A stretch of DNA of 52,602 nt from a virus. Taxonomy: Duplodnaviria > Caudoviricetes. The notes under the pieces are model-generated. The model searched no databases. It was given only the letters and a program-made list of their open reading frames with translations, and was not told the DNA's origin. Shown piece after piece: positions 1 to 52,602 of this stretch; the first letter of the stretch is position 1, and each line of letters begins with the position of its first letter. The translations under genes were made by a program, and so were the position numbers. The DNA lies in IMG/VR virus record IMGVR_UViG_3300032246_000731, positions 1-52,602 of that record. One strand, written 5' to 3'.

Positions 1-488
1 CTCATCAAGCTCTGTAGGTGATGTGTCCACACACCTGGATTTGTAGCACCCCAAGTTCGGTCATCCAGTTTAAGTGTGGCATTATAGTTGAGTTGATTAA
101 TGTAAGGTAGCTTGACACTAATCATGGGAACAAAGCGAGGATATTCGTTATAGGCAGATTCCAATACACCTTCGATGTGTTCAACACCAAAGTCTAACGA
201 AACCCAGTAGTTTGCTTTAAGGCAACCAATGATAACTTCATCCCACGCTTTATATTCTTCGTGGCTAATTGCTCGAGGATTAAAACTTTGACTAGTGCCA
301 AAGTAAATGTGTTTAATACGCTTAGACTCATCCAAGTATGCTTGGGTATCATCTGCTTTACGCAAAATTTCTTCAAGAGGTGGCGTGCCTACAACAAACA
401 ATGTAAACATACCATGACAAATAGTATGTTCGACTTCATAACCTGTAAAATAAACGACATCTTGTCGTTCTTCAGTGTTTAGTCCCAT
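1..488 (-). CDS. Hypothetical phage protein, runs off the window edge (MGLNTEERQDVVYFTGYEVEHT...)
   Basis: Manually translated open frame from ATG at 488 to the window start with no stop; overlaps the end of the upstream dehydrogenase; absent from the ORF track because it is incomplete. Confidence 0.75.
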   Translation of the reverse strand, partial: MGLNTEERQDVVYFTGYEVEHTICHGMFTLFVVGTPPLEEILRKADDTQAYLDESKRIKHIYFGTSQSFNPRAISHEEYKAWDEVIIGCLKANYWVSLDFGVEHIEGVLESAYNEYPRFVPMISVKLPYINQLNYNATLKLDDRTWGATNPGVWTHHLQSLM

Positions 489-1357
489 TTAATATAACCT
501 CTGCTGTAACCGTTTGGACGATCCTTACCATCCGCAAACGCTTGTTGCCATTCAGTAGTACGATTGTAACATCGAGTCCAAAAACTATCAACCTCGAGAT
601 AGCCGTTTTCAATCATCCAAACAGCGTCCTTCATACATTGATGAAAATTTTGATTCCTTGGGCTTGGTTTAATAGTAGTAACAGCTTTCCAAAGTTGTTG
701 CTGTGCTTCTTCTTTACTTACTGCTTTACCAACTGCATCGACAATCAGTGCGTTATTATTTAGGTTTATCTCTGTGCCTAGCTCATATTTTCCAGATAAG
801 TCGATAACTACATCATAACTTTCACCAGTAGCAATTAATAGCTTATCTCCCCAAAGATCAATATTGCTAGAACCTAATACATCAACGTTTTCACAATGTT
901 TGAATTTGGTTAATGTGTGATAAGCGACCCAGGCCAAAAATCCACTACCGATAATTAATATTTTGTCTTGTCTATCTACATCAGCAACATCTACAGTATT
1001 AATACCACATGCTACTGGTTCAATGATATAACGAGGATGAGCTTCCGGCACCCATACATATTCGTTTTCACGTACATTATAATAGTCTGCGTATGCTGGC
1101 TCGCCTCTGGTAGCAACATAATCGCCCTTGGCAATGCCTCTAACACTGAGGCCAATACGAGTTACTTGTCCAAGACCTTCGTGACCTTGCATGTGTAGTG
1201 GTAACGGACCAAAATCTCCATTCATCATGTCAATGTCACTACGACAAACACCTGTCATGATTGCTCGTACTTCGATTTCATCTGGACCAATCTCTGGTTT
1301 GTTGTACTCCACTTCTTCAAAGAAGCCTTGTCCTGTAGTTTGTAAACAGCGTGTCAT
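479..1357 (-). CDS. Zinc-dependent medium-chain alcohol/sugar dehydrogenase (MDR family)
   Basis: GVCRSD and GHEGLG catalytic-Zn motifs, IIEPVACG, Rossmann IIGSGFLA; no structural-Zn Cys cluster. Start moved to ATG 1357, which forms an ATGA overlap with the upstream stop. Confidence 0.85.
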   Translation of the reverse strand: MTRCLQTTGQGFFEEVEYNKPEIGPDEIEVRAIMTGVCRSDIDMMNGDFGPLPLHMQGHEGLGQVTRIGLSVRGIAKGDYVATRGEPAYADYYNVRENEYVWVPEAHPRYIIEPVACGINTVDVADVDRQDKILIIGSGFLAWVAYHTLTKFKHCENVDVLGSSNIDLWGDKLLIATGESYDVVIDLSGKYELGTEINLNNNALIVDAVGKAVSKEEAQQQLWKAVTTIKPSPRNQNFHQCMKDAVWMIENGYLEVDSFWTRCYNRTTEWQQAFADGKDRPNGYSRGYIKWD

Positions 1358-2235
1358 AGAGTTTCTATCCGTTCGTGTATCCAAACATCAATATCAAATT
1401 GCTTCAACCAAAATTCATAATTATCCATATTGGCAATAGCATCTTTTATCATAGCTTCGTATGCATCTTCCGGACACCATCCTAATTCAAATCGTTCTTT
1501 ACTATCATTCATGTTAAACTTGATAGAACTGTCGTCCTCATGCATATTGGCCCAATCTGCTAGTAAGGTCCATTTGTCACCAAAGATTAGATGGCAACGA
1601 TCATCTACGTCATATGTTCCGTTTGGATTTATTGTACCATACTCGGTACTTTTGATACTTTCTAGTGTATGCAATCGCAATGATTGCTTTCCAGTTACTT
1701 GTTCTTTGCGCCAGTCTGGATTCAAAGCAATATAAAGACTTAACAAGTGCGGCATTAAATCACGGCTTACTCCGCCAAACGACAATTTCTTAGTAGTAAA
1801 CCAACTGCCTGGATTAGGAATACAGTTTTTTCTACTCCAAAATATATCTACTGTATTGGATTTATTAGCTAATTCTTTTAGTTCATTGATATTACTGCGC
1901 CACATGTTATTTTTAACCATCATGAAACGTGTTTGTTTGAATTCAGATACTAGCTTAATCCATGTATCACTAGTAGCAACTCCAGGTTTCTCGATAAAGA
2001 CAATTTTAGTATAGGGCGCAACTTTAGCCGCAATTTCAAAATGTGTAAAATTAGGAGTACATATATGTACAGTATCAAATAGACCGTGTACTAATAACGC
2101 CGCATCGACACTAGGTAACATTGCACCTTTAGTAATGTCGTGATCTACAGTAACTACTTCATGCCCGAGTTTTTCCAGAACAGTTTTATACAACTGCCCA
2201 ATACCCATGCCTATTACAAGACTACGTTTGGTCAT
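1354..2235 (-). CDS. Gfo/Idh/MocA-family NAD(P)-dependent oxidoreductase
   Basis: VIGMGIG Rossmann motif, ICTPNFTH, FIEKP signature, GGVSRDLMPH. Confidence 0.85.
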   Translation of the reverse strand: MTKRSLVIGMGIGQLYKTVLEKLGHEVVTVDHDITKGAMLPSVDAALLVHGLFDTVHICTPNFTHFEIAAKVAPYTKIVFIEKPGVATSDTWIKLVSEFKQTRFMMVKNNMWRSNINELKELANKSNTVDIFWSRKNCIPNPGSWFTTKKLSFGGVSRDLMPHLLSLYIALNPDWRKEQVTGKQSLRLHTLESIKSTEYGTINPNGTYDVDDRCHLIFGDKWTLLADWANMHEDDSSIKFNMNDSKERFELGWCPEDAYEAMIKDAIANMDNYEFWLKQFDIDVWIHERIETL

Positions 2236-2473
2236 TTTCTTCCTTTGATTGTTCGTATCGTTTAAACATACGTGTTACATCTTCCATGCGTTCGGCAAAA
2301 ATATCAGCACTGGTCTGAGATACTTTTTTCATATCGTATTCGCTAGGATAATGACGCAAACATGCTCTTGCTTCATCTTTAACAGCTTTGGGAACTCGAG
2401 GAGTAGTTAAGATTCTTAGCAAAAATCTTTGAGTTTGTACTACTGCTCGATATCTTTCATCAGGTAATGTCAT
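2222..2473 (-). CDS. Hypothetical phage protein (MTLPDERYRA...LRHYP type)
   Basis: 83-aa ORF overlapping both neighbours in an operon. Confidence 0.7.
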   Translation of the reverse strand: MTLPDERYRAVVQTQRFLLRILTTPRVPKAVKDEARACLRHYPSEYDMKKVSQTSADIFAERMEDVTRMFKRYEQSKEENDQT

Positions 2474-4163
2474 GGACGCTGGCTTCCAAATCGTCTAGTT
2501 TATCAATTGCAGATTCGTCAAAATCTACTTCGTCATCTGATTGTACAGGATCTGCATCTACTTCGTCAAATAGGTTGGCAAACATAGTACTTGCATTTAC
2601 CGTTTTCTTACCAGTGGCGCCGCGTGTACCAGGAATAGCTTGCCAAAATTTATCAAATCCGTCGATGATCGCAATAGCAGTTGCACGATCTGGCGCACTA
2701 AAAATAGCATCTACAACATCTCTAAAATAAATTCGATTAAACTTTTCCTGTACTAGCATACTTGGACATAGTCCGGCATCATATTGGCGATTAGCTTCTT
2801 GTACGCTGTTCAAATGCAACCAAACATTATGGCCCATCATAATCGCGTAGGTAAAACTATCCCAACTGGTCTTACCAACCTTACCGATTTTGTTAACATC
2901 ATTTGGCCCATAGATACAAATGTCTTTGACTTCTACACCGTCCATTAGTGGGCTTGTTGTAAAACTAGTAAAGTGTTTATCTTGTACAACTACATCTTGG
3001 AAGAGTCTGGTATCTTGACTGTACTTTTTGTCATCGAGACTTGGCAACATGCGGTAGAGCCATTTTTCTCTGTCTTTAATTTCTGTCTGAACATAAATCT
3101 GTCCATTAGCAGTAGCAAGGAACGGACTAGCACAGTCAAAGCTGATTGTAAACTTAGGATTGTGGTATTTACGAACCGCACGTTGAATATCTGTAAGCAA
3201 TAATGCCCATTCTAATTTACTTGTACCTAGAAAGTGCATCCAGTCTTGATGGCCTTCTTCTAGTAAGCCGTCAAATTTTAATGCAACAAGTCTACGTAGA
3301 ACCAAATCCACATCACACATGTTCTGGCCGCCCATAGCCCAACCGTTAAATGGCTTTTCGTATTTTGTTGGATCGCAAAAATCTTTCATCTGCTGATACC
3401 AATCTTCTGCTTGTGCGTGATTCTCACCTTGCAGAACATTTAAAAACTTACAAGCACCTGTACGATGTTTAATAAAGTATTCGTTGTTGTATTTGGTAGC
3501 ACTAACAGCTTGATCGTAACTAGCAATACCGCTGTTCTTAGCACCCACCGGACTGCGCCCAACCCATGCTGGAATATCAAGTACCATGCCATAGTCCATT
3601 AGTGCATCCATCCAAGTTAATACTTGTTCACGCTTCTTTTGTGCCGCATCCAGTTTAGCTTGATAGACTTTTACATGATCAATTTTTGTATACTTAGGAT
3701 TGCCGTTTTTATCTGTTTTAGGATGCCCAGTTGGATGCACTTGTGGAACTAGTTCAACACCTTTGGCAACCGCTTCAGCCATACGCTGTGCTACTACTGG
3801 TCCGTTAGGATCATTCCATTCGCCTTCCCACACACCTTTACCAATTTGGAATCCACCCGAGTCACCTAATACCCAACTAGTACTACGGTCTCTATTACGA
3901 AACATGTCTTCACTTGGATCAGGTTTAGTCAAATCCAAGTTGGCATGGCCTGCCGAATACAAGCAATGGTCAAAGTAAAATGCCGCATTGGGATTTAAAT
4001 AGTTCATTGCTTCAACACCCATAGGACCAAAGCTAGCAGGAATACGTGCAGGATCCACATAATTGCTGTAGCGTTGTTTGCCTATGTATGTGCTGTAAAA
4101 TCCTGACGTTGCCGGCAGGAAATATGCATAGTCTTTTTGATGTGCTGTTAGATTTTTATTCAA
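2460..4163 (-). CDS. tRNA-guanine transglycosylase-fold protein (TGT/DpdA-like base-exchange enzyme)
   Basis: TGT motifs in order: DSGGFQ, MVLDIP, VLQG, GWAMGG, HFLG, SFDCASP; no CxCxxC zinc site; TTG start. Confidence 0.75.
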   Translation of the reverse strand: MNKNLTAHQKDYAYFLPATSGFYSTYIGKQRYSNYVDPARIPASFGPMGVEAMNYLNPNAAFYFDHCLYSAGHANLDLTKPDPSEDMFRNRDRSTSWVLGDSGGFQIGKGVWEGEWNDPNGPVVAQRMAEAVAKGVELVPQVHPTGHPKTDKNGNPKYTKIDHVKVYQAKLDAAQKKREQVLTWMDALMDYGMVLDIPAWVGRSPVGAKNSGIASYDQAVSATKYNNEYFIKHRTGACKFLNVLQGENHAQAEDWYQQMKDFCDPTKYEKPFNGWAMGGQNMCDVDLVLRRLVALKFDGLLEEGHQDWMHFLGTSKLEWALLLTDIQRAVRKYHNPKFTISFDCASPFLATANGQIYVQTEIKDREKWLYRMLPSLDDKKYSQDTRLFQDVVVQDKHFTSFTTSPLMDGVEVKDICIYGPNDVNKIGKVGKTSWDSFTYAIMMGHNVWLHLNSVQEANRQYDAGLCPSMLVQEKFNRIYFRDVVDAIFSAPDRATAIAIIDGFDKFWQAIPGTRGATGKKTVNASTMFANLFDEVDADPVQSDDEVDFDESAIDKLDDLEASVHDIT

Positions 4164-4332
4164 TTCGACCCCACTTAATTTTTAACCATATTCTTTCCAT
4201 AACATAGTGTACGGCAGTTAAGATAACGTGTATAAGAACAGCATCACTTAGACCGGTCCATATCGCAGTTATTAACAATGCTACTATTCTATAGCTTAAT
4301 GCTCTTACTACTGTTCTTTTTTTAGTTTCCAT
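4156..4332 (-). CDS. Small membrane protein, DUF2061-like (58 aa)
   Basis: Manual translation METKKRTVVRALSYRIVALLITAIWTGLSDAVLIHVILTAVHYVMERIWLKIKWGRIE; ALSYR and ERIW..I.WG patterns; TAATG overlap with upstream ORF. Confidence 0.65.
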   Translation of the reverse strand: METKKRTVVRALSYRIVALLITAIWTGLSDAVLIHVILTAVHYVMERIWLKIKWGRIE

Positions 4333-4499
4333 TAACTTCTCCTAGTGCGAACTTCATTTGCCACTTGGCTAATTTCATTCTTACTTCTAATACGTTCGCG
4401 ATCTAGATAAGATAATTGCTGGGTTAGACGTTGCACTTGTTCCTGCAACTGTCTAACTTGTTGTTCTAAAGCAACTATTTTAGGATCTATTTGGTTCAT
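4332..4499 (-). CDS. Small coiled-coil protein (55 aa)
   Basis: Manual translation MNQIDPKIVALEQQVRQLQEQVQRLTQQLSYLDRERIRSKNEISQVANEVRTRRS; ATGA overlap with the clamp gene; heptad pattern. Confidence 0.65.
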   Translation of the reverse strand: MNQIDPKIVALEQQVRQLQEQVQRLTQQLSYLDRERIRSKNEISQVANEVRTRRS

Positions 4500-5227
4500 T
4501 TAGCTTGAGCTGGCAAAATATAATTGTATTCAGCAAGACCGCTGTTTACAGTAATTTGTAATGCGCCCGCATCACTAATACGCATAGTAACATCTCCGCT
4601 GAGACCTAAAATACTTTGTATTTGGCTAACTGGCCATGCCCATGACTGCTTTAGTTTACCAGTAATACCGCTGTGGAAAACAAACGAACCTGCGTGTGTG
4701 CTTGCATCACCAAAACTAAACACTAGATTATCATTGTCAGTTTTAACTTGGAAAGTTGTTTCTTCTGTATGTGCGGCCGCTTGATATTTCAAACGTTGTA
4801 TACTTGCCACTGCTGGCTCAAATTCGATATCCCACTTGGCGCCTTTGAACTTAACAGTTTTCATTTGTTCATTAATGATTTCTGCGTTCATAAAACGATA
4901 ATCATTTTTAAAATCTTTGACCGCATTTTCAAAATGCAAACCTGTTGGAATATCTTCGCCATTACGTTGTTGTGTAACAACATCGATACTTGCGCCTTCT
5001 TTATATTCCGGGCACTTTAAATGTAAATCTAATTTGTTTAGATTAGGCATACCAAACACACCTTCAAATTCTGAAATCGGCGCATTTGTTTTGGCTTGCA
5101 AAATAACGCTACGATCTTCAGCCATGGCTTCGATTGTAGTTTCGTTATTTGCGCTACTAATTTTTAATAGCGGTAAAAATCCCAGACTGTGTGTATGTGC
5201 TACTAAGTCTTGTAAAATATCTTTCAT
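4496..5227 (-). CDS. Probable DNA polymerase sliding clamp (gp45/PCNA-like)
   Basis: 243 aa, beta-rich two-domain pattern ending YNYILPA; close to the family B polymerase; a clamp loader is in the same window. Confidence 0.6.
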   Translation of the reverse strand: MKDILQDLVAHTHSLGFLPLLKISSANNETTIEAMAEDRSVILQAKTNAPISEFEGVFGMPNLNKLDLHLKCPEYKEGASIDVVTQQRNGEDIPTGLHFENAVKDFKNDYRFMNAEIINEQMKTVKFKGAKWDIEFEPAVASIQRLKYQAAAHTEETTFQVKTDNDNLVFSFGDASTHAGSFVFHSGITGKLKQSWAWPVSQIQSILGLSGDVTMRISDAGALQITVNSGLAEYNYILPAQAK

Positions 5228-5245
5228 ATGAATCTCCTTATGTGT

Positions 5246-5274
5246 ATTATATTTAGATTTTTGGTTAAAGTCAA
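5246..5274 (-). promoter_or_regulatory. Sigma70-type promoter
   Basis: TTGACT-17 bp-TATAAT followed by AAGGAG RBS and the clamp ATG. Confidence 0.75.
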
Positions 5275-6041
5275 GAGTTTTTTCTTACTTTATTATTATA
5301 ATTGATAGCGGATTCTACCAATGTAACTGGGGTATTAATGGTATTGGCCCATTGTACAAACGCCTGTGTATCTTTGGGGAAACAATGTCCTCCAAAACCA
5401 CGCTCACCATCGGGCCCGGGTACTAGTGTATGTCCTGCGCCAATGCGTGTATCTTGTGATACTATATGTCGAACAGTATCGAAGTCGACACCTGTCTTTT
5501 CACATATATCAAATATTTGATTAAAGAAACTAGTTTTTAATGCAAGGAACGAGTTAGTAGTATATTTGACTATACAAGTTTCTTTTTCACTGCATCTAAA
5601 AATTATTTTACAATTAGGTAATGATGTTTGAAATAGTTCTTGCCAGAACCCTTCGGGATCATCACCGCCGATTACCATATATCTTTGATTTAAAAAGTCA
5701 CTGTCGGCAGTGGCCGCACGTAGAAACTCCGGGCTGTAACAAATACTATGATCCGTATATATTTCTTTAAACGCTTCTACTACTGCTGGAGTAACTGTGC
5801 TTTTAACTAGTACTGGCATAAAAATCGGAACTTGATCCAATACGTTTGCTATATTCTCAGCGATAATACCATTTTCTCCAGTAGGCGTGTTTACACAAAT
5901 AATTAAACCATCTGCATCATGATGATATTGTATTTCATTAGTTGTATATTGTGGATCGATAATGACAACTTCGTGAGATGTTTTTAACGCATTATGTATG
6001 GCCTTACCGACGAATCCGTATCCTGCAATTATAATTTTCAT
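5271..6041 (-). CDS. ugd: UDP-glucose/GDP-mannose 6-dehydrogenase family protein (short form)
   Basis: GYGFVG, CVNTP, KSTV, SPEFLR, K..N in KYTTNS, GFGGHCFPKD catalytic Cys motif; lacks the C-terminal domain. Confidence 0.85.
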   Translation of the reverse strand: MKIIIAGYGFVGKAIHNALKTSHEVVIIDPQYTTNEIQYHHDADGLIICVNTPTGENGIIAENIANVLDQVPIFMPVLVKSTVTPAVVEAFKEIYTDHSICYSPEFLRAATADSDFLNQRYMVIGGDDPEGFWQELFQTSLPNCKIIFRCSEKETCIVKYTTNSFLALKTSFFNQIFDICEKTGVDFDTVRHIVSQDTRIGAGHTLVPGPDGERGFGGHCFPKDTQAFVQWANTINTPVTLVESAINYNNKVRKNS

Positions 6042-6042
6042 A

Positions 6043-8712
6043 TTAAAACTCGAATAGTGAATTAAATGTGTTCTTTTCTTCAGTACTACGAACGTCCCAT
6101 TTCAATACACCAATTAGGTTATCTAATTTATTATCAATAATAGTCTGTTCCATTTCAGCATGATCGAATGGCATATCTTTAAACCATTGTGGCAAACGTA
6201 ATTCGTCAACTGGATATGCGACACTAGTAAAGCCCATTGGGTTTTGTTTTAGTTTACAAACAATAACCTTTTGACCGTCTGTAATGTTCATTGAATACTT
6301 GTCGCCAAACATACGTTTCAATGTATTCCAATTGATACTTGCACGTACATGCCCAGGCATATTAGCCTTGCCGGCCTTCTTTTCCTTTGCTTCGTACTCT
6401 GTAATATTGTTGGCACGTTTGGGACTACCTTTTTCCCAACCGGGTCTGCTCTTGAACTTTAATCTAAATTCACTAATATGTGCTAGCACATCATCTTCGG
6501 TGGTGCCCGTTAAAACCTTTTCAAGTACATCACTTAAAAAGTTCTGAATGAATTCCGGCGTATCACTACGCTTCAGATCAAGACCCATGGCCTTGATTTT
6601 ACCAGGTTTGCCATCTACGTCTGCACGTTTGCCTTCCTTGTCATAGTAAAGCACCGCATAACGCTTTTTAGTAATAAACAAACTCTTACTGCCAACAATT
6701 TCTCTACCGGCTTTAATAACTTCGCCGCGTGTCTTAGGTACATGGAATGTGTCCAACATAAACTGTGGAAATGTTGTATTGACTTCCTCGCCGATTTGAT
6801 CGTATAAGTTAATTACAGTTTCTTTAGTCCACGGAAGTTTACCAGATGTAATTTCTTTTTCAAGTGTTTTATAAGCTGAAAAATAACAACTGTCAGTATC
6901 TCCGTAGATAACAGCCTTACCTCTATAATCATATTCCCCGGCAATAATTTCATTGACTTTACTGGCCATGTGTTTAACAATTTGACGGCCGGTAAGTGTA
7001 GTCGATTGCCCAATACGCTTATCAAAGAACCGACATCCAGGATTAAGAATAGCACCATACAAACTGTTCAAGTTAATCTTTTTAACCAACTGTCGTTTGT
7101 CCCAGTATTCTTCTTCGATCTTATTGCCTGTCTTAATACATTCTTTAAGTTTTGCCTGCATTTCCTTACGTTCACTATACCAACGCTTTAGCAAGCCGGG
7201 AATGATTCCTTCTTTTTCGTAAGTAAAGATTGTGCCGTTAGCACTTAATACCCACGGTTGATGACTATCAAAAATTAACTTGTATACTTCAGCCGCACTA
7301 ATAACATCGCTTTCGCCGTTCTCCCAGTCGATAGTAATGTCTGTGCCGATCTCTTGATTCATTACCGCTTCATATTCTAAGCTACCAAATATACCTTCCC
7401 AGCTGGCCGCAAAGCTAGAACCTTTGGCCATTTTATTATCGAGATATTCTTGGGTCATTGTTTGACGCAACTGACCAATAATAGTTTCCGGGCCCATGTT
7501 AAGCGCACGAATAGCTGACGGATAAAGACTATTGATATCTAGTGATCCAACCCAGTCATGAACACCTTCCTTAGGATAAGCAACATACGCACCTGCCGCG
7601 GCCGTATTCTCCTCACGGTCGTTCATCTTAGTACGATTAGGAACTTGCATACCTCTGCGATGTGCTTCATTAATAATGGCCTGCTCGGTCACAGCCACAG
7701 CACCCATTGTTGTCTGTAACAATACTGTATTTTCATGCGCTAGTGTATTGGCAAGATCAAGGAATTTAAGTTTCTTGTCTAGACGATCAAGAAGCGCACA
7801 GTCTTGTCTGTTGTATTCGATGAACTTTTTAAAATCATGATTGTAAAGTTGATCTAATGTGCCTTCGTATTGTGTTTTACGTTCGCCTAGTTCATATTCA
7901 GCGATAGCATCTAGTCGATAGCTATGACGTTCTTCATATGTGTATTTGCGATACAATTCAAGACTGTCTAGGTGTACACGACCAATAAAGTCATAGGTAA
8001 CTGATTGGCGTCCGAACTTTTCATATTCTCTGCGTTTAGGAAACTGATCAAACAAACAAAAACGCCTAGTGTCATCTTTACTCAGTACCTTAGTAACACG
8101 ATTAACTGTATATGGAATATCGTAACCTTCGCTGTTCCAACCAGTCAGTATGTCTGCATCTTTAATTAGATCTAAAAATACGTCCAACATCTCGGCTTCG
8201 GTTTCGAACAACATAGTATTCGGAAACTCTTCGACCATTGTCTTGGCTTCGTCCATTGTTAATGTTTTTGGAGGAACTGCCAAACATACCATAGTTTCCA
8301 TCCATTGCAGGTGAACAGCGATAGCAGTAATTGGCATAAATGCATCATCTGGTGTGCTGTAGCCACGTTCTGGATCAAAGTCCACCTCGATGTCAAAGAA
8401 CGCTACGTTTAATTTTGGAGCGTCAGCATTAAGGTAATTTTCGCTTAAGGTTACAAAGATTGGATTGATATCACTTTCAAATAATTGCTTACTTGAATTG
8501 ATTGCTTGTTCTTTGCGTAATTCTTTTGTACTTTTAACTACTACTTTGCTGAGAGCGTCACCGTATATTGAAAGATATTTTCCACGGGCGTCTTTGTAAT
8601 AGAATGTGTGGCGTACAGGAATGTCTCTGAATTCCCTCTCGCCTTTTTTGTTGCGTTCGACTACTTTAATAACATCGTTATCACGGTCGAACCATGCGTC
8701 TACATAGCTCAT
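6043..8712 (-). CDS. polB: DNA polymerase family B (T4 gp43-like)
   Basis: Exo I FDIE, Exo II WNSEGYD, Exo III YNRQD; polymerase motifs DINSLYPS, KINLNSLYG, YGDTDS, KKRY. Confidence 0.97.
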   Translation of the reverse strand: MSYVDAWFDRDNDVIKVVERNKKGEREFRDIPVRHTFYYKDARGKYLSIYGDALSKVVVKSTKELRKEQAINSSKQLFESDINPIFVTLSENYLNADAPKLNVAFFDIEVDFDPERGYSTPDDAFMPITAIAVHLQWMETMVCLAVPPKTLTMDEAKTMVEEFPNTMLFETEAEMLDVFLDLIKDADILTGWNSEGYDIPYTVNRVTKVLSKDDTRRFCLFDQFPKRREYEKFGRQSVTYDFIGRVHLDSLELYRKYTYEERHSYRLDAIAEYELGERKTQYEGTLDQLYNHDFKKFIEYNRQDCALLDRLDKKLKFLDLANTLAHENTVLLQTTMGAVAVTEQAIINEAHRRGMQVPNRTKMNDREENTAAAGAYVAYPKEGVHDWVGSLDINSLYPSAIRALNMGPETIIGQLRQTMTQEYLDNKMAKGSSFAASWEGIFGSLEYEAVMNQEIGTDITIDWENGESDVISAAEVYKLIFDSHQPWVLSANGTIFTYEKEGIIPGLLKRWYSERKEMQAKLKECIKTGNKIEEEYWDKRQLVKKINLNSLYGAILNPGCRFFDKRIGQSTTLTGRQIVKHMASKVNEIIAGEYDYRGKAVIYGDTDSCYFSAYKTLEKEITSGKLPWTKETVINLYDQIGEEVNTTFPQFMLDTFHVPKTRGEVIKAGREIVGSKSLFITKKRYAVLYYDKEGKRADVDGKPGKIKAMGLDLKRSDTPEFIQNFLSDVLEKVLTGTTEDDVLAHISEFRLKFKSRPGWEKGSPKRANNITEYEAKEKKAGKANMPGHVRASINWNTLKRMFGDKYSMNITDGQKVIVCKLKQNPMGFTSVAYPVDELRLPQWFKDMPFDHAEMEQTIIDNKLDNLIGVLKWDVRSTEEKNTFNSLFEF

Positions 8713-8724
8713 TTATTCTCCATA

Positions 8725-8775
8725 TGCAATTTTAGGCTTGCAAATACCTACTGTGCGGTTTATGGCCCGCTGACC
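8725..8775 (-). promoter_or_regulatory. Structured 5' leader of the polymerase gene (two tandem hairpins or pseudoknots)
   Basis: GCGG-GCCATAAA-CCGC and TGCAA-GCCTAAAA-TTGCA stems just upstream of the GGAG RBS, each preceded by AGGT able to pair with loop GCC. Confidence 0.45.
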
Positions 8776-8792
8776 TTTCTTTGTACTACTTA

Positions 8793-9050
8793 TTAAATCT
8801 TTTTAGTAATATCTAAAATAGCTTCAATCTCTGCCCAATCTTCATTGTGAGCAGTCCAATCGCCTTTGTGTGCAATTTTAATTGCACGATTAATAACACT
8901 GGGTTTTACATTGAGTTCTTCTGCTACTGCCTTGACTGTATCTTTTAAGCCTTCTGATAAATCTTCAATTTCACGAAGAACAGTAGAGCCTTCGTTAATC
9001 AATCTTTCGAGTTTTGCCTTTTCTTCTGCACCGTATGAACGTCCTGACAT
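8793..9050 (-). CDS. Small helical dsDNA-binding protein (T4 DsbA/GapR-like)
   Basis: 85 aa, long N-terminal helix then LKDTVKAVAEELNVKPSVINRAIKIA pattern; strong RBS. Confidence 0.55.
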   Translation of the reverse strand: MSGRSYGAEEKAKLERLINEGSTVLREIEDLSEGLKDTVKAVAEELNVKPSVINRAIKIAHKGDWTAHNEDWAEIEAILDITKKI

Positions 9051-9070
9051 TAGTATCTCCTTAATAACTT

Positions 9071-9099
9071 ATTGTATACTAGTTATCTCGATAGATCAA
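9071..9099 (-). promoter_or_regulatory. Sigma70-type promoter
   Basis: TTGATC-17 bp-TACAAT upstream of AAGGAG and ATG 9050. Confidence 0.55.
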
Positions 9100-9112
9100 G
9101 TGTTTCGGTAAA

Positions 9113-11959
9113 TTATTGTAAATCGCCGGTGTAACCAGGATTAGCGTTGCTAAATTTCTCACGACCAGTCAAACTACTGCCGTTGTCGCGAGGCCCAGTT
9201 TTATCAACTTTTTGAGCACTGTCGCCGCCGACCGTAGCGGAGCCGATTAATTCTCTTACCTCATCTTCAAGTTGACGAGTTTCGAGATCATCCGGATACA
9301 TGGCCACAAGTTGTTTGAGTAATGCATCCAATACCGATCTTATCTGTGCTTCTGCACGTTTGCGTTCTTTTTCTTTTGGATCAACTTCTATTTTTTGGTC
9401 ACCGCCTCCACCGCCACCGCCGCCTTTCTTTGAAGGATCAGTAGTTGACCCATCATCGTCGGTAGTATTACCCAAATACCCCCAAGCGGCTAGTGCGGCT
9501 AATCCGCCCCACCATAAAGCACTCTTGCCATATTTGGTTAGCAGTCCACCTGCTTTGCCTAATGCGGCAGAAAGCTTTGGAAAACTTGTGGCTAATTTTT
9601 CTTTAATGCCTGTGACATACTTAGGATCATTTGCGGCACCTCCATGCGCATCGGCCTTTGGCGATGGTGCTGGTTCCACCTTTGCCGCTGGCTTTGGGGG
9701 TAAAGCTGATTGTGGTGCAGGCTTCCATCCAGTAGCTAAATCTTTTTGAACTTCTCGTTCCAGCGATTCAACATCTATTTTTGCATTTTTATTTTGCATT
9801 AAAGAGTTTAGCTTGCCAACTTCTTCGGGGCTTGCTTTGGTCACTACACTGTTAGGACCTTGATAGTACCACTCGCCATTTACGTGAGTAAATTGTTTGC
9901 CACCCATTTCCGCAGTATTTCCGTTAGCTACTCTAATCCATAGTTTACCGTCAGATCCAGTTGCGGGTATCCAACGTTCTCCGCTTTTAAGAACAATTTC
10001 AGTAGCGTCTTTACCAAATGTTTTTTCTAAAGCCAGTAGTGCAGTACGTTCTGCACTACGTATACCAAGTTTTTCTAACCCCATAGCTAAAAATTCTAGT
10101 GTTGCATTACCTTTACCTTCGTCTAAACTTAACATACGATTACGCAAATAAGTCATGCGTTCAACGTCAGTCATGCTACTATATAAAATGGATTCTGATA
10201 CAGCCGCCGGAGTAACACCTAATAGATTCGCTATTAGATCCCCTACTTTGTTAATATCATTACCTGTTTGTGCTTTAATTTTAGCTAGTGCTTCTTGAGG
10301 AGTCTTTGCGCCTAGCTTTTGCATCAATATATTACCAGTATCATCCCCAGCTGATGTTGCTACTGCCGGTGTTGCGGCTTTAACAGGTTGTGCCGCCAAC
10401 GCCGCCGCCGCTGGCGAGTTGGGCGCGGCTACTGCTACTGCTGATGGAGCAGACGCAATCGCGGCTGATTTCGCTATCGAAGGAGCAACTGCACTTGCAT
10501 CACTTGTAGCACTTGCGGCAACTGGAGTACTAGATACTTTAGCTGGTGTTGGTTTGATACCTGCAGGCAATGCGACACCGTGTTTCTTAGCTAGGTTAAC
10601 TAGTTCAGGAGTTAATTCTCCGTCTGCACCTACATTGGCCTTAGGATCTTTTAGTTTGATTGCATCTTGTACTGTTCTAATAGCTTTTTGCTTTCTTTGA
10701 ATTTCTTTAGCTTCAACATCGGCATTGTGCGGAGTTCTGTGATATTTGTCAAGGCCCATCTCTGCACCGGTAACAATCGCACCTTTAACAAGTTGTGCCG
10801 CTACTCCGCCAGGTCCTAATGGAATAGCCACTGCACCTGCAAGTTGTCCAATAGTGTATAATACTGGACTGTTTTTCTTAGCGGCTTCAGTTTTCTTTAG
10901 TTGTCTAACTAGTTCTTCACCGTAAGTAGTACCTTTATACTTTGATAACATATAGGCCACAGCATTATCTGCGTAACCAAGTGTAAATCCAGCCGCAAAT
11001 CCGCGACCTACATCGCTAAGATCCTGGCCAATGTCTTCGTTAATGCTATATTGTACTAGATTGTCATTGGAATCATAATATAAGAATATACCAGCAGTCT
11101 TATTTGTCTGACTGTTACTGATAATATAAATTTCTTCTCTTAACTGTTCACGACCTTCAGTCATGGTCTGTGCTCGTATGCCTTTAAGTTTACCAATAGC
11201 ATCACGAATTTGACTTATTAAAACATCGCGATATTTTCTATATTCTTCATACTTGTCGATCAATGCATGGACATCCTTTTCAACATCTGGATCACCTTTG
11301 AACGATTTTAATTTTTCAATATAAACTTTTAATTTTTTATGTTCGTCTCTTGAGATAGCTTCGGCTATCTTTTGGAATTCATATCCAAATGATTCTACAA
11401 GAGATTGTGCAAGGGTACCGCGTAGATTATTTTCTTGAATTGGGGTAGCATCTGCTTGCGTAACTGCTCGCTTACTTACTAATGCTTTATCGATAATTTC
11501 CATGGACTGGTCGATCATATCGTCAGTGTTAGAAACATAACCGCTAGCTGTCTTGGCACTAACTTCATCTTTGCCCATAAACCCTAATAATGCACTAGTT
11601 CTAGCGGCCGGCGGAATTAATCCGTGAGTTTCCATGCGCTCTACTTCTCGTTGATATGCGCCGAACCATGCCCACTGCCCGTTGTTATCTACCCATTTAC
11701 CGGTAACAGGATCAAACAATCCTGGATAATCGTTTTGTCTAGCCAAATTAGCCAGTGCTTGTTTACGTTCTTCAGTATCTTTAATAGAACGGGTTGCCAT
11801 GATTTCTTTATAATGCAAACGTTCCATTAGCTCAACATACGCTTCTTTTAAAAGTTGTAGTTCTTCTGTTAAAATCTTATCAACCGCAGATGTGCTTTCT
11901 AACAATACTTGCTTGTTATCGATAGTATCTAATTTTGTAAGTAATGCTTTTAAGTCCAT
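9113..11959 (-). CDS. Large probable internal virion/ejection protein with hydrophobic segments
   Basis: 948 aa; GRGFAAGFTLGYAD Gly-rich segment, Ala/Pro linker, TM-like ALWWGGLAALAAWGYLG, poly-Gly, many (L/V/I)xE sites. Confidence 0.5.
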   Translation of the reverse strand: MDLKALLTKLDTIDNKQVLLESTSAVDKILTEELQLLKEAYVELMERLHYKEIMATRSIKDTEERKQALANLARQNDYPGLFDPVTGKWVDNNGQWAWFGAYQREVERMETHGLIPPAARTSALLGFMGKDEVSAKTASGYVSNTDDMIDQSMEIIDKALVSKRAVTQADATPIQENNLRGTLAQSLVESFGYEFQKIAEAISRDEHKKLKVYIEKLKSFKGDPDVEKDVHALIDKYEEYRKYRDVLISQIRDAIGKLKGIRAQTMTEGREQLREEIYIISNSQTNKTAGIFLYYDSNDNLVQYSINEDIGQDLSDVGRGFAAGFTLGYADNAVAYMLSKYKGTTYGEELVRQLKKTEAAKKNSPVLYTIGQLAGAVAIPLGPGGVAAQLVKGAIVTGAEMGLDKYHRTPHNADVEAKEIQRKQKAIRTVQDAIKLKDPKANVGADGELTPELVNLAKKHGVALPAGIKPTPAKVSSTPVAASATSDASAVAPSIAKSAAIASAPSAVAVAAPNSPAAAALAAQPVKAATPAVATSAGDDTGNILMQKLGAKTPQEALAKIKAQTGNDINKVGDLIANLLGVTPAAVSESILYSSMTDVERMTYLRNRMLSLDEGKGNATLEFLAMGLEKLGIRSAERTALLALEKTFGKDATEIVLKSGERWIPATGSDGKLWIRVANGNTAEMGGKQFTHVNGEWYYQGPNSVVTKASPEEVGKLNSLMQNKNAKIDVESLEREVQKDLATGWKPAPQSALPPKPAAKVEPAPSPKADAHGGAANDPKYVTGIKEKLATSFPKLSAALGKAGGLLTKYGKSALWWGGLAALAAWGYLGNTTDDDGSTTDPSKKGGGGGGGGDQKIEVDPKEKERKRAEAQIRSVLDALLKQLVAMYPDDLETRQLEDEVRELIGSATVGGDSAQKVDKTGPRDNGSSLTGREKFSNANPGYTGDLQ

Positions 11960-11960
11960 T

Positions 11961-12407
11961 TTACATTCCTGCCGATTTTAATGTACTGCGTAAGAACCAT
12001 GCGTGTTTGCGATGGGCATCTTGTCTATCAGCTATGAAGTTACTTAGCCCGTGTTCGCCAGCGGCTTCTGCTAAATCGAAAACAACTTTTAAAAACTTAG
12101 CAATTTTTTCACTGTCTGCTAACAGTTCAGCGAGCATTGCCTCTGGTGCTGGAACTTCATTACTTTCTTGGATCGCACTGTATTTTAAATATGAGCTGTT
12201 ACTTCCAAGTGCATATGAACCTAACTTACGAATATTTTCTGCAAATGCATCTCGGGCATTGTATACTTCTGTATAGATAGTATTTAATAATTCATGATAC
12301 TGTGGAAAGTTTGAACCTTCTATATTCCAATGAAATGATGATGCCTTAACATAGTAGATGTTTTCACTAGCAAAGGCTATCTTCATTGCTTTAATTAATT
12401 CTTCCAT
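11961..12407 (-). CDS. dps: Dps family ferritin-like DNA protection protein
   Basis: FHWNIEGSNFPQYHELL, DAFAENIRKLG, HRKHAWFLRS signatures. Confidence 0.92.
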   Translation of the reverse strand: MEELIKAMKIAFASENIYYVKASSFHWNIEGSNFPQYHELLNTIYTEVYNARDAFAENIRKLGSYALGSNSSYLKYSAIQESNEVPAPEAMLAELLADSEKIAKFLKVVFDLAEAAGEHGLSNFIADRQDAHRKHAWFLRSTLKSAGM

Positions 12408-13393
12408 TATTCTACTACCTTTACATCAGCGTAGCCTTGTTTGCGATACATATTTAATGCCATGTTAACTGCGTGTCCATAACCGTGAACTGTATTAATA
12501 GTGGCCATTCTATGACGAGGTTGACCAGATTCTAAATCAGTCATTGTGCATTTAATTTTAAACTGCTCTGGATCTGGACCATTATGATATTCGTCATCTT
12601 CTCTTGGAGGACGACCAAATCCTGTGCGACTTGAATCATAATCGCGTTGATAAGCATCGCGATGTCCGTAACGACTTTCTTGCATACCTTGCTCACTTTG
12701 CAAATAATCCCAAACTGTTACCAGATAATCTTCGGCAAGACTTATTTTTTCTTCACACCATTCTGGAAGATTATCATTATCGCCTAGCATATTACCTAAG
12801 CCTTTTACAGCTCGTAGAGTAGTAAGTAAACTATTTTTGACTGATCGACCTTCTTGATCGTACTCTGCTGGGTCTTGCGATTCTTTGGCCGCAATCTTTT
12901 TCTTCGCTGTTTCAATTCCTGCCTCGCGGCGCTTAATAGCGTTCTTTGCTAGGTCTTTGTATTCGCCTTTCTTAGCGTGTGGTTCGAGATCTTTAACTTG
13001 TGCTTCTGCTTTACCTTGATATGACTGTAGTGTTTCTTTACTTAATTCGTCAACACGGTTTTCTTTGGCAAGTACACGGTCTGCAATAATTCGAGCCTGT
13101 TCGCTGATAACTTCTTTCTTTTGGCTAGCTGTTTCAGCCATTTGTTTTTCTGCTTGACCATAATATTGATAAAGCATACTGGACATTGCGGCCTTTTTAA
13201 CTTCTTTAATTGGTTTTGGTTGTGCAACTACAGGCTCTGCATAATGTTGCATGGCCATTTGAACTGGCAATGCGACCTTATGTGGATTAGAACCTTCCGT
13301 TACAACTGACAAAAATTTCTTTATGTCGTTAGAACCTTCTACAGGCTTTGTAGAAGCCGTGTCCAATGCCTGTAGAATTTTCTTCATGTCCAT
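12407..13393 (-). CDS. Probable head-associated modular protein
   Basis: 328 aa, charged; contains LPEWCEEKISLAEDYLVTVWDYL module shared with the neighbouring ORF. Confidence 0.55.
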   Translation of the reverse strand: MDMKKILQALDTASTKPVEGSNDIKKFLSVVTEGSNPHKVALPVQMAMQHYAEPVVAQPKPIKEVKKAAMSSMLYQYYGQAEKQMAETASQKKEVISEQARIIADRVLAKENRVDELSKETLQSYQGKAEAQVKDLEPHAKKGEYKDLAKNAIKRREAGIETAKKKIAAKESQDPAEYDQEGRSVKNSLLTTLRAVKGLGNMLGDNDNLPEWCEEKISLAEDYLVTVWDYLQSEQGMQESRYGHRDAYQRDYDSSRTGFGRPPREDDEYHNGPDPEQFKIKCTMTDLESGQPRHRMATINTVHGYGHAVNMALNMYRKQGYADVKVVE

Positions 13394-13397
13394 TGGA

Positions 13398-14621
13398 TTA
13401 CCCCAATAGATGTCTAGTCAATTGCTTTATACGATCAAAGTCTGTAGATTCTTTAACAATGCCTACTTTCTTTTCTTCAGCTTTGCTAACTTTTTTACCT
13501 TCTTTCTCTTCAGCTTTAACTTCTGCTTTTTCTAACCAGGCTGGTTTCTTTCCTTTGCCTTTGCCTTCTAACATCTCTTGTGCGCGAGCGATTGCCGCAC
13601 GGATTTTTTTCTTGTCGCCGTATTGTAGTTGGTCAGCTGATTCTTCTAACTTACCAGCTTTAGCCATTTTAGCCTTAACAGCACCTGCTACACGTTCACC
13701 AGCCGCCTTACTTCCATATTCTTTAGCGGCCTTTTTAGCGACTGCTTTGAATCCTGTAGTCTTGCCGTTGTTGTGTTTACCTTCGTCAGCTTCTTTAACT
13801 TCTTTCTTGGCTGGAACTTTTTTGCTTTTTCCACATGCACATGGATCTTTCTTGCAAATTGGGCACTTCTTGCCTTCTGCCATGGCCTTACCTAAGTAAG
13901 TGCCTTCGGCTGTTTTCTTTTTAGCCATTGATTTTTTAATAGCAGTGTCTTTGTTTTGTTTATATTCTTCGTCATCCGGCTCATCGATGCCATCGTGGTC
14001 CATATCGCCTTTATCTTTAGCTTCGGCAACTTTATCACGGTTATCGAATTTTTCGTTGTCTTTCATGCCCCAAGTCTTGGCACTCTTTGGTGACATTTTT
14101 TGCGCTGGAGCTTTTTCTTTCTTCTCAGCGGCTGATTGTGCTTTGGCATGGCTCTTGATACCTTTACCTGATTTTTCGTCAGCATCGCCATCATCATGGT
14201 AGCTAGTATTCTTATGAACTACACCTGTACTAGTCTTAGTTAACTCGCCAGTACGTGTTTTCTTTGTATCGCCAACTTTCATTTCACCTTTTTCTTTAGT
14301 GTCGAAAGCGTTCTCGTCCATCTTTTCAGACTTGTCTTTGGCCGCCTTTTTCTTAAGTTCTTTAACTTTTTCTTTAGCTTCTGCAAGTTTGCTAGTTAGT
14401 ATAGCACGTTTGCCTTCGCTTAGGTTAGTACTTTCAGCAATCATTTGGCTGTAATCTTTGAACTGTTTTTCATAGTTCAAATACTGATATACCGTAGAAA
14501 TATCTTCTGCGGCTTTGCTAATCTTATCAGCAACCCAACCTTCTAGTTTTTGGTTTTCGTTGATTAATTTGAATAGTTTTGCACTTTGTTGTGCTGTTTT
14601 ATAAAGATCTTGTTTGGCCAT
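13398..14621 (-). CDS. Lys/Glu-rich probable prohead core/internal polyprotein
   Basis: Start moved to ATG 14621 (GGAG RBS, GATAAATA upstream); LEGWVADKISKA module, DMDHDGIDEPDD acidic loop, CPICKKDPCAC, repeated hydrophobic-x-E sites. Confidence 0.6.
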   Translation of the reverse strand: MAKQDLYKTAQQSAKLFKLINENQKLEGWVADKISKAAEDISTVYQYLNYEKQFKDYSQMIAESTNLSEGKRAILTSKLAEAKEKVKELKKKAAKDKSEKMDENAFDTKEKGEMKVGDTKKTRTGELTKTSTGVVHKNTSYHDDGDADEKSGKGIKSHAKAQSAAEKKEKAPAQKMSPKSAKTWGMKDNEKFDNRDKVAEAKDKGDMDHDGIDEPDDEEYKQNKDTAIKKSMAKKKTAEGTYLGKAMAEGKKCPICKKDPCACGKSKKVPAKKEVKEADEGKHNNGKTTGFKAVAKKAAKEYGSKAAGERVAGAVKAKMAKAGKLEESADQLQYGDKKKIRAAIARAQEMLEGKGKGKKPAWLEKAEVKAEEKEGKKVSKAEEKKVGIVKESTDFDRIKQLTRHLLG

Positions 14622-14643
14622 GTGGGACTCCGTTAACTTGTAA

Positions 14644-14651
14644 TATTTATC
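14644..14651 (-). promoter_or_regulatory. T4-late-like promoter motif GATAAATA
   Basis: TAAATA core about 22 nt upstream of ATG 14621; motif recurs before other structural genes. Confidence 0.5.
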
Positions 14652-14907
14652 TTTTGATGGCTGAGCCGCCACCAAAGATATTGCCCTTCATATCGAGGGC
14701 ATTTTTAGCTGTACCGTTTTTATTCTTTTTCTGGACTATTTTAGGAGGTTTAGGAGCCTTTGTACCAGATTTTCCTGGACTTCCTGTATAACTTTTTTTA
14801 CCGCGTTTTTTACCGATAGCAAGGTGCGGACTTACAACCGTGCCTATATTAGCCGCACTAGTAGCGCCTGCTGTAGCAGTTTCCGATATGATTTCACGTA
14901 ATCTCAT
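14647..14907 (-). CDS. Small basic probable internal head protein
   Basis: MRLREIISE leader then ATAGATSAANI and a Lys-rich tail; ATGA overlap. Confidence 0.65.
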   Translation of the reverse strand: MRLREIISETATAGATSAANIGTVVSPHLAIGKKRGKKSYTGSPGKSGTKAPKPPKIVQKKNKNGTAKNALDMKGNIFGGGSAIKR

Positions 14908-15257
14908 ACTCCGTACTTGTTCCTTTTAATTTTTGCAACTGGGCTAGTAACATCTGTATCAGCATATTCTTCGCTTGGTCCTTTTGGAACAACTACTGTT
15001 CCTTTAATACCAAGTGCAGATTCGGCATCTTTAATCTGTTGTTCTTCGACCGAATTTCCAATCCAAACAGTTGGATTATCACGTGCAGGCCCTTCAGCAG
15101 GAGTGTGTTTACCACCTGCAATCGCAATGCCTAGACGATACATATCGTAATAAGTACCTATCTGGTCATATCTTTTAGCAAAAGGCCCTGATAGTTGAAT
15201 ACCTTTACGTAAAGGTTTATCAGCGTTTGCTTCGTTTAAAAATTCTTTTGCTCTCAT
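14904..15257 (-). CDS. Probable internal head protein, paralogous to the C-terminal module of ORF 15549-17087
   Basis: MRAKEFLNE leader; YDMYRLGIAIA and SPVAKIKRNKYGV match YTAYRFGIALA and SPVAGVKRNKYGI. Confidence 0.65.
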   Translation of the reverse strand: MRAKEFLNEANADKPLRKGIQLSGPFAKRYDQIGTYYDMYRLGIAIAGGKHTPAEGPARDNPTVWIGNSVEEQQIKDAESALGIKGTVVVPKGPSEEYADTDVTSPVAKIKRNKYGV

Positions 15258-15258
15258 T

Positions 15259-15552
15259 TTATTTTCCTACTGGTTTTTCACCAGTCATGTAAGGCAAACT
15301 AAACCATAATTTAAACCACTCTGGAGTTCCTGGTTTAATATTATTTTGTTTCATTAATTCGCCTTTATTGCTACCAGTTACACTAATGTTGCTACCTTGA
15401 TTAGCACGATATTCGTGCAGTCTTGCTTGTCCGCCTAATCCGCCCATACCTGATAGTATTTTTAACTCTTGGACAGGATCGTCAGGTGCAAGGTAGCAGT
15501 CTTCCGGACTATCTTGATTTAAATCTTGGCTAGTAATTCTATATTGTTTCAT
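15259..15552 (-). CDS. Hypothetical phage protein (IKPGTPEWFKLWFSLPY motif)
   Basis: 97-aa ORF with ATGA overlap in the operon. Confidence 0.65.
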   Translation of the reverse strand: MKQYRITSQDLNQDSPEDCYLAPDDPVQELKILSGMGGLGGQARLHEYRANQGSNISVTGSNKGELMKQNNIKPGTPEWFKLWFSLPYMTGEKPVGK

Positions 15553-17087
15553 ATACCGTATTTATTACGTTTTACGCCAGCTACTGGACTAACTTTATTT
15601 GTACTAGGTAACTCTTTTGATTTAGCCGATGTACTAGAACTTGATCGAACACCCATTGATTTTTCTGCACCTTTTCTAATATCCGCATCCGCATCTGTAT
15701 AATCAATCATGGCGAACGAATTTGCCAACGCACTTTTCTTAGCCATATCAGTGAAATCTGGACTTGGCGCAAGGGCAATGCCAAATCGATAAGCAGTATA
15801 TGAATCGCTATTATTTAAACTATCATAAACAGTCATACCAGGAATCGCATCTTTCTCAAACTGCTTTAATGATTCTCTAGCTTTAGCTTCGTACAGTTCT
15901 TCTAATGCTTCGCTAACTCTCTTGTGCTTCATTGCGTTGCTTAATTGTTTAGTACCTTTGTCAGCTTGATTAAATTCTTTAGCAACTGATTGTTTAATTC
16001 CTAACTTCTTTGCAAATTTAGGATCATGTGCGGCCGCGGCCATAGTACGTGCTTGTTTTTCAGTTGTACTTCTTTCGTTAATTGATTCGTTTGGTACACA
16101 GTTGTTTACACGGATGCCGCCTTTAACTTTAGTACCTTCTTTGTGTTTGCCCTTCCAGCATTTAGGATCTAGTCTTTGTTTTATTTCTGATAAAGTTTGA
16201 TCGTCTTTTTTAGGTTCTTCTTTAGGCTTCATACGATCGGCGATGCCTTGTAATTCACGACGCATGTGTTCACGTTCATTACTTGCACTAGATTTAGCAC
16301 GTTCACGATCCCATGCACGTTGTAGTTTAACTGCCGCACTCATACGTTTTGTTTCAGCTAACTCTTGTGCTGGCCCTTTTGTTTTAGTTTGTTTCATAGC
16401 AATCTTCTCAGCTTTTTGTTTTTCTTTCTCAGCTCGCTGTTGTTCTTTTTCAGCTTTAGCCGCATCCTTAGCGGCCTGAGCTTCACGATGCGGTATTAAA
16501 TAATGTGCCACTAGATCAAAGAACTTGTGGCCAGCAACCAATGTATCAGCTGATACTCCAGCCGCTTGCGCAAAACCATGCCTGTCCCCGGCCGCAACAG
16601 CATTGCGTAATGCTGTAGCACTACTAATACGTAAATGCTTTTTAGCTACATCAATACTATCAAACGGAAGTTTAATATCTTGAAAAGAATATTCACCGTG
16701 ATTTGATACTTGTCCATTAGACTTTAATAGTCCAGGAACAACATATGGCTCGTCCGTGATAACAAGTAATGTGATTGGTAATGTACGTCCAGGTACGCCG
16801 CCGTATTTTTTAAATACATAGGTAGCAAGTGTCCACCAGCTTTGTTCGGCTACAAGGTGATCTTCTACTTCAGGCATGATTGCCTTCATTGCTTCAATTT
16901 TAACTTCAAACGGTAACGGATCTTCTGGACCAACTGTACTTTTGTTAGTACCCACATACCATTGGTCTGCTACCTGTGAAGCAGTTTCCCATGCATGTTT
17001 ATGACCTTTGTGCGGAGGATTAAACCGCCCGAAGATAATTGCTACGGTTTGCGGCATTGCAGATTCTGTTAAATGATATGCTTTCAA
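15549..17087 (-). CDS. HIGH-motif (cytidylyltransferase-like) nucleotidyltransferase fused to multiple small modules
   Basis: FGRFNPPHKGH, DPLPFEVKI, ISSATALRNA motifs in the N-terminal ~200 aa; likely TTG start at 17087 (TTGA overlap). Confidence 0.8.
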   Translation of the reverse strand: MKAYHLTESAMPQTVAIIFGRFNPPHKGHKHAWETASQVADQWYVGTNKSTVGPEDPLPFEVKIEAMKAIMPEVEDHLVAEQSWWTLATYVFKKYGGVPGRTLPITLLVITDEPYVVPGLLKSNGQVSNHGEYSFQDIKLPFDSIDVAKKHLRISSATALRNAVAAGDRHGFAQAAGVSADTLVAGHKFFDLVAHYLIPHREAQAAKDAAKAEKEQQRAEKEKQKAEKIAMKQTKTKGPAQELAETKRMSAAVKLQRAWDRERAKSSASNEREHMRRELQGIADRMKPKEEPKKDDQTLSEIKQRLDPKCWKGKHKEGTKVKGGIRVNNCVPNESINERSTTEKQARTMAAAAHDPKFAKKLGIKQSVAKEFNQADKGTKQLSNAMKHKRVSEALEELYEAKARESLKQFEKDAIPGMTVYDSLNNSDSYTAYRFGIALAPSPDFTDMAKKSALANSFAMIDYTDADADIRKGAEKSMGVRSSSSTSAKSKELPSTNKVSPVAGVKRNKYGI

Positions 17088-18298
17088 TTTTTCCACCCTG
17101 GTGCAACAATTTTCATATTGCCGTGTTTATGATGAGGTTGTGCGTAGCGAACATAACCTTCGCTGTTAGTTGCCCATACATCTGCATCATGTGTATCGTT
17201 AGTTATTTTGTATATGTCGTGTTTAATATCTCTAATAACTTTCATAGCATGAAATAATTCATTCAAAGCGCCGCCTGTCTGTGCATCTAATTGTTCGATC
17301 GCCTGACGTTTAGGCAATGAAACTCTTTCTTTACCATTTGCCAATGGCTCTTTCATCCAATCAAAGAATACTCGCGCATTGATCTGTTCAAACGTACCAC
17401 CTGCATTTTTTTGATTTAAAAATGGATAAAAGATTCCATTCTTATCTGTATGTGAAACACTGCTGACAAACTGATCAATTTTTTGACCATGTTGCTCTAG
17501 CCATGTTTGTTTTGTTTTTACATCTTTTTTAGCAGTAAGCTCTTCGCCGCTTTTTGCTTGAGCAGGTGCCTGACTGTTATAAATTGGATCTAACACAATT
17601 AATCCAGGAGTTCCATTAAATTCGCTAAAGTCGTCTTTAGGTTGTTGTGCAGAGTCAGGAGCACCAAAGGTATCAAATGTACCGTGTGCGGCTATCATAA
17701 GTTTTGCACCGGCAATTCTTTTACCTAAATCACTGGATTGACTAACATGGTATTCTGTAGCACTATGTGGATTAGGATGCATATTGTATGTACCGCTAGA
17801 ATCCATTTTAGGCTTAGTAGCTGGCATAAAAATTGCATCAGCATACACGAACCCAACAAAATCTTTTGGAGTGGCCGCGTCGAATACCGGATATAAACTA
17901 CTAAACTCGCTAGCAAAGCGTTGACGCTCTGGAGTTATCTCTTGTCCTTTAGCACCTTCACCGCTTTTGTTTAAGATAAAGTTTTTTACAGCTTCTGGAC
18001 TGGTAAAGTCGTCCATCGTTGTGCCAGTGTTGCGGCCACCTTTACCCCAACCGTTATGTCCTGCTAGTATTAACGGACCTCCTGCAACTTCTCTACCCCA
18101 ATAAATTTGAGGATTACCGTCCCATTTAAAACGTAGTTGTTTAGGTTCGGCTTTAATCTCGTCAAAGTGTTGTAGTGCTTCGAGTATTCCGCTTACACCA
18201 TGAAAGATTACAAAATGTTCTGGATGGTTGAAAGCTCTGCCTAGTTGTGGCGCTTTTGCTTGGGCAACTTCTCGAATAAACAGCTCTCTTAGTAACAC
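17084..18298 (-). CDS. KWDG-motif phage protein (DUF6267-like, possible ATP-dependent ligase-fold nucleotidyltransferase)
   Basis: HPEH, RFKWDGNP (KxDG), YADAIF, EGYV, MKIV resemble ligase motifs I, III, IV and V. Confidence 0.55.
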   Translation of the reverse strand: MLLRELFIREVAQAKAPQLGRAFNHPEHFVIFHGVSGILEALQHFDEIKAEPKQLRFKWDGNPQIYWGREVAGGPLILAGHNGWGKGGRNTGTTMDDFTSPEAVKNFILNKSGEGAKGQEITPERQRFASEFSSLYPVFDAATPKDFVGFVYADAIFMPATKPKMDSSGTYNMHPNPHSATEYHVSQSSDLGKRIAGAKLMIAAHGTFDTFGAPDSAQQPKDDFSEFNGTPGLIVLDPIYNSQAPAQAKSGEELTAKKDVKTKQTWLEQHGQKIDQFVSSVSHTDKNGIFYPFLNQKNAGGTFEQINARVFFDWMKEPLANGKERVSLPKRQAIEQLDAQTGGALNELFHAMKVIRDIKHDIYKITNDTHDADVWATNSEGYVRYAQPHHKHGNMKIVAPGWKN

Positions 18299-18673
18299 TT
18301 AGTTTGCCTCGTAATGTCCGTCTTGGATTTTTCTAATTTCGTCATCTAACAAGTGCTTGGATACTTCGTCTAATAATTTTTTATCCGGTTCCGGCGGCAG
18401 TTGTTTGATATTAAATTTGTCAATATATTGATTATAACATTCTTTGACTGCTTTGTCAAAAAGCGCAACATCAACATCTTTACCAGAATCTAGTTGATCT
18501 TTGCATGACATAATTGCTGGGAATGTATGTCTACGATATGCATTATCGTCGTGATGCATAAAAAACATCAAATCATCTTTTAGATCAAATCCTAACCCGT
18601 GGGGATCGTTAGGATCCTTATCTGGTTTGCTTGGATTAAAATCTAGGCTTTCACAAAGTTCATTTATACGCAT
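18299..18673 (-). CDS. Hypothetical phage protein, first gene of the head-protein operon
   Basis: 124 aa, MRINELCES leader. Confidence 0.7.
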   Translation of the reverse strand: MRINELCESLDFNPSKPDKDPNDPHGLGFDLKDDLMFFMHHDDNAYRRHTFPAIMSCKDQLDSGKDVDVALFDKAVKECYNQYIDKFNIKQLPPEPDKKLLDEVSKHLLDDEIRKIQDGHYEAN

Positions 18674-18690
18674 GTTTAGTCCGTTATTTC

Positions 18691-18728
18691 AAAAAAATAC
18701 CCTAACTGAGGCAGTTAGAGTATTTATC
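18691..18728 (-). terminator. Intrinsic terminator overlapping a late-promoter-like GATAAATA
   Basis: ATACTCTAACTG-CCT-CAGTTAGGGTAT stem followed by a T run; GATAAATA at 18721-18728. Confidence 0.6.
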
Positions 18729-18746
18729 GTAACACGTAGATAGCAA

Positions 18747-19382
18747 TTAGTCTTTCAATTGCTTGATAATGCGTTCGACCTTGCTTAGAGTGCTTCCTAA
18801 GTGCATTTTTACCATGAGTAAATTGTTTTCTCCGGTAACATAGAAGTGTGTGCCTCCCCAACTGCGTGACCTAGCTAAATCTCGCTTGCAACTCTTGGTT
18901 AGCTTGATCTTAGCATTTGTCTCTGCCCAGTCGATAAATGTGCTATATTCCTGCTTAGTTGCGCCCATCGTAACCCTAAACTCGTAATCCATCTTAGTCA
19001 TTACCACAGTATCTCTGGTTAAGACATTTCCATCAGCAGGTTTACTAATATATTTGATGTTATCTCCATATTTTTTAGTTAGTAAATTAACATCTTTTAA
19101 GTTGTTTGTATAGATGTTAACAGCTGGGTTTTCAATACGTAGATCAAAATTCTGTAATTTTTTTAAGTCTGTGCATAATGCTTTGGAGTATTCTAAATCT
19201 TCCGCAGTTTTGATTCTATTAGCCCAATGACTATGATGTTTAGGAAAATGATCAAGTTTATCTAGCTCTTTTAACGCATTATCAAAATCACCGCCTCGAA
19301 ACAATGTTGCACCTGGACATATCAATACAACTTTGTACTGGTATGTTCCTAAGAATAGACTACGTGTTTCTTTATACTTCAT
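18747..19382 (-). CDS. Hypothetical phage protein coupled to clpA
   Basis: 211-aa ORF overlapping the clpA stop. Confidence 0.7.
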   Translation of the reverse strand: MKYKETRSLFLGTYQYKVVLICPGATLFRGGDFDNALKELDKLDHFPKHHSHWANRIKTAEDLEYSKALCTDLKKLQNFDLRIENPAVNIYTNNLKDVNLLTKKYGDNIKYISKPADGNVLTRDTVVMTKMDYEFRVTMGATKQEYSTFIDWAETNAKIKLTKSCKRDLARSRSWGGTHFYVTGENNLLMVKMHLGSTLSKVERIIKQLKD

Positions 19383-21657
19383 CTTGCGTTATAGTAACTG
19401 TTTCAGCTTCAGTTACGACTAATGGTAGTTTAGGTGTTTTAACTTTTGCTGTTAAGAGAATCTTATTCTCTTCAATGCTAATTGTACACCATCCACCGTT
19501 CTTCAATTCGCCAAACAGCATCATCTTAGCAAGGTCACGTTTAATTTCCTTGTCAATGGTACGTTGCAACGGACGAGCACCCATCTTAGCATCAAAGCCT
19601 TTTTCAATTAACCAATCAATTGCTTCATTAGTAACTTTAATACGGATACCTTTTTCTTTAACTTGTTCACGCATCTCATCGATAAACTTGTTAACGATCT
19701 TAACCATAACTGGCTTGCCAAGTTTCTTAAACGTAACAATACCGTCTAAACGATTACGAAACTCGGGTGTTAAGAATTTCTTCAAGTCTGCATCGCTGTA
19801 GTCTTTTTCTTGTGCGCCAAAGCCAATAGCATTCTTTTCAGCAGATTGTGCGCCGGCATTGGTAGTAAGAATAAGAATAAGTTGACGACAATCAGCTTGT
19901 TTACCATTTGAGCCGGTAATAAAACCATTATCCATCATCTGTAACAATACTGTGCTAACGTCTGGATGGCTCTTTTCAACTTCGTCAAACAACAATACTG
20001 CATTTGGGTTTTCTTGAATCTGTGTAATTAACAAGCCGGCATTCTCTTCGAAGCCAACATAACCCGGCGGGCTACCGATTAGTTTACTAATACTGTGCTT
20101 TTCCTGATACTCTGACATGTCAAAGCGCAATAGTTTAGTGCCAAGATGTTTAGCAAGTGCTTTAGCTGTTTCAGTTTTACCAGTACCAGTTGGACCCATG
20201 AATACAAAACTACCAATTGGTTTGTTTTCTGATTTAAGACCAGCTTGTGCTACAATAATCTTATCTACAACTTCTTGTAATGCGGTGTCTTGTCCATATA
20301 CTTCTTTTTCAAGATGTCCCTGCAAATTAACAAGTCCTTCGCTTTCTTGTTCAGCAACAACTTCTTCTGGAATCTTAACCATCTTAGCAAGTTCAAATCG
20401 GATTGCTTCGGCATTAACGATACGCTCACTATCAGGCATTTTTAAATTAAAACGTGAACAAGCAACATCGATTAAGTCAATTGCTTTATCAGGCAATTTT
20501 TTATCTGCTTGATATTTTACACTTAATTTAATAGACTCTTGTAGAGCATCGTCTTTAATTTTAACTTTATGATGTTCTTCGTAGTATTTCTTAATACCTT
20601 TGAGAATCTGCATAGTAACTTCTTGAGTAGGCTCGTCAACAGTAATGCGTTGGAAACGACGCATAAGCGCACGATCTTTTTCAAAGTGCTTGCGATATTC
20701 TTCCCATGTAGTGCTAGCCACAACTTTGATAGTACCTTTGCTCAACGCTGGCTTCATCATATTCGATAAGTCGTTGGCACTATTGCTTGCCGAACCCGCT
20801 CCACTAATCATGTGTGCTTCGTCGATAAACAAAATAGTTTTACCTTTCTTGGCTAGTCCTTTGAGTACTAGTTTAAAACGTTCTTCAAAATCTCCGCGAT
20901 ACTTACTGCCAGCTAACATTGCACTAATATCTAGATTATAAACACTATACTCTTTAAGGAACTCTGGAACTGCACCTTTAACAATGTTGTAAGCTAGTCC
21001 TTCTGCTATCGCAGTCTTACCTACACCGGGATCGCCTACAAGGATTACGTTGTTTTTACTTCTACGTCCCATAGCAAGCGCAACGTTTTCTAGTTCTTCC
21101 ACACGGCCAATTACAGGGTCGATTTTATTTTTCTTAACTTGTTCGTTCAAGTTAGTTGTAAAGGCTTTAAGTGCCTTATTGCCTTGAACATCGCTAACTT
21201 CCATCTCTTCTTCTTCGCCGCCTTCTAAGTTATTATTAATATAGTCAGCAAATTTTTCTTTTTCAATTTCTGCTTGTTGAATGTAAAAGTGTGCCCACGA
21301 GCGTTTTTCGCTCATCATGGCAAGAAATACATCTGTACTTTCAATACGTTGACGTCCATTAAACAAGACTTGTGTAAATGCCTTGTTAAGAACACGTTCG
21401 ACTACTTGTGTTTTCTTTGGCTTGGCTACAGGGACAGCCGCAGTAATTTCTTCACATTTATTTTTTAGATAATGCTCGAGATTCTTTTTGATATATTCTG
21501 GATCACTGCCGTAGCCTTGGATAGCATTTGCAAAAGATTCTTCGCAAAGCATGGCAAACAAAAGATGTTCTATTGTTAGATATTCGTGATTAAGATTTTT
21601 AGCAGTTTCGATTGCTTTTTCAAATACTGCTTGTAAATTGTCGCTTGGTTCAACCAT
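19372..21657 (-). CDS. clpA: ATP-dependent Clp protease ATP-binding subunit (ClpA-like)
   Basis: N-domain HEYLTIEHLL; Walker A GDPGVGKT and GPTGTGKT; Walker B FIDEAH and FDEVEK; IGF loop; GARPL; no ClpB middle domain. Confidence 0.92.
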   Translation of the reverse strand: MVEPSDNLQAVFEKAIETAKNLNHEYLTIEHLLFAMLCEESFANAIQGYGSDPEYIKKNLEHYLKNKCEEITAAVPVAKPKKTQVVERVLNKAFTQVLFNGRQRIESTDVFLAMMSEKRSWAHFYIQQAEIEKEKFADYINNNLEGGEEEEMEVSDVQGNKALKAFTTNLNEQVKKNKIDPVIGRVEELENVALAMGRRSKNNVILVGDPGVGKTAIAEGLAYNIVKGAVPEFLKEYSVYNLDISAMLAGSKYRGDFEERFKLVLKGLAKKGKTILFIDEAHMISGAGSASNSANDLSNMMKPALSKGTIKVVASTTWEEYRKHFEKDRALMRRFQRITVDEPTQEVTMQILKGIKKYYEEHHKVKIKDDALQESIKLSVKYQADKKLPDKAIDLIDVACSRFNLKMPDSERIVNAEAIRFELAKMVKIPEEVVAEQESEGLVNLQGHLEKEVYGQDTALQEVVDKIIVAQAGLKSENKPIGSFVFMGPTGTGKTETAKALAKHLGTKLLRFDMSEYQEKHSISKLIGSPPGYVGFEENAGLLITQIQENPNAVLLFDEVEKSHPDVSTVLLQMMDNGFITGSNGKQADCRQLILILTTNAGAQSAEKNAIGFGAQEKDYSDADLKKFLTPEFRNRLDGIVTFKKLGKPVMVKIVNKFIDEMREQVKEKGIRIKVTNEAIDWLIEKGFDAKMGARPLQRTIDKEIKRDLAKMMLFGELKNGGWCTISIEENKILLTAKVKTPKLPLVVTEAETVTITQDEV

Positions 21658-22138
21658 TTAATTTCCTTTGTTTTTTCCGTGCCATTTTTAATTTTAAATC
21701 ACTCACATATTCTGTAAATGTAATACCGTCTAAATGATCCAGTTCATGTTGAAAACATCTAGCATCAAGGCCTTCAAGTTCTATTATACATTGTTTGCCT
21801 GCGTTGTCAAGATAAGCGGCAGTAATTTTATTATCTCGTTTAACTTTGAGCCACAAGTTTGGAAAACTTAAACAACCTTCTTCGCCTTCTATCTTATCGT
21901 TATCGCCAAACATAATCCACGGATTAAAGCAACCTAGTTCGCGACCGTCTGTTAGTTTCATAACAAACACTCTACGTAACAATCCAACTTGATTACCGGC
22001 CAAGCCAATAGCATTGCTAGCTTGCATTAGTTCTAACATTTCTCTTTCTATAACAGCCGCATTAACATGGTTTTTAAAGTCCCAGTTTTCTGCTGGTTGC
22101 TTTAAGATTGGATCATCCTCTTTGTGCAATTTCAACAT
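21650..22138 (-). CDS. def: Peptide deformylase
   Basis: GLAGNQVG, EGCLS, QHELDHLDG motifs. Confidence 0.95.
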   Translation of the reverse strand: MLKLHKEDDPILKQPAENWDFKNHVNAAVIEREMLELMQASNAIGLAGNQVGLLRRVFVMKLTDGRELGCFNPWIMFGDNDKIEGEEGCLSFPNLWLKVKRDNKITAAYLDNAGKQCIIELEGLDARCFQHELDHLDGITFTEYVSDLKLKMARKKQRKLNG

Positions 22139-22982
22139 CTAGTTGCCTTAATTTTTCTACTAACATAGGATCTGTAATTGATTTAGATTTAATTTTAACT
22201 ACAGTAACAAATCTTCCTCTGTTTCTGGTATTAACATTTAAAAATCCTTGACCACCGCTAGCAAATTCTGTGCCAGTTTCGACCCCTGGCCTAATTTCCA
22301 AATCTAGTCGACTACCATTAATTTTGGTAATTGTTTTTCTGCATCCAATCATAGACTCAATTGGGCTTATTTCTACATTAGTATACAAATCATCGCCCCT
22401 GCGTTCAAAATTTGGATCGCCTAATACTATAACAGTTACATTGAGATCTCCGCGTTGAACTCCTGGAACGCTATCATCGCCTAGCCCTTGATAACGTATA
22501 GTTTCTCCGTGCCCAATACCTGCTGGTATATTAATAACTACTGTTTGCATTTTACCACTTGGTATTTGATACTGTGCTTCTAACTGTTTGCCTTGGTAGC
22601 TGTCTAACAATGTAATTTGACATTGAATGTTTAAATCTCTGTTACGGCGTTGTTGCGGATGCATACGTCCAAATATGTCGCCGAATGGATGACCTGGCCC
22701 AAAATTAAAATGTCCGTGTTGTTGTCCGAATACATCTCCAAAGTCAAAACCGCCGGTAGTAAATCTTACTTGCGGCCCGCCGCCGTATCTTCGTTGATTG
22801 TCGTATTCGGCACGTTTTTGCGGATCGCTTAGTATATCGTTAGCAACACTAATATCTTTAAACATGGCTTGATCACCGCCTTTATCTGGGTGGTGTTTAT
22901 TAGCCAAAGATCGATATGCTTTCTTTATTTCGTCCGGGCTGGCATTTTCGTTAACGCCCAGGGTTTGGTAATAATCAGTCAT
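22113..22982 (-). CDS. dnaJ: DnaJ-class co-chaperone (type II/CbpA-like)
   Basis: J-domain DYYQTLGV...HHPDKGG, G/F-rich linker, C-terminal GDL repeats; no Zn finger. Confidence 0.9.
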   Translation of the reverse strand: MTDYYQTLGVNENASPDEIKKAYRSLANKHHPDKGGDQAMFKDISVANDILSDPQKRAEYDNQRRYGGGPQVRFTTGGFDFGDVFGQQHGHFNFGPGHPFGDIFGRMHPQQRRNRDLNIQCQITLLDSYQGKQLEAQYQIPSGKMQTVVINIPAGIGHGETIRYQGLGDDSVPGVQRGDLNVTVIVLGDPNFERRGDDLYTNVEISPIESMIGCRKTITKINGSRLDLEIRPGVETGTEFASGGQGFLNVNTRNRGRFVTVVKIKSKSITDPMLVEKLRQLDVEIAQRG

Positions 22983-22988
22983 AGTCGT

Positions 22989-23034
22989 AAAAAAGCTCCA
23001 GTTATAGTATTAATTATACTATTTTAACTGGAGC
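22989..23034 (-). terminator. Intrinsic terminator-like hairpin
   Basis: GCTCCAGTTA...TAACTGGAGC inverted repeat followed by T6 on the minus strand. Confidence 0.6.
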
Positions 23035-23041
23035 CTGTCAA
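23013..23041 (-). promoter_or_regulatory. Consensus sigma70 promoter for dnaJ-def-clpA
   Basis: TTGACA-17 bp-TATAAT. Confidence 0.85.
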
Positions 23042-23049
23042 GTTTTTGA

Positions 23050-23244
23050 TTACTTTTTCTTACCGTCCGGTACTTTGTCGCCTTCTACTTTCTTGTGAAC
23101 TTTGATAGTTTTGCAAACTTGTTTTTCTTTGCCTGTCTTTTTATCTTTTTGAGTTTCGCAAACTTCTTTCTTTTCACCGCCTGCAAATGCTGGTGAAGTA
23201 CCGACTAATGCTAAACTGGCTACTAATGCTAATAATAATTTCAT
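23050..23244 (-). CDS. Small secreted basic protein
   Basis: Signal peptide ending AFA; Lys-rich mature part with two Cys. Confidence 0.7.
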   Translation of the reverse strand: MKLLLALVASLALVGTSPAFAGGEKKEVCETQKDKKTGKEKQVCKTIKVHKKVEGDKVPDGKKK

Positions 23245-23256
23245 AATATTTTTCCT

Positions 23257-23790
23257 TTAAATTGCTGGCTGATCATCTTGCGGGACAATCTTTTTGCCGC
23301 TAGCTGTTGTTGCTATTGGGGTTGATCCCCAACTTGCTGGTGGTGTAAAACTTGTACTTGGCGCTGGCGCTGTAGGTGTGCTTCCAAACCCGCCTCCGCC
23401 AAAGCTACTTGTTGGTGCTGGTGCTGGAGAACTGAAGCCCCCTGTCGGTGCACCAAATCCTGTCGCAGGTGCGCTAGGTGCTGTAAACCCGCTTGATGGT
23501 AATTGTGCTCCGCCATTGTTTGCTCCATTTAGTTTTTCTTGTGTACGACCAAATGCCGCAATACCAAGAACTGCACCCATAGCAATGTGGAATAATCCAG
23601 CACCTTGTAGGGTCAATGGATTCCACTGTGTTATTTGGGTATGGGTAAATGTCTGTAATAGACTCCATAAGATCGGAAATACAACCATGTCCATCATACA
23701 GACTAACATGTACATCCAACCCATCATTGGACGCCATTTGCTGTTCATCCAATCTTCTTTCTTTTGTTCGCTCGTTACTTCATTTGCCAT
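23257..23790 (-). CDS. Probable holin (3TM/GTA-holin-like) with low-complexity C-terminal tail
   Basis: WRPMMGWMY hydrophobic helix, LGIAAFGRTQEK motif, located in the lysis cassette. Confidence 0.6.
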   Translation of the reverse strand: MANEVTSEQKKEDWMNSKWRPMMGWMYMLVCMMDMVVFPILWSLLQTFTHTQITQWNPLTLQGAGLFHIAMGAVLGIAAFGRTQEKLNGANNGGAQLPSSGFTAPSAPATGFGAPTGGFSSPAPAPTSSFGGGGFGSTPTAPAPSTSFTPPASWGSTPIATTASGKKIVPQDDQPAI

Positions 23791-23815
23791 GGTTCGCTCC
23801 TTGGGCTAATACTAC

Positions 23816-23822
23816 TATTTAT
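23816..23822 (-). promoter_or_regulatory. Late-promoter-like ATAAATA
   Basis: Intergenic TAAATA upstream of AAGGAG and the holin ATG. Confidence 0.45.
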
Positions 23823-24070
23823 TACACGTTGCTTGCTATTGTTACCAGAGCATTCATAGCAGTATTAATTGCTTCTTTTATCTCTAGATTATGTGCTTCT
23901 GTTCTAACATTAACTTCATGTGAAAAATCTTCAAACATTTCATTGAATTCACTCTGGCTAATATCACCATTGGTCAATGCAGTTTTTAAAGAGTTCGCTC
24001 GTACAGCTATGTCTTTTAAAGTCGGATCGCCTGTATTAAACAAGGCTTCTAGTTGTTGTTCGATTGTCAT
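23822..24070 (-). CDS. Hypothetical protein
   Basis: 82-aa ORF with ATGA overlap. Confidence 0.65.
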   Translation of the reverse strand: MTIEQQLEALFNTGDPTLKDIAVRANSLKTALTNGDISQSEFNEMFEDFSHEVNVRTEAHNLEIKEAINTAMNALVTIASNV

Positions 24071-24468
24071 CTTGGTTTCTTTCCTATAACGTTTTGTATG
24101 GTAACAGCATTGCGCTCAATACTGCTAAATTTGGTAGTGCAATACATCATGCTGACTGGCTCAGTTCCATGATATCTATCACTTAACCCTTTGATTATTT
24201 CTGCTAACTCACTACCCATTTTAGTTGCTTCTTCATTATGTGGAATACTTTGGGTATAGTTTCTAAACTCAACAGCAGTACGCCATATGCTGTCTACTTC
24301 TGCAATCACTTCTGGTTTACCACATTTTGCCGCGCCTAAGTTTGCCTCTGTGCGAATACGATTAATTAATGCGTATTCGTTATTATCAAATCGTGCCATG
24401 AAATATGCATCATATAATGCACAACCAGAAAGGCTCCATACTGCTAAAATTACTAATAATTTTTTCAT
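24067..24468 (-). CDS. Lipoprotein of unknown function
   Basis: Lipobox LSGC after a hydrophobic signal. Confidence 0.7.
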   Translation of the reverse strand: MKKLLVILAVWSLSGCALYDAYFMARFDNNEYALINRIRTEANLGAAKCGKPEVIAEVDSIWRTAVEFRNYTQSIPHNEEATKMGSELAEIIKGLSDRYHGTEPVSMMYCTTKFSSIERNAVTIQNVIGKKPR

Positions 24469-24731
24469 TTGATGCCCTCAAATATTTTCTTTTGACTGTT
24501 ATACCATTGTGTCCACGCATCTATCTTAATTTTACATTCTTGATATTGACCATAGTTTTCACTAACGCTACTGACAACTTCGCTTAGTTTAGTAGTGCCT
24601 TCGGGAATAGTTTTTAAATCAGGACAGGCTGTTTTTAATTCTTCAGGAACTTGTGGAAAACTCATAGTAACTGGAACAGTACTAGCACAGCCGGTTAAAC
24701 ACAACATTAGTGCAATAATAATATATTTCAT
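24465..24731 (-). CDS. Probable outer-membrane spanin (Rz1-like lipoprotein)
   Basis: Lipobox LTGC, Pro-rich FPQVPEELKTACPDL, NYGQYQEC; follows the i-spanin. Confidence 0.75.
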   Translation of the reverse strand: MKYIIIALMLCLTGCASTVPVTMSFPQVPEELKTACPDLKTIPEGTTKLSEVVSSVSENYGQYQECKIKIDAWTQWYNSQKKIFEGIK

Positions 24732-25180
24732 TTCTTACCTCCTGCGGCTTGATTTAAAATACTAATAGCTTCTGCATCAACTTTACACTCTGCGTCCATT
24801 TTAGCGGCTTCTTTAACAATACGTTCTTGCACAACTACTTGTACTTCTTTGACAGTTTTTACTTTGTCTCTATATTCCGTTTGTATAACCGTATTAGTTT
24901 CTTTAGATTTAGTCTCAGCGGCCGCAACTTTTGCTTCGGCCTCGGCAACTTTTGCCCGCCATGCTAGTTCAGTATCATATCCGCCTCGCAACCATACACC
25001 TAATACAAGTAGCACAATACCAATGGGCTTTAAGTATTCAACATATCTTCCGTACACAGGTATAAACTTGCCAAACCATCCAGCAAAAACGCCAGTAAGA
25101 CCTACTGCTATAATGCCCCAGTATACCCAGTTCAATATTGCATCAGGAATAATGCTAAACATCCAAGTAAATTGCCCCAT
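24728..25180 (-). CDS. Probable inner-membrane spanin (Rz-like)
   Basis: N-terminal TM helices, Ala-rich coiled coil, C-terminal Cys; directly after the endolysin. Confidence 0.7.
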   Translation of the reverse strand: MGQFTWMFSIIPDAILNWVYWGIIAVGLTGVFAGWFGKFIPVYGRYVEYLKPIGIVLLVLGVWLRGGYDTELAWRAKVAEAEAKVAAAETKSKETNTVIQTEYRDKVKTVKEVQVVVQERIVKEAAKMDAECKVDAEAISILNQAAGGKK

Positions 25181-25183
25181 GGC

Positions 25184-25813
25184 TTATCCTTGCAGTACGT
25201 GTATTGCGTGTGCGTAATGCTTTTGACGATCTTCCAAACCCAATGTTCCGCCGTTAATACGTTTGGTCATTGTTAAGATGTCACCTGAATCTGCATATTG
25301 ATTCAAATTATTTGCTTCCCAGAACCAAGCCGCACTTTGTACACAACCTTCGAAAGTTGTTAAGTGTTCGCTTGCTTCGTCTAGTGTCTGCTCCGTACTA
25401 GCCGCATAACGACTGTAATTGTCCTTGCCAGTTAACTGGATAAGTCCTCTTCCACAAAACTTCCAACCATCGCCTGACTCTTCTGGGCCATTACCCATAC
25501 GGTTAGCGTAAGCTCTGTTGGCAATTTTTTCTGGTTGTTGAGCATACTGACGAGCTACGTCAATGCTAGGAAAGTAACGTGGCCAAACTTTACAAAGACT
25601 TTCTGCTTTGTAGTTTAAGTTTTCTTTAATAGCACGGAAACCGCCACTTTCGTGTGCGCATTGTGCTAGAAATGCAGATACCCGTTGTACTGTATTAATA
25701 TCATAGTCTGGAAGAATTTCACAAAGTGATTCGTACCAATGATCCAAGTTAGGATTTCCTGGAATGATTTGTGCTAATTTTTCCTTAGTAAAGTTAAATT
25801 CAAAATCCGCCAT
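25184..25813 (-). CDS. Glycoside hydrolase family 19 endolysin
   Basis: FLAQCAHESGGF, ENLNY, GRGLIQLTGKDNY, SAAWFW, TKRINGG. Confidence 0.93.
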   Translation of the reverse strand: MADFEFNFTKEKLAQIIPGNPNLDHWYESLCEILPDYDINTVQRVSAFLAQCAHESGGFRAIKENLNYKAESLCKVWPRYFPSIDVARQYAQQPEKIANRAYANRMGNGPEESGDGWKFCGRGLIQLTGKDNYSRYAASTEQTLDEASEHLTTFEGCVQSAAWFWEANNLNQYADSGDILTMTKRINGGTLGLEDRQKHYAHAIHVLQG

Positions 25814-26543
25814 GCGCTTTCTCCAATATTAAAGCATAATTTTCTTTTTCTAATATAAACTTAGAACCTATTTTGTTTATATTATAGTTGCCAATGTATT
25901 TTGTTAGATAGATAGTTTCAGCCATGCCGTTACCTTCTAACATAATAGGGCCTTTGGTCTGTGTATGCATATCGTGTTTAGATCCAAAATCTACAATTTT
26001 AAATGCGATAGGATCTTTATGTATACGTTTAAATTGCAACGTTTCGCCTAGTAACTTGATATCGTCTACAAAACTATTGCTAAAAAATTCGCTGAAATTA
26101 TCAAGCCCTTGACTTTCAATTTTTAATTTGTATGAATCTGGATCCTGGGGAACTTTAGCTTCTAAGTTTTCCTTAGTAGCCGCCAAGCTCTTAAATTCTT
26201 TATGCCATCTGAATCTAAATTTATCGATACCGGTTAGCTTAGTTAACCCGTCTAACATTTCGATTATCTGATCTGTTATATGTTTGTTACGTTCTATTTC
26301 AACAAATACACGATATTTTCCATCGTCTAACTCACCGGTTGTAGTTTCAGCGTCCATAATAAATTCGTAACCCATCTCTAAGAAATTTTCTAAATCTTCT
26401 GCAGGGTCTTTCGAATCCACAACAAATGTTAAAACAACAATGTCTTGATCATTGCCAATTTTACTTTTATAGTTGTCAATCTCAAAAACATTTTTAACTA
26501 AGTTTCTGAGATCTTTTTCTCTAAGTGCTTCGTTTATATTCAT
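25800..26543 (-). CDS. Hypothetical phage protein
   Basis: 247-aa ORF, MNINEALRE leader. Confidence 0.7.
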   Translation of the reverse strand: MNINEALREKDLRNLVKNVFEIDNYKSKIGNDQDIVVLTFVVDSKDPAEDLENFLEMGYEFIMDAETTTGELDDGKYRVFVEIERNKHITDQIIEMLDGLTKLTGIDKFRFRWHKEFKSLAATKENLEAKVPQDPDSYKLKIESQGLDNFSEFFSNSFVDDIKLLGETLQFKRIHKDPIAFKIVDFGSKHDMHTQTKGPIMLEGNGMAETIYLTKYIGNYNINKIGSKFILEKENYALILEKAHGGF

Positions 26544-26545
26544 GA

Positions 26546-27157
26546 TTATGCTGGTGCGCTTAATGGTGATGGTGAGCCCATTCCGCCGGGTGCAGGTGCT
26601 CCTGGTGCTCCTGGTGTAGCTTGTGCGCCAGGAATTGGAGGAGGAGCACTCATAGGATTCAATTGTGCGGCCGCATTAGTATCCAACGGTGTAGGCGGTT
26701 GGCTCTTGACACCGTCATCGCCCAATTCTTCACGCATCTTGTTCATGTAACCTTTATAGATATCAAATACTAATTTTTTAGGCATCGTGACTTCTACCAC
26801 CCAGATTGGCTTGCGATCCATTTTTCCTTTCTTTGTGCCGGGACGAATGTCGTCAGGCTTGCGTATTTGTCTTGCTTCCATCAAGTGTGTTTTTTGATAG
26901 CTGATCTTGCAACCAATTTCTGTTAATCTTTTGGCCGCCATTGGATCCGGCATCTTATCACGAGGCCACATAAACCCAGCTGTAATCCAGTGACGCTCTA
27001 CTTTAGGACCATAGGCTAATTCACCGTCGATCCAGTTTTTATATACGTACATATCCATTTCGTCAAACACACGTTCTACGTCTTTTAACGCGGCTAGACT
27101 GCTGTTATTTTCGTATAAAGTTTGAATGTTTTGAATAACATCTATAATATCGTGCAT
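26546..27157 (-). CDS. Hypothetical phage protein with Pro/Ala-rich tail
   Basis: 203-aa ORF; CTAAATA motif upstream at 27184-27190. Confidence 0.7.
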   Translation of the reverse strand: MHDIIDVIQNIQTLYENNSSLAALKDVERVFDEMDMYVYKNWIDGELAYGPKVERHWITAGFMWPRDKMPDPMAAKRLTEIGCKISYQKTHLMEARQIRKPDDIRPGTKKGKMDRKPIWVVEVTMPKKLVFDIYKGYMNKMREELGDDGVKSQPPTPLDTNAAAQLNPMSAPPPIPGAQATPGAPGAPAPGGMGSPSPLSAPA

Positions 27158-27244
27158 ATCTGTTCCCTAGAAGCTTCTATACTTATTTAGCTGGTTCGAA
27201 ATCATAACGTATCACTTTATTATTCTGTGTATTCGTTAAATAAA

Positions 27245-27308
27245 ATGTAGGACGAACGGTAGTTATCGGGCGGTCACTACAGTCGTTCTACATCCCCAAT
27301 GTAGGAGA
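27245..27308 (+). promoter_or_regulatory. Structured phoH leader with alternative pairings
   Basis: ATGTAGGA occurs at 27245 and 27299; both can pair with TTCTACAT (27286-27293); the second copy overlaps the SD. Confidence 0.5.
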
Positions 27309-27317
27309 CATTAAACA

Positions 27318-28034
27318 ATGAGTAAGCATAGAGTGAAAAAACGTTTTACGTCAGAAGTTAACGTGTTAGATTTTCAACCATATCTTCCGCAGAAGAAACA
27401 GCGAGTAAGCCTTCATGCACGAAGCGCCAATCAAAAGCAATACCTGGAAATGTTACAAGACGAAGCCATAAGCATCGTCTTAGCAATCGGCCCTGCCGGT
27501 ACGGGTAAAACCATGTTGGCTGTGCAGAACGGTATAAAGCTGTATCAGGAAGGTCTCGTTGATAAAATCATTGTTACAAGACCCGCCGTCAGTGTGGACG
27601 AGGATCTAGGATTTTTACCAGGTACGCTGAATGAAAAGATGGCGCCTTGGACAAGACCTATTTTCGATGTGTTAGGAGAATATTATCAAACTAAAGACAT
27701 TGCCAAGATGTTAGAAGAAGGAGTGATAGAAATAAGTCCACTAGCTTATATGCGTGGGCGCACATTTAAGAACGCATACATTATTGCGGACGAATGCCAG
27801 AATACTACAGTCAACCAGATGAAGATGCTACTGACTAGACTTGGGGAGGGGTCTAAGATGGTGGTTACCGGTGACCTGGCGCAAGCGGACCGTATGAATG
27901 ATAATGGATTAGTTGATTTTTGTAATTTGCTAACAAACAAATCACTTAAACACATTGACATTATCGAATTTGATCACAAAGATATTGAACGTCACAATGC
28001 AGTTAAGGAGGTGTTATCGCTGTACGGTGATTAA
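27318..28034 (+). CDS. phoH: PhoH-like ATPase
   Basis: GPAGTGKT, TRPAV, LGFLPG, YMRGRTF, DECQN, TGDLAQAD. Confidence 0.95.
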   Translation: MSKHRVKKRFTSEVNVLDFQPYLPQKKQRVSLHARSANQKQYLEMLQDEAISIVLAIGPAGTGKTMLAVQNGIKLYQEGLVDKIIVTRPAVSVDEDLGFLPGTLNEKMAPWTRPIFDVLGEYYQTKDIAKMLEEGVIEISPLAYMRGRTFKNAYIIADECQNTTVNQMKMLLTRLGEGSKMVVTGDLAQADRMNDNGLVDFCNLLTNKSLKHIDIIEFDHKDIERHNAVKEVLSLYGD

Positions 28035-28048
28035 ACCAACGTCAAAAG

Positions 28049-28075
28049 AATAGGGGCGTTGTTGCCCCTATTTTT
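28049..28075. terminator. Bidirectional intrinsic terminator
   Basis: AATAGGGGC-GTTGTT-GCCCCTATT with T/A-rich flanks between convergent genes. Confidence 0.8.
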
Positions 28076-28120
28076 ATAAGCGTTCAGCAACATCCATGTA
28101 AGCACTTATGAATTTGTCTT

Positions 28121-29038
28121 TCACAGCATAGACAATCTAATTAGGGTAGCTGACAAATTGATTTCCTGATCAATGATCATAGTATTGTCAACTAATCCTT
28201 GTTTAATTACAAGGATAGCCTTATTCTGTTTTTGCTCATCGGCACCAAATACTTCAATGTTATCATACATCCATCGATATATTTCTGGCATCTCTTCGGG
28301 TCTGACCTTTGAACATAGCAATTTTCTAGCCTCGAGTATTTTACCAGCTTTAAATAGTTCGACCATTTCAAATTTATAATCCAAACTTCCTGCATCTTCT
28401 TTATTAGGACTATGCAACTGATTTGCGTTTGTATTTTGTTGTAGCAAATTAATACACTTACGCAAATCTGGGTATGATGTACTAACATACAAGTCTAATG
28501 TTTCTAAATCAAATTCGATATCTTCTTCTACAAGAATCGTAGCACACCGAGCAGTAAATTCTGTCTGATCCAGTTTGGTAAAGTGAAACTGTTGGCAACG
28601 ACTATGCAGTGCCGGAACAACCATATTTGGATTATTACAGGTTAAAATGAACCTAGCATAAGAGCTGTACTCTTCGATAATACCTTTTAAACTATCCTGC
28701 GCTTGCGGACTAAGTCGATCTGCTTCGTCTAGTAACACAACCTTAAACGGTCCCCATGCGATGCTTTGAATAAATGGAACAATCTTGTTACGAATAAAGT
28801 CAATACCAGTTTCTCGACTTGCATTAACCTCAAGCAAATCTGCATCTTCGATACCAATTTCGTTAACTAGCATCTTAGCCATCGTGGTTTTTCCGATGCC
28901 CGGAGTACCACTAAGCAGTAAATGTGGAATTGATTTTTCTTTGATCCAGCTTTCCACTTGACGTTTCTGCGCATTATCACGCCATACGTATCCTTCTAGT
29001 TTGCTAGGACGATATTTTTCTACCCATAATTCAATCAT
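28121..29038 (-). CDS. Clamp loader AAA+ subunit (gp44/RFC-small-like)
   Basis: LWVEKYRP, GTPGIGKT, EVNAS, LLDEAD, HSRC, DLRKCIN. Confidence 0.93.
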   Translation of the reverse strand: MIELWVEKYRPSKLEGYVWRDNAQKRQVESWIKEKSIPHLLLSGTPGIGKTTMAKMLVNEIGIEDADLLEVNASRETGIDFIRNKIVPFIQSIAWGPFKVVLLDEADRLSPQAQDSLKGIIEEYSSYARFILTCNNPNMVVPALHSRCQQFHFTKLDQTEFTARCATILVEEDIEFDLETLDLYVSTSYPDLRKCINLLQQNTNANQLHSPNKEDAGSLDYKFEMVELFKAGKILEARKLLCSKVRPEEMPEIYRWMYDNIEVFGADEQKQNKAILVIKQGLVDNTMIIDQEINLSATLIRLSML

Positions 29039-29256
29039 TGTATTACCGATCTTTCAAATGTTTTTACTTTATCTCTGCTAGATGAAATATTATCGACTAT
29101 TTGATTATATTCATCTTCACTAAGAGCACTTTTATAAATGGTTAATGCTTGTGCCATCATAATGCCAGCTACTGCCATAGGGCTGTTTTCTGCACACATA
29201 TGATCTGCAAATTCTAAGAATGTGCCGTAGAGTCTTTGTAGCTTGTCATCGTTCAT
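29035..29256 (-). CDS. Hypothetical protein
   Basis: 73-aa ORF with ATGA overlaps. Confidence 0.65.
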   Translation of the reverse strand: MNDDKLQRLYGTFLEFADHMCAENSPMAVAGIMMAQALTIYKSALSEDEYNQIVDNISSSRDKVKTFERSVIQ

Positions 29257-29483
29257 ACTAGTTCCTCGGCAACACCTAGGAATTCTGCTAGTAAAAATAG
29301 TACTGCGGCTGTTTGAATTTCATAGTATGCTAAAAATCCGCAAGCAATAATCCTCAATCCGCTTTTTACTAAACTTACATTTTTATGTGTGAAGAATTTT
29401 TTATTAGATTGAATAATATTACTGCTATCTAAAACATTCTTTGCTTTTTTAATATCTTCTAGTGCTTCGCCATGTGTACTCAT
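29253..29483 (-). CDS. Small membrane protein
   Basis: SLVKSGLRIIAC...LLAEFLGVAEELV hydrophobic C-terminal half. Confidence 0.65.
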   Translation of the reverse strand: MSTHGEALEDIKKAKNVLDSSNIIQSNKKFFTHKNVSLVKSGLRIIACGFLAYYEIQTAAVLFLLAEFLGVAEELV

Positions 29484-29492
29484 AATTTTTCC

Positions 29493-29633
29493 TTATAGTG
29501 TTGATAATAACGAGTGGATATCCCAACCTAACAACAATGACCAAAGCATAGCCCAGCCAATTCGTCCGTTTTCATATTCTTGTTTGGCAAAATATATTGC
29601 CATCAATGTTAATACTACATTCATAAAAAACAT
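29493..29633 (-). CDS. Small membrane protein (46 aa)
   Basis: Manual translation MFFMNVVLTLMAIYFAKQEYENGRIGWAMLWSLLLGWDIHSLLSTL; AGGAG RBS and promoter upstream. Confidence 0.6.
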   Translation of the reverse strand: MFFMNVVLTLMAIYFAKQEYENGRIGWAMLWSLLLGWDIHSLLSTL

Positions 29634-29653
29634 GAGATTCTCCTATATAACCT

Positions 29654-29682
29654 AGTATACAGGTGAAAACAGGGCTAGTCAA
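29654..29682 (-). promoter_or_regulatory. Sigma70-type promoter with extended -10
   Basis: TTGACT-17 bp-TATACT with TG just before the -10. Confidence 0.75.
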
Positions 29683-29690
29683 TAGCCCTG
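29666..29690 (-). terminator. Intrinsic terminator after groES
   Basis: CAGGGCTA-TTGAC-TAGCCCTG-TTTT. Confidence 0.7.
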
Positions 29691-29708
29691 TCACTCAAAC
29701 ACTCTAGT

Positions 29709-30137
29709 TTATTGTTCGAAACTTGGACGAGAAAACGTGCTAGGATCAAATGTAGCATGTGATACTTGACTATGTGCGCCGAATGTATCTTCAGTAGGAG
29801 GTTCTTCACTAACTACTAAAATAGCTTTGATGTCTGCTCGACGTACAGTAATTTCTGTACCATCTTCTTCCTCGACGATAACACCACGGGTCCACCGACC
29901 ATGTTCAAGCAAAATCCAATCGCCAACTTTTACATCGTGTTGTTGTGGTCCAATAGCCCAAACTCTTCCCCAACGATGCCTGACACCTTCGCTTTTGCCA
30001 TCATCACTAGGCAACACAATGCCTCCCTTTGATACACGAGCATCAAAGTTCATATCTGTAATTAATACATTATCACGTATTGGAACAAGTTTGCCTTTTA
30101 TCTTGCTGGTTAAACCGGAGCTAAGTGATAAATTCAT
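29709..30137 (-). CDS. groES: GroES-like co-chaperonin
   Basis: LVPIRDNVLI, SKGGIVLP, GRVWAIGP, VKVGDWIL. Confidence 0.85.
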   Translation of the reverse strand: MNLSLSSGLTSKIKGKLVPIRDNVLITDMNFDARVSKGGIVLPSDDGKSEGVRHRWGRVWAIGPQQHDVKVGDWILLEHGRWTRGVIVEEEDGTEITVRRADIKAILVVSEEPPTEDTFGAHSQVSHATFDPSTFSRPSFEQ

Positions 30138-30355
30138 ACACCACCTGTTGGGTCGTTAGCATTTTGACGTTCTGCTAATAATTCTTCACGTGTTTTAACA
30201 ATCGTGCCACCTGGCCCTAATTTGTCGCCACGTGCATTGACACGCATATTACCAACAGCAATAGTCATCTCGTTTTGATTAACTAATTTGCCCATATCAA
30301 TTTCTTTACCCTGCATTGTACGATAAATGTGTTTTGGTTGTTCTTTCATTCCCAT
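30134..30355 (-). CDS. Hypothetical phage protein
   Basis: 73 aa, AVGNMRVNARGDKLGPGG; AGGAG RBS. Confidence 0.7.
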   Translation of the reverse strand: MGMKEQPKHIYRTMQGKEIDMGKLVNQNEMTIAVGNMRVNARGDKLGPGGTIVKTREELLAERQNANDPTGGV

Positions 30356-30381
30356 ATTAATCTCCTGGATTATAATACTAC

Positions 30382-30894
30382 TTATCTGAGGAATTCCTGC
30401 CAGTCTAAATTATATTTTATACTGTCAATTTTGTGTACACCAATCAAGTACAGTATATAACTGGCAACACTGGATCCCCGGCCCACACCCCAGACTATGC
30501 TATTAGCTCTACAAGTATCTACAAAGTATTTTAACCAACGCAACAAGTCTATCATATTACGTTCTTTAAAGGCCGCAAGTTCTTCTGCGACTCTAGTATG
30601 TTGTGGATCCCACGGCGGAGTTTGCTCCCATATCCATTCTTCAATATCTAGCTGTTTATATTCATCAGGCATGTTCCAATTACTTTGGCAAGCTGAATCG
30701 TAATCGGATATTTCAAAGTGAGTTTCGTAGGGTTCTAAAAATTTAAAACCTAGTTGGGCTTCGAGTTGATTTATAGTATCTGTCCTCGAATCGACCAATA
30801 GCGTATCGGAGGCCGAAAACTTATGACCTTTATACAAAGCTTCGAACAAGTCTTGTTCGTTGAAAATTGGATTACTATATTTGTCTAGATGCAT
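30382..30894 (-). CDS. Stand-alone fragment of DNA polymerase III alpha (DnaE) region
   Basis: RVAEEL, YFVD...GVGRGSSVASYILYLIGVHKIDSIKYNL match DnaE; ends before the catalytic PDxD. Confidence 0.8.
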   Translation of the reverse strand: MHLDKYSNPIFNEQDLFEALYKGHKFSASDTLLVDSRTDTINQLEAQLGFKFLEPYETHFEISDYDSACQSNWNMPDEYKQLDIEEWIWEQTPPWDPQHTRVAEELAAFKERNMIDLLRWLKYFVDTCRANSIVWGVGRGSSVASYILYLIGVHKIDSIKYNLDWQEFLR

Positions 30895-30900
30895 TCAGCT

Positions 30901-30929
30901 ATATTAGCTGACTTTAATCAAGTTGTCAA
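30901..30929 (-). promoter_or_regulatory. Sigma70-type promoter, probably giving a leaderless mRNA
   Basis: TTGACA-17 bp-TAATAT, with ATG only 6 nt after the -10 and no SD. Confidence 0.65.
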
Positions 30930-31128
30930 GACTTTTATCTTTCATTTGCTCTTCCCACAGACGGCGATTGCGCTCGGAAAGTTCATATCTCAAAGTGTCC
31001 AGGATTTGAGCAATTTGTCTCTGTACATCTGGATTCTGACTCAGGAAATACTTTTTAGTTAAATCGTTAATCTTACTATGTATTTCCTGTTCCTTCAATT
31101 CGGCCAAATCAGGAAGTAGTGGATGCAT
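30904..31128 (-). CDS. Hypothetical helical protein
   Basis: Start moved to ATG 31128 (MHPLLPDL) just after the upstream stop. Confidence 0.65.
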   Translation of the reverse strand: MHPLLPDLAELKEQEIHSKINDLTKKYFLSQNPDVQRQIAQILDTLRYELSERNRRLWEEQMKDKSLDNLIKVS

Positions 31129-31130
31129 TT

Positions 31131-32480
31131 TTAGTTGTATTCGCCAATGTAACGCATATAAACGTTTGAACCGCCATCGCGAGTCCATGCTTCGATTACT
31201 TTTGGATTATCACCAGTCAATGCTGTAATTGTAGTAGCTACTGTAAATGTTCCGCTACCACCACCGCCCGAAAATCCAACTGTTGGATTGCTAGTGTATC
31301 CATCACCATAGCTGGTAATGTTAATGCCACCGATTGTAAATTGCATTACAACACGAGCGCCGGTTCCTTGTGTAGTACCTGTTCCGCTGAGTGAGCTAGT
31401 AGAGTATGAACCGTTGCCTAATGGAAGTGGTAAAGTTCCACCGCTTACAACTTGTAAATTGCCGATTGGCCCAGTACTGTCCGCAGTTACATAAGTTATA
31501 GTTACACCGGTAGCGCCAGCTTGAGCGGATTGACTCATTTTAATAGAATTAGCTGGCATCGAAGCTGTACCAGCGACACCGGTAGCTGTTACCCCAGTTG
31601 GGTTATAATCGCTAACCGTAGTACCAACTTGCAGACCTGCACCGCTGATAGCGACTCCTACAGCAATATTTCTAAAATCACTAACAGCAGTTATGTTTAC
31701 TTGGCTATTTGTTGTTGTAGCAGTAAATGTTTGATTCAACGAAGTAACTTGTAAAATAATACCAGGGAAGGCATTAACAACCATCTGATCGTTTAATTTA
31801 TATCCGTTACCTGAATAGCCTCCAGAAACAGTAGCCGATAAACAAGAATACGTAGCAGTGCCAGTAGCGTGTGTACCACCTGATTGTAATCCGCCACCAC
31901 TGAATTGAATAGTAGTTGCACCAGTAAATCCTGATCCACCTTGACTAACAGTTACAGTAGCTAAACTTTCTCCACCTACTGTAATACCTTTATTGATTGT
32001 ACCTGGCAATGTTGGAAAAGCAGTATCGTAACGTAAAACACCTGCGTTCTCTGTTGAAAAACTTGGAATCTGCACAGCAGTTTGATTACTATAAATCATT
32101 AAACGTACAGCCGCATATTTGCCACTAGTTGGCCAATTCTTAAATGTTAGAGTAGCATTAGTAGTAAGTGTTACACTTTGTAATGGCCCATCTGTAACAC
32201 TAATATCTGTGTTAGTTGAAATAGTTCCTTTATCTAGTGCAACACCGTAAAATGTTTTAACTACAGCATTTGACAGCACGTTTTGTCCAAAGTCATTTGC
32301 GGAATTTTTAAATGCCGAATTGTTTTGAAGGGCTGTAATTTCAGTACTAGCTTGTCCTAGTCCTGTTTTAATTACACCAAAGTTATCTCTAAAACCTTGG
32401 CTATTATTATCTTGCCCAGCAACTGGGTATGTGGCATCTACTGAGCCAAAGTTGATTAAACTTGCGGTTGGGTTTGGCAT
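31131..32480 (-). CDS. Tail/baseplate-associated structural protein
   Basis: YPVAGQDNNSQGFRDNF N-terminal motif, Gly/Thr-rich beta repeats (GSGFT, GDGYTSNPTV); CTAAATA upstream. Confidence 0.7.
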   Translation of the reverse strand: MPNPTASLINFGSVDATYPVAGQDNNSQGFRDNFGVIKTGLGQASTEITALQNNSAFKNSANDFGQNVLSNAVVKTFYGVALDKGTISTNTDISVTDGPLQSVTLTTNATLTFKNWPTSGKYAAVRLMIYSNQTAVQIPSFSTENAGVLRYDTAFPTLPGTINKGITVGGESLATVTVSQGGSGFTGATTIQFSGGGLQSGGTHATGTATYSCLSATVSGGYSGNGYKLNDQMVVNAFPGIILQVTSLNQTFTATTTNSQVNITAVSDFRNIAVGVAISGAGLQVGTTVSDYNPTGVTATGVAGTASMPANSIKMSQSAQAGATGVTITYVTADSTGPIGNLQVVSGGTLPLPLGNGSYSTSSLSGTGTTQGTGARVVMQFTIGGINITSYGDGYTSNPTVGFSGGGGSGTFTVATTITALTGDNPKVIEAWTRDGGSNVYMRYIGEYN

Positions 32481-32520
32481 ACTATCATCCTATTTGTGAT
32501 TTCTATATATTTAGTGTTTT

Positions 32521-35500
32521 TCATACCGTTGTAGCATGATTATTAAATACTAGGTATTTATCGCTAGATTGACCTGTTACAGAATCTATTATATAACGAT
32601 CTGCGGTATAATCTAGGGTTTTAAAGTCAAAACCACTATACTTAATATTTAAAATGATATCATCCGCAGTTCCGGGCAAACAATAACAAAGTGGAACTGC
32701 TAGTTTGTATCCTAACTCCAATTTCTGTCCTGGTTGTATACTGCGCATCCAAAGCGGCAGATAATTGCGTTCAGATTCGCCAACAGTAGCAATACTCTTT
32801 CTCCAGTTAGAAACACTGCTAATGTAATGTTTGTTAGGTGAATTGTCAGATATATTGTATGCTGTGCTATCAATTGTAACATTTGATATCGGGCGATCTA
32901 GCCAACTTTCTGCTAAATTTAAACTAGCAGTATCGGTTGGATTTGCCCATATTGCGTTGCTGATATCACTGGTTAATTTTAACTGATCGCGAACATTATT
33001 AACAACGAATTCGCTAGGTGCTTGTGCGTTAGGTTCAAGCGGATCGATTATTTGCAAATAAACCACTTCGTAAATGATATTTTTATTTTTAATTGCGGCC
33101 GCTTTAGTAATGCCGCCTACATGGAATCTCTTTCGCTTATGGTTTAAACCCATAGCACCTAAATACTTGGCCGCGTTTGAAGTTTCAATGCCTGCATAAA
33201 TTAACATGGCTAAATCTTTTCTAACTCCAAAGTTTGGATCGCCCGGACGGAAAACGCTTGAAGTTGTAAAAATATCTGTATCTGAAATAAATTTTCTAAA
33301 GTTTGTTCGCTGAGCTACATTTAGCAATGGTTGAACTTTGAGATTGCTGTATAATTTTTGGTTAGGTGTGCTGACAGTTAATACAAAATCTTTAACGCTG
33401 TCAGATAATCCGTACTGATCTTTAACATATACTGTAAATTTATAAATTCTGTCAAATGTAGTTACACCACCGTCGATACTAAAACTAGGATTAGCAGAAT
33501 CAAATAAAATTAAACCTCGTGTGCCAAGTATATCATATTGATGATTGGCATCGATTGTGGTAAATTTTGCATCTAATTTAAGAGCACTATCGTCGATGGT
33601 AGTAAATCTTGCAACATTCGGAGTACCATATTGATTTACTTTGCCAACTAGTTCTCCATAAGTTGTTAATTCTATACCGGGAGGTAATGTACCAGACGTG
33701 ATTGTATAAATTAAATTACTATTAAGCACTGTTGATGCTGATATTTGTAAATCAGATACAAAGTTTGCAGGGATAGTTCCAAGATTAGAATCAGTAATCC
33801 ATTTTATAGTATTATCAATGTCGCCGATTATTCTTAAATTAAATGTTCGTCGGGCAAGTATAGGCTGAGTATCGCCGCCTGATCTTGTAGCTATAACTGA
33901 AAAAGAATAATTTTTAGCAACGGCAGGTTGGAACGGAATTCTTCCAGCAATAAAAACTTTATTATCGACAGGATTAAATGTGAGCCCTGGAGGCAATTCT
34001 GCTAGCCTCCAGTATAAAGTAGCACCGTTATTGGCAATAAATGTAATACCTGATTTATGTGCAGTTGTACAAATATATGTTCGAGTATTATAAGTAACTG
34101 CATCGTCAACTCTGTATAGGGCGTTGGTTTTCCAAGCATCGGTCGCACCCAGCGTAAAAATAACAGGATATGAATCTACTATTTCTAAAACTTCTAACTG
34201 GTATGTAACATAATTGTCGGCTCTAGCAACCCCTAAATTTCCACCAGTGAGCCATATAGGTTCTTGTAAGAATGTAATATCCGCAGTAAACAGATCGCTG
34301 TCGTTCGTTAATTGAGTGTAGTCTGCATAGAAACTGTCGTCCCCAATTACAAAAATTGAAAACTTTCTTTTTACAACAACATCGCCTGTTGATACACTGA
34401 TTAAAAATTCGTAAGTCTGATTGAGTGCTCTTGGAGCCTTTGTGGGTGTACTGTAGTCAAAATCTACAGTATCAAAGATATAACTATCGTAACCGTTAGA
34501 ACTTCTAATACCAAAGTCAAAGTACGTTGTATCATAAAATACATCATCATACGTGCCATTACCGCTGGTCTGTAGTGCAATCGCTTGAACTGGTTCGACG
34601 ATACCTGATAAGATGCCGCCAGAAGATAAAGTTAACCCGGGAGGCAAACTGCCATCGCCGGCCGCTATGAAATATGTTAACGCCTCACCGTCTGGATCAA
34701 ATGCTTCTAGTTTATAATTAATTACTGATTTACCTAATGCAAATTTTTGTCCATGTCGGCCAACTGCTAACAATCCAGGCGGAGTAACTATAACTGGCAA
34801 TTGTCCGCCGTTAACAACTATGTTAAACGTTCTATCAGAAATTTCAGTACCTAATTGAGCACGTATGCAGAATGTAAAAGTTGTAGATCTCACAACACCA
34901 TACGGAACACCAACAATATAATGTCCTTCTATTCGCAATCCTGGAGGCAAACTTCCTGATATTACTTTAAATGTAGGAAGTGTTGGATTTGTTATAGTAG
35001 TTGGAAATGATCTTGCAGTAGCTAAATCAAATGTTGGATTAAATAAATCCGCACGTTCTACTGCTACAAACGCATCTTTTTGTAGTTTAATAGTATCGGT
35101 ATTACGTAGAATTATATCAGATAAAGATGTGCCAGCAACCCAGTTATATTCCTCAGTAGGCCATTTTTGATTTTCCCAATACAAATTATCACCGTCTCTT
35201 ATTTTAACAAACTGATCGGATATAATTTTATGGAATGTTTGACCTACCATTGCACCGGGATAACGATTTTCTGCTAGTCCGCCTACCCACAGTTCGACTT
35301 TATCAATGTCAATATATGTATTTTTTAATGCTGTTGCTACCGTAACATCACCGGTAATGTCTGAAAAATTCTTATATGCAGGTAAACCTAACAAGGTACG
35401 CATCTGATTTAATAATGGTAATCCTAAATCTCGGCCACGTTGAATATTTGTTGCGGCTAAATCTAGTGCGGCAGGAGGAGCGTCTAACAAATTACGCAAA

Positions 35501-36750
35501 TCTTCAATAATATGTACGTCTAATTTATTTGTAATGTCCGCGGCCAGTTTACGCAAGAATCCGTCTGCACCGCCATTACGTTCGTAGTTAGGCCCTTGAA
35601 TGCCAAACGCTTCAGCTAATGACAGCGCCTCTGTAATATTACCTTGTTCGTCTATTCTATCTTGCGCACCTGACACAATGCTATGCCCAAACCGCATAGC
35701 GGCCGCTGAAAATTCTATAGGTATACTAGCATCAATACTTTGTTTAAATCCTGTGTATGCAGGTACAGTGCCTATAACTTTTGGCAACCATTCGTTGTAT
35801 GTTATCTTCTGAAATTCAGCAATAACAATAGCACGGGCACGTTGGTATAATCTTTCTCCGTCCCATGTAGGATGTAACGCTTTTAGATAATCTACGATCT
35901 TATTATGTTCTCTCAGCCATAGAGTTTGCATACTTAATAAATCTGGATTTTCATTGCCTCGAGGATCGCCTAGTATATAATTTCCATTTCCGTCAACTGG
36001 AGGGTACATACCATTTTGAGAAGTTCGCAATTTACCAGTTGTTGCTACACTTCCGCCTTCGCGTAAAATAACAGGATTGTTAAATGGTGTTGGTCCCTGA
36101 GCTACACCTGGAGGGTATGCTACACCGTAAACGACACTAAGATCAATCCAGCCTGTAACATCATTTATTGTACGTCCTACAACTTTATTAATGCCGGTCC
36201 CTGGTGCTAGTTGATTACGTGTAACAGGAATAAAACTTCCCGGTGTTAATTTAGTATCGCCAGCAGGAATAATTACAGGTATGAATGTATGACCTTCACG
36301 TGCAAATTCTAAATCGTGTGTTAAGAATTGACCAAACGCATACATGAATCCGCTGTATCTAGTTGGGTCAAATTCTTCGCCTTCGTTTACACGGTCCCAT
36401 ACTACATTATTACTAATAGTTCTAGGGTTAGGCAAATCGGTACGCATAGCATATATGCCGTCTGCATAACTGTTTATTTCAGCACGGGCAAATATTGAAC
36501 CTGCTGAATTACGTAATGGTGCTGTTGGATGATGTCCAGTTCCATCATAAGGTGGAGGTGTTGGAGTACCAAATTGCGGAAGTATTGGTAATGGAATATT
36601 TACAATTACACGCTCTTGAAAAGTTCCCTTATCGAAACTTGTTGTTCTAGAATCGAATGTAGTTCTTGCCTTATCTAGTGTAAGGTCCCCTGTTATTCCT
36701 GAAATACCAGGCAACGTGTATCCGGAAGGTTGTGTCCAAATATTAAGCAT
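32521..36750 (-). CDS. Baseplate wedge-like virion protein with Ig-like repeats and an inserted animal-type haem peroxidase domain
   Basis: Peroxidase motifs in roughly aa 100-565; four LPPG(L/I) Ig-like repeats; C-terminal LPLWMRSIQ...DRYIID; located among tail genes. Confidence 0.8.
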   Translation of the reverse strand: MLNIWTQPSGYTLPGISGITGDLTLDKARTTFDSRTTSFDKGTFQERVIVNIPLPILPQFGTPTPPPYDGTGHHPTAPLRNSAGSIFARAEINSYADGIYAMRTDLPNPRTISNNVVWDRVNEGEEFDPTRYSGFMYAFGQFLTHDLEFAREGHTFIPVIIPAGDTKLTPGSFIPVTRNQLAPGTGINKVVGRTINDVTGWIDLSVVYGVAYPPGVAQGPTPFNNPVILREGGSVATTGKLRTSQNGMYPPVDGNGNYILGDPRGNENPDLLSMQTLWLREHNKIVDYLKALHPTWDGERLYQRARAIVIAEFQKITYNEWLPKVIGTVPAYTGFKQSIDASIPIEFSAAAMRFGHSIVSGAQDRIDEQGNITEALSLAEAFGIQGPNYERNGGADGFLRKLAADITNKLDVHIIEDLRNLLDAPPAALDLAATNIQRGRDLGLPLLNQMRTLLGLPAYKNFSDITGDVTVATALKNTYIDIDKVELWVGGLAENRYPGAMVGQTFHKIISDQFVKIRDGDNLYWENQKWPTEEYNWVAGTSLSDIILRNTDTIKLQKDAFVAVERADLFNPTFDLATARSFPTTITNPTLPTFKVISGSLPPGLRIEGHYIVGVPYGVVRSTTFTFCIRAQLGTEISDRTFNIVVNGGQLPVIVTPPGLLAVGRHGQKFALGKSVINYKLEAFDPDGEALTYFIAAGDGSLPPGLTLSSGGILSGIVEPVQAIALQTSGNGTYDDVFYDTTYFDFGIRSSNGYDSYIFDTVDFDYSTPTKAPRALNQTYEFLISVSTGDVVVKRKFSIFVIGDDSFYADYTQLTNDSDLFTADITFLQEPIWLTGGNLGVARADNYVTYQLEVLEIVDSYPVIFTLGATDAWKTNALYRVDDAVTYNTRTYICTTAHKSGITFIANNGATLYWRLAELPPGLTFNPVDNKVFIAGRIPFQPAVAKNYSFSVIATRSGGDTQPILARRTFNLRIIGDIDNTIKWITDSNLGTIPANFVSDLQISASTVLNSNLIYTITSGTLPPGIELTTYGELVGKVNQYGTPNVARFTTIDDSALKLDAKFTTIDANHQYDILGTRGLILFDSANPSFSIDGGVTTFDRIYKFTVYVKDQYGLSDSVKDFVLTVSTPNQKLYSNLKVQPLLNVAQRTNFRKFISDTDIFTTSSVFRPGDPNFGVRKDLAMLIYAGIETSNAAKYLGAMGLNHKRKRFHVGGITKAAAIKNKNIIYEVVYLQIIDPLEPNAQAPSEFVVNNVRDQLKLTSDISNAIWANPTDTASLNLAESWLDRPISNVTIDSTAYNISDNSPNKHYISSVSNWRKSIATVGESERNYLPLWMRSIQPGQKLELGYKLAVPLCYCLPGTADDIILNIKYSGFDFKTLDYTADRYIIDSVTGQSSDKYLVFNNHATTV
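35070..36450 (-). other. Peroxidase-cyclooxygenase superfamily (An_peroxidase) domain
   Basis: PNPRTISN, FGQFLTHD, TGWIDLSVVYG, GDPRGNE, REHN, LYQRAR, RFGHS, DLAATNIQRGRDLGL, ELWVGGLAE, QFVKIRDGD. Confidence 0.92.
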
Positions 36751-36775
36751 CTTTTATTTCCGGCTAGTAAGCCAA

Positions 36776-37567
36776 TTAAGCGATTCGGCCAAAGTCTAAA
36801 TCATTGTTTATTAACGGTCCCATACCAGCTGATATAAATCCCATGTCTATATCAATAGTATTGTAGTTTGCAATAAAAATACCCATGTCCATATTAAATG
36901 CTTGTGTCTGTAACATCATGCCAAACATGGCATTTAGAACACCTACATTAATGCCATATACGTTTGTTTCGATATTTCCAGTACCTACTGTATCGATAAC
37001 TCTACGTCCGTTGATGTTAAGGTTTCCGCCCAATACTGGAGCAGTGTCATTTTGTACACCTGCACCACTACGCAAGTCAATGATGTTTGCGCCGGCAACA
37101 ATGTTAATGCTGTTATCACTGCTGGTTAAACTTTTAAATTCAGCAGTAGTGTCATTTTTATCTTTAAAAATTCCAATGGTAGAACTAATGGTTGTACCGT
37201 CAGCAGTTCCATAAACGCCGGGATCGGTTGGATAGCTTAGTGTTATACTAGTAAGTGTACTATCAGTACATAACCAATGACCGTTATACAGAGGATTTGT
37301 ATTGCCGTTCAAATAATAATATTGGCTAGTAGCAGGAATAACACTTTGCTGACTAATGACTAGTGTTACTGAAAATGGGCCAGTGCCTGCTTTGTTAAGG
37401 AACCTACTAACTACAATGGAATTTACACCCAGATTTGTACCTTCGGCAATCGGAACGTCAGTTCCTAATAAACTAAAGTTTTCGTTTACTTTTCTAAATG
37501 CTGTACGCAAGTCGTCGCCTGACCCGTCGTTTGCATAGCTTCCTAAATTAATTGTTTGAATTGCCAT
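36776..37567 (-). CDS. Tail fibre/baseplate protein
   Basis: INLGSYANDGSGDDLRTAFRKVNENF N-terminal motif (T4 gp9/gp10-type), PVLGGNLNING; GTAAATA upstream. Confidence 0.75.
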   Translation of the reverse strand: MAIQTINLGSYANDGSGDDLRTAFRKVNENFSLLGTDVPIAEGTNLGVNSIVVSRFLNKAGTGPFSVTLVISQQSVIPATSQYYYLNGNTNPLYNGHWLCTDSTLTSITLSYPTDPGVYGTADGTTISSTIGIFKDKNDTTAEFKSLTSSDNSINIVAGANIIDLRSGAGVQNDTAPVLGGNLNINGRRVIDTVGTGNIETNVYGINVGVLNAMFGMMLQTQAFNMDMGIFIANYNTIDIDMGFISAGMGPLINNDLDFGRIA

Positions 37568-37598
37568 ATGTACGCTCTCTTTTAGTATTTACCGTATT

Positions 37599-38132
37599 TT
37601 AATAAGTGCCGCCCAAGGCCACACGACGCCATGTGTTTGTCGATATACAAATATACATATAGGTAGAATCGTAGCTGATTTGCCCAACTGTACCGGTAGC
37701 ATTTGATGCTTTGGTACCAGTTGGAATAACGAGCCCGTTTGGTACAGTAACAACACCAGCGCCATTTATAGTCAAACTGCCAGCATATCCGGGCACGTTG
37801 AAACTCATAGTGCTGGCTGTTGCGTTGTAAGGAACATAGCCACTTGTATTGTAATTTAATGAATCATTAGCAATACCAAATGCTTCATTACCTGTACCTA
37901 TACCAAATACAGCACCAGTAGTACCATTTGCAATCTTTAGTGTATAATTTGCTCCACCGGTAGTATCTGTAATGGTTTGACCTGTTGTAGACAGTGCGAC
38001 ATAATTATCTACATCGAATCCCGTAGAATATAACTCAGTAAAGTTGGCATTAATTTTGTTAAATGCCGTGCGCAACGGATCACCGTTTTTACTGTTGGCC
38101 GCTGTGCCTATGTTGATAGTTTGTTTAGCCAT
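37599..38132 (-). CDS. Short tail fibre-like protein
   Basis: INIGTAANSKNGDPLRTAFNKINANF; C-terminal GTVGQISYDSTYMYICISTNTWRRV. Confidence 0.75.
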   Translation of the reverse strand: MAKQTINIGTAANSKNGDPLRTAFNKINANFTELYSTGFDVDNYVALSTTGQTITDTTGGANYTLKIANGTTGAVFGIGTGNEAFGIANDSLNYNTSGYVPYNATASTMSFNVPGYAGSLTINGAGVVTVPNGLVIPTGTKASNATGTVGQISYDSTYMYICISTNTWRRVALGGTY

Positions 38133-41100
38133 TACATTCTCCCTACAGCAACTTGGATGACTCCAGCTTCGCCGTTGTCTTTATTTTCTAATGCCTTACC
38201 AATAATGCTACCTAGTTTTGGATCAGTAGCTTTAACAGCATAACCAGGAGTACTACTTGTTGTTAGCAAATCACCTTTACGTACACGACCCACTACCTTG
38301 ACTGGCACACGACCTTGTAGAGCAATCAAGTTCTTAAGTCCCGGACATGCCGCATACATTGAGTACGCCGCATTGTCTGAAACAACACCTGCTACTCTTG
38401 TATCGTTCATTTCGCCGGTAACTGTTACTTCTTTTTCACCGCCAAACACTAGAACAGTACCAACTTCATACTCTTCGTCGCCTTCATAATATTCTGCCAA
38501 GTCACCTGCATAGGTAGCTTGTAGTTTACTTGCACCGACTAGTGTATACACACCAGTCATTGGACAGTCTAAATCTTCGCGGCCTGTTGTAATACTGCGT
38601 GTAGTAAATGTACCAACACTGCAATTTAATGAACTACCGCTTGCTAACGACCATCTACCAGTTAACGTACCGTCTGTAGTGTTGCCACCGCTAGTCAACG
38701 ATGTTACAGTAATACTAGCACCTGTTTGACTAAAATCATGCGAGCCATAGTGTGTAGTAGTCGCTGTTGAACTACCGAGACTCTGCATAAACTTAACGTT
38801 ACCAGGTGTGTAAAATTCTAAAGTTGTGCTGTTTATTTGTAAAATGTTTCCACTTGACGGCAAGCCAGCAATCTTAATACCTTTAACATCAATCAATCCA
38901 GCACCGGTTGTTTTAACTATACTATCGTTACCACCGCTAGTGCTAATTGGTATACAATCGTATGCTTTAACTCCAGTTCTTATTACAGCACCTGTTGAAC
39001 TAGTTGATGTTGGTATATCTCCATTACGGATACCGTCACCGTTATTAACCATTGCTGTTGTTGTAGTCACGCTTACTGCCGCATTGCTTCCACTAATGTT
39101 AGCTAACACACTATTTGGTGCTATCCAAGACATCTTAGCAACTGCGATACCGTCACTTGTCGATGTAGCAGTTTTCAATGATACCCAACCGTCAGTAACA
39201 GTAAGTATATTATTGTCAAAACTTGCAAGGCCACTGGCCGCTTGTTTTTGTTTTGCTGTACCTGTTGGAGCTGACGCACGGGAAGTAGCTATAGTCAACA
39301 GTAATTTGCTTTGTTGTATATCAGCAGTTGAACTTACTTTGCCATCATTGATTGAACCATCTCTAGTAAATGTCATTGTGCCGCTTGGTGATGTACCAAC
39401 AGCACTGATATTAACAATAACAGTATTGACAATTCCAGTGACAACTTGGCCACTACTGAATCCAGTACCGCTAAGTACCATACCTCTAACAATACCAGTT
39501 GTGCTGGCTAATGTTAATGGAATAGTTGAACCGCCGGTAACTGTAGTTCCGCTTGCTTGGAAATTATTAATAACATACGTTCCTGCTACACCAATACCTG
39601 TCTTGTAATCAACAATAACTGTATTTGCCGCAACAGTTCCGCCTGTTAATATCATACCTGGAACAATAGTAATTGTCGGAGCACCTGTAACAGTTAATAC
39701 ATTACCATCAATAGTTCCAGTCAACGAACCAGCAATAACACTTGTACCGCCCGATGTATATGCGGTAGTAACTACAGCACCTTGTATAGTACTGAGCAAG
39801 GTGGAACCGTCCCAACTAATGTTTACGTCACTAGTTGTATCAAATGAAGCATTGGTCCATGCACCAGTTCCAAGTGCATTATTTGTATTTGATGTACCGT
39901 AAACTAATATTTGTCCGTTAATAACACTTGAACCCATGCGTTTAGCAGAGTCTTTAACTTTATAGATACTATCAGTATCATTAACAGTTGTGTCAACATA
40001 AAACTTGTTAGTTGCATCATTTTGTAATAGCGGTGTACCTAAACTACCGATATTAAATCCGCCCATTGACATGTTGCCCTTCATTGGCAACTGTCCACTT
40101 AAAGCCATAAATCCCGGGCCAATCAATGCTGTAGCAGGGGTACTTGCTCCAGAATGTTGTAGTCCTAGACGATTATCAATATAACCACGTGTGGCACTTT
40201 GTGTTGGTACTGTATCAGACGCATCGTTGGTCATTGAACTATCAGTTGAGAATTCACTAACTGTAACACCGCGCTTAAATCCTAAACCGTCCAAGTTACT
40301 CAACGCAATTGATGCTGAGAATGTAACAGTACCAGTACCTTGGTCAACTGTGAAGAAGCGACCCACACGGAAGATACCGTTTTGGTCAGTGGTCACATAG
40401 AACACACGACCCACTGTTTCTTCCAATACTTCTTTTGTCTGGTCTGCTTTTTGGTATGGATTACCGTAAATCTGATATGGATAGTTAGTAGTGTTGTAAC
40501 CGCCTGTACCGATATCCAACAAGTCATGAGCTGAACAACGACAAGTGCTGATGCGTGTAGTAATCTGCGCGGCCGCACCTGCTTGATAACCTGCACGTAA
40601 TGGTGTAGTAACTGTACTACTCATTGGACGACTGATACCAGTAGTTGATGGTGTAATGGTAGTTGCACCAGTTCCATATTGAGTGAAGAATGTTATGTTA
40701 CCAGTAGGAGTACTGCTTGGAGCACTACTTAATGTTAGTGTCACTCCATCAATGTCAACCGCAGTAACTTTTTGATCTGCAATAAATCCAGGACCGCGTA
40801 CTAACATGCCTACACTAATGCCAGTAGTACCGCTTACTTTTAATGTAACGCCAGTTGATCCGCTTGGATTATAAGTCGCAACTATTGCACTTTCTGGATC
40901 TATGGTATAGGCAAGAGTTATACTTGTAGTAGAACTAGCAACCACTTGTACATATTTGTTGTAGAGAGTAGTTGAGTTGCCAGCCATTAGATAATAAGTA
41001 TCAACTACAGGCGCAGTTGATTGTGTTGGTATTTCAAATGTTGTATACCAAGGGCCACTAACGCTACTGTATGTCCAAAAACCTAAAACTCCAAATGGTG

Positions 41101-44100
41101 TACTACTCGGAACTGCACTCAATACAACAGTTGTGTATGGCTCGCCTGTAGCACTTGGAGTAGCACTGATAACATATTGTCCATTAGAAAAACCGTTACC
41201 AACCACAGTTGCGCCAGCTGTAATATATTGTGTTCTATCGCTAGTGTAAACTTTAATGCTGGTAGATAAGTTGTTATAAGATAAACTCTGTGTAGTAGCA
41301 CTACCTGTAGCGGCCGCGCCTAGCACAATAGTGTTGCTTGTAATAGTTATAGTAGCACCCGTGTTATTGCCGTTACCGAGCGCTGTTACAGTAATAGTGC
41401 TGGTTGACTGAACACCTGTGTTATTAAAGCTAGTGACTGTAGCACCAGCACCAACACCGCTACCTGACAGTTGTGCTCCAACTACCAGGGTATTAAATGC
41501 TGTTAGTTGTACGTTTGTAATAACGTTACTACCGGTGGTAGTATTACCAGTAAATGTAGCAGTTGAACTAGTACTTTGGATAATGTTATCAGTTCTACCA
41601 GTTATACTACCAGTGCCAGTTGTAATGTTTGCAAGGGCTGAACCACCATATGTTTTACTAATAGTAATTGCATTGGTAGCTTTACTAATAACATAAAAAG
41701 TATTTTGTCCTACTTCCGTGGCAATCGTAAATGTTAAATCATTTACACCGTCTGTACCACCCAAGTTACCACCTGACAATGTAACGGTCTGGCCAACAGT
41801 GTAGTTTTGACCAGGAGTGGTCATAGTAATACTAGTCACACCAGTCCATGTAGTGCCGGAACCTGTTTTAGTAACAGAGAAGATTGCGCCACTGCCACTG
41901 CCATTGCCAATCTTAGCTTTGACACCAGTATAAGTGCTGGCTGATACAGTACTTGTTCCTGTAATACTTGTATATGTTGTACTAGTAGTCAATGCTCCTG
42001 GTTGCGGAATATTACCAAAAGTTGTGCCGCTACTTGTAAATGTAATGGCATTACCAACAGCTACCCCGCTTGCATCAGCTAATGTGATTGTGCTTGGACT
42101 TGTAGTGCTTGTTGCAGTTACAACAATGTTTCCAGGAATATTTGTACCACTAATATTTGTACCAGCAATAATATTAGTCAAACTACTTACACCCAATATA
42201 CTTGTGCTACCACTTGTAATATTACCAGTTATGGTTCCAGTGGGAACAAAAGTGGCCGCTACCTGTCCTCGGCTAGTCCATCGACTAATCGTAATAGGTG
42301 ATGAACTTGTACTTGTGATACTGTATTGGTTAGCGCCTAATGTGATATATGGAACAGTTGCTTTGGTAAATGTCAATGTCCCTGATGGAACACTGCTTGG
42401 CCCAGCGTTTAATACAATAGTATTGCTTACCAGTGCATATATTAAACCAGTAGGAGTTCCTGCGGTACTTGTAATAAATGTCGGGCTTGTTGCAATAGCA
42501 TTGGCATAGCTTGAACAAATTTGGATGCTTGTAACGCTGTTAACTTTACCAACATAGAAATTAACACCAGCAGTCATATTTGATGTGCCCGCCGCGCTGT
42601 ATGTTGTTCCTCCAACAATCAATGATCCAGTGCCGCCAAATGTGCCACTGATATTAATCGCCTGGCCGATCACATAAGTTCCAGATGTAACTGTTATTGT
42701 TCCAACTGTGTCTGCAATTACAAAAGATGCGATTGAACTAGGAGTGATACTGCTGATAGTTTGAGCACTGGCAAATCCAACGCCCTTAATGGTCATGCCA
42801 ACTGTTAAACCAGCAGTGCTTCCGTACATAAATGTAACGCCACTGCCTGTGGCTGTTGCGGCTGAACTGATACCTAAAGATGATGCTCCATTATTAGTAC
42901 TGATAACAGTTGTTCCTGCAGGAATTCCCTTGCCGAGAATGATTTCACCAACAACGATTCCAGTAAAACTACTTACGTTGGTAATGGTTGCTGAGCCAGA
43001 TGTAATGGTACCAGTAAAGTTTCCGCCTACTACAACAGTAGTTCCGCTTGATCCAGTTGGATTATAACCTGTAAAAACGGTAGTTGTTACCGGAGGGGTA
43101 TAACTGGCAATTGAATGAACTTTGCCACCAAATGCAAAAGCGTATGTGCCTTTGTTAACTTGGTCGATATTTGCCTGCGGTCCAAACACGTTAACAGCAA
43201 TACGTGTATCCCCAGGTGTTGAACCCATGGTCTTACTGCTATCTATCGGGTCAGTCTTGGTAACGTTTGCAGTATCTGCTTGGAACAAGTAGTACTGGAA
43301 TGATTGGTCTGTGCTCAATACCGCTTGATAGGCAGGTAGTACTTCGTTGGTAGCTTCTGTTAAGTTGTATGTTAAAACACGATAGATACTACCCAAGTTG
43401 TCTGCAAACTGAACCGCAGTACTTGGTCGTGTCGGATTAACGTTGTCAATTTCGTAGAACTTAAAGTTTTGTAATACACGAAGCTGTACTAGCTGACCAT
43501 CATATAACGGAGCGGCCAAGCCAGTACTTGATGTTCCACCAGTTCCGCTGGTACTCAATGTGCATAGTAAAACATTTTGTCCACCAATAGTAGCACTGGT
43601 GTATGCACTGGTCGACTGTATTGAAGTAACAGTGCCCGCAGTTGGAGTTGTACCTCCAATCACTTTGTAAGTGATACTTGTGCCTGAAACAATACTTGTT
43701 ATATAGACTGTAGTTGGTGTGCCACCAAAAAGTGTACCAGTGCCAGCAGTAGCAGATAATGTTGTACCAACTGCCAAACCAGTAGTTGAAGTCATTCCTG
43801 TAATGGTCGCGGTCCATGGGCCACTACCACTAATTGATCCAACAGTTCCACTACCAAATGAAGTAGTGGCAGTTATGTTAAATGTGGCATATACACCTAT
43901 ACCTGAACTTGATGTGGCATAGGTATTAGAGTACACCCCGCTACCACCCGCTGTTGGAACACCTGTATAGGTAAATGTTGATAATCCAGTATTAGTTACA
44001 CCAGTCACATACGCCACTAGGTCGCTACCAGCGTTTGAACTAAATGTCGAACCTGCCGCGGTTGCTGTGGCAGTTGTACTTAGAATAACTGTATTACCAC

Positions 44101-47100
44101 CTGTAGTGGCCAATGCTGTTGTGTTAAACGGAATGTTCGGGCCAGTAATCACTGAACCGTTGAAATTATAAGTTGTTGCACTTCCGCCACTAGCACCAGG
44201 ATCACTAGTATAACGTAGTGTTAAACTGGTCAATGTACTGGCAGTACATACAAATGTTCCATTATAACTTGCAGTAGTATTGCCAGCGATGGTATATAAT
44301 CCACCAACTAACGGTGCAGTGGCGACTGCACTGATAATATAGGTAACATAAATGTTGGGAGCACTGCCAACTTTTGTATCAAATGTCGCGGCAGTAGCTG
44401 ACGGGAACATGATCGTAGTATAGTTTGTACTACTGTAGACACCCGGATCGCTTGGGTAACTAATTGTAATACTTGTATACGTACCCGTAGTAGCACTAAA
44501 TGTACCATTGTAATTACTATTGCTGTTACCAGCAACAACATATCCAGTGGTTGCACTTGGCGCAACTGATTGTGTTGGAATTTGGAAAGTTACTAGATAA
44601 GGACCTGTTCCAGTTTTGCTTATATATCCTTGAACTAATACTGCTGGACTCGTACGAACAGCGACCAATGTACCCGCACTGGCAATAAAGTTTTGACCAG
44701 TTGTTGTATTACCAGTAAACTTACTTGATACACCGCCTAAATTCCCACCGCTAACTGTAACAGTGTCACCGATAGTCAGTGCCTGACCGTTAGTCGGAGT
44801 GCTATCGGGTGCTCCGTTTAAAGTTAATGTGATACCGTCTAGGCTTACCGCGGTAACTTGCTGTCCTCGAGTAAATCCTACCCCAGTAACAGTCATTCCA
44901 ATTACTACTCCAGCGGTGCTGGCAACAACTAGTGTTGTACCAGATGATCCGGCCGCGGTATATGTTGTGCTGACATATTTGTAATTTGTTCCCACACTTC
45001 CTGTCGGAACATACACAGTTGTATGACTAATACTGTTAATTTGATAACGCACAAGTCCTTTACCGGCCAACGTGTGATCAATTTCCAATTCACTAATTTG
45101 TGTTGGGAAATAATCATAGCCGTAGATATAAACACTAATAGCACCAGTGTTCATGTTACCATAGAATTGGTTGTTAGTTGAACTTTGTGGTAAACTTGTT
45201 GGATTAAAGATACGTGCTACTTGCGCCAGGTTTTGTGCAAGTGAAACACTATCTGGTTTCTCAGTTACATCATAGCCGCTGGCACGCAAAGCGTAGGTAC
45301 CGTGTGCTGATGATGAACCAATAGAACGAATCTGACCACCATTTAACGCCCAGAAGCTAGTCCAGCAATAGTAGGTAAATGTTGAAACTTGTTCTGTGAG
45401 TCCGCCGTTGGCCGCCAGGATAGCATAACCTAAGTCGTTAATCATTGCAAAGTCGTTGGCCAACATACTCTTATTACCAGCCATTTCAATATTGATAGCT
45501 TGGCCAGTTCCTTGTAACCACGGAGTTTGTGCTCCGAGATTTAATTGAACACTACCACCAATGACATTGCCGTTAACATCGAATGTCTGTGTGTAGTTGC
45601 TGACAGTATTAATTTGATAACGACCGCCTTTAACAAAGAAAGCAGTTGGTGTTTGTGGAGCACGAACATCAAGCCCGCTGTTGACGCCACCGGTCACAAT
45701 TAGTGTAAAACCATCTGCACTTGCGTATGTAATTGTTCCAAGTAAACGTCCTGTGAATCCGTCAACAAACTGACCGCCAGCAAACACCTGTTTATTTTGG
45801 CTACGGCTAAAACTTGTAGCAACTTGTCCGTATGGTGATTTAGATTTAATTTGTCCTTCTGGATCGAGTACCATGGCAAATCCACCATGCCCTTCCATAG
45901 TTAAATTGTTAACGCGAACTGCATTACCGCATAAAAACAAGTCAATGTCTCGGTTGTTTAATGGTGTACTATTAATATCTAATGGGTCAGTCAAATAATG
46001 ACGTCCATAATTGCTTGTTGTGTATAGATGCCAAGTTGTCGGTGCTAGTACACCAAATTGAATCGCTGATACACTAGCAGTAGCACCGCTTGTGCTACCT
46101 GTAATAGCACCGCTTAATGTGCTCATTACACCTGATGTAACTTTATAAGTTATGCTATTTGAACTTACAGACAATATTTGTCCAGTAGCCGACGAAGTGG
46201 TACCAGTTTGTGTAACTGTTTCACCAACTTGGAAAGTATATCCATTGGTATAGTTGATTGTCATTGTACCAGTTTGGCTAAATGGGTACATGACTGTACA
46301 ATTCATAAAGTTACCAGAAACACTGTCAACAACTGCTAGTCCTGGTTTACCGTTTGAATCTAACACATCTGATTGGAAAACATATCCTAACCACTGTACA
46401 CTGGCCTGCATATTGCTACTTAAAGTAATAATAATTTTGCCAATAGTTCCGCTGATTGTAGCACTGACTAATGGGCCAATCGTGGTGATTGAATTAGTGT
46501 TGAATGTACCAGGATCACTTAGGTAACGCAATGTAATTGAACTCGATGTACTGGTGGTACATGCAAATGTTCCGTTATATGATAAGTTAGTATTACCTGC
46601 AATGGTATATGTTAGTGTCGTACTAGGCACGTATGTTTGGGTAGGAATATTGAACAACACATCATATGTTGTTCCACTTACTAATGTCTTACTAACAAAG
46701 CTAGTAATATTTGTAGTAGGAACATAATCGGCGGTGGCGTCAATCGGTCCAATTTGCATACCATCGATTACTGAGTCGCGATAGAAAAATAATTTTCTCC
46801 ATGGACTTTGACTGATACGATCCAATGGTCGTATAATTGTTCGACGGAATTCGTCACCTTTGATTGAAACGTTGCTGGTCATTCGAATTGGATAATCTTC
46901 GTAGTACACTCCTGCTTCAACAAAAATAACAATTTGTAATGCGCCAACACTTTCAGCAAATTCTAATTCTTCATTCGCTACAAAGAAACCAGGTTGCAAT
47001 AGCTGACATGTAATTGTATCAGCATTACTGCTAACACCGGGACTGTAACTTAAAATATTAGCAGTGGCATTTGACCCAACACCACGTAAAATTTTGCCTG

Positions 47101-50100
47101 GTAAAATGTTGTAGTCGCCTGGAGGACATTGATCAACATAACCGTTGCCGCCGTTACTAAATGTAACAGTATAGATACCAGAACCGAAAGATGGTGTCGG
47201 TGCTACACCAATACCATTTTGTACAATGTTTAACATTACTGCATAATTGCTAGTAAATGTGGTGATAGCAGTTAGAATAAATGTTAATGTACCACTTGGG
47301 GTTCCGGCCGGAGCTGAACTTATTGTAATTGTTGTTCCGTCAACGGCAGTAACAGTTCTTCCGCCTAAGAATCCAGCACCGGTTAATGTCATTCCTGGTA
47401 ATATTGTACCAGATATTCCGCTGACAACTATCTGAGTACCTGTTCCGCTTGAGTATGTTGCTGTGGCACTATACCCGCTGTTAGCATTTTTAGTCCCGTC
47501 GATAGTTTGACTTACCAACGTCTGATATCTCGAAGCACTTGTTTGATTTAAAACTTGTAGTCCAAGTGTTCGTGCATATTGAATGCCGTCAACAGTTTCG
47601 GTATTTTGTGTGCCAATAGCGATTGATTTAGCTGACGAATTTTTATAATAGCTCTTACCAGCATTGATACTTTGATATGTTCCGCCAGTCAACAAGTCAA
47701 TGCTCATAGCATCGACAATATAGCCAATATCTCTACGGCAAGTAGCTTCGTTATAGTTAAATCCACCTTTATATTTTATATTCAAATACGCTGTAGTTGC
47801 TTGAGCAACAGCATACGAGTTAACAACCATAGTTGTTCGAACGCCTACAAAACCTGAAAGAGCGTAAGGACTGATAGATAAATCGGGTTTAGTGACTACT
47901 AAACTAGGAGGATTTAGATCGATGACATTAATGATTCTATCCCATTTGTCATTTACTGTAGTCGATGCACTACTACCACCAGGATAGTTAGTATCGATAG
48001 TTTGCACAACGGTATATGTAGTAGCGGTTGTAATACTCCATGTTCCTGGATTGCTTGGGTAAGATACAACCATAGTAGTATCTGTACAAGAAACAACACT
48101 AACAGTAGTATTAAATCCCACAGTTGTATTGCCAGAAATTGCAACACTAGTTCCAGGATCCATTGGAATAATTGTTTTAGGAATATTTAAAGTTACCAAG
48201 TATGGGCCAGTGCCAGACTTACTAACATACGTTACTGTTTTTGGTAGATATTGTTGATATAAAGATGCTGGAGTATTATTTCCTGCAACTGCGGCCGATA
48301 ATTGTTGTGCATATCCTAGCGCGGCTATTTTTGTAGATTTTTCACTAGCATCAATGGTACTTGTATAAGTGGTCACACCATTTACGACTGCACTTGTCCA
48401 GAATAAATTAGCGGCGGTTGTTGATCCGCTAGTACTTCCGTAAGTTACATCATATGCAACAGCTTCGACTAATGAGCGTATATCTCTGATCCATTGATCT
48501 TTCCCATCACTATCAACGTATGCGAAAGAAGGATAGTTTTGTTTCAACCAACCCGCTACTTCTTGACTAATAAATGCAGTATTTTTAACCAACATGATTG
48601 CGGCATTTTTAGGACTTGCCGCCAACGTTGATGGTGCGTTAAGTGATAACAAAGATCGGTATGTCAGACTCTTTGTTAGTGTATCAATAATCACTTGGAA
48701 TAAGCTAGTAATTCCTGTAATTGCACTTGAATTATTAATATACGGATAACTGTTGTTAACGAACAATACTATTGAGTTAATAGTTGTTGATTTGTTTGTA
48801 TTAATATTTCCATAGATTGTTACAAGTGTTGCGGCACCTAATGCATAATTTGGGTAAGTAATGGCCGGCGCAATATTGGCTGATAATAATCCGGCATAAG
48901 TTGCGCTAACATTCATAGTAGCTGATGTTAACGAAACCGACACACCGTTTAATTGAGTGCTTATTTTAAAATGTGTAGTGTCGGTGATTTCAATTATGTA
49001 ATAAGTATTTCCAGCAGTAATGCCACCTAAGTAAGGAGTTAAAATTGTAGTTCCAGTACCATATATTCCAGGATCAGATGGATAACTTAATACAATAGAA
49101 GTTGCTGTTCTTGAACTAACTGTGAACGTACCGTTGTATGATGTATTACTATTTCCGCTAACTGTAAAGCTAGAGCCAACTACCGGCAATACTGTTTGAG
49201 TTGGCACTACTACTGAAACCAAATATGGACCTGTTCCAGTTTTGCTTTGAAAACCTGTCACTGTAATAGTCGATGTTAAATCAAATGTGATAGGCATACC
49301 AACAGTCATGTTAACCGTTGATGTAGTTGTTAACGCACTACCAGTAGCATTAGTAGCTAACACGCTAAATGAAGTGCCTGATATTAGCGATATAAGATTT
49401 GAAACTCTGGAACTTTGAGCAGAGCCGCCGCTATAGGTTTGATTCTGATATTGACTAACACTATTTTGATAAACTTGCGCAGGGCTGGTATTAGAAATAA
49501 TTGCTTGTGCTAGCGTGTTTATATAAGCAATGGCACCCTTGGTCGCATTAAGTTCGCTCGATGCTATTTGCCTAGCATAGTTAGCCCAGTATCGTTGTCC
49601 TGCATAAATTGTTTTGCTGTTGCCGCCATACTGTTGATCATAGGCGATAGCTTCTACGATATACTTTACATCTCGTTTACAAGTTGATTGACTGTAGGCA
49701 AGTTTAGGATAGTTAGCACCTAACCATGCAACAATTTCTGCTTGTATAAATGATATGTTGCTTATCAATAATGTTCTTGCCGATACTTGACTTGTTGTTG
49801 TAGAAACTAACGGAGTCATTGATAATGCAGGCTCAATTCCTCCTTGAATTACAACTATCATAGTACTAATGTTATTTGTAAATGAATTTACTGCCGCATC
49901 TACTGGATTACCTAGCAGTGATGAACCGTTAATCAATGCGATTTGTAATTGCTGTAATGCTCCAATAATTTCAGTAACTGACAATCCAGTATTAGCATAT
50001 GAGAAATATCGAGCCATCAATATACTTTGATAGTTAGAATTAAACACCATATCGATATTAAGTGCATCGATTACTAGATTCAAATAAGTGTTAAGTGCTG

Positions 50101-51433
50101 TACCGTCATACGAGAATGCCAATACTTGATCGCGAGCATACCCTACTGCATCAATAAGTTGAATAAGTTGGCTACTAATAATAGTTGAATTTCGGCTAAG
50201 GAAATAAGAAGTAGCATATTGTAAACTATTATAATTAGATCCAATAACTAAGTCAGTGCCAACCGCATCTAAAATAGCTACTATATCTGTTTGATATCTT
50301 TGTTGGTCGTAAGTAAATGAATTTACATATTTGCTGTTAATATAAGCAATAGTTTCAGCTTGGATGAATAGTTTATTAGAAGTTAACAATGCGGCCGCAT
50401 CAACGTATCCCTGAGTTGAGCTGTTACCGCCGCTTAGTGTAATACTTTGTATTGTTGAATTAAATTGGTTAGGGCTGATTGTATAGCTGATTTTCTGACG
50501 ATATGGGCCTGGCTCTAAACTTGCTAAACTTTGTAATGTCTCTGCTTGTAATGCGGCCGCACCGACTGTCTTGTAAGCATGTGCCCAGTTGCGACCTTCC
50601 CGCCCTGCTGGAGTTTTTAATTGTGTATCATCGCCGTCTGTACGAACATATAAGTTTACACTACTAACAAAAACTTCGTTGTCAACATAAAATTTAGTAG
50701 CGGCTTGTTTGTCATCCGCACTATTTGGAGTTCCGAAACCAGCTACCGGGCTTGGATGATCGCTAAGTGTAAGTTTACCAAGCATAGTATCGCCACCGCG
50801 GTATACTGTATTTTTACGAGGTAATACTTCATTACTTAGATAGTTACTTGTTAATGTTGGATCGTATGTTGAATCAGTAAGATCTGCAACAAGTGGTTCA
50901 TCTCGAACACGTAATGCTCCGGCCACTATGTTACCTGTTCCTTTGCTAACATAGTGGGAATCGGCATAACCCTTGCTAATTGCAAGTTTATCAATAGTTG
51001 TGCTAATTCCTAAACTAGAAAAAGTTGCATTGAACGCTGACACAAGTGCCGGACTTGGGTCTGGAATATTACCAATAGCCAAATTATTAGCGTTGAACGG
51101 GCCGCCTAATCGTGGAGCACCATCAGCGTACAAATTACTTTGCGTTCCAACTAATCGTAGTTCGCCCGCACGGCTGTTATCAATACTAACGCCACCAGTA
51201 GCAGTTAGTGTTTTGGCAAGTATTGCTGTACCTGCATCATTAGTAATGAATATTTGGTTATTAGTATACGAACTAGGAGCGTCCCCTAGAGCTGTAAACT
51301 TAATAGTTCCACCTGCTCCAAAAATAGCATATATTTCGTTAAAGTTTTCATTTACTTTACGGAACGAGTCGCGAATACTATCGCCTGTGCCATCATTACC
51401 TTGTATACCAATGTCTATTTCTTGACGTGCCAT
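38132..51433 (-). CDS. Giant tail fibre/adhesin-like virion protein (4433 aa) with probable C-terminal intramolecular chaperone
   Basis: GNDGTGDSIRDSFRKVNENF N-terminus, ATKFYVD fibre motifs, Thr/Gly/Ser-rich repeats, C-terminal DLAEYY...GRVPVKV...IGKALE. Confidence 0.85.
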   Translation of the reverse strand: MARQEIDIGIQGNDGTGDSIRDSFRKVNENFNEIYAIFGAGGTIKFTALGDAPSSYTNNQIFITNDAGTAILAKTLTATGGVSIDNSRAGELRLVGTQSNLYADGAPRLGGPFNANNLAIGNIPDPSPALVSAFNATFSSLGISTTIDKLAISKGYADSHYVSKGTGNIVAGALRVRDEPLVADLTDSTYDPTLTSNYLSNEVLPRKNTVYRGGDTMLGKLTLSDHPSPVAGFGTPNSADDKQAATKFYVDNEVFVSSVNLYVRTDGDDTQLKTPAGREGRNWAHAYKTVGAAALQAETLQSLASLEPGPYRQKISYTISPNQFNSTIQSITLSGGNSSTQGYVDAAALLTSNKLFIQAETIAYINSKYVNSFTYDQQRYQTDIVAILDAVGTDLVIGSNYNSLQYATSYFLSRNSTIISSQLIQLIDAVGYARDQVLAFSYDGTALNTYLNLVIDALNIDMVFNSNYQSILMARYFSYANTGLSVTEIIGALQQLQIALINGSSLLGNPVDAAVNSFTNNISTMIVVIQGGIEPALSMTPLVSTTTSQVSARTLLISNISFIQAEIVAWLGANYPKLAYSQSTCKRDVKYIVEAIAYDQQYGGNSKTIYAGQRYWANYARQIASSELNATKGAIAYINTLAQAIISNTSPAQVYQNSVSQYQNQTYSGGSAQSSRVSNLISLISGTSFSVLATNATGSALTTTSTVNMTVGMPITFDLTSTITVTGFQSKTGTGPYLVSVVVPTQTVLPVVGSSFTVSGNSNTSYNGTFTVSSRTATSIVLSYPSDPGIYGTGTTILTPYLGGITAGNTYYIIEITDTTHFKISTQLNGVSVSLTSATMNVSATYAGLLSANIAPAITYPNYALGAATLVTIYGNINTNKSTTINSIVLFVNNSYPYINNSSAITGITSLFQVIIDTLTKSLTYRSLLSLNAPSTLAASPKNAAIMLVKNTAFISQEVAGWLKQNYPSFAYVDSDGKDQWIRDIRSLVEAVAYDVTYGSTSGSTTAANLFWTSAVVNGVTTYTSTIDASEKSTKIAALGYAQQLSAAVAGNNTPASLYQQYLPKTVTYVSKSGTGPYLVTLNIPKTIIPMDPGTSVAISGNTTVGFNTTVSVVSCTDTTMVVSYPSNPGTWSITTATTYTVVQTIDTNYPGGSSASTTVNDKWDRIINVIDLNPPSLVVTKPDLSISPYALSGFVGVRTTMVVNSYAVAQATTAYLNIKYKGGFNYNEATCRRDIGYIVDAMSIDLLTGGTYQSINAGKSYYKNSSAKSIAIGTQNTETVDGIQYARTLGLQVLNQTSASRYQTLVSQTIDGTKNANSGYSATATYSSGTGTQIVVSGISGTILPGMTLTGAGFLGGRTVTAVDGTTITISSAPAGTPSGTLTFILTAITTFTSNYAVMLNIVQNGIGVAPTPSFGSGIYTVTFSNGGNGYVDQCPPGDYNILPGKILRGVGSNATANILSYSPGVSSNADTITCQLLQPGFFVANEELEFAESVGALQIVIFVEAGVYYEDYPIRMTSNVSIKGDEFRRTIIRPLDRISQSPWRKLFFYRDSVIDGMQIGPIDATADYVPTTNITSFVSKTLVSGTTYDVLFNIPTQTYVPSTTLTYTIAGNTNLSYNGTFACTTSTSSSITLRYLSDPGTFNTNSITTIGPLVSATISGTIGKIIITLSSNMQASVQWLGYVFQSDVLDSNGKPGLAVVDSVSGNFMNCTVMYPFSQTGTMTINYTNGYTFQVGETVTQTGTTSSATGQILSVSSNSITYKVTSGVMSTLSGAITGSTSGATASVSAIQFGVLAPTTWHLYTTSNYGRHYLTDPLDINSTPLNNRDIDLFLCGNAVRVNNLTMEGHGGFAMVLDPEGQIKSKSPYGQVATSFSRSQNKQVFAGGQFVDGFTGRLLGTITYASADGFTLIVTGGVNSGLDVRAPQTPTAFFVKGGRYQINTVSNYTQTFDVNGNVIGGSVQLNLGAQTPWLQGTGQAINIEMAGNKSMLANDFAMINDLGYAILAANGGLTEQVSTFTYYCWTSFWALNGGQIRSIGSSSAHGTYALRASGYDVTEKPDSVSLAQNLAQVARIFNPTSLPQSSTNNQFYGNMNTGAISVYIYGYDYFPTQISELEIDHTLAGKGLVRYQINSISHTTVYVPTGSVGTNYKYVSTTYTAAGSSGTTLVVASTAGVVIGMTVTGVGFTRGQQVTAVSLDGITLTLNGAPDSTPTNGQALTIGDTVTVSGGNLGGVSSKFTGNTTTGQNFIASAGTLVAVRTSPAVLVQGYISKTGTGPYLVTFQIPTQSVAPSATTGYVVAGNSNSNYNGTFSATTGTYTSITISYPSDPGVYSSTNYTTIMFPSATAATFDTKVGSAPNIYVTYIISAVATAPLVGGLYTIAGNTTASYNGTFVCTASTLTSLTLRYTSDPGASGGSATTYNFNGSVITGPNIPFNTTALATTGGNTVILSTTATATAAGSTFSSNAGSDLVAYVTGVTNTGLSTFTYTGVPTAGGSGVYSNTYATSSSGIGVYATFNITATTSFGSGTVGSISGSGPWTATITGMTSTTGLAVGTTLSATAGTGTLFGGTPTTVYITSIVSGTSITYKVIGGTTPTAGTVTSIQSTSAYTSATIGGQNVLLCTLSTSGTGGTSSTGLAAPLYDGQLVQLRVLQNFKFYEIDNVNPTRPSTAVQFADNLGSIYRVLTYNLTEATNEVLPAYQAVLSTDQSFQYYLFQADTANVTKTDPIDSSKTMGSTPGDTRIAVNVFGPQANIDQVNKGTYAFAFGGKVHSIASYTPPVTTTVFTGYNPTGSSGTTVVVGGNFTGTITSGSATITNVSSFTGIVVGEIILGKGIPAGTTVISTNNGASSLGISSAATATGSGVTFMYGSTAGLTVGMTIKGVGFASAQTISSITPSSIASFVIADTVGTITVTSGTYVIGQAINISGTFGGTGSLIVGGTTYSAAGTSNMTAGVNFYVGKVNSVTSIQICSSYANAIATSPTFITSTAGTPTGLIYALVSNTIVLNAGPSSVPSGTLTFTKATVPYITLGANQYSITSTSSSPITISRWTSRGQVAATFVPTGTITGNITSGSTSILGVSSLTNIIAGTNISGTNIPGNIVVTATSTTSPSTITLADASGVAVGNAITFTSSGTTFGNIPQPGALTTSTTYTSITGTSTVSASTYTGVKAKIGNGSGSGAIFSVTKTGSGTTWTGVTSITMTTPGQNYTVGQTVTLSGGNLGGTDGVNDLTFTIATEVGQNTFYVISKATNAITISKTYGGSALANITTGTGSITGRTDNIIQSTSSTATFTGNTTTGSNVITNVQLTAFNTLVVGAQLSGSGVGAGATVTSFNNTGVQSTSTITVTALGNGNNTGATITITSNTIVLGAAATGSATTQSLSYNNLSTSIKVYTSDRTQYITAGATVVGNGFSNGQYVISATPSATGEPYTTVVLSAVPSSTPFGVLGFWTYSSVSGPWYTTFEIPTQSTAPVVDTYYLMAGNSTTLYNKYVQVVASSTTSITLAYTIDPESAIVATYNPSGSTGVTLKVSGTTGISVGMLVRGPGFIADQKVTAVDIDGVTLTLSSAPSSTPTGNITFFTQYGTGATTITPSTTGISRPMSSTVTTPLRAGYQAGAAAQITTRISTCRCSAHDLLDIGTGGYNTTNYPYQIYGNPYQKADQTKEVLEETVGRVFYVTTDQNGIFRVGRFFTVDQGTGTVTFSASIALSNLDGLGFKRGVTVSEFSTDSSMTNDASDTVPTQSATRGYIDNRLGLQHSGASTPATALIGPGFMALSGQLPMKGNMSMGGFNIGSLGTPLLQNDATNKFYVDTTVNDTDSIYKVKDSAKRMGSSVINGQILVYGTSNTNNALGTGAWTNASFDTTSDVNISWDGSTLLSTIQGAVVTTAYTSGGTSVIAGSLTGTIDGNVLTVTGAPTITIVPGMILTGGTVAANTVIVDYKTGIGVAGTYVINNFQASGTTVTGGSTIPLTLASTTGIVRGMVLSGTGFSSGQVVTGIVNTVIVNISAVGTSPSGTMTFTRDGSINDGKVSSTADIQQSKLLLTIATSRASAPTGTAKQKQAASGLASFDNNILTVTDGWVSLKTATSTSDGIAVAKMSWIAPNSVLANISGSNAAVSVTTTTAMVNNGDGIRNGDIPTSTSSTGAVIRTGVKAYDCIPISTSGGNDSIVKTTGAGLIDVKGIKIAGLPSSGNILQINSTTLEFYTPGNVKFMQSLGSSTATTTHYGSHDFSQTGASITVTSLTSGGNTTDGTLTGRWSLASGSSLNCSVGTFTTRSITTGREDLDCPMTGVYTLVGASKLQATYAGDLAEYYEGDEEYEVGTVLVFGGEKEVTVTGEMNDTRVAGVVSDNAAYSMYAACPGLKNLIALQGRVPVKVVGRVRKGDLLTTSSTPGYAVKATDPKLGSIIGKALENKDNGEAGVIQVAVGRM

Positions 51434-51437
51434 GTTT

Positions 51438-51761
51438 TTAAACTCCGAAGCTAGAACCGCAACCGCACGTTGTTTGTGCGTTAGGGTTTTTAATTGTAAA
51501 AGAACTGCCCATTAGCTCTTCTTTATAGTCTATTTCTGCACCTGTTAGATATTGCATACTCATTGCATCTACAAGTACTTTAAATTCATCTAGAGGAATT
51601 TCAAAATCGTCCTCGTTTGCTACTTCATCGAACGTAAATCCATAGCTAAATCCGCTACAGCCACCGCCTTGTACAAATGTACGTAATGATAAATTTGGGT
51701 TACCTTCTTCGTAAAGAAGATCTTTGATTTTTGTTTTTGCTGATGCAGAGATTGTGATCAC
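51438..51761 (-). CDS. erpA: Iron-sulfur cluster insertion protein (ErpA/IscA, HesB family)
   Basis: [17 protein letters not shown] and [14 protein letters not shown] motifs. Confidence 0.92.
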
Positions 51762-51779
51762 ATTGTGCCCTCGATATGA

Positions 51780-51816
51780 TATTTATCAAAGCAATTTTAT
51801 AACCTTAATGTAAATA
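51780..51816. promoter_or_regulatory. Divergent late-promoter-like TAAATA motifs
   Basis: GATAAATA on minus (51780-51787) and GTAAATA on plus (51810-51816) in a 59-bp divergent gap. Confidence 0.5.
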
Positions 51817-51820
51817 GTGT

Positions 51821-52108
51821 ATGTTCATACGCACTGAATTCAGGGAATCACACCATGTACGCACTAGCAATAGGGGCATTACACACACCTATAGACGTAA
51901 AAAAACTGTAGTAGTTTTACAATGCGATGCTTGTAGTGAAATCATATATCGTGATAAAGGGTCAATGGATCCTAAACGATTAACCAATAACTTTTATCAT
52001 GTATGTGCTGATTGCGATCCTAAAAAATTCGCACAAAGCAAAGGTGTGGAGTCCCGTAAGATTTGGGATATACCTGCTAGTAGCTTAAAAACTATAAGTC
52101 AATTATAA
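51821..52108 (+). CDS. Hypothetical zinc-ribbon protein
   Basis: CDAC and CADC pairs, basic. Confidence 0.65.
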   Translation: MFIRTEFRESHHVRTSNRGITHTYRRKKTVVVLQCDACSEIIYRDKGSMDPKRLTNNFYHVCADCDPKKFAQSKGVESRKIWDIPASSLKTISQL

Positions 52109-52111
52109 CTG

Positions 52112-52119
52112 TATAAATA
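52112..52119 (+). promoter_or_regulatory. T4-type late promoter TATAAATA
   Basis: Exact T4 late consensus upstream of AGGAG and ATG 52140. Confidence 0.65.
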
Positions 52120-52139
52120 GAAAACAGGAGATTAACATT

Positions 52140-52373
52140 ATGTTAAATGCACTTAAGAAATTGTTTGGAATGAAAAAAGCTGAAACACCAGCGGCTGAAG
52201 TTCCATATAAAGTAGAAACGCCAGTAGCAGAACCAACATCAGTTGCTGTTCAAGCTAGTGAAGCTATGGTTACATCGGTGGCGCCAGCAGTTGAAGCCAA
52301 GCCAGCCAAAAAGCCAGCGGCTAAAAAAGCGGCGAAACCAAAAGCACCACGTAAGCCTAAAGCGGCAAAATAA
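52140..52373 (+). CDS. Small Ala/Lys/Pro-rich protein with histone H1-like tail
   Basis: Amphipathic MLNALKKLFG start; KPAKKPAAKKAAKPKAPRKPK tail. Confidence 0.7.
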   Translation: MLNALKKLFGMKKAETPAAEVPYKVETPVAEPTSVAVQASEAMVTSVAPAVEAKPAKKPAAKKAAKPKAPRKPKAAK

Positions 52374-52399
52374 TAATAGGGCCTTGCGCCCTATTATTA
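52371..52399. terminator. Bidirectional terminator
   Basis: TAATAATAGGGC-CTTGC-GCCCTATTATTA between convergent ORFs. Confidence 0.75.
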
Positions 52400-52602
52400 A
52401 AATTTGGCTAATTGCTGAGAGTAATTAGCCATATCCCCTTGTATCTGAACTCTTCGTTGTTCGCTGATACCGGGGTTTTCTTCTAGCTCTTCTCTAAGAG
52501 TTTCCAACCTAAATATCAGTTGTTCTCGAGATAGCTTTTGGCTTGATTGTACAGTTCCAGGCTGGCGAGGTTTTTGCCCTTGCTTTCGCACATTATGTCG
52601 AA
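52397..52602 (-). CDS. Hypothetical protein, possibly the 3' end of a gene starting outside the window
   Basis: Frame stays open to the window edge; helical C-terminus. Confidence 0.5.
   Translation of the reverse strand, partial: RHNVRKQGQKPRQPGTVQSSQKLSREQLIFRLETLREELEENPGISEQRRVQIQGDMANYSQQLAKF

Follow-up and report, generated by a model that had tools for sequence, protein, structure and literature searches.

A haem peroxidase domain as an exchangeable cassette in a predicted jumbo-phage tail protein

Tail fibres and tail spikes of phages carry depolymerases—glycosidases, lyases, esterases, and peptidases—that are modular, exchangeable, and variable between close relatives. To our knowledge, the enzymes known on phage tails are all hydrolases or lyases, with no H2O2-requiring haem oxidoreductase among them.

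DdPoxA, peroxidase A of Dictyostelium discoideum (PDB 6ERC), belongs to the peroxidase–cyclooxygenase superfamily. Its ester-forming Asp is replaced by Ile-100, it features a single Glu–haem ester, and it is presented in PMC5787809 as the sole characterised one-ester enzyme of the superfamily. Iodide and thiocyanate are oxidised at >1e8 M-1 s-1 and bromide at 15 M-1 s-1, and chloride is not oxidised, according to the same source (PMC5787809). MopA of Erythrobacter SD-21 is described as a Mn(II)-oxidising haem peroxidase (PMC6247904).

Domain order of the gene and residues of the haem pocket

The window, i.e., the whole stretch of DNA analysed here, has a length of 52,602 nucleotides; its source is an uncultured jumbo phage. 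The ORF at 32521..36750 on the minus strand, which also carries all features described hereafter, encodes 1409 aa as judged by the ORF list and its translation, and was delimited identically in the first-pass annotation. From these and from Pfam, the gene consists of an N-terminal segment, a peroxidase cassette, a cadherin-like Ig array into which a CBM5/12-like segment is inserted, and a C-terminal module. The N-terminal segment (residues 1–56; 36583..36750), as seen in alignments, features the family motif M-x-L-N-[IV]-W-T-x-x-S-G-Y and LPLPI at its end; it is common to peroxidase-less homologues and is found in 24/24 peroxidase-bearing viral loci. The optional cassette (residues 57–591, 535 aa; 34978..36582), delimited by DNA alignment with the twin locus L005, is made up of a Pro-rich lead-in, the peroxidase domain, and a 22-aa tail. 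The Ig-like array starts at residue 596 with the repeat VISGSLPPGL, which confirms the position between the N-terminal segment and the first LPPGL repeat assigned previously. Its top-scoring member is a He_PIG (dystroglycan/cadherin-like Ig) repeat at residues 677–720 (34591..34722; PF05345, E 9.4e-12). The CBM5/12-like carbohydrate-binding insert at residues 872–900 (34051..34137) matches PF02839 at E 2e-5 and 25.0 bits, slightly below the Pfam cut-off of 26.2; among 10 aligned sequences, it occurs only in the window protein and L005, and a further protein, P0003, carries PF02839 in the precomputed annotation. The conserved C-terminal module (residues 1128–1409; 32524..33369), traced by tblastn, characterises the scaffold family.

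The An_peroxidase domain spans residues 68–561 (35068..36549). Its Pfam match to PF03098 covers profile positions 4–530 of 530 at E 1.6e-114 and 383.8 bits (cut-off 25), and a six-frame profile search recovers the same match at E 1.6e-117 and 386.9 bits. By this profile, the domain belongs over its whole extent to the animal haem peroxidase family of the peroxidase–cyclooxygenase superfamily. The peroxidase announced by the first-pass annotation within the 1409-aa protein is thus upheld end to end, and its size is corrected from roughly 460 aa to approximately 494 aa by Pfam, within an insert of 535 aa. The closest solved relatives are 8s6c_A (“Lactoperoxidase,” 528 aa; 4e-75) and 6erc_A (Dictyostelium peroxinectin A; 1.4e-69), and the mammalian MPO and LPO are matched more weakly, at about 1e-47 to 1e-49. 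Of the mapping to MPO and LPO made earlier, the alignment of residues with their MPO equivalents holds, but the mammalian enzymes are not the nearest solved relatives; for an enzyme of bacterial type such as this one, the comparison is loose.

All motifs that had been quoted at first pass are present and align with solved peroxidases. The distal motif GQFLTHD (residues 140–146; 36313..36333) features Gln141, the distal His145, and the Ca-ligand Asp146, and it has Thr144 where the ester-forming Asp would stand. In some relatives, the residue after the distal His is Glu instead of Asp (GQFITHE). The Ca-binding loop TGWIDLS (residues 199–205; 36136..36156) aligns with the loops of 8s6c, 6erc, and MPO and is kept in 24/24 loci; this T-x-x-x-D-x-S loop and Asp146 make the distal Ca2+ site complete. 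The motif GDPRGNE (residues 261–267; 35950..35970), likewise kept in 24/24 loci, supplies the distal Arg264 and the haem-ester Glu267. The proximal His356 lies in RFGHS (residues 353–357; 35680..35694; 23/24 loci, the other one ending at a contig edge upstream of the motif), and its partners Asn435 and Arg438 lie in ATNIQRGRD (residues 433–441; 35428..35454; 20/24 loci, the other 4 ending at contig edges)—all three residues being present in every viral locus that reaches them. The distal triad Gln141/His145/Arg264 aligns with its equivalents in 8s6c, 6erc, and MPO and is invariant in 24/24 viral loci. Catalytic and haem-ligating residues other than the ester Asp are unchanged across sequences only 65–70% identical, and no Cys occurs in residues 60–575.

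The position of the ester-forming Asp is occupied by Thr here, as had been noticed before, and in 24/24 viral loci, with Glu267 kept; the domain hence lacks the two-ester pair of Asp and Glu, which is not needed for superfamily membership. As far as sequence tells, the haem pocket is intact apart from Thr144. Because the ester-forming Asp is Thr144, a single haem ester bond via Glu267 is predicted, as in DdPoxA, a consequence drawn from the Ile variant of another lineage. By the same analogy, the predicted one-ester state argues against oxidation of chloride or bromide; the substrates it favours are iodide, thiocyanate, or one-electron donors.

Exchange and origin of the cassette

L005 encodes an 882-aa twin that is 93% identical to the window protein. 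In the DNA alignment, 1605 nt of the window—a gap placed by the aligner at 34979–36583—stand against 24 nt of L005 in frame, so that an 8-aa linker takes the place of the 535-aa cassette between flanks that are 85–95% identical. The 1409-aa and 882-aa forms fall together in one 90%-identity cluster, and only 6 of the best 120 scaffold homologues carry PF03098, which bears out the optional insert considered in the first-pass annotation. A scaffold tree of 113 rows requires 8 or more switches between presence and absence of the cassette. Synonymous divergence is discordant between cassette and scaffold, with dS of 0.106 vs 2.06 for the window and L004 and of 0.87 vs 0.12 for L017 and L018. Homologous scaffold genes exchange the cassette by recombination, and its dN/dS of 0.05–0.18 in 11/11 pairs shows purifying selection. 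Since near-identical phages without the cassette exist, it is dispensable and cannot be required for assembly or basic infection. The same cassette, 65–66% identical, is found within P0145, a protein matching a tail-fibre PHROG (2.9e-7); as judged by such matches, it occasionally enters other tail proteins, here a canonical tail-fibre protein.

The identical fusion, with the same junction architecture and motifs, occurs on at least 24 other independent viral contigs, contradicting the chimeric assembly at the junctions that had been named as a possible artefact. That the window is a single metagenomic contig would leave room for such a chimera or for a decaying remnant, but with this recurrence, a frame that is open throughout, and the dN/dS values given above, either is hardly credible.

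The tree unites the 20 phage-type domains in a single clade (SH-aLRT 93) nested within bacterial peroxidases that keep the Asp. Bacterial-type matches read GQF[ILV]DHD in 105/120, and several bacterial relatives carry PF00353 (RTX). On this phylogeny, the cassette was acquired once, from bacterial enzymes of the peroxidase–cyclooxygenase superfamily. The domain may belong to Family 6 (bacterial short forms and DdPoxA), the name used in PMC5787809; its top solved matches are 8s6c_A and 6erc_A, and the tree compared the phage domains with unnamed bacterial sequences, not with a labelled reference set.

Scaffold and gene neighbourhood

The protein had been called baseplate-type at first pass. This label is not retained: searches of Pfam, PHROGs, and PDB profiles and fold searches yield no baseplate family or characterised structural family for the scaffold—PDB profile hits being limited to E 0.55 and 0.74—and the gene lies at the edge of the tail-fibre module, with replication and chaperone genes on one side. 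The fold search of the scaffold model leads to cadherin ectodomains. The C-terminal module, modelled at a pLDDT of 74.3, has no PDB fold match at E <= 0.001 in a fold search of the model. By tblastn (E 3e-11 and 7e-10), two phages, Atu_ph07 and Phosso, have this module in subtilase-bearing proteins. A baseplate wedge of the T4 gp6/gp7/gp8/gp10 type is not supported: these searches show no sequence or fold homology to one, and an adaptor resembling gp9/gp10-N occurs only in the neighbours.

Three fibre-like genes of 263 aa, 177 aa, and 4433 aa (36776..51433) lie upstream. The upstream fibre-like genes feature a common N-terminal adaptor of approximately 35 aa that resembles T4 gp9/gp10-N, as judged by matches to phrog_677 (E 2.6e-7 and 4.4e-9) and PF07880 (E 4.4e-4, under its cut-off) and by BLASTP matches of the N-termini (2e-11 and 5e-11). 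The 4433-aa giant has no Pfam family; its N-terminal motif and composition suggest a fibre-like protein. The downstream neighbour (31131..32480), known from the ORF list and related loci, is a fibre-like protein of 449 aa with the N-terminus YPVAGQDNNSQGFRDNF; it comes after the scaffold gene in 5/5 related loci listed, where the two genes overlap at the stop codon of the scaffold gene. The fibre-gene block is co-oriented and keeps the same gene order in the window and 5 related loci. A scan of the window ORFs shows no H2O2-generating or haem-supply gene. The protein is probably a peripheral tail protein of the fibre cluster and not demonstrably a baseplate wedge.

Putative function and comparison with known systems

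The reading we favour, with a probability of roughly 0.6, is a virion-exposed haem peroxidase with one haem ester, similar to DdPoxA, that is carried as an exchangeable cassette in a fibre-cluster protein and oxidises donors at the cell envelope. The protein would fold in the host cytoplasm, its peroxidase domain being Cys-free, take up haem b and Ca2+, form one covalent haem ester via Glu267, and be built into the virion such that the enzyme faces outward beside the Ig-like and carbohydrate-binding domains. H2O2 from the surroundings or the host surface would serve as the oxidant source. The enzyme would attack readily oxidised donors on the envelope, namely iodide, thiocyanate, phenolics, or tyrosine; chloride and bromide would, by analogy with DdPoxA, not be oxidised. 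As the phage adsorbs, local oxidation may alter, loosen, or cross-link the polymers of the cell surface, in an accessory role that would be tied to host or environment and comparable to that of tail-fibre depolymerase modules. The roles put forward at first pass (H2O2 removal, polymer oxidation, dityrosine cross-links) are, like virion display and haem binding, putative. More tentatively, the tail-mounted enzyme might release hypoiodous acid, hypothiocyanous acid, or substrate radicals as transient oxidants at nanometre range from the envelope, and these would breach its protective polymers or bond fibre and cell covalently to each other.

An enzyme active on the virion could also act on the particle itself, hardening it by cross-linking of tail or fibre proteins through dityrosine or similar bonds, as matrix-hardening peroxidases do. 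Cross-linking is a recurrent role in this superfamily, with ovoperoxidase and peroxidasin as precedents, and the enzyme would sit amid very large fibre proteins; with near-identical phages lacking the cassette, however, the particle is viable without it, and no conserved partner substrate was identified, leaving this an improbable function. A location off the virion, with action in the infected cell or upon release at lysis, e.g., to remove H2O2 or modify neighbouring cells, would suit a scaffold without a structural-family match and the adjoining replication and chaperone genes. It is nevertheless unlikely: the N-terminus of the 1409-aa protein is non-hydrophobic and, as read by eye, without evident signal peptide; the gene is co-oriented with fibre-like genes, its stop codon overlapping the next start in related loci; the extracellular-type Ig and CBM domains and a size of 1400 aa are typical of tail proteins; and the same cassette resides in a canonical fibre protein.

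The clade-wide loss of one of the two haem ester sites and the setting among binding-type domains (He_PIG, CBM-like) might speak for a fold kept chiefly for binding or adhesion, or for a catalytically feeble enzyme, comparable to peroxinectin-like adhesion proteins. This, too, is improbable, given the invariance of the catalytic and haem-ligating residues save the Asp at 65–70% identity and the high activity of the one-ester DdPoxA as described in PMC5787809. Chemistry of the MopA type, i.e., Mn(II) oxidation that leaves Mn(III) or an Mn oxide on the cell surface and possibly yields reactive oxygen species, would have its precedent in the Mn(II)-oxidising MopA of Erythrobacter SD-21 (PMC6247904) and in bacterial relatives that include secreted RTX-bearing forms (PF00353). 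It is very improbable for the phage clade, to which short enzymes of the halide or thiocyanate type are closest among solved structures.

Among 50,697 deposited phage records, none encodes an An_peroxidase-type domain, and the literature searched describes no such enzyme on phage virions—in line with the first-pass statement that no described virion enzyme of this family was known to its author. If the virion-exposed peroxidase holds true, it would represent a new class of virion enzymes that bear a cofactor, are redox-active, and pass as a cassette from one tail protein to another in the manner of depolymerases. It would bring new chemistry to the virus–host contact, link adsorption to the environmental redox state, and make successful infection depend on the peroxide and halide chemistry of the surroundings. 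With at least 24 other viral contigs, purifying selection, and recombination between tail genes, the fusion is not a one-off. Natural twins with and without the cassette, >90% identical, are ready-made controls, and a Cys-free peroxidase that putatively folds in the cytoplasm may be easy to produce. From its sequences, the phage clade would be a second, independent predicted one-ester example in the superfamily.

Compared with the phage domain, bacterial short peroxidases (8s6c_A; Methylobacterium, Mycobacterium MAGs, and others) are 43–50% identical over the full length. They keep the ester Asp, whereas the phage clade has Thr, and they are secreted, stand-alone or RTX-tailed enzymes, whereas the phage domain is part of a predicted tail protein. 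DdPoxA, the second-best solved relative (1.4e-69), features the same distal and proximal residues and likewise lacks the ester Asp, with Ile instead of Thr at this position; it is a secreted, glycosylated, stand-alone eukaryotic enzyme, in contrast to the Cys-free internal module of a 1409-aa protein. We know of no phage link for MopA-type peroxidases. These very large RTX proteins belong to the same Pfam family and act extracellularly (PMC6247904), and they are likened to the phage domain by family and description. The scaffold homologues of Agrobacterium phage Atu_ph07 (“extracellular serine proteinase precursor,” AUZ95088.1) and Sinorhizobium phage Phosso (“S8 family peptidase,” XYS97278.1) carry a subtilase where the peroxidase sits and adjoin annotated tail-fibre or minor-tail genes. 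Their layout is that of the window protein (fold match 1e-31): the enzyme, a He_PIG array, and the same C-terminal module; however, their enzyme is a cofactor-less hydrolytic subtilase, and the shared module is only 23–26% identical to that of the window protein. Like the phage cassette, tail depolymerases are exchangeable enzyme domains on receptor-binding tail proteins.

The peroxidase domain of the 1409-aa protein and its relatives

The window, linear and 52,602 bases long, is an entire IMG/VR virus record; CheckV puts its completeness at an estimated 13%, which makes it a fragment of a jumbo phage. The peroxidase-fusion ORF lies on the minus strand (32521..36750) and encodes a protein of 1409 aa. 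The Pfam family An_peroxidase (PF03098; cut-off 25 bits) matches residues 68–561 over profile positions 4–530 of 530 (E 1.6e-114, 383.8 bits). It is followed by a He_PIG repeat at residues 677–720 (E 9.4e-12) and by a CBM5/12-like stretch at residues 872–900, the latter slightly below the Pfam cut-off. Among PDB sequences, 64 distinct chains match the peroxidase at E ≤ 0.001: the best is 8s6c_A, a 528-aa chain deposited under the name 'Lactoperoxidase' (4e-75), followed by 6erc_A—peroxinectin A of Dictyostelium, DdPoxA (1.4e-69)—and a myeloperoxidase (1.3e-49). Gln141, His145, Arg264, and Glu267 align with the catalytic residues of solved peroxidases, and His356, Asn435, Arg438, and the Ca loop 199–205 fall on catalytic-residue positions as well. 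The sole departure is Thr144, which takes the position of the ester-forming Asp. The first-pass annotation had described an apparently intact animal-type haem peroxidase with Thr at this position, and both points are borne out by the nearly complete profile match and by the alignments to PDB chains; the MPO residue names that it attached to the motifs are presumed equivalences. Residues 60–575 of the window protein contain no cysteine.

The closest stand-alone relatives of the domain are bacterial 'peroxidase family proteins' of 43–50% identity from Methylobacterium, Mycobacterium MAGs, and Acetobacteraceae, several of which carry RTX repeats. Among the 120 matches listed in this search, the ester site is Asp in 105 and Thr in 13, with the motif absent from 2. 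The full library contains 11,199 relatives at E ≤ 0.001. In a quick-method tree of 62 rows (IQ-TREE quick, LG+G4), all 20 phage-type domains cluster together (SH-aLRT 93) within a background of bacterial sequences. The sister of this group (99, starred) is a small Thr-bearing set: P0148, P0185, and P0170. In P0148, a metagenome protein that represents six matches of 626 aa (P0146–P0151), the An_peroxidase domain is circularly permuted and has Thr in place of the Asp. A signal-peptide-like N-terminus and the Ca loop come first, the distal-His segment (GQFLTHE) comes last, and the Pfam match is split in two, its better part spanning profile positions 143–530. A permutation that is viable hints at neighbouring termini in the domain, an arrangement that would be suited to insertion into a loop.

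Distribution and exchange of the cassette

Searching viral contigs with the whole protein yielded nine loci, and searching them with the domain profile yielded 24, eight of which lie on contigs from the whole-protein search. The ORF that carries the domain opens with a common N-terminal motif in 24/24 loci, and the complete ORFs (n = 19) all share one C-terminal ending. The distal motif, the Ca loop, and the Arg/Glu motif are each present in every one of the 24 loci, the proximal His in 23, and the Asn/Arg motif in 20—the missing cases being contig ends—and the Asp position is uniformly Thr. With equal architecture and motifs in 24 viral loci, the chimeric assembly considered in the first-pass annotation is contradicted.

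The peroxidase domain is present in eight of the nine loci from the whole-protein search. The remaining locus, L005, encodes an 882-aa protein with 93% identity to the window protein in the best aligned segment. In the DNA alignment, a window stretch of 1605 nt (34979–36583 as aligned; residues 57–591) stands against 24 nt in L005; the swap is in frame, and its flanks are 85–95% identical. Clustered at 90% identity, the window protein falls into a group of five: two proteins of 1409 aa, two of 882 aa, and one that is N-terminally cut. Homologues of the scaffold (query residues 575–1409) number 1501 at E ≤ 0.001 among 7999 candidates scored. PF03098 is present in six of the best 120 of these 1501; the remaining proteins mostly measure 780–950 aa with He_PIG only, and the contigs of these 120 reach up to 378 kb. 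The in-frame swap and the rarity of PF03098 among the best scaffold homologues identify the domain as an optional insert, a point that the first-pass annotation had suggested checking.

A quick-method scaffold tree (FastTree) was built from 113 rows, 23 cassette-bearing (picked from loci and matches) and 90 cassette-less; three rows were left out as the motif search missed their first Ig repeat. Cassette presence changes at least eight times on this tree, with seven changes forced by starred branches; shuffling gave a mean of 21 changes, and none of 500 shuffles came down to the observed number. The dN/dS of the cassette amounts to 0.05–0.18 (Nei–Gojobori, 11 gene pairs). Synonymous divergence is sharply discordant between cassette and scaffold: dS is 0.106 for the cassette and 2.06 for the scaffold in the pair of the window protein and L004, and 0.18 and 2.43 in L019–L020, values above about 2 being saturated. 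The order is reversed in L017–L018 (0.87 and 0.12) and L028–L029 (1.68 and 0.79). The two parts therefore differ in history, and the cassette is exchanged by recombination, beyond mere loss. An ancestral cassette with simple loss in L005 was considered and dropped, since absence is the majority state and the cassette recombines.

The cassette also occurs in proteins of other architecture. P0145 (761 aa) carries it with the motif GQFITHD and 65–66% identity (An_peroxidase E 4.1e-122), flanked by a fibre-like N-terminus on one side and fibre repeats on the other, and its C-terminus matches phrog_7389 'tail fiber protein' (2.9e-7). In P0265 (1555 aa), the cassette occupies residues 734–1246, after an N-terminal He_PIG. 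The cassette-bearing P0264 (1500 aa) has a C-terminal end unlike that of the scaffold, and P0267 (1644 aa) features the scaffold-type end and an additional stretch before the main Pfam match.

The scaffold and its gene neighbourhood

AlphaFold models the 882-aa form (93 sequences; pLDDT 73.5, pTM 0.47) as a chain of β-sandwich domains followed by an α/β module. Among predicted viral structures, this model matches uncultured Caudovirales 'Ig' proteins (8e-55), the 'extracellular serine proteinase' of Agrobacterium phage Atu_ph07 (1.1e-31), and a protein of Klebsiella phage K64-1 (2.6e-21). The label 'baseplate-type' given to the protein in the first-pass annotation was not supported: among PDB folds the model matches cadherin and protocadherin ectodomains only, and the scaffold-family profile finds nothing below E 0.55 among PDB sequences. 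The ESM Atlas gave no usable match for the scaffold, no PHROGs family covers the peroxidase, and the Ig array matches phrog_29085 only, marginally. Residues 14–41 (window region 36667–36750) form a 28-aa stretch, PGISG...SFDK, that is present in the sub-clade of the window and absent from L006–L010; in the L005 model, residues 17–41 have a pLDDT under 50.

The C-terminal module (32524–33369, minus strand), folded alone with a pLDDT of 74.3, retrieves nothing from the PDB at E ≤ 0.001. Its best folds are 2H phosphoesterases—Usb1 and poxvirus cGAMP phosphodiesterase—at E about 0.1 and TM 0.36/0.47–0.50. A 2H enzyme was rejected because the fold likeness is weak and no His is conserved. A C-x-C motif (Cys1355, Cys1357) is invariant in this module across the scaffold family.

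Among deposited phages, tblastn detects the C-terminal module only in Atu_ph07 (two accessions, one phage) and in Sinorhizobium phage Phosso. In these two rhizobial jumbo phages, both of them cultured, the scaffold family of the window bears a subtilase, encoded at 9355–13218 of L011 in Phosso and at 9106–12861 of L036 in Atu_ph07. The Phosso protein consists of Peptidase_S8 at residues 186–477 and three subsequent He_PIG repeats. In each phage, an annotated tail-fibre or minor-tail gene is found two genes away from the scaffold gene. With a subtilase on the same family, the scaffold looks like a general platform for enzyme display. For Atu_ph07, 112 additional virion-associated proteins have been reported (PMC6102473).

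Three proteins encoded upstream of the scaffold gene (263, 177, and 4433 aa) have an N-terminal adaptor of 35 aa in common, which resembles T4 gp9/gp10-N; the 449-aa protein downstream opens with a related motif. Past the 449-aa gene follow a DnaE-like fragment, a GroES-like co-chaperonin gene (29709–30137, named by eye from sequence), and a clamp loader. The gene order is kept in five related loci, where the stop codon of the scaffold gene and the start of the gene that follows it overlap. Given the fibre-type neighbours and the conserved order, the peroxidase-fusion protein is, as judged by gene context, a member of the tail-fibre module.

The Thr/Ser/Gly-rich 4433-aa neighbour (38132–51433, minus strand) matches no Pfam family and has nothing but the 35-aa adaptor in common with two small downstream genes; its last ~125 residues match phrog_22593, a family of unknown function (8e-13). 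Its repeats of ~60-aa 'KTGTGPY...SYPSDPG' units also occur as inserts in the scaffold homologues P0054 and L008. The 170-aa DnaE-like ORF (30382–30894, minus strand; phrog_11127, 7.8e-40) matches DnaE-type DNA polymerases in part, is kept at an equal position beside the fibre cluster in related loci, and could be either a split or a free-standing part of a polymerase. The window further encodes a Clp-type ATPase (19372–21657; phrog_4871, E 4.8e-247), a peptide deformylase (21650–22138), and PhoH (27318–28034). Clp-family proteins have also been reported from Atu_ph07 and the Rak2-like jumbo phages. Neither tRNAs in the window nor haem-supply or H2O2-producing genes among the window ORFs scanned were found.

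Predicted chemistry and comparison with known systems

DdPoxA offers a reference for the altered ester site. In this enzyme, Ile replaces the Asp and a single Glu–haem ester remains; the Fe(III)/Fe(II) potential of −0.276 V lies below that of two-ester enzymes, and iodide and thiocyanate are oxidised at >1e8 M-1 s-1, bromide at only 15 M-1 s-1, whereas chloride is not oxidised (PMC5787809). The phage cassette differs in having Thr144 where DdPoxA has Ile. It would be a one-ester enzyme acting on iodide, thiocyanate, or one-electron donors, and its folding would be cytoplasmic, consistent with the lack of Cys.

An accessory role at the host surface is proposed because the cassette resembles depolymerase modules in three features: Ig-like and carbohydrate-binding domains adjoin it, it moves from one tail protein to another, and near-identical phages differ in whether they have it. 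Other roles are conceivable for the same protein. A function outside the virion appears unlikely, and we give slightly less weight to cross-linking of the particle itself by the peroxidase and, equally, to a cassette that is mainly adhesive. Least probable among these roles is a MopA-like oxidation of Mn(II) (PMC6247904).

The accessory host-surface role would place an undescribed chemistry on the virion. The whole gene has no megablast match in deposited phage DNA, tblastn of the whole protein against deposited phages retrieves only the C-terminal module of Phosso, and a search with the domain alone, at thresholds up to E ≤ 1, finds no match across 50,697 deposited phage records. In the literature searched, a phage-encoded or virion enzyme of the animal haem peroxidase family was not found; papers among the results deal with KatG (a reference-list entry), with the viral metabolic gene ahpC, and with DUF4214 proteins of bacteria. 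Within deposited phages and this literature, the earlier statement that no described virion-displayed enzyme of this family is known stands. Enzyme modules on phage tail proteins are a known kind, to which the cassette belongs; the oxidative, haem-dependent chemistry predicted for it would be what is new, being undescribed for virions.
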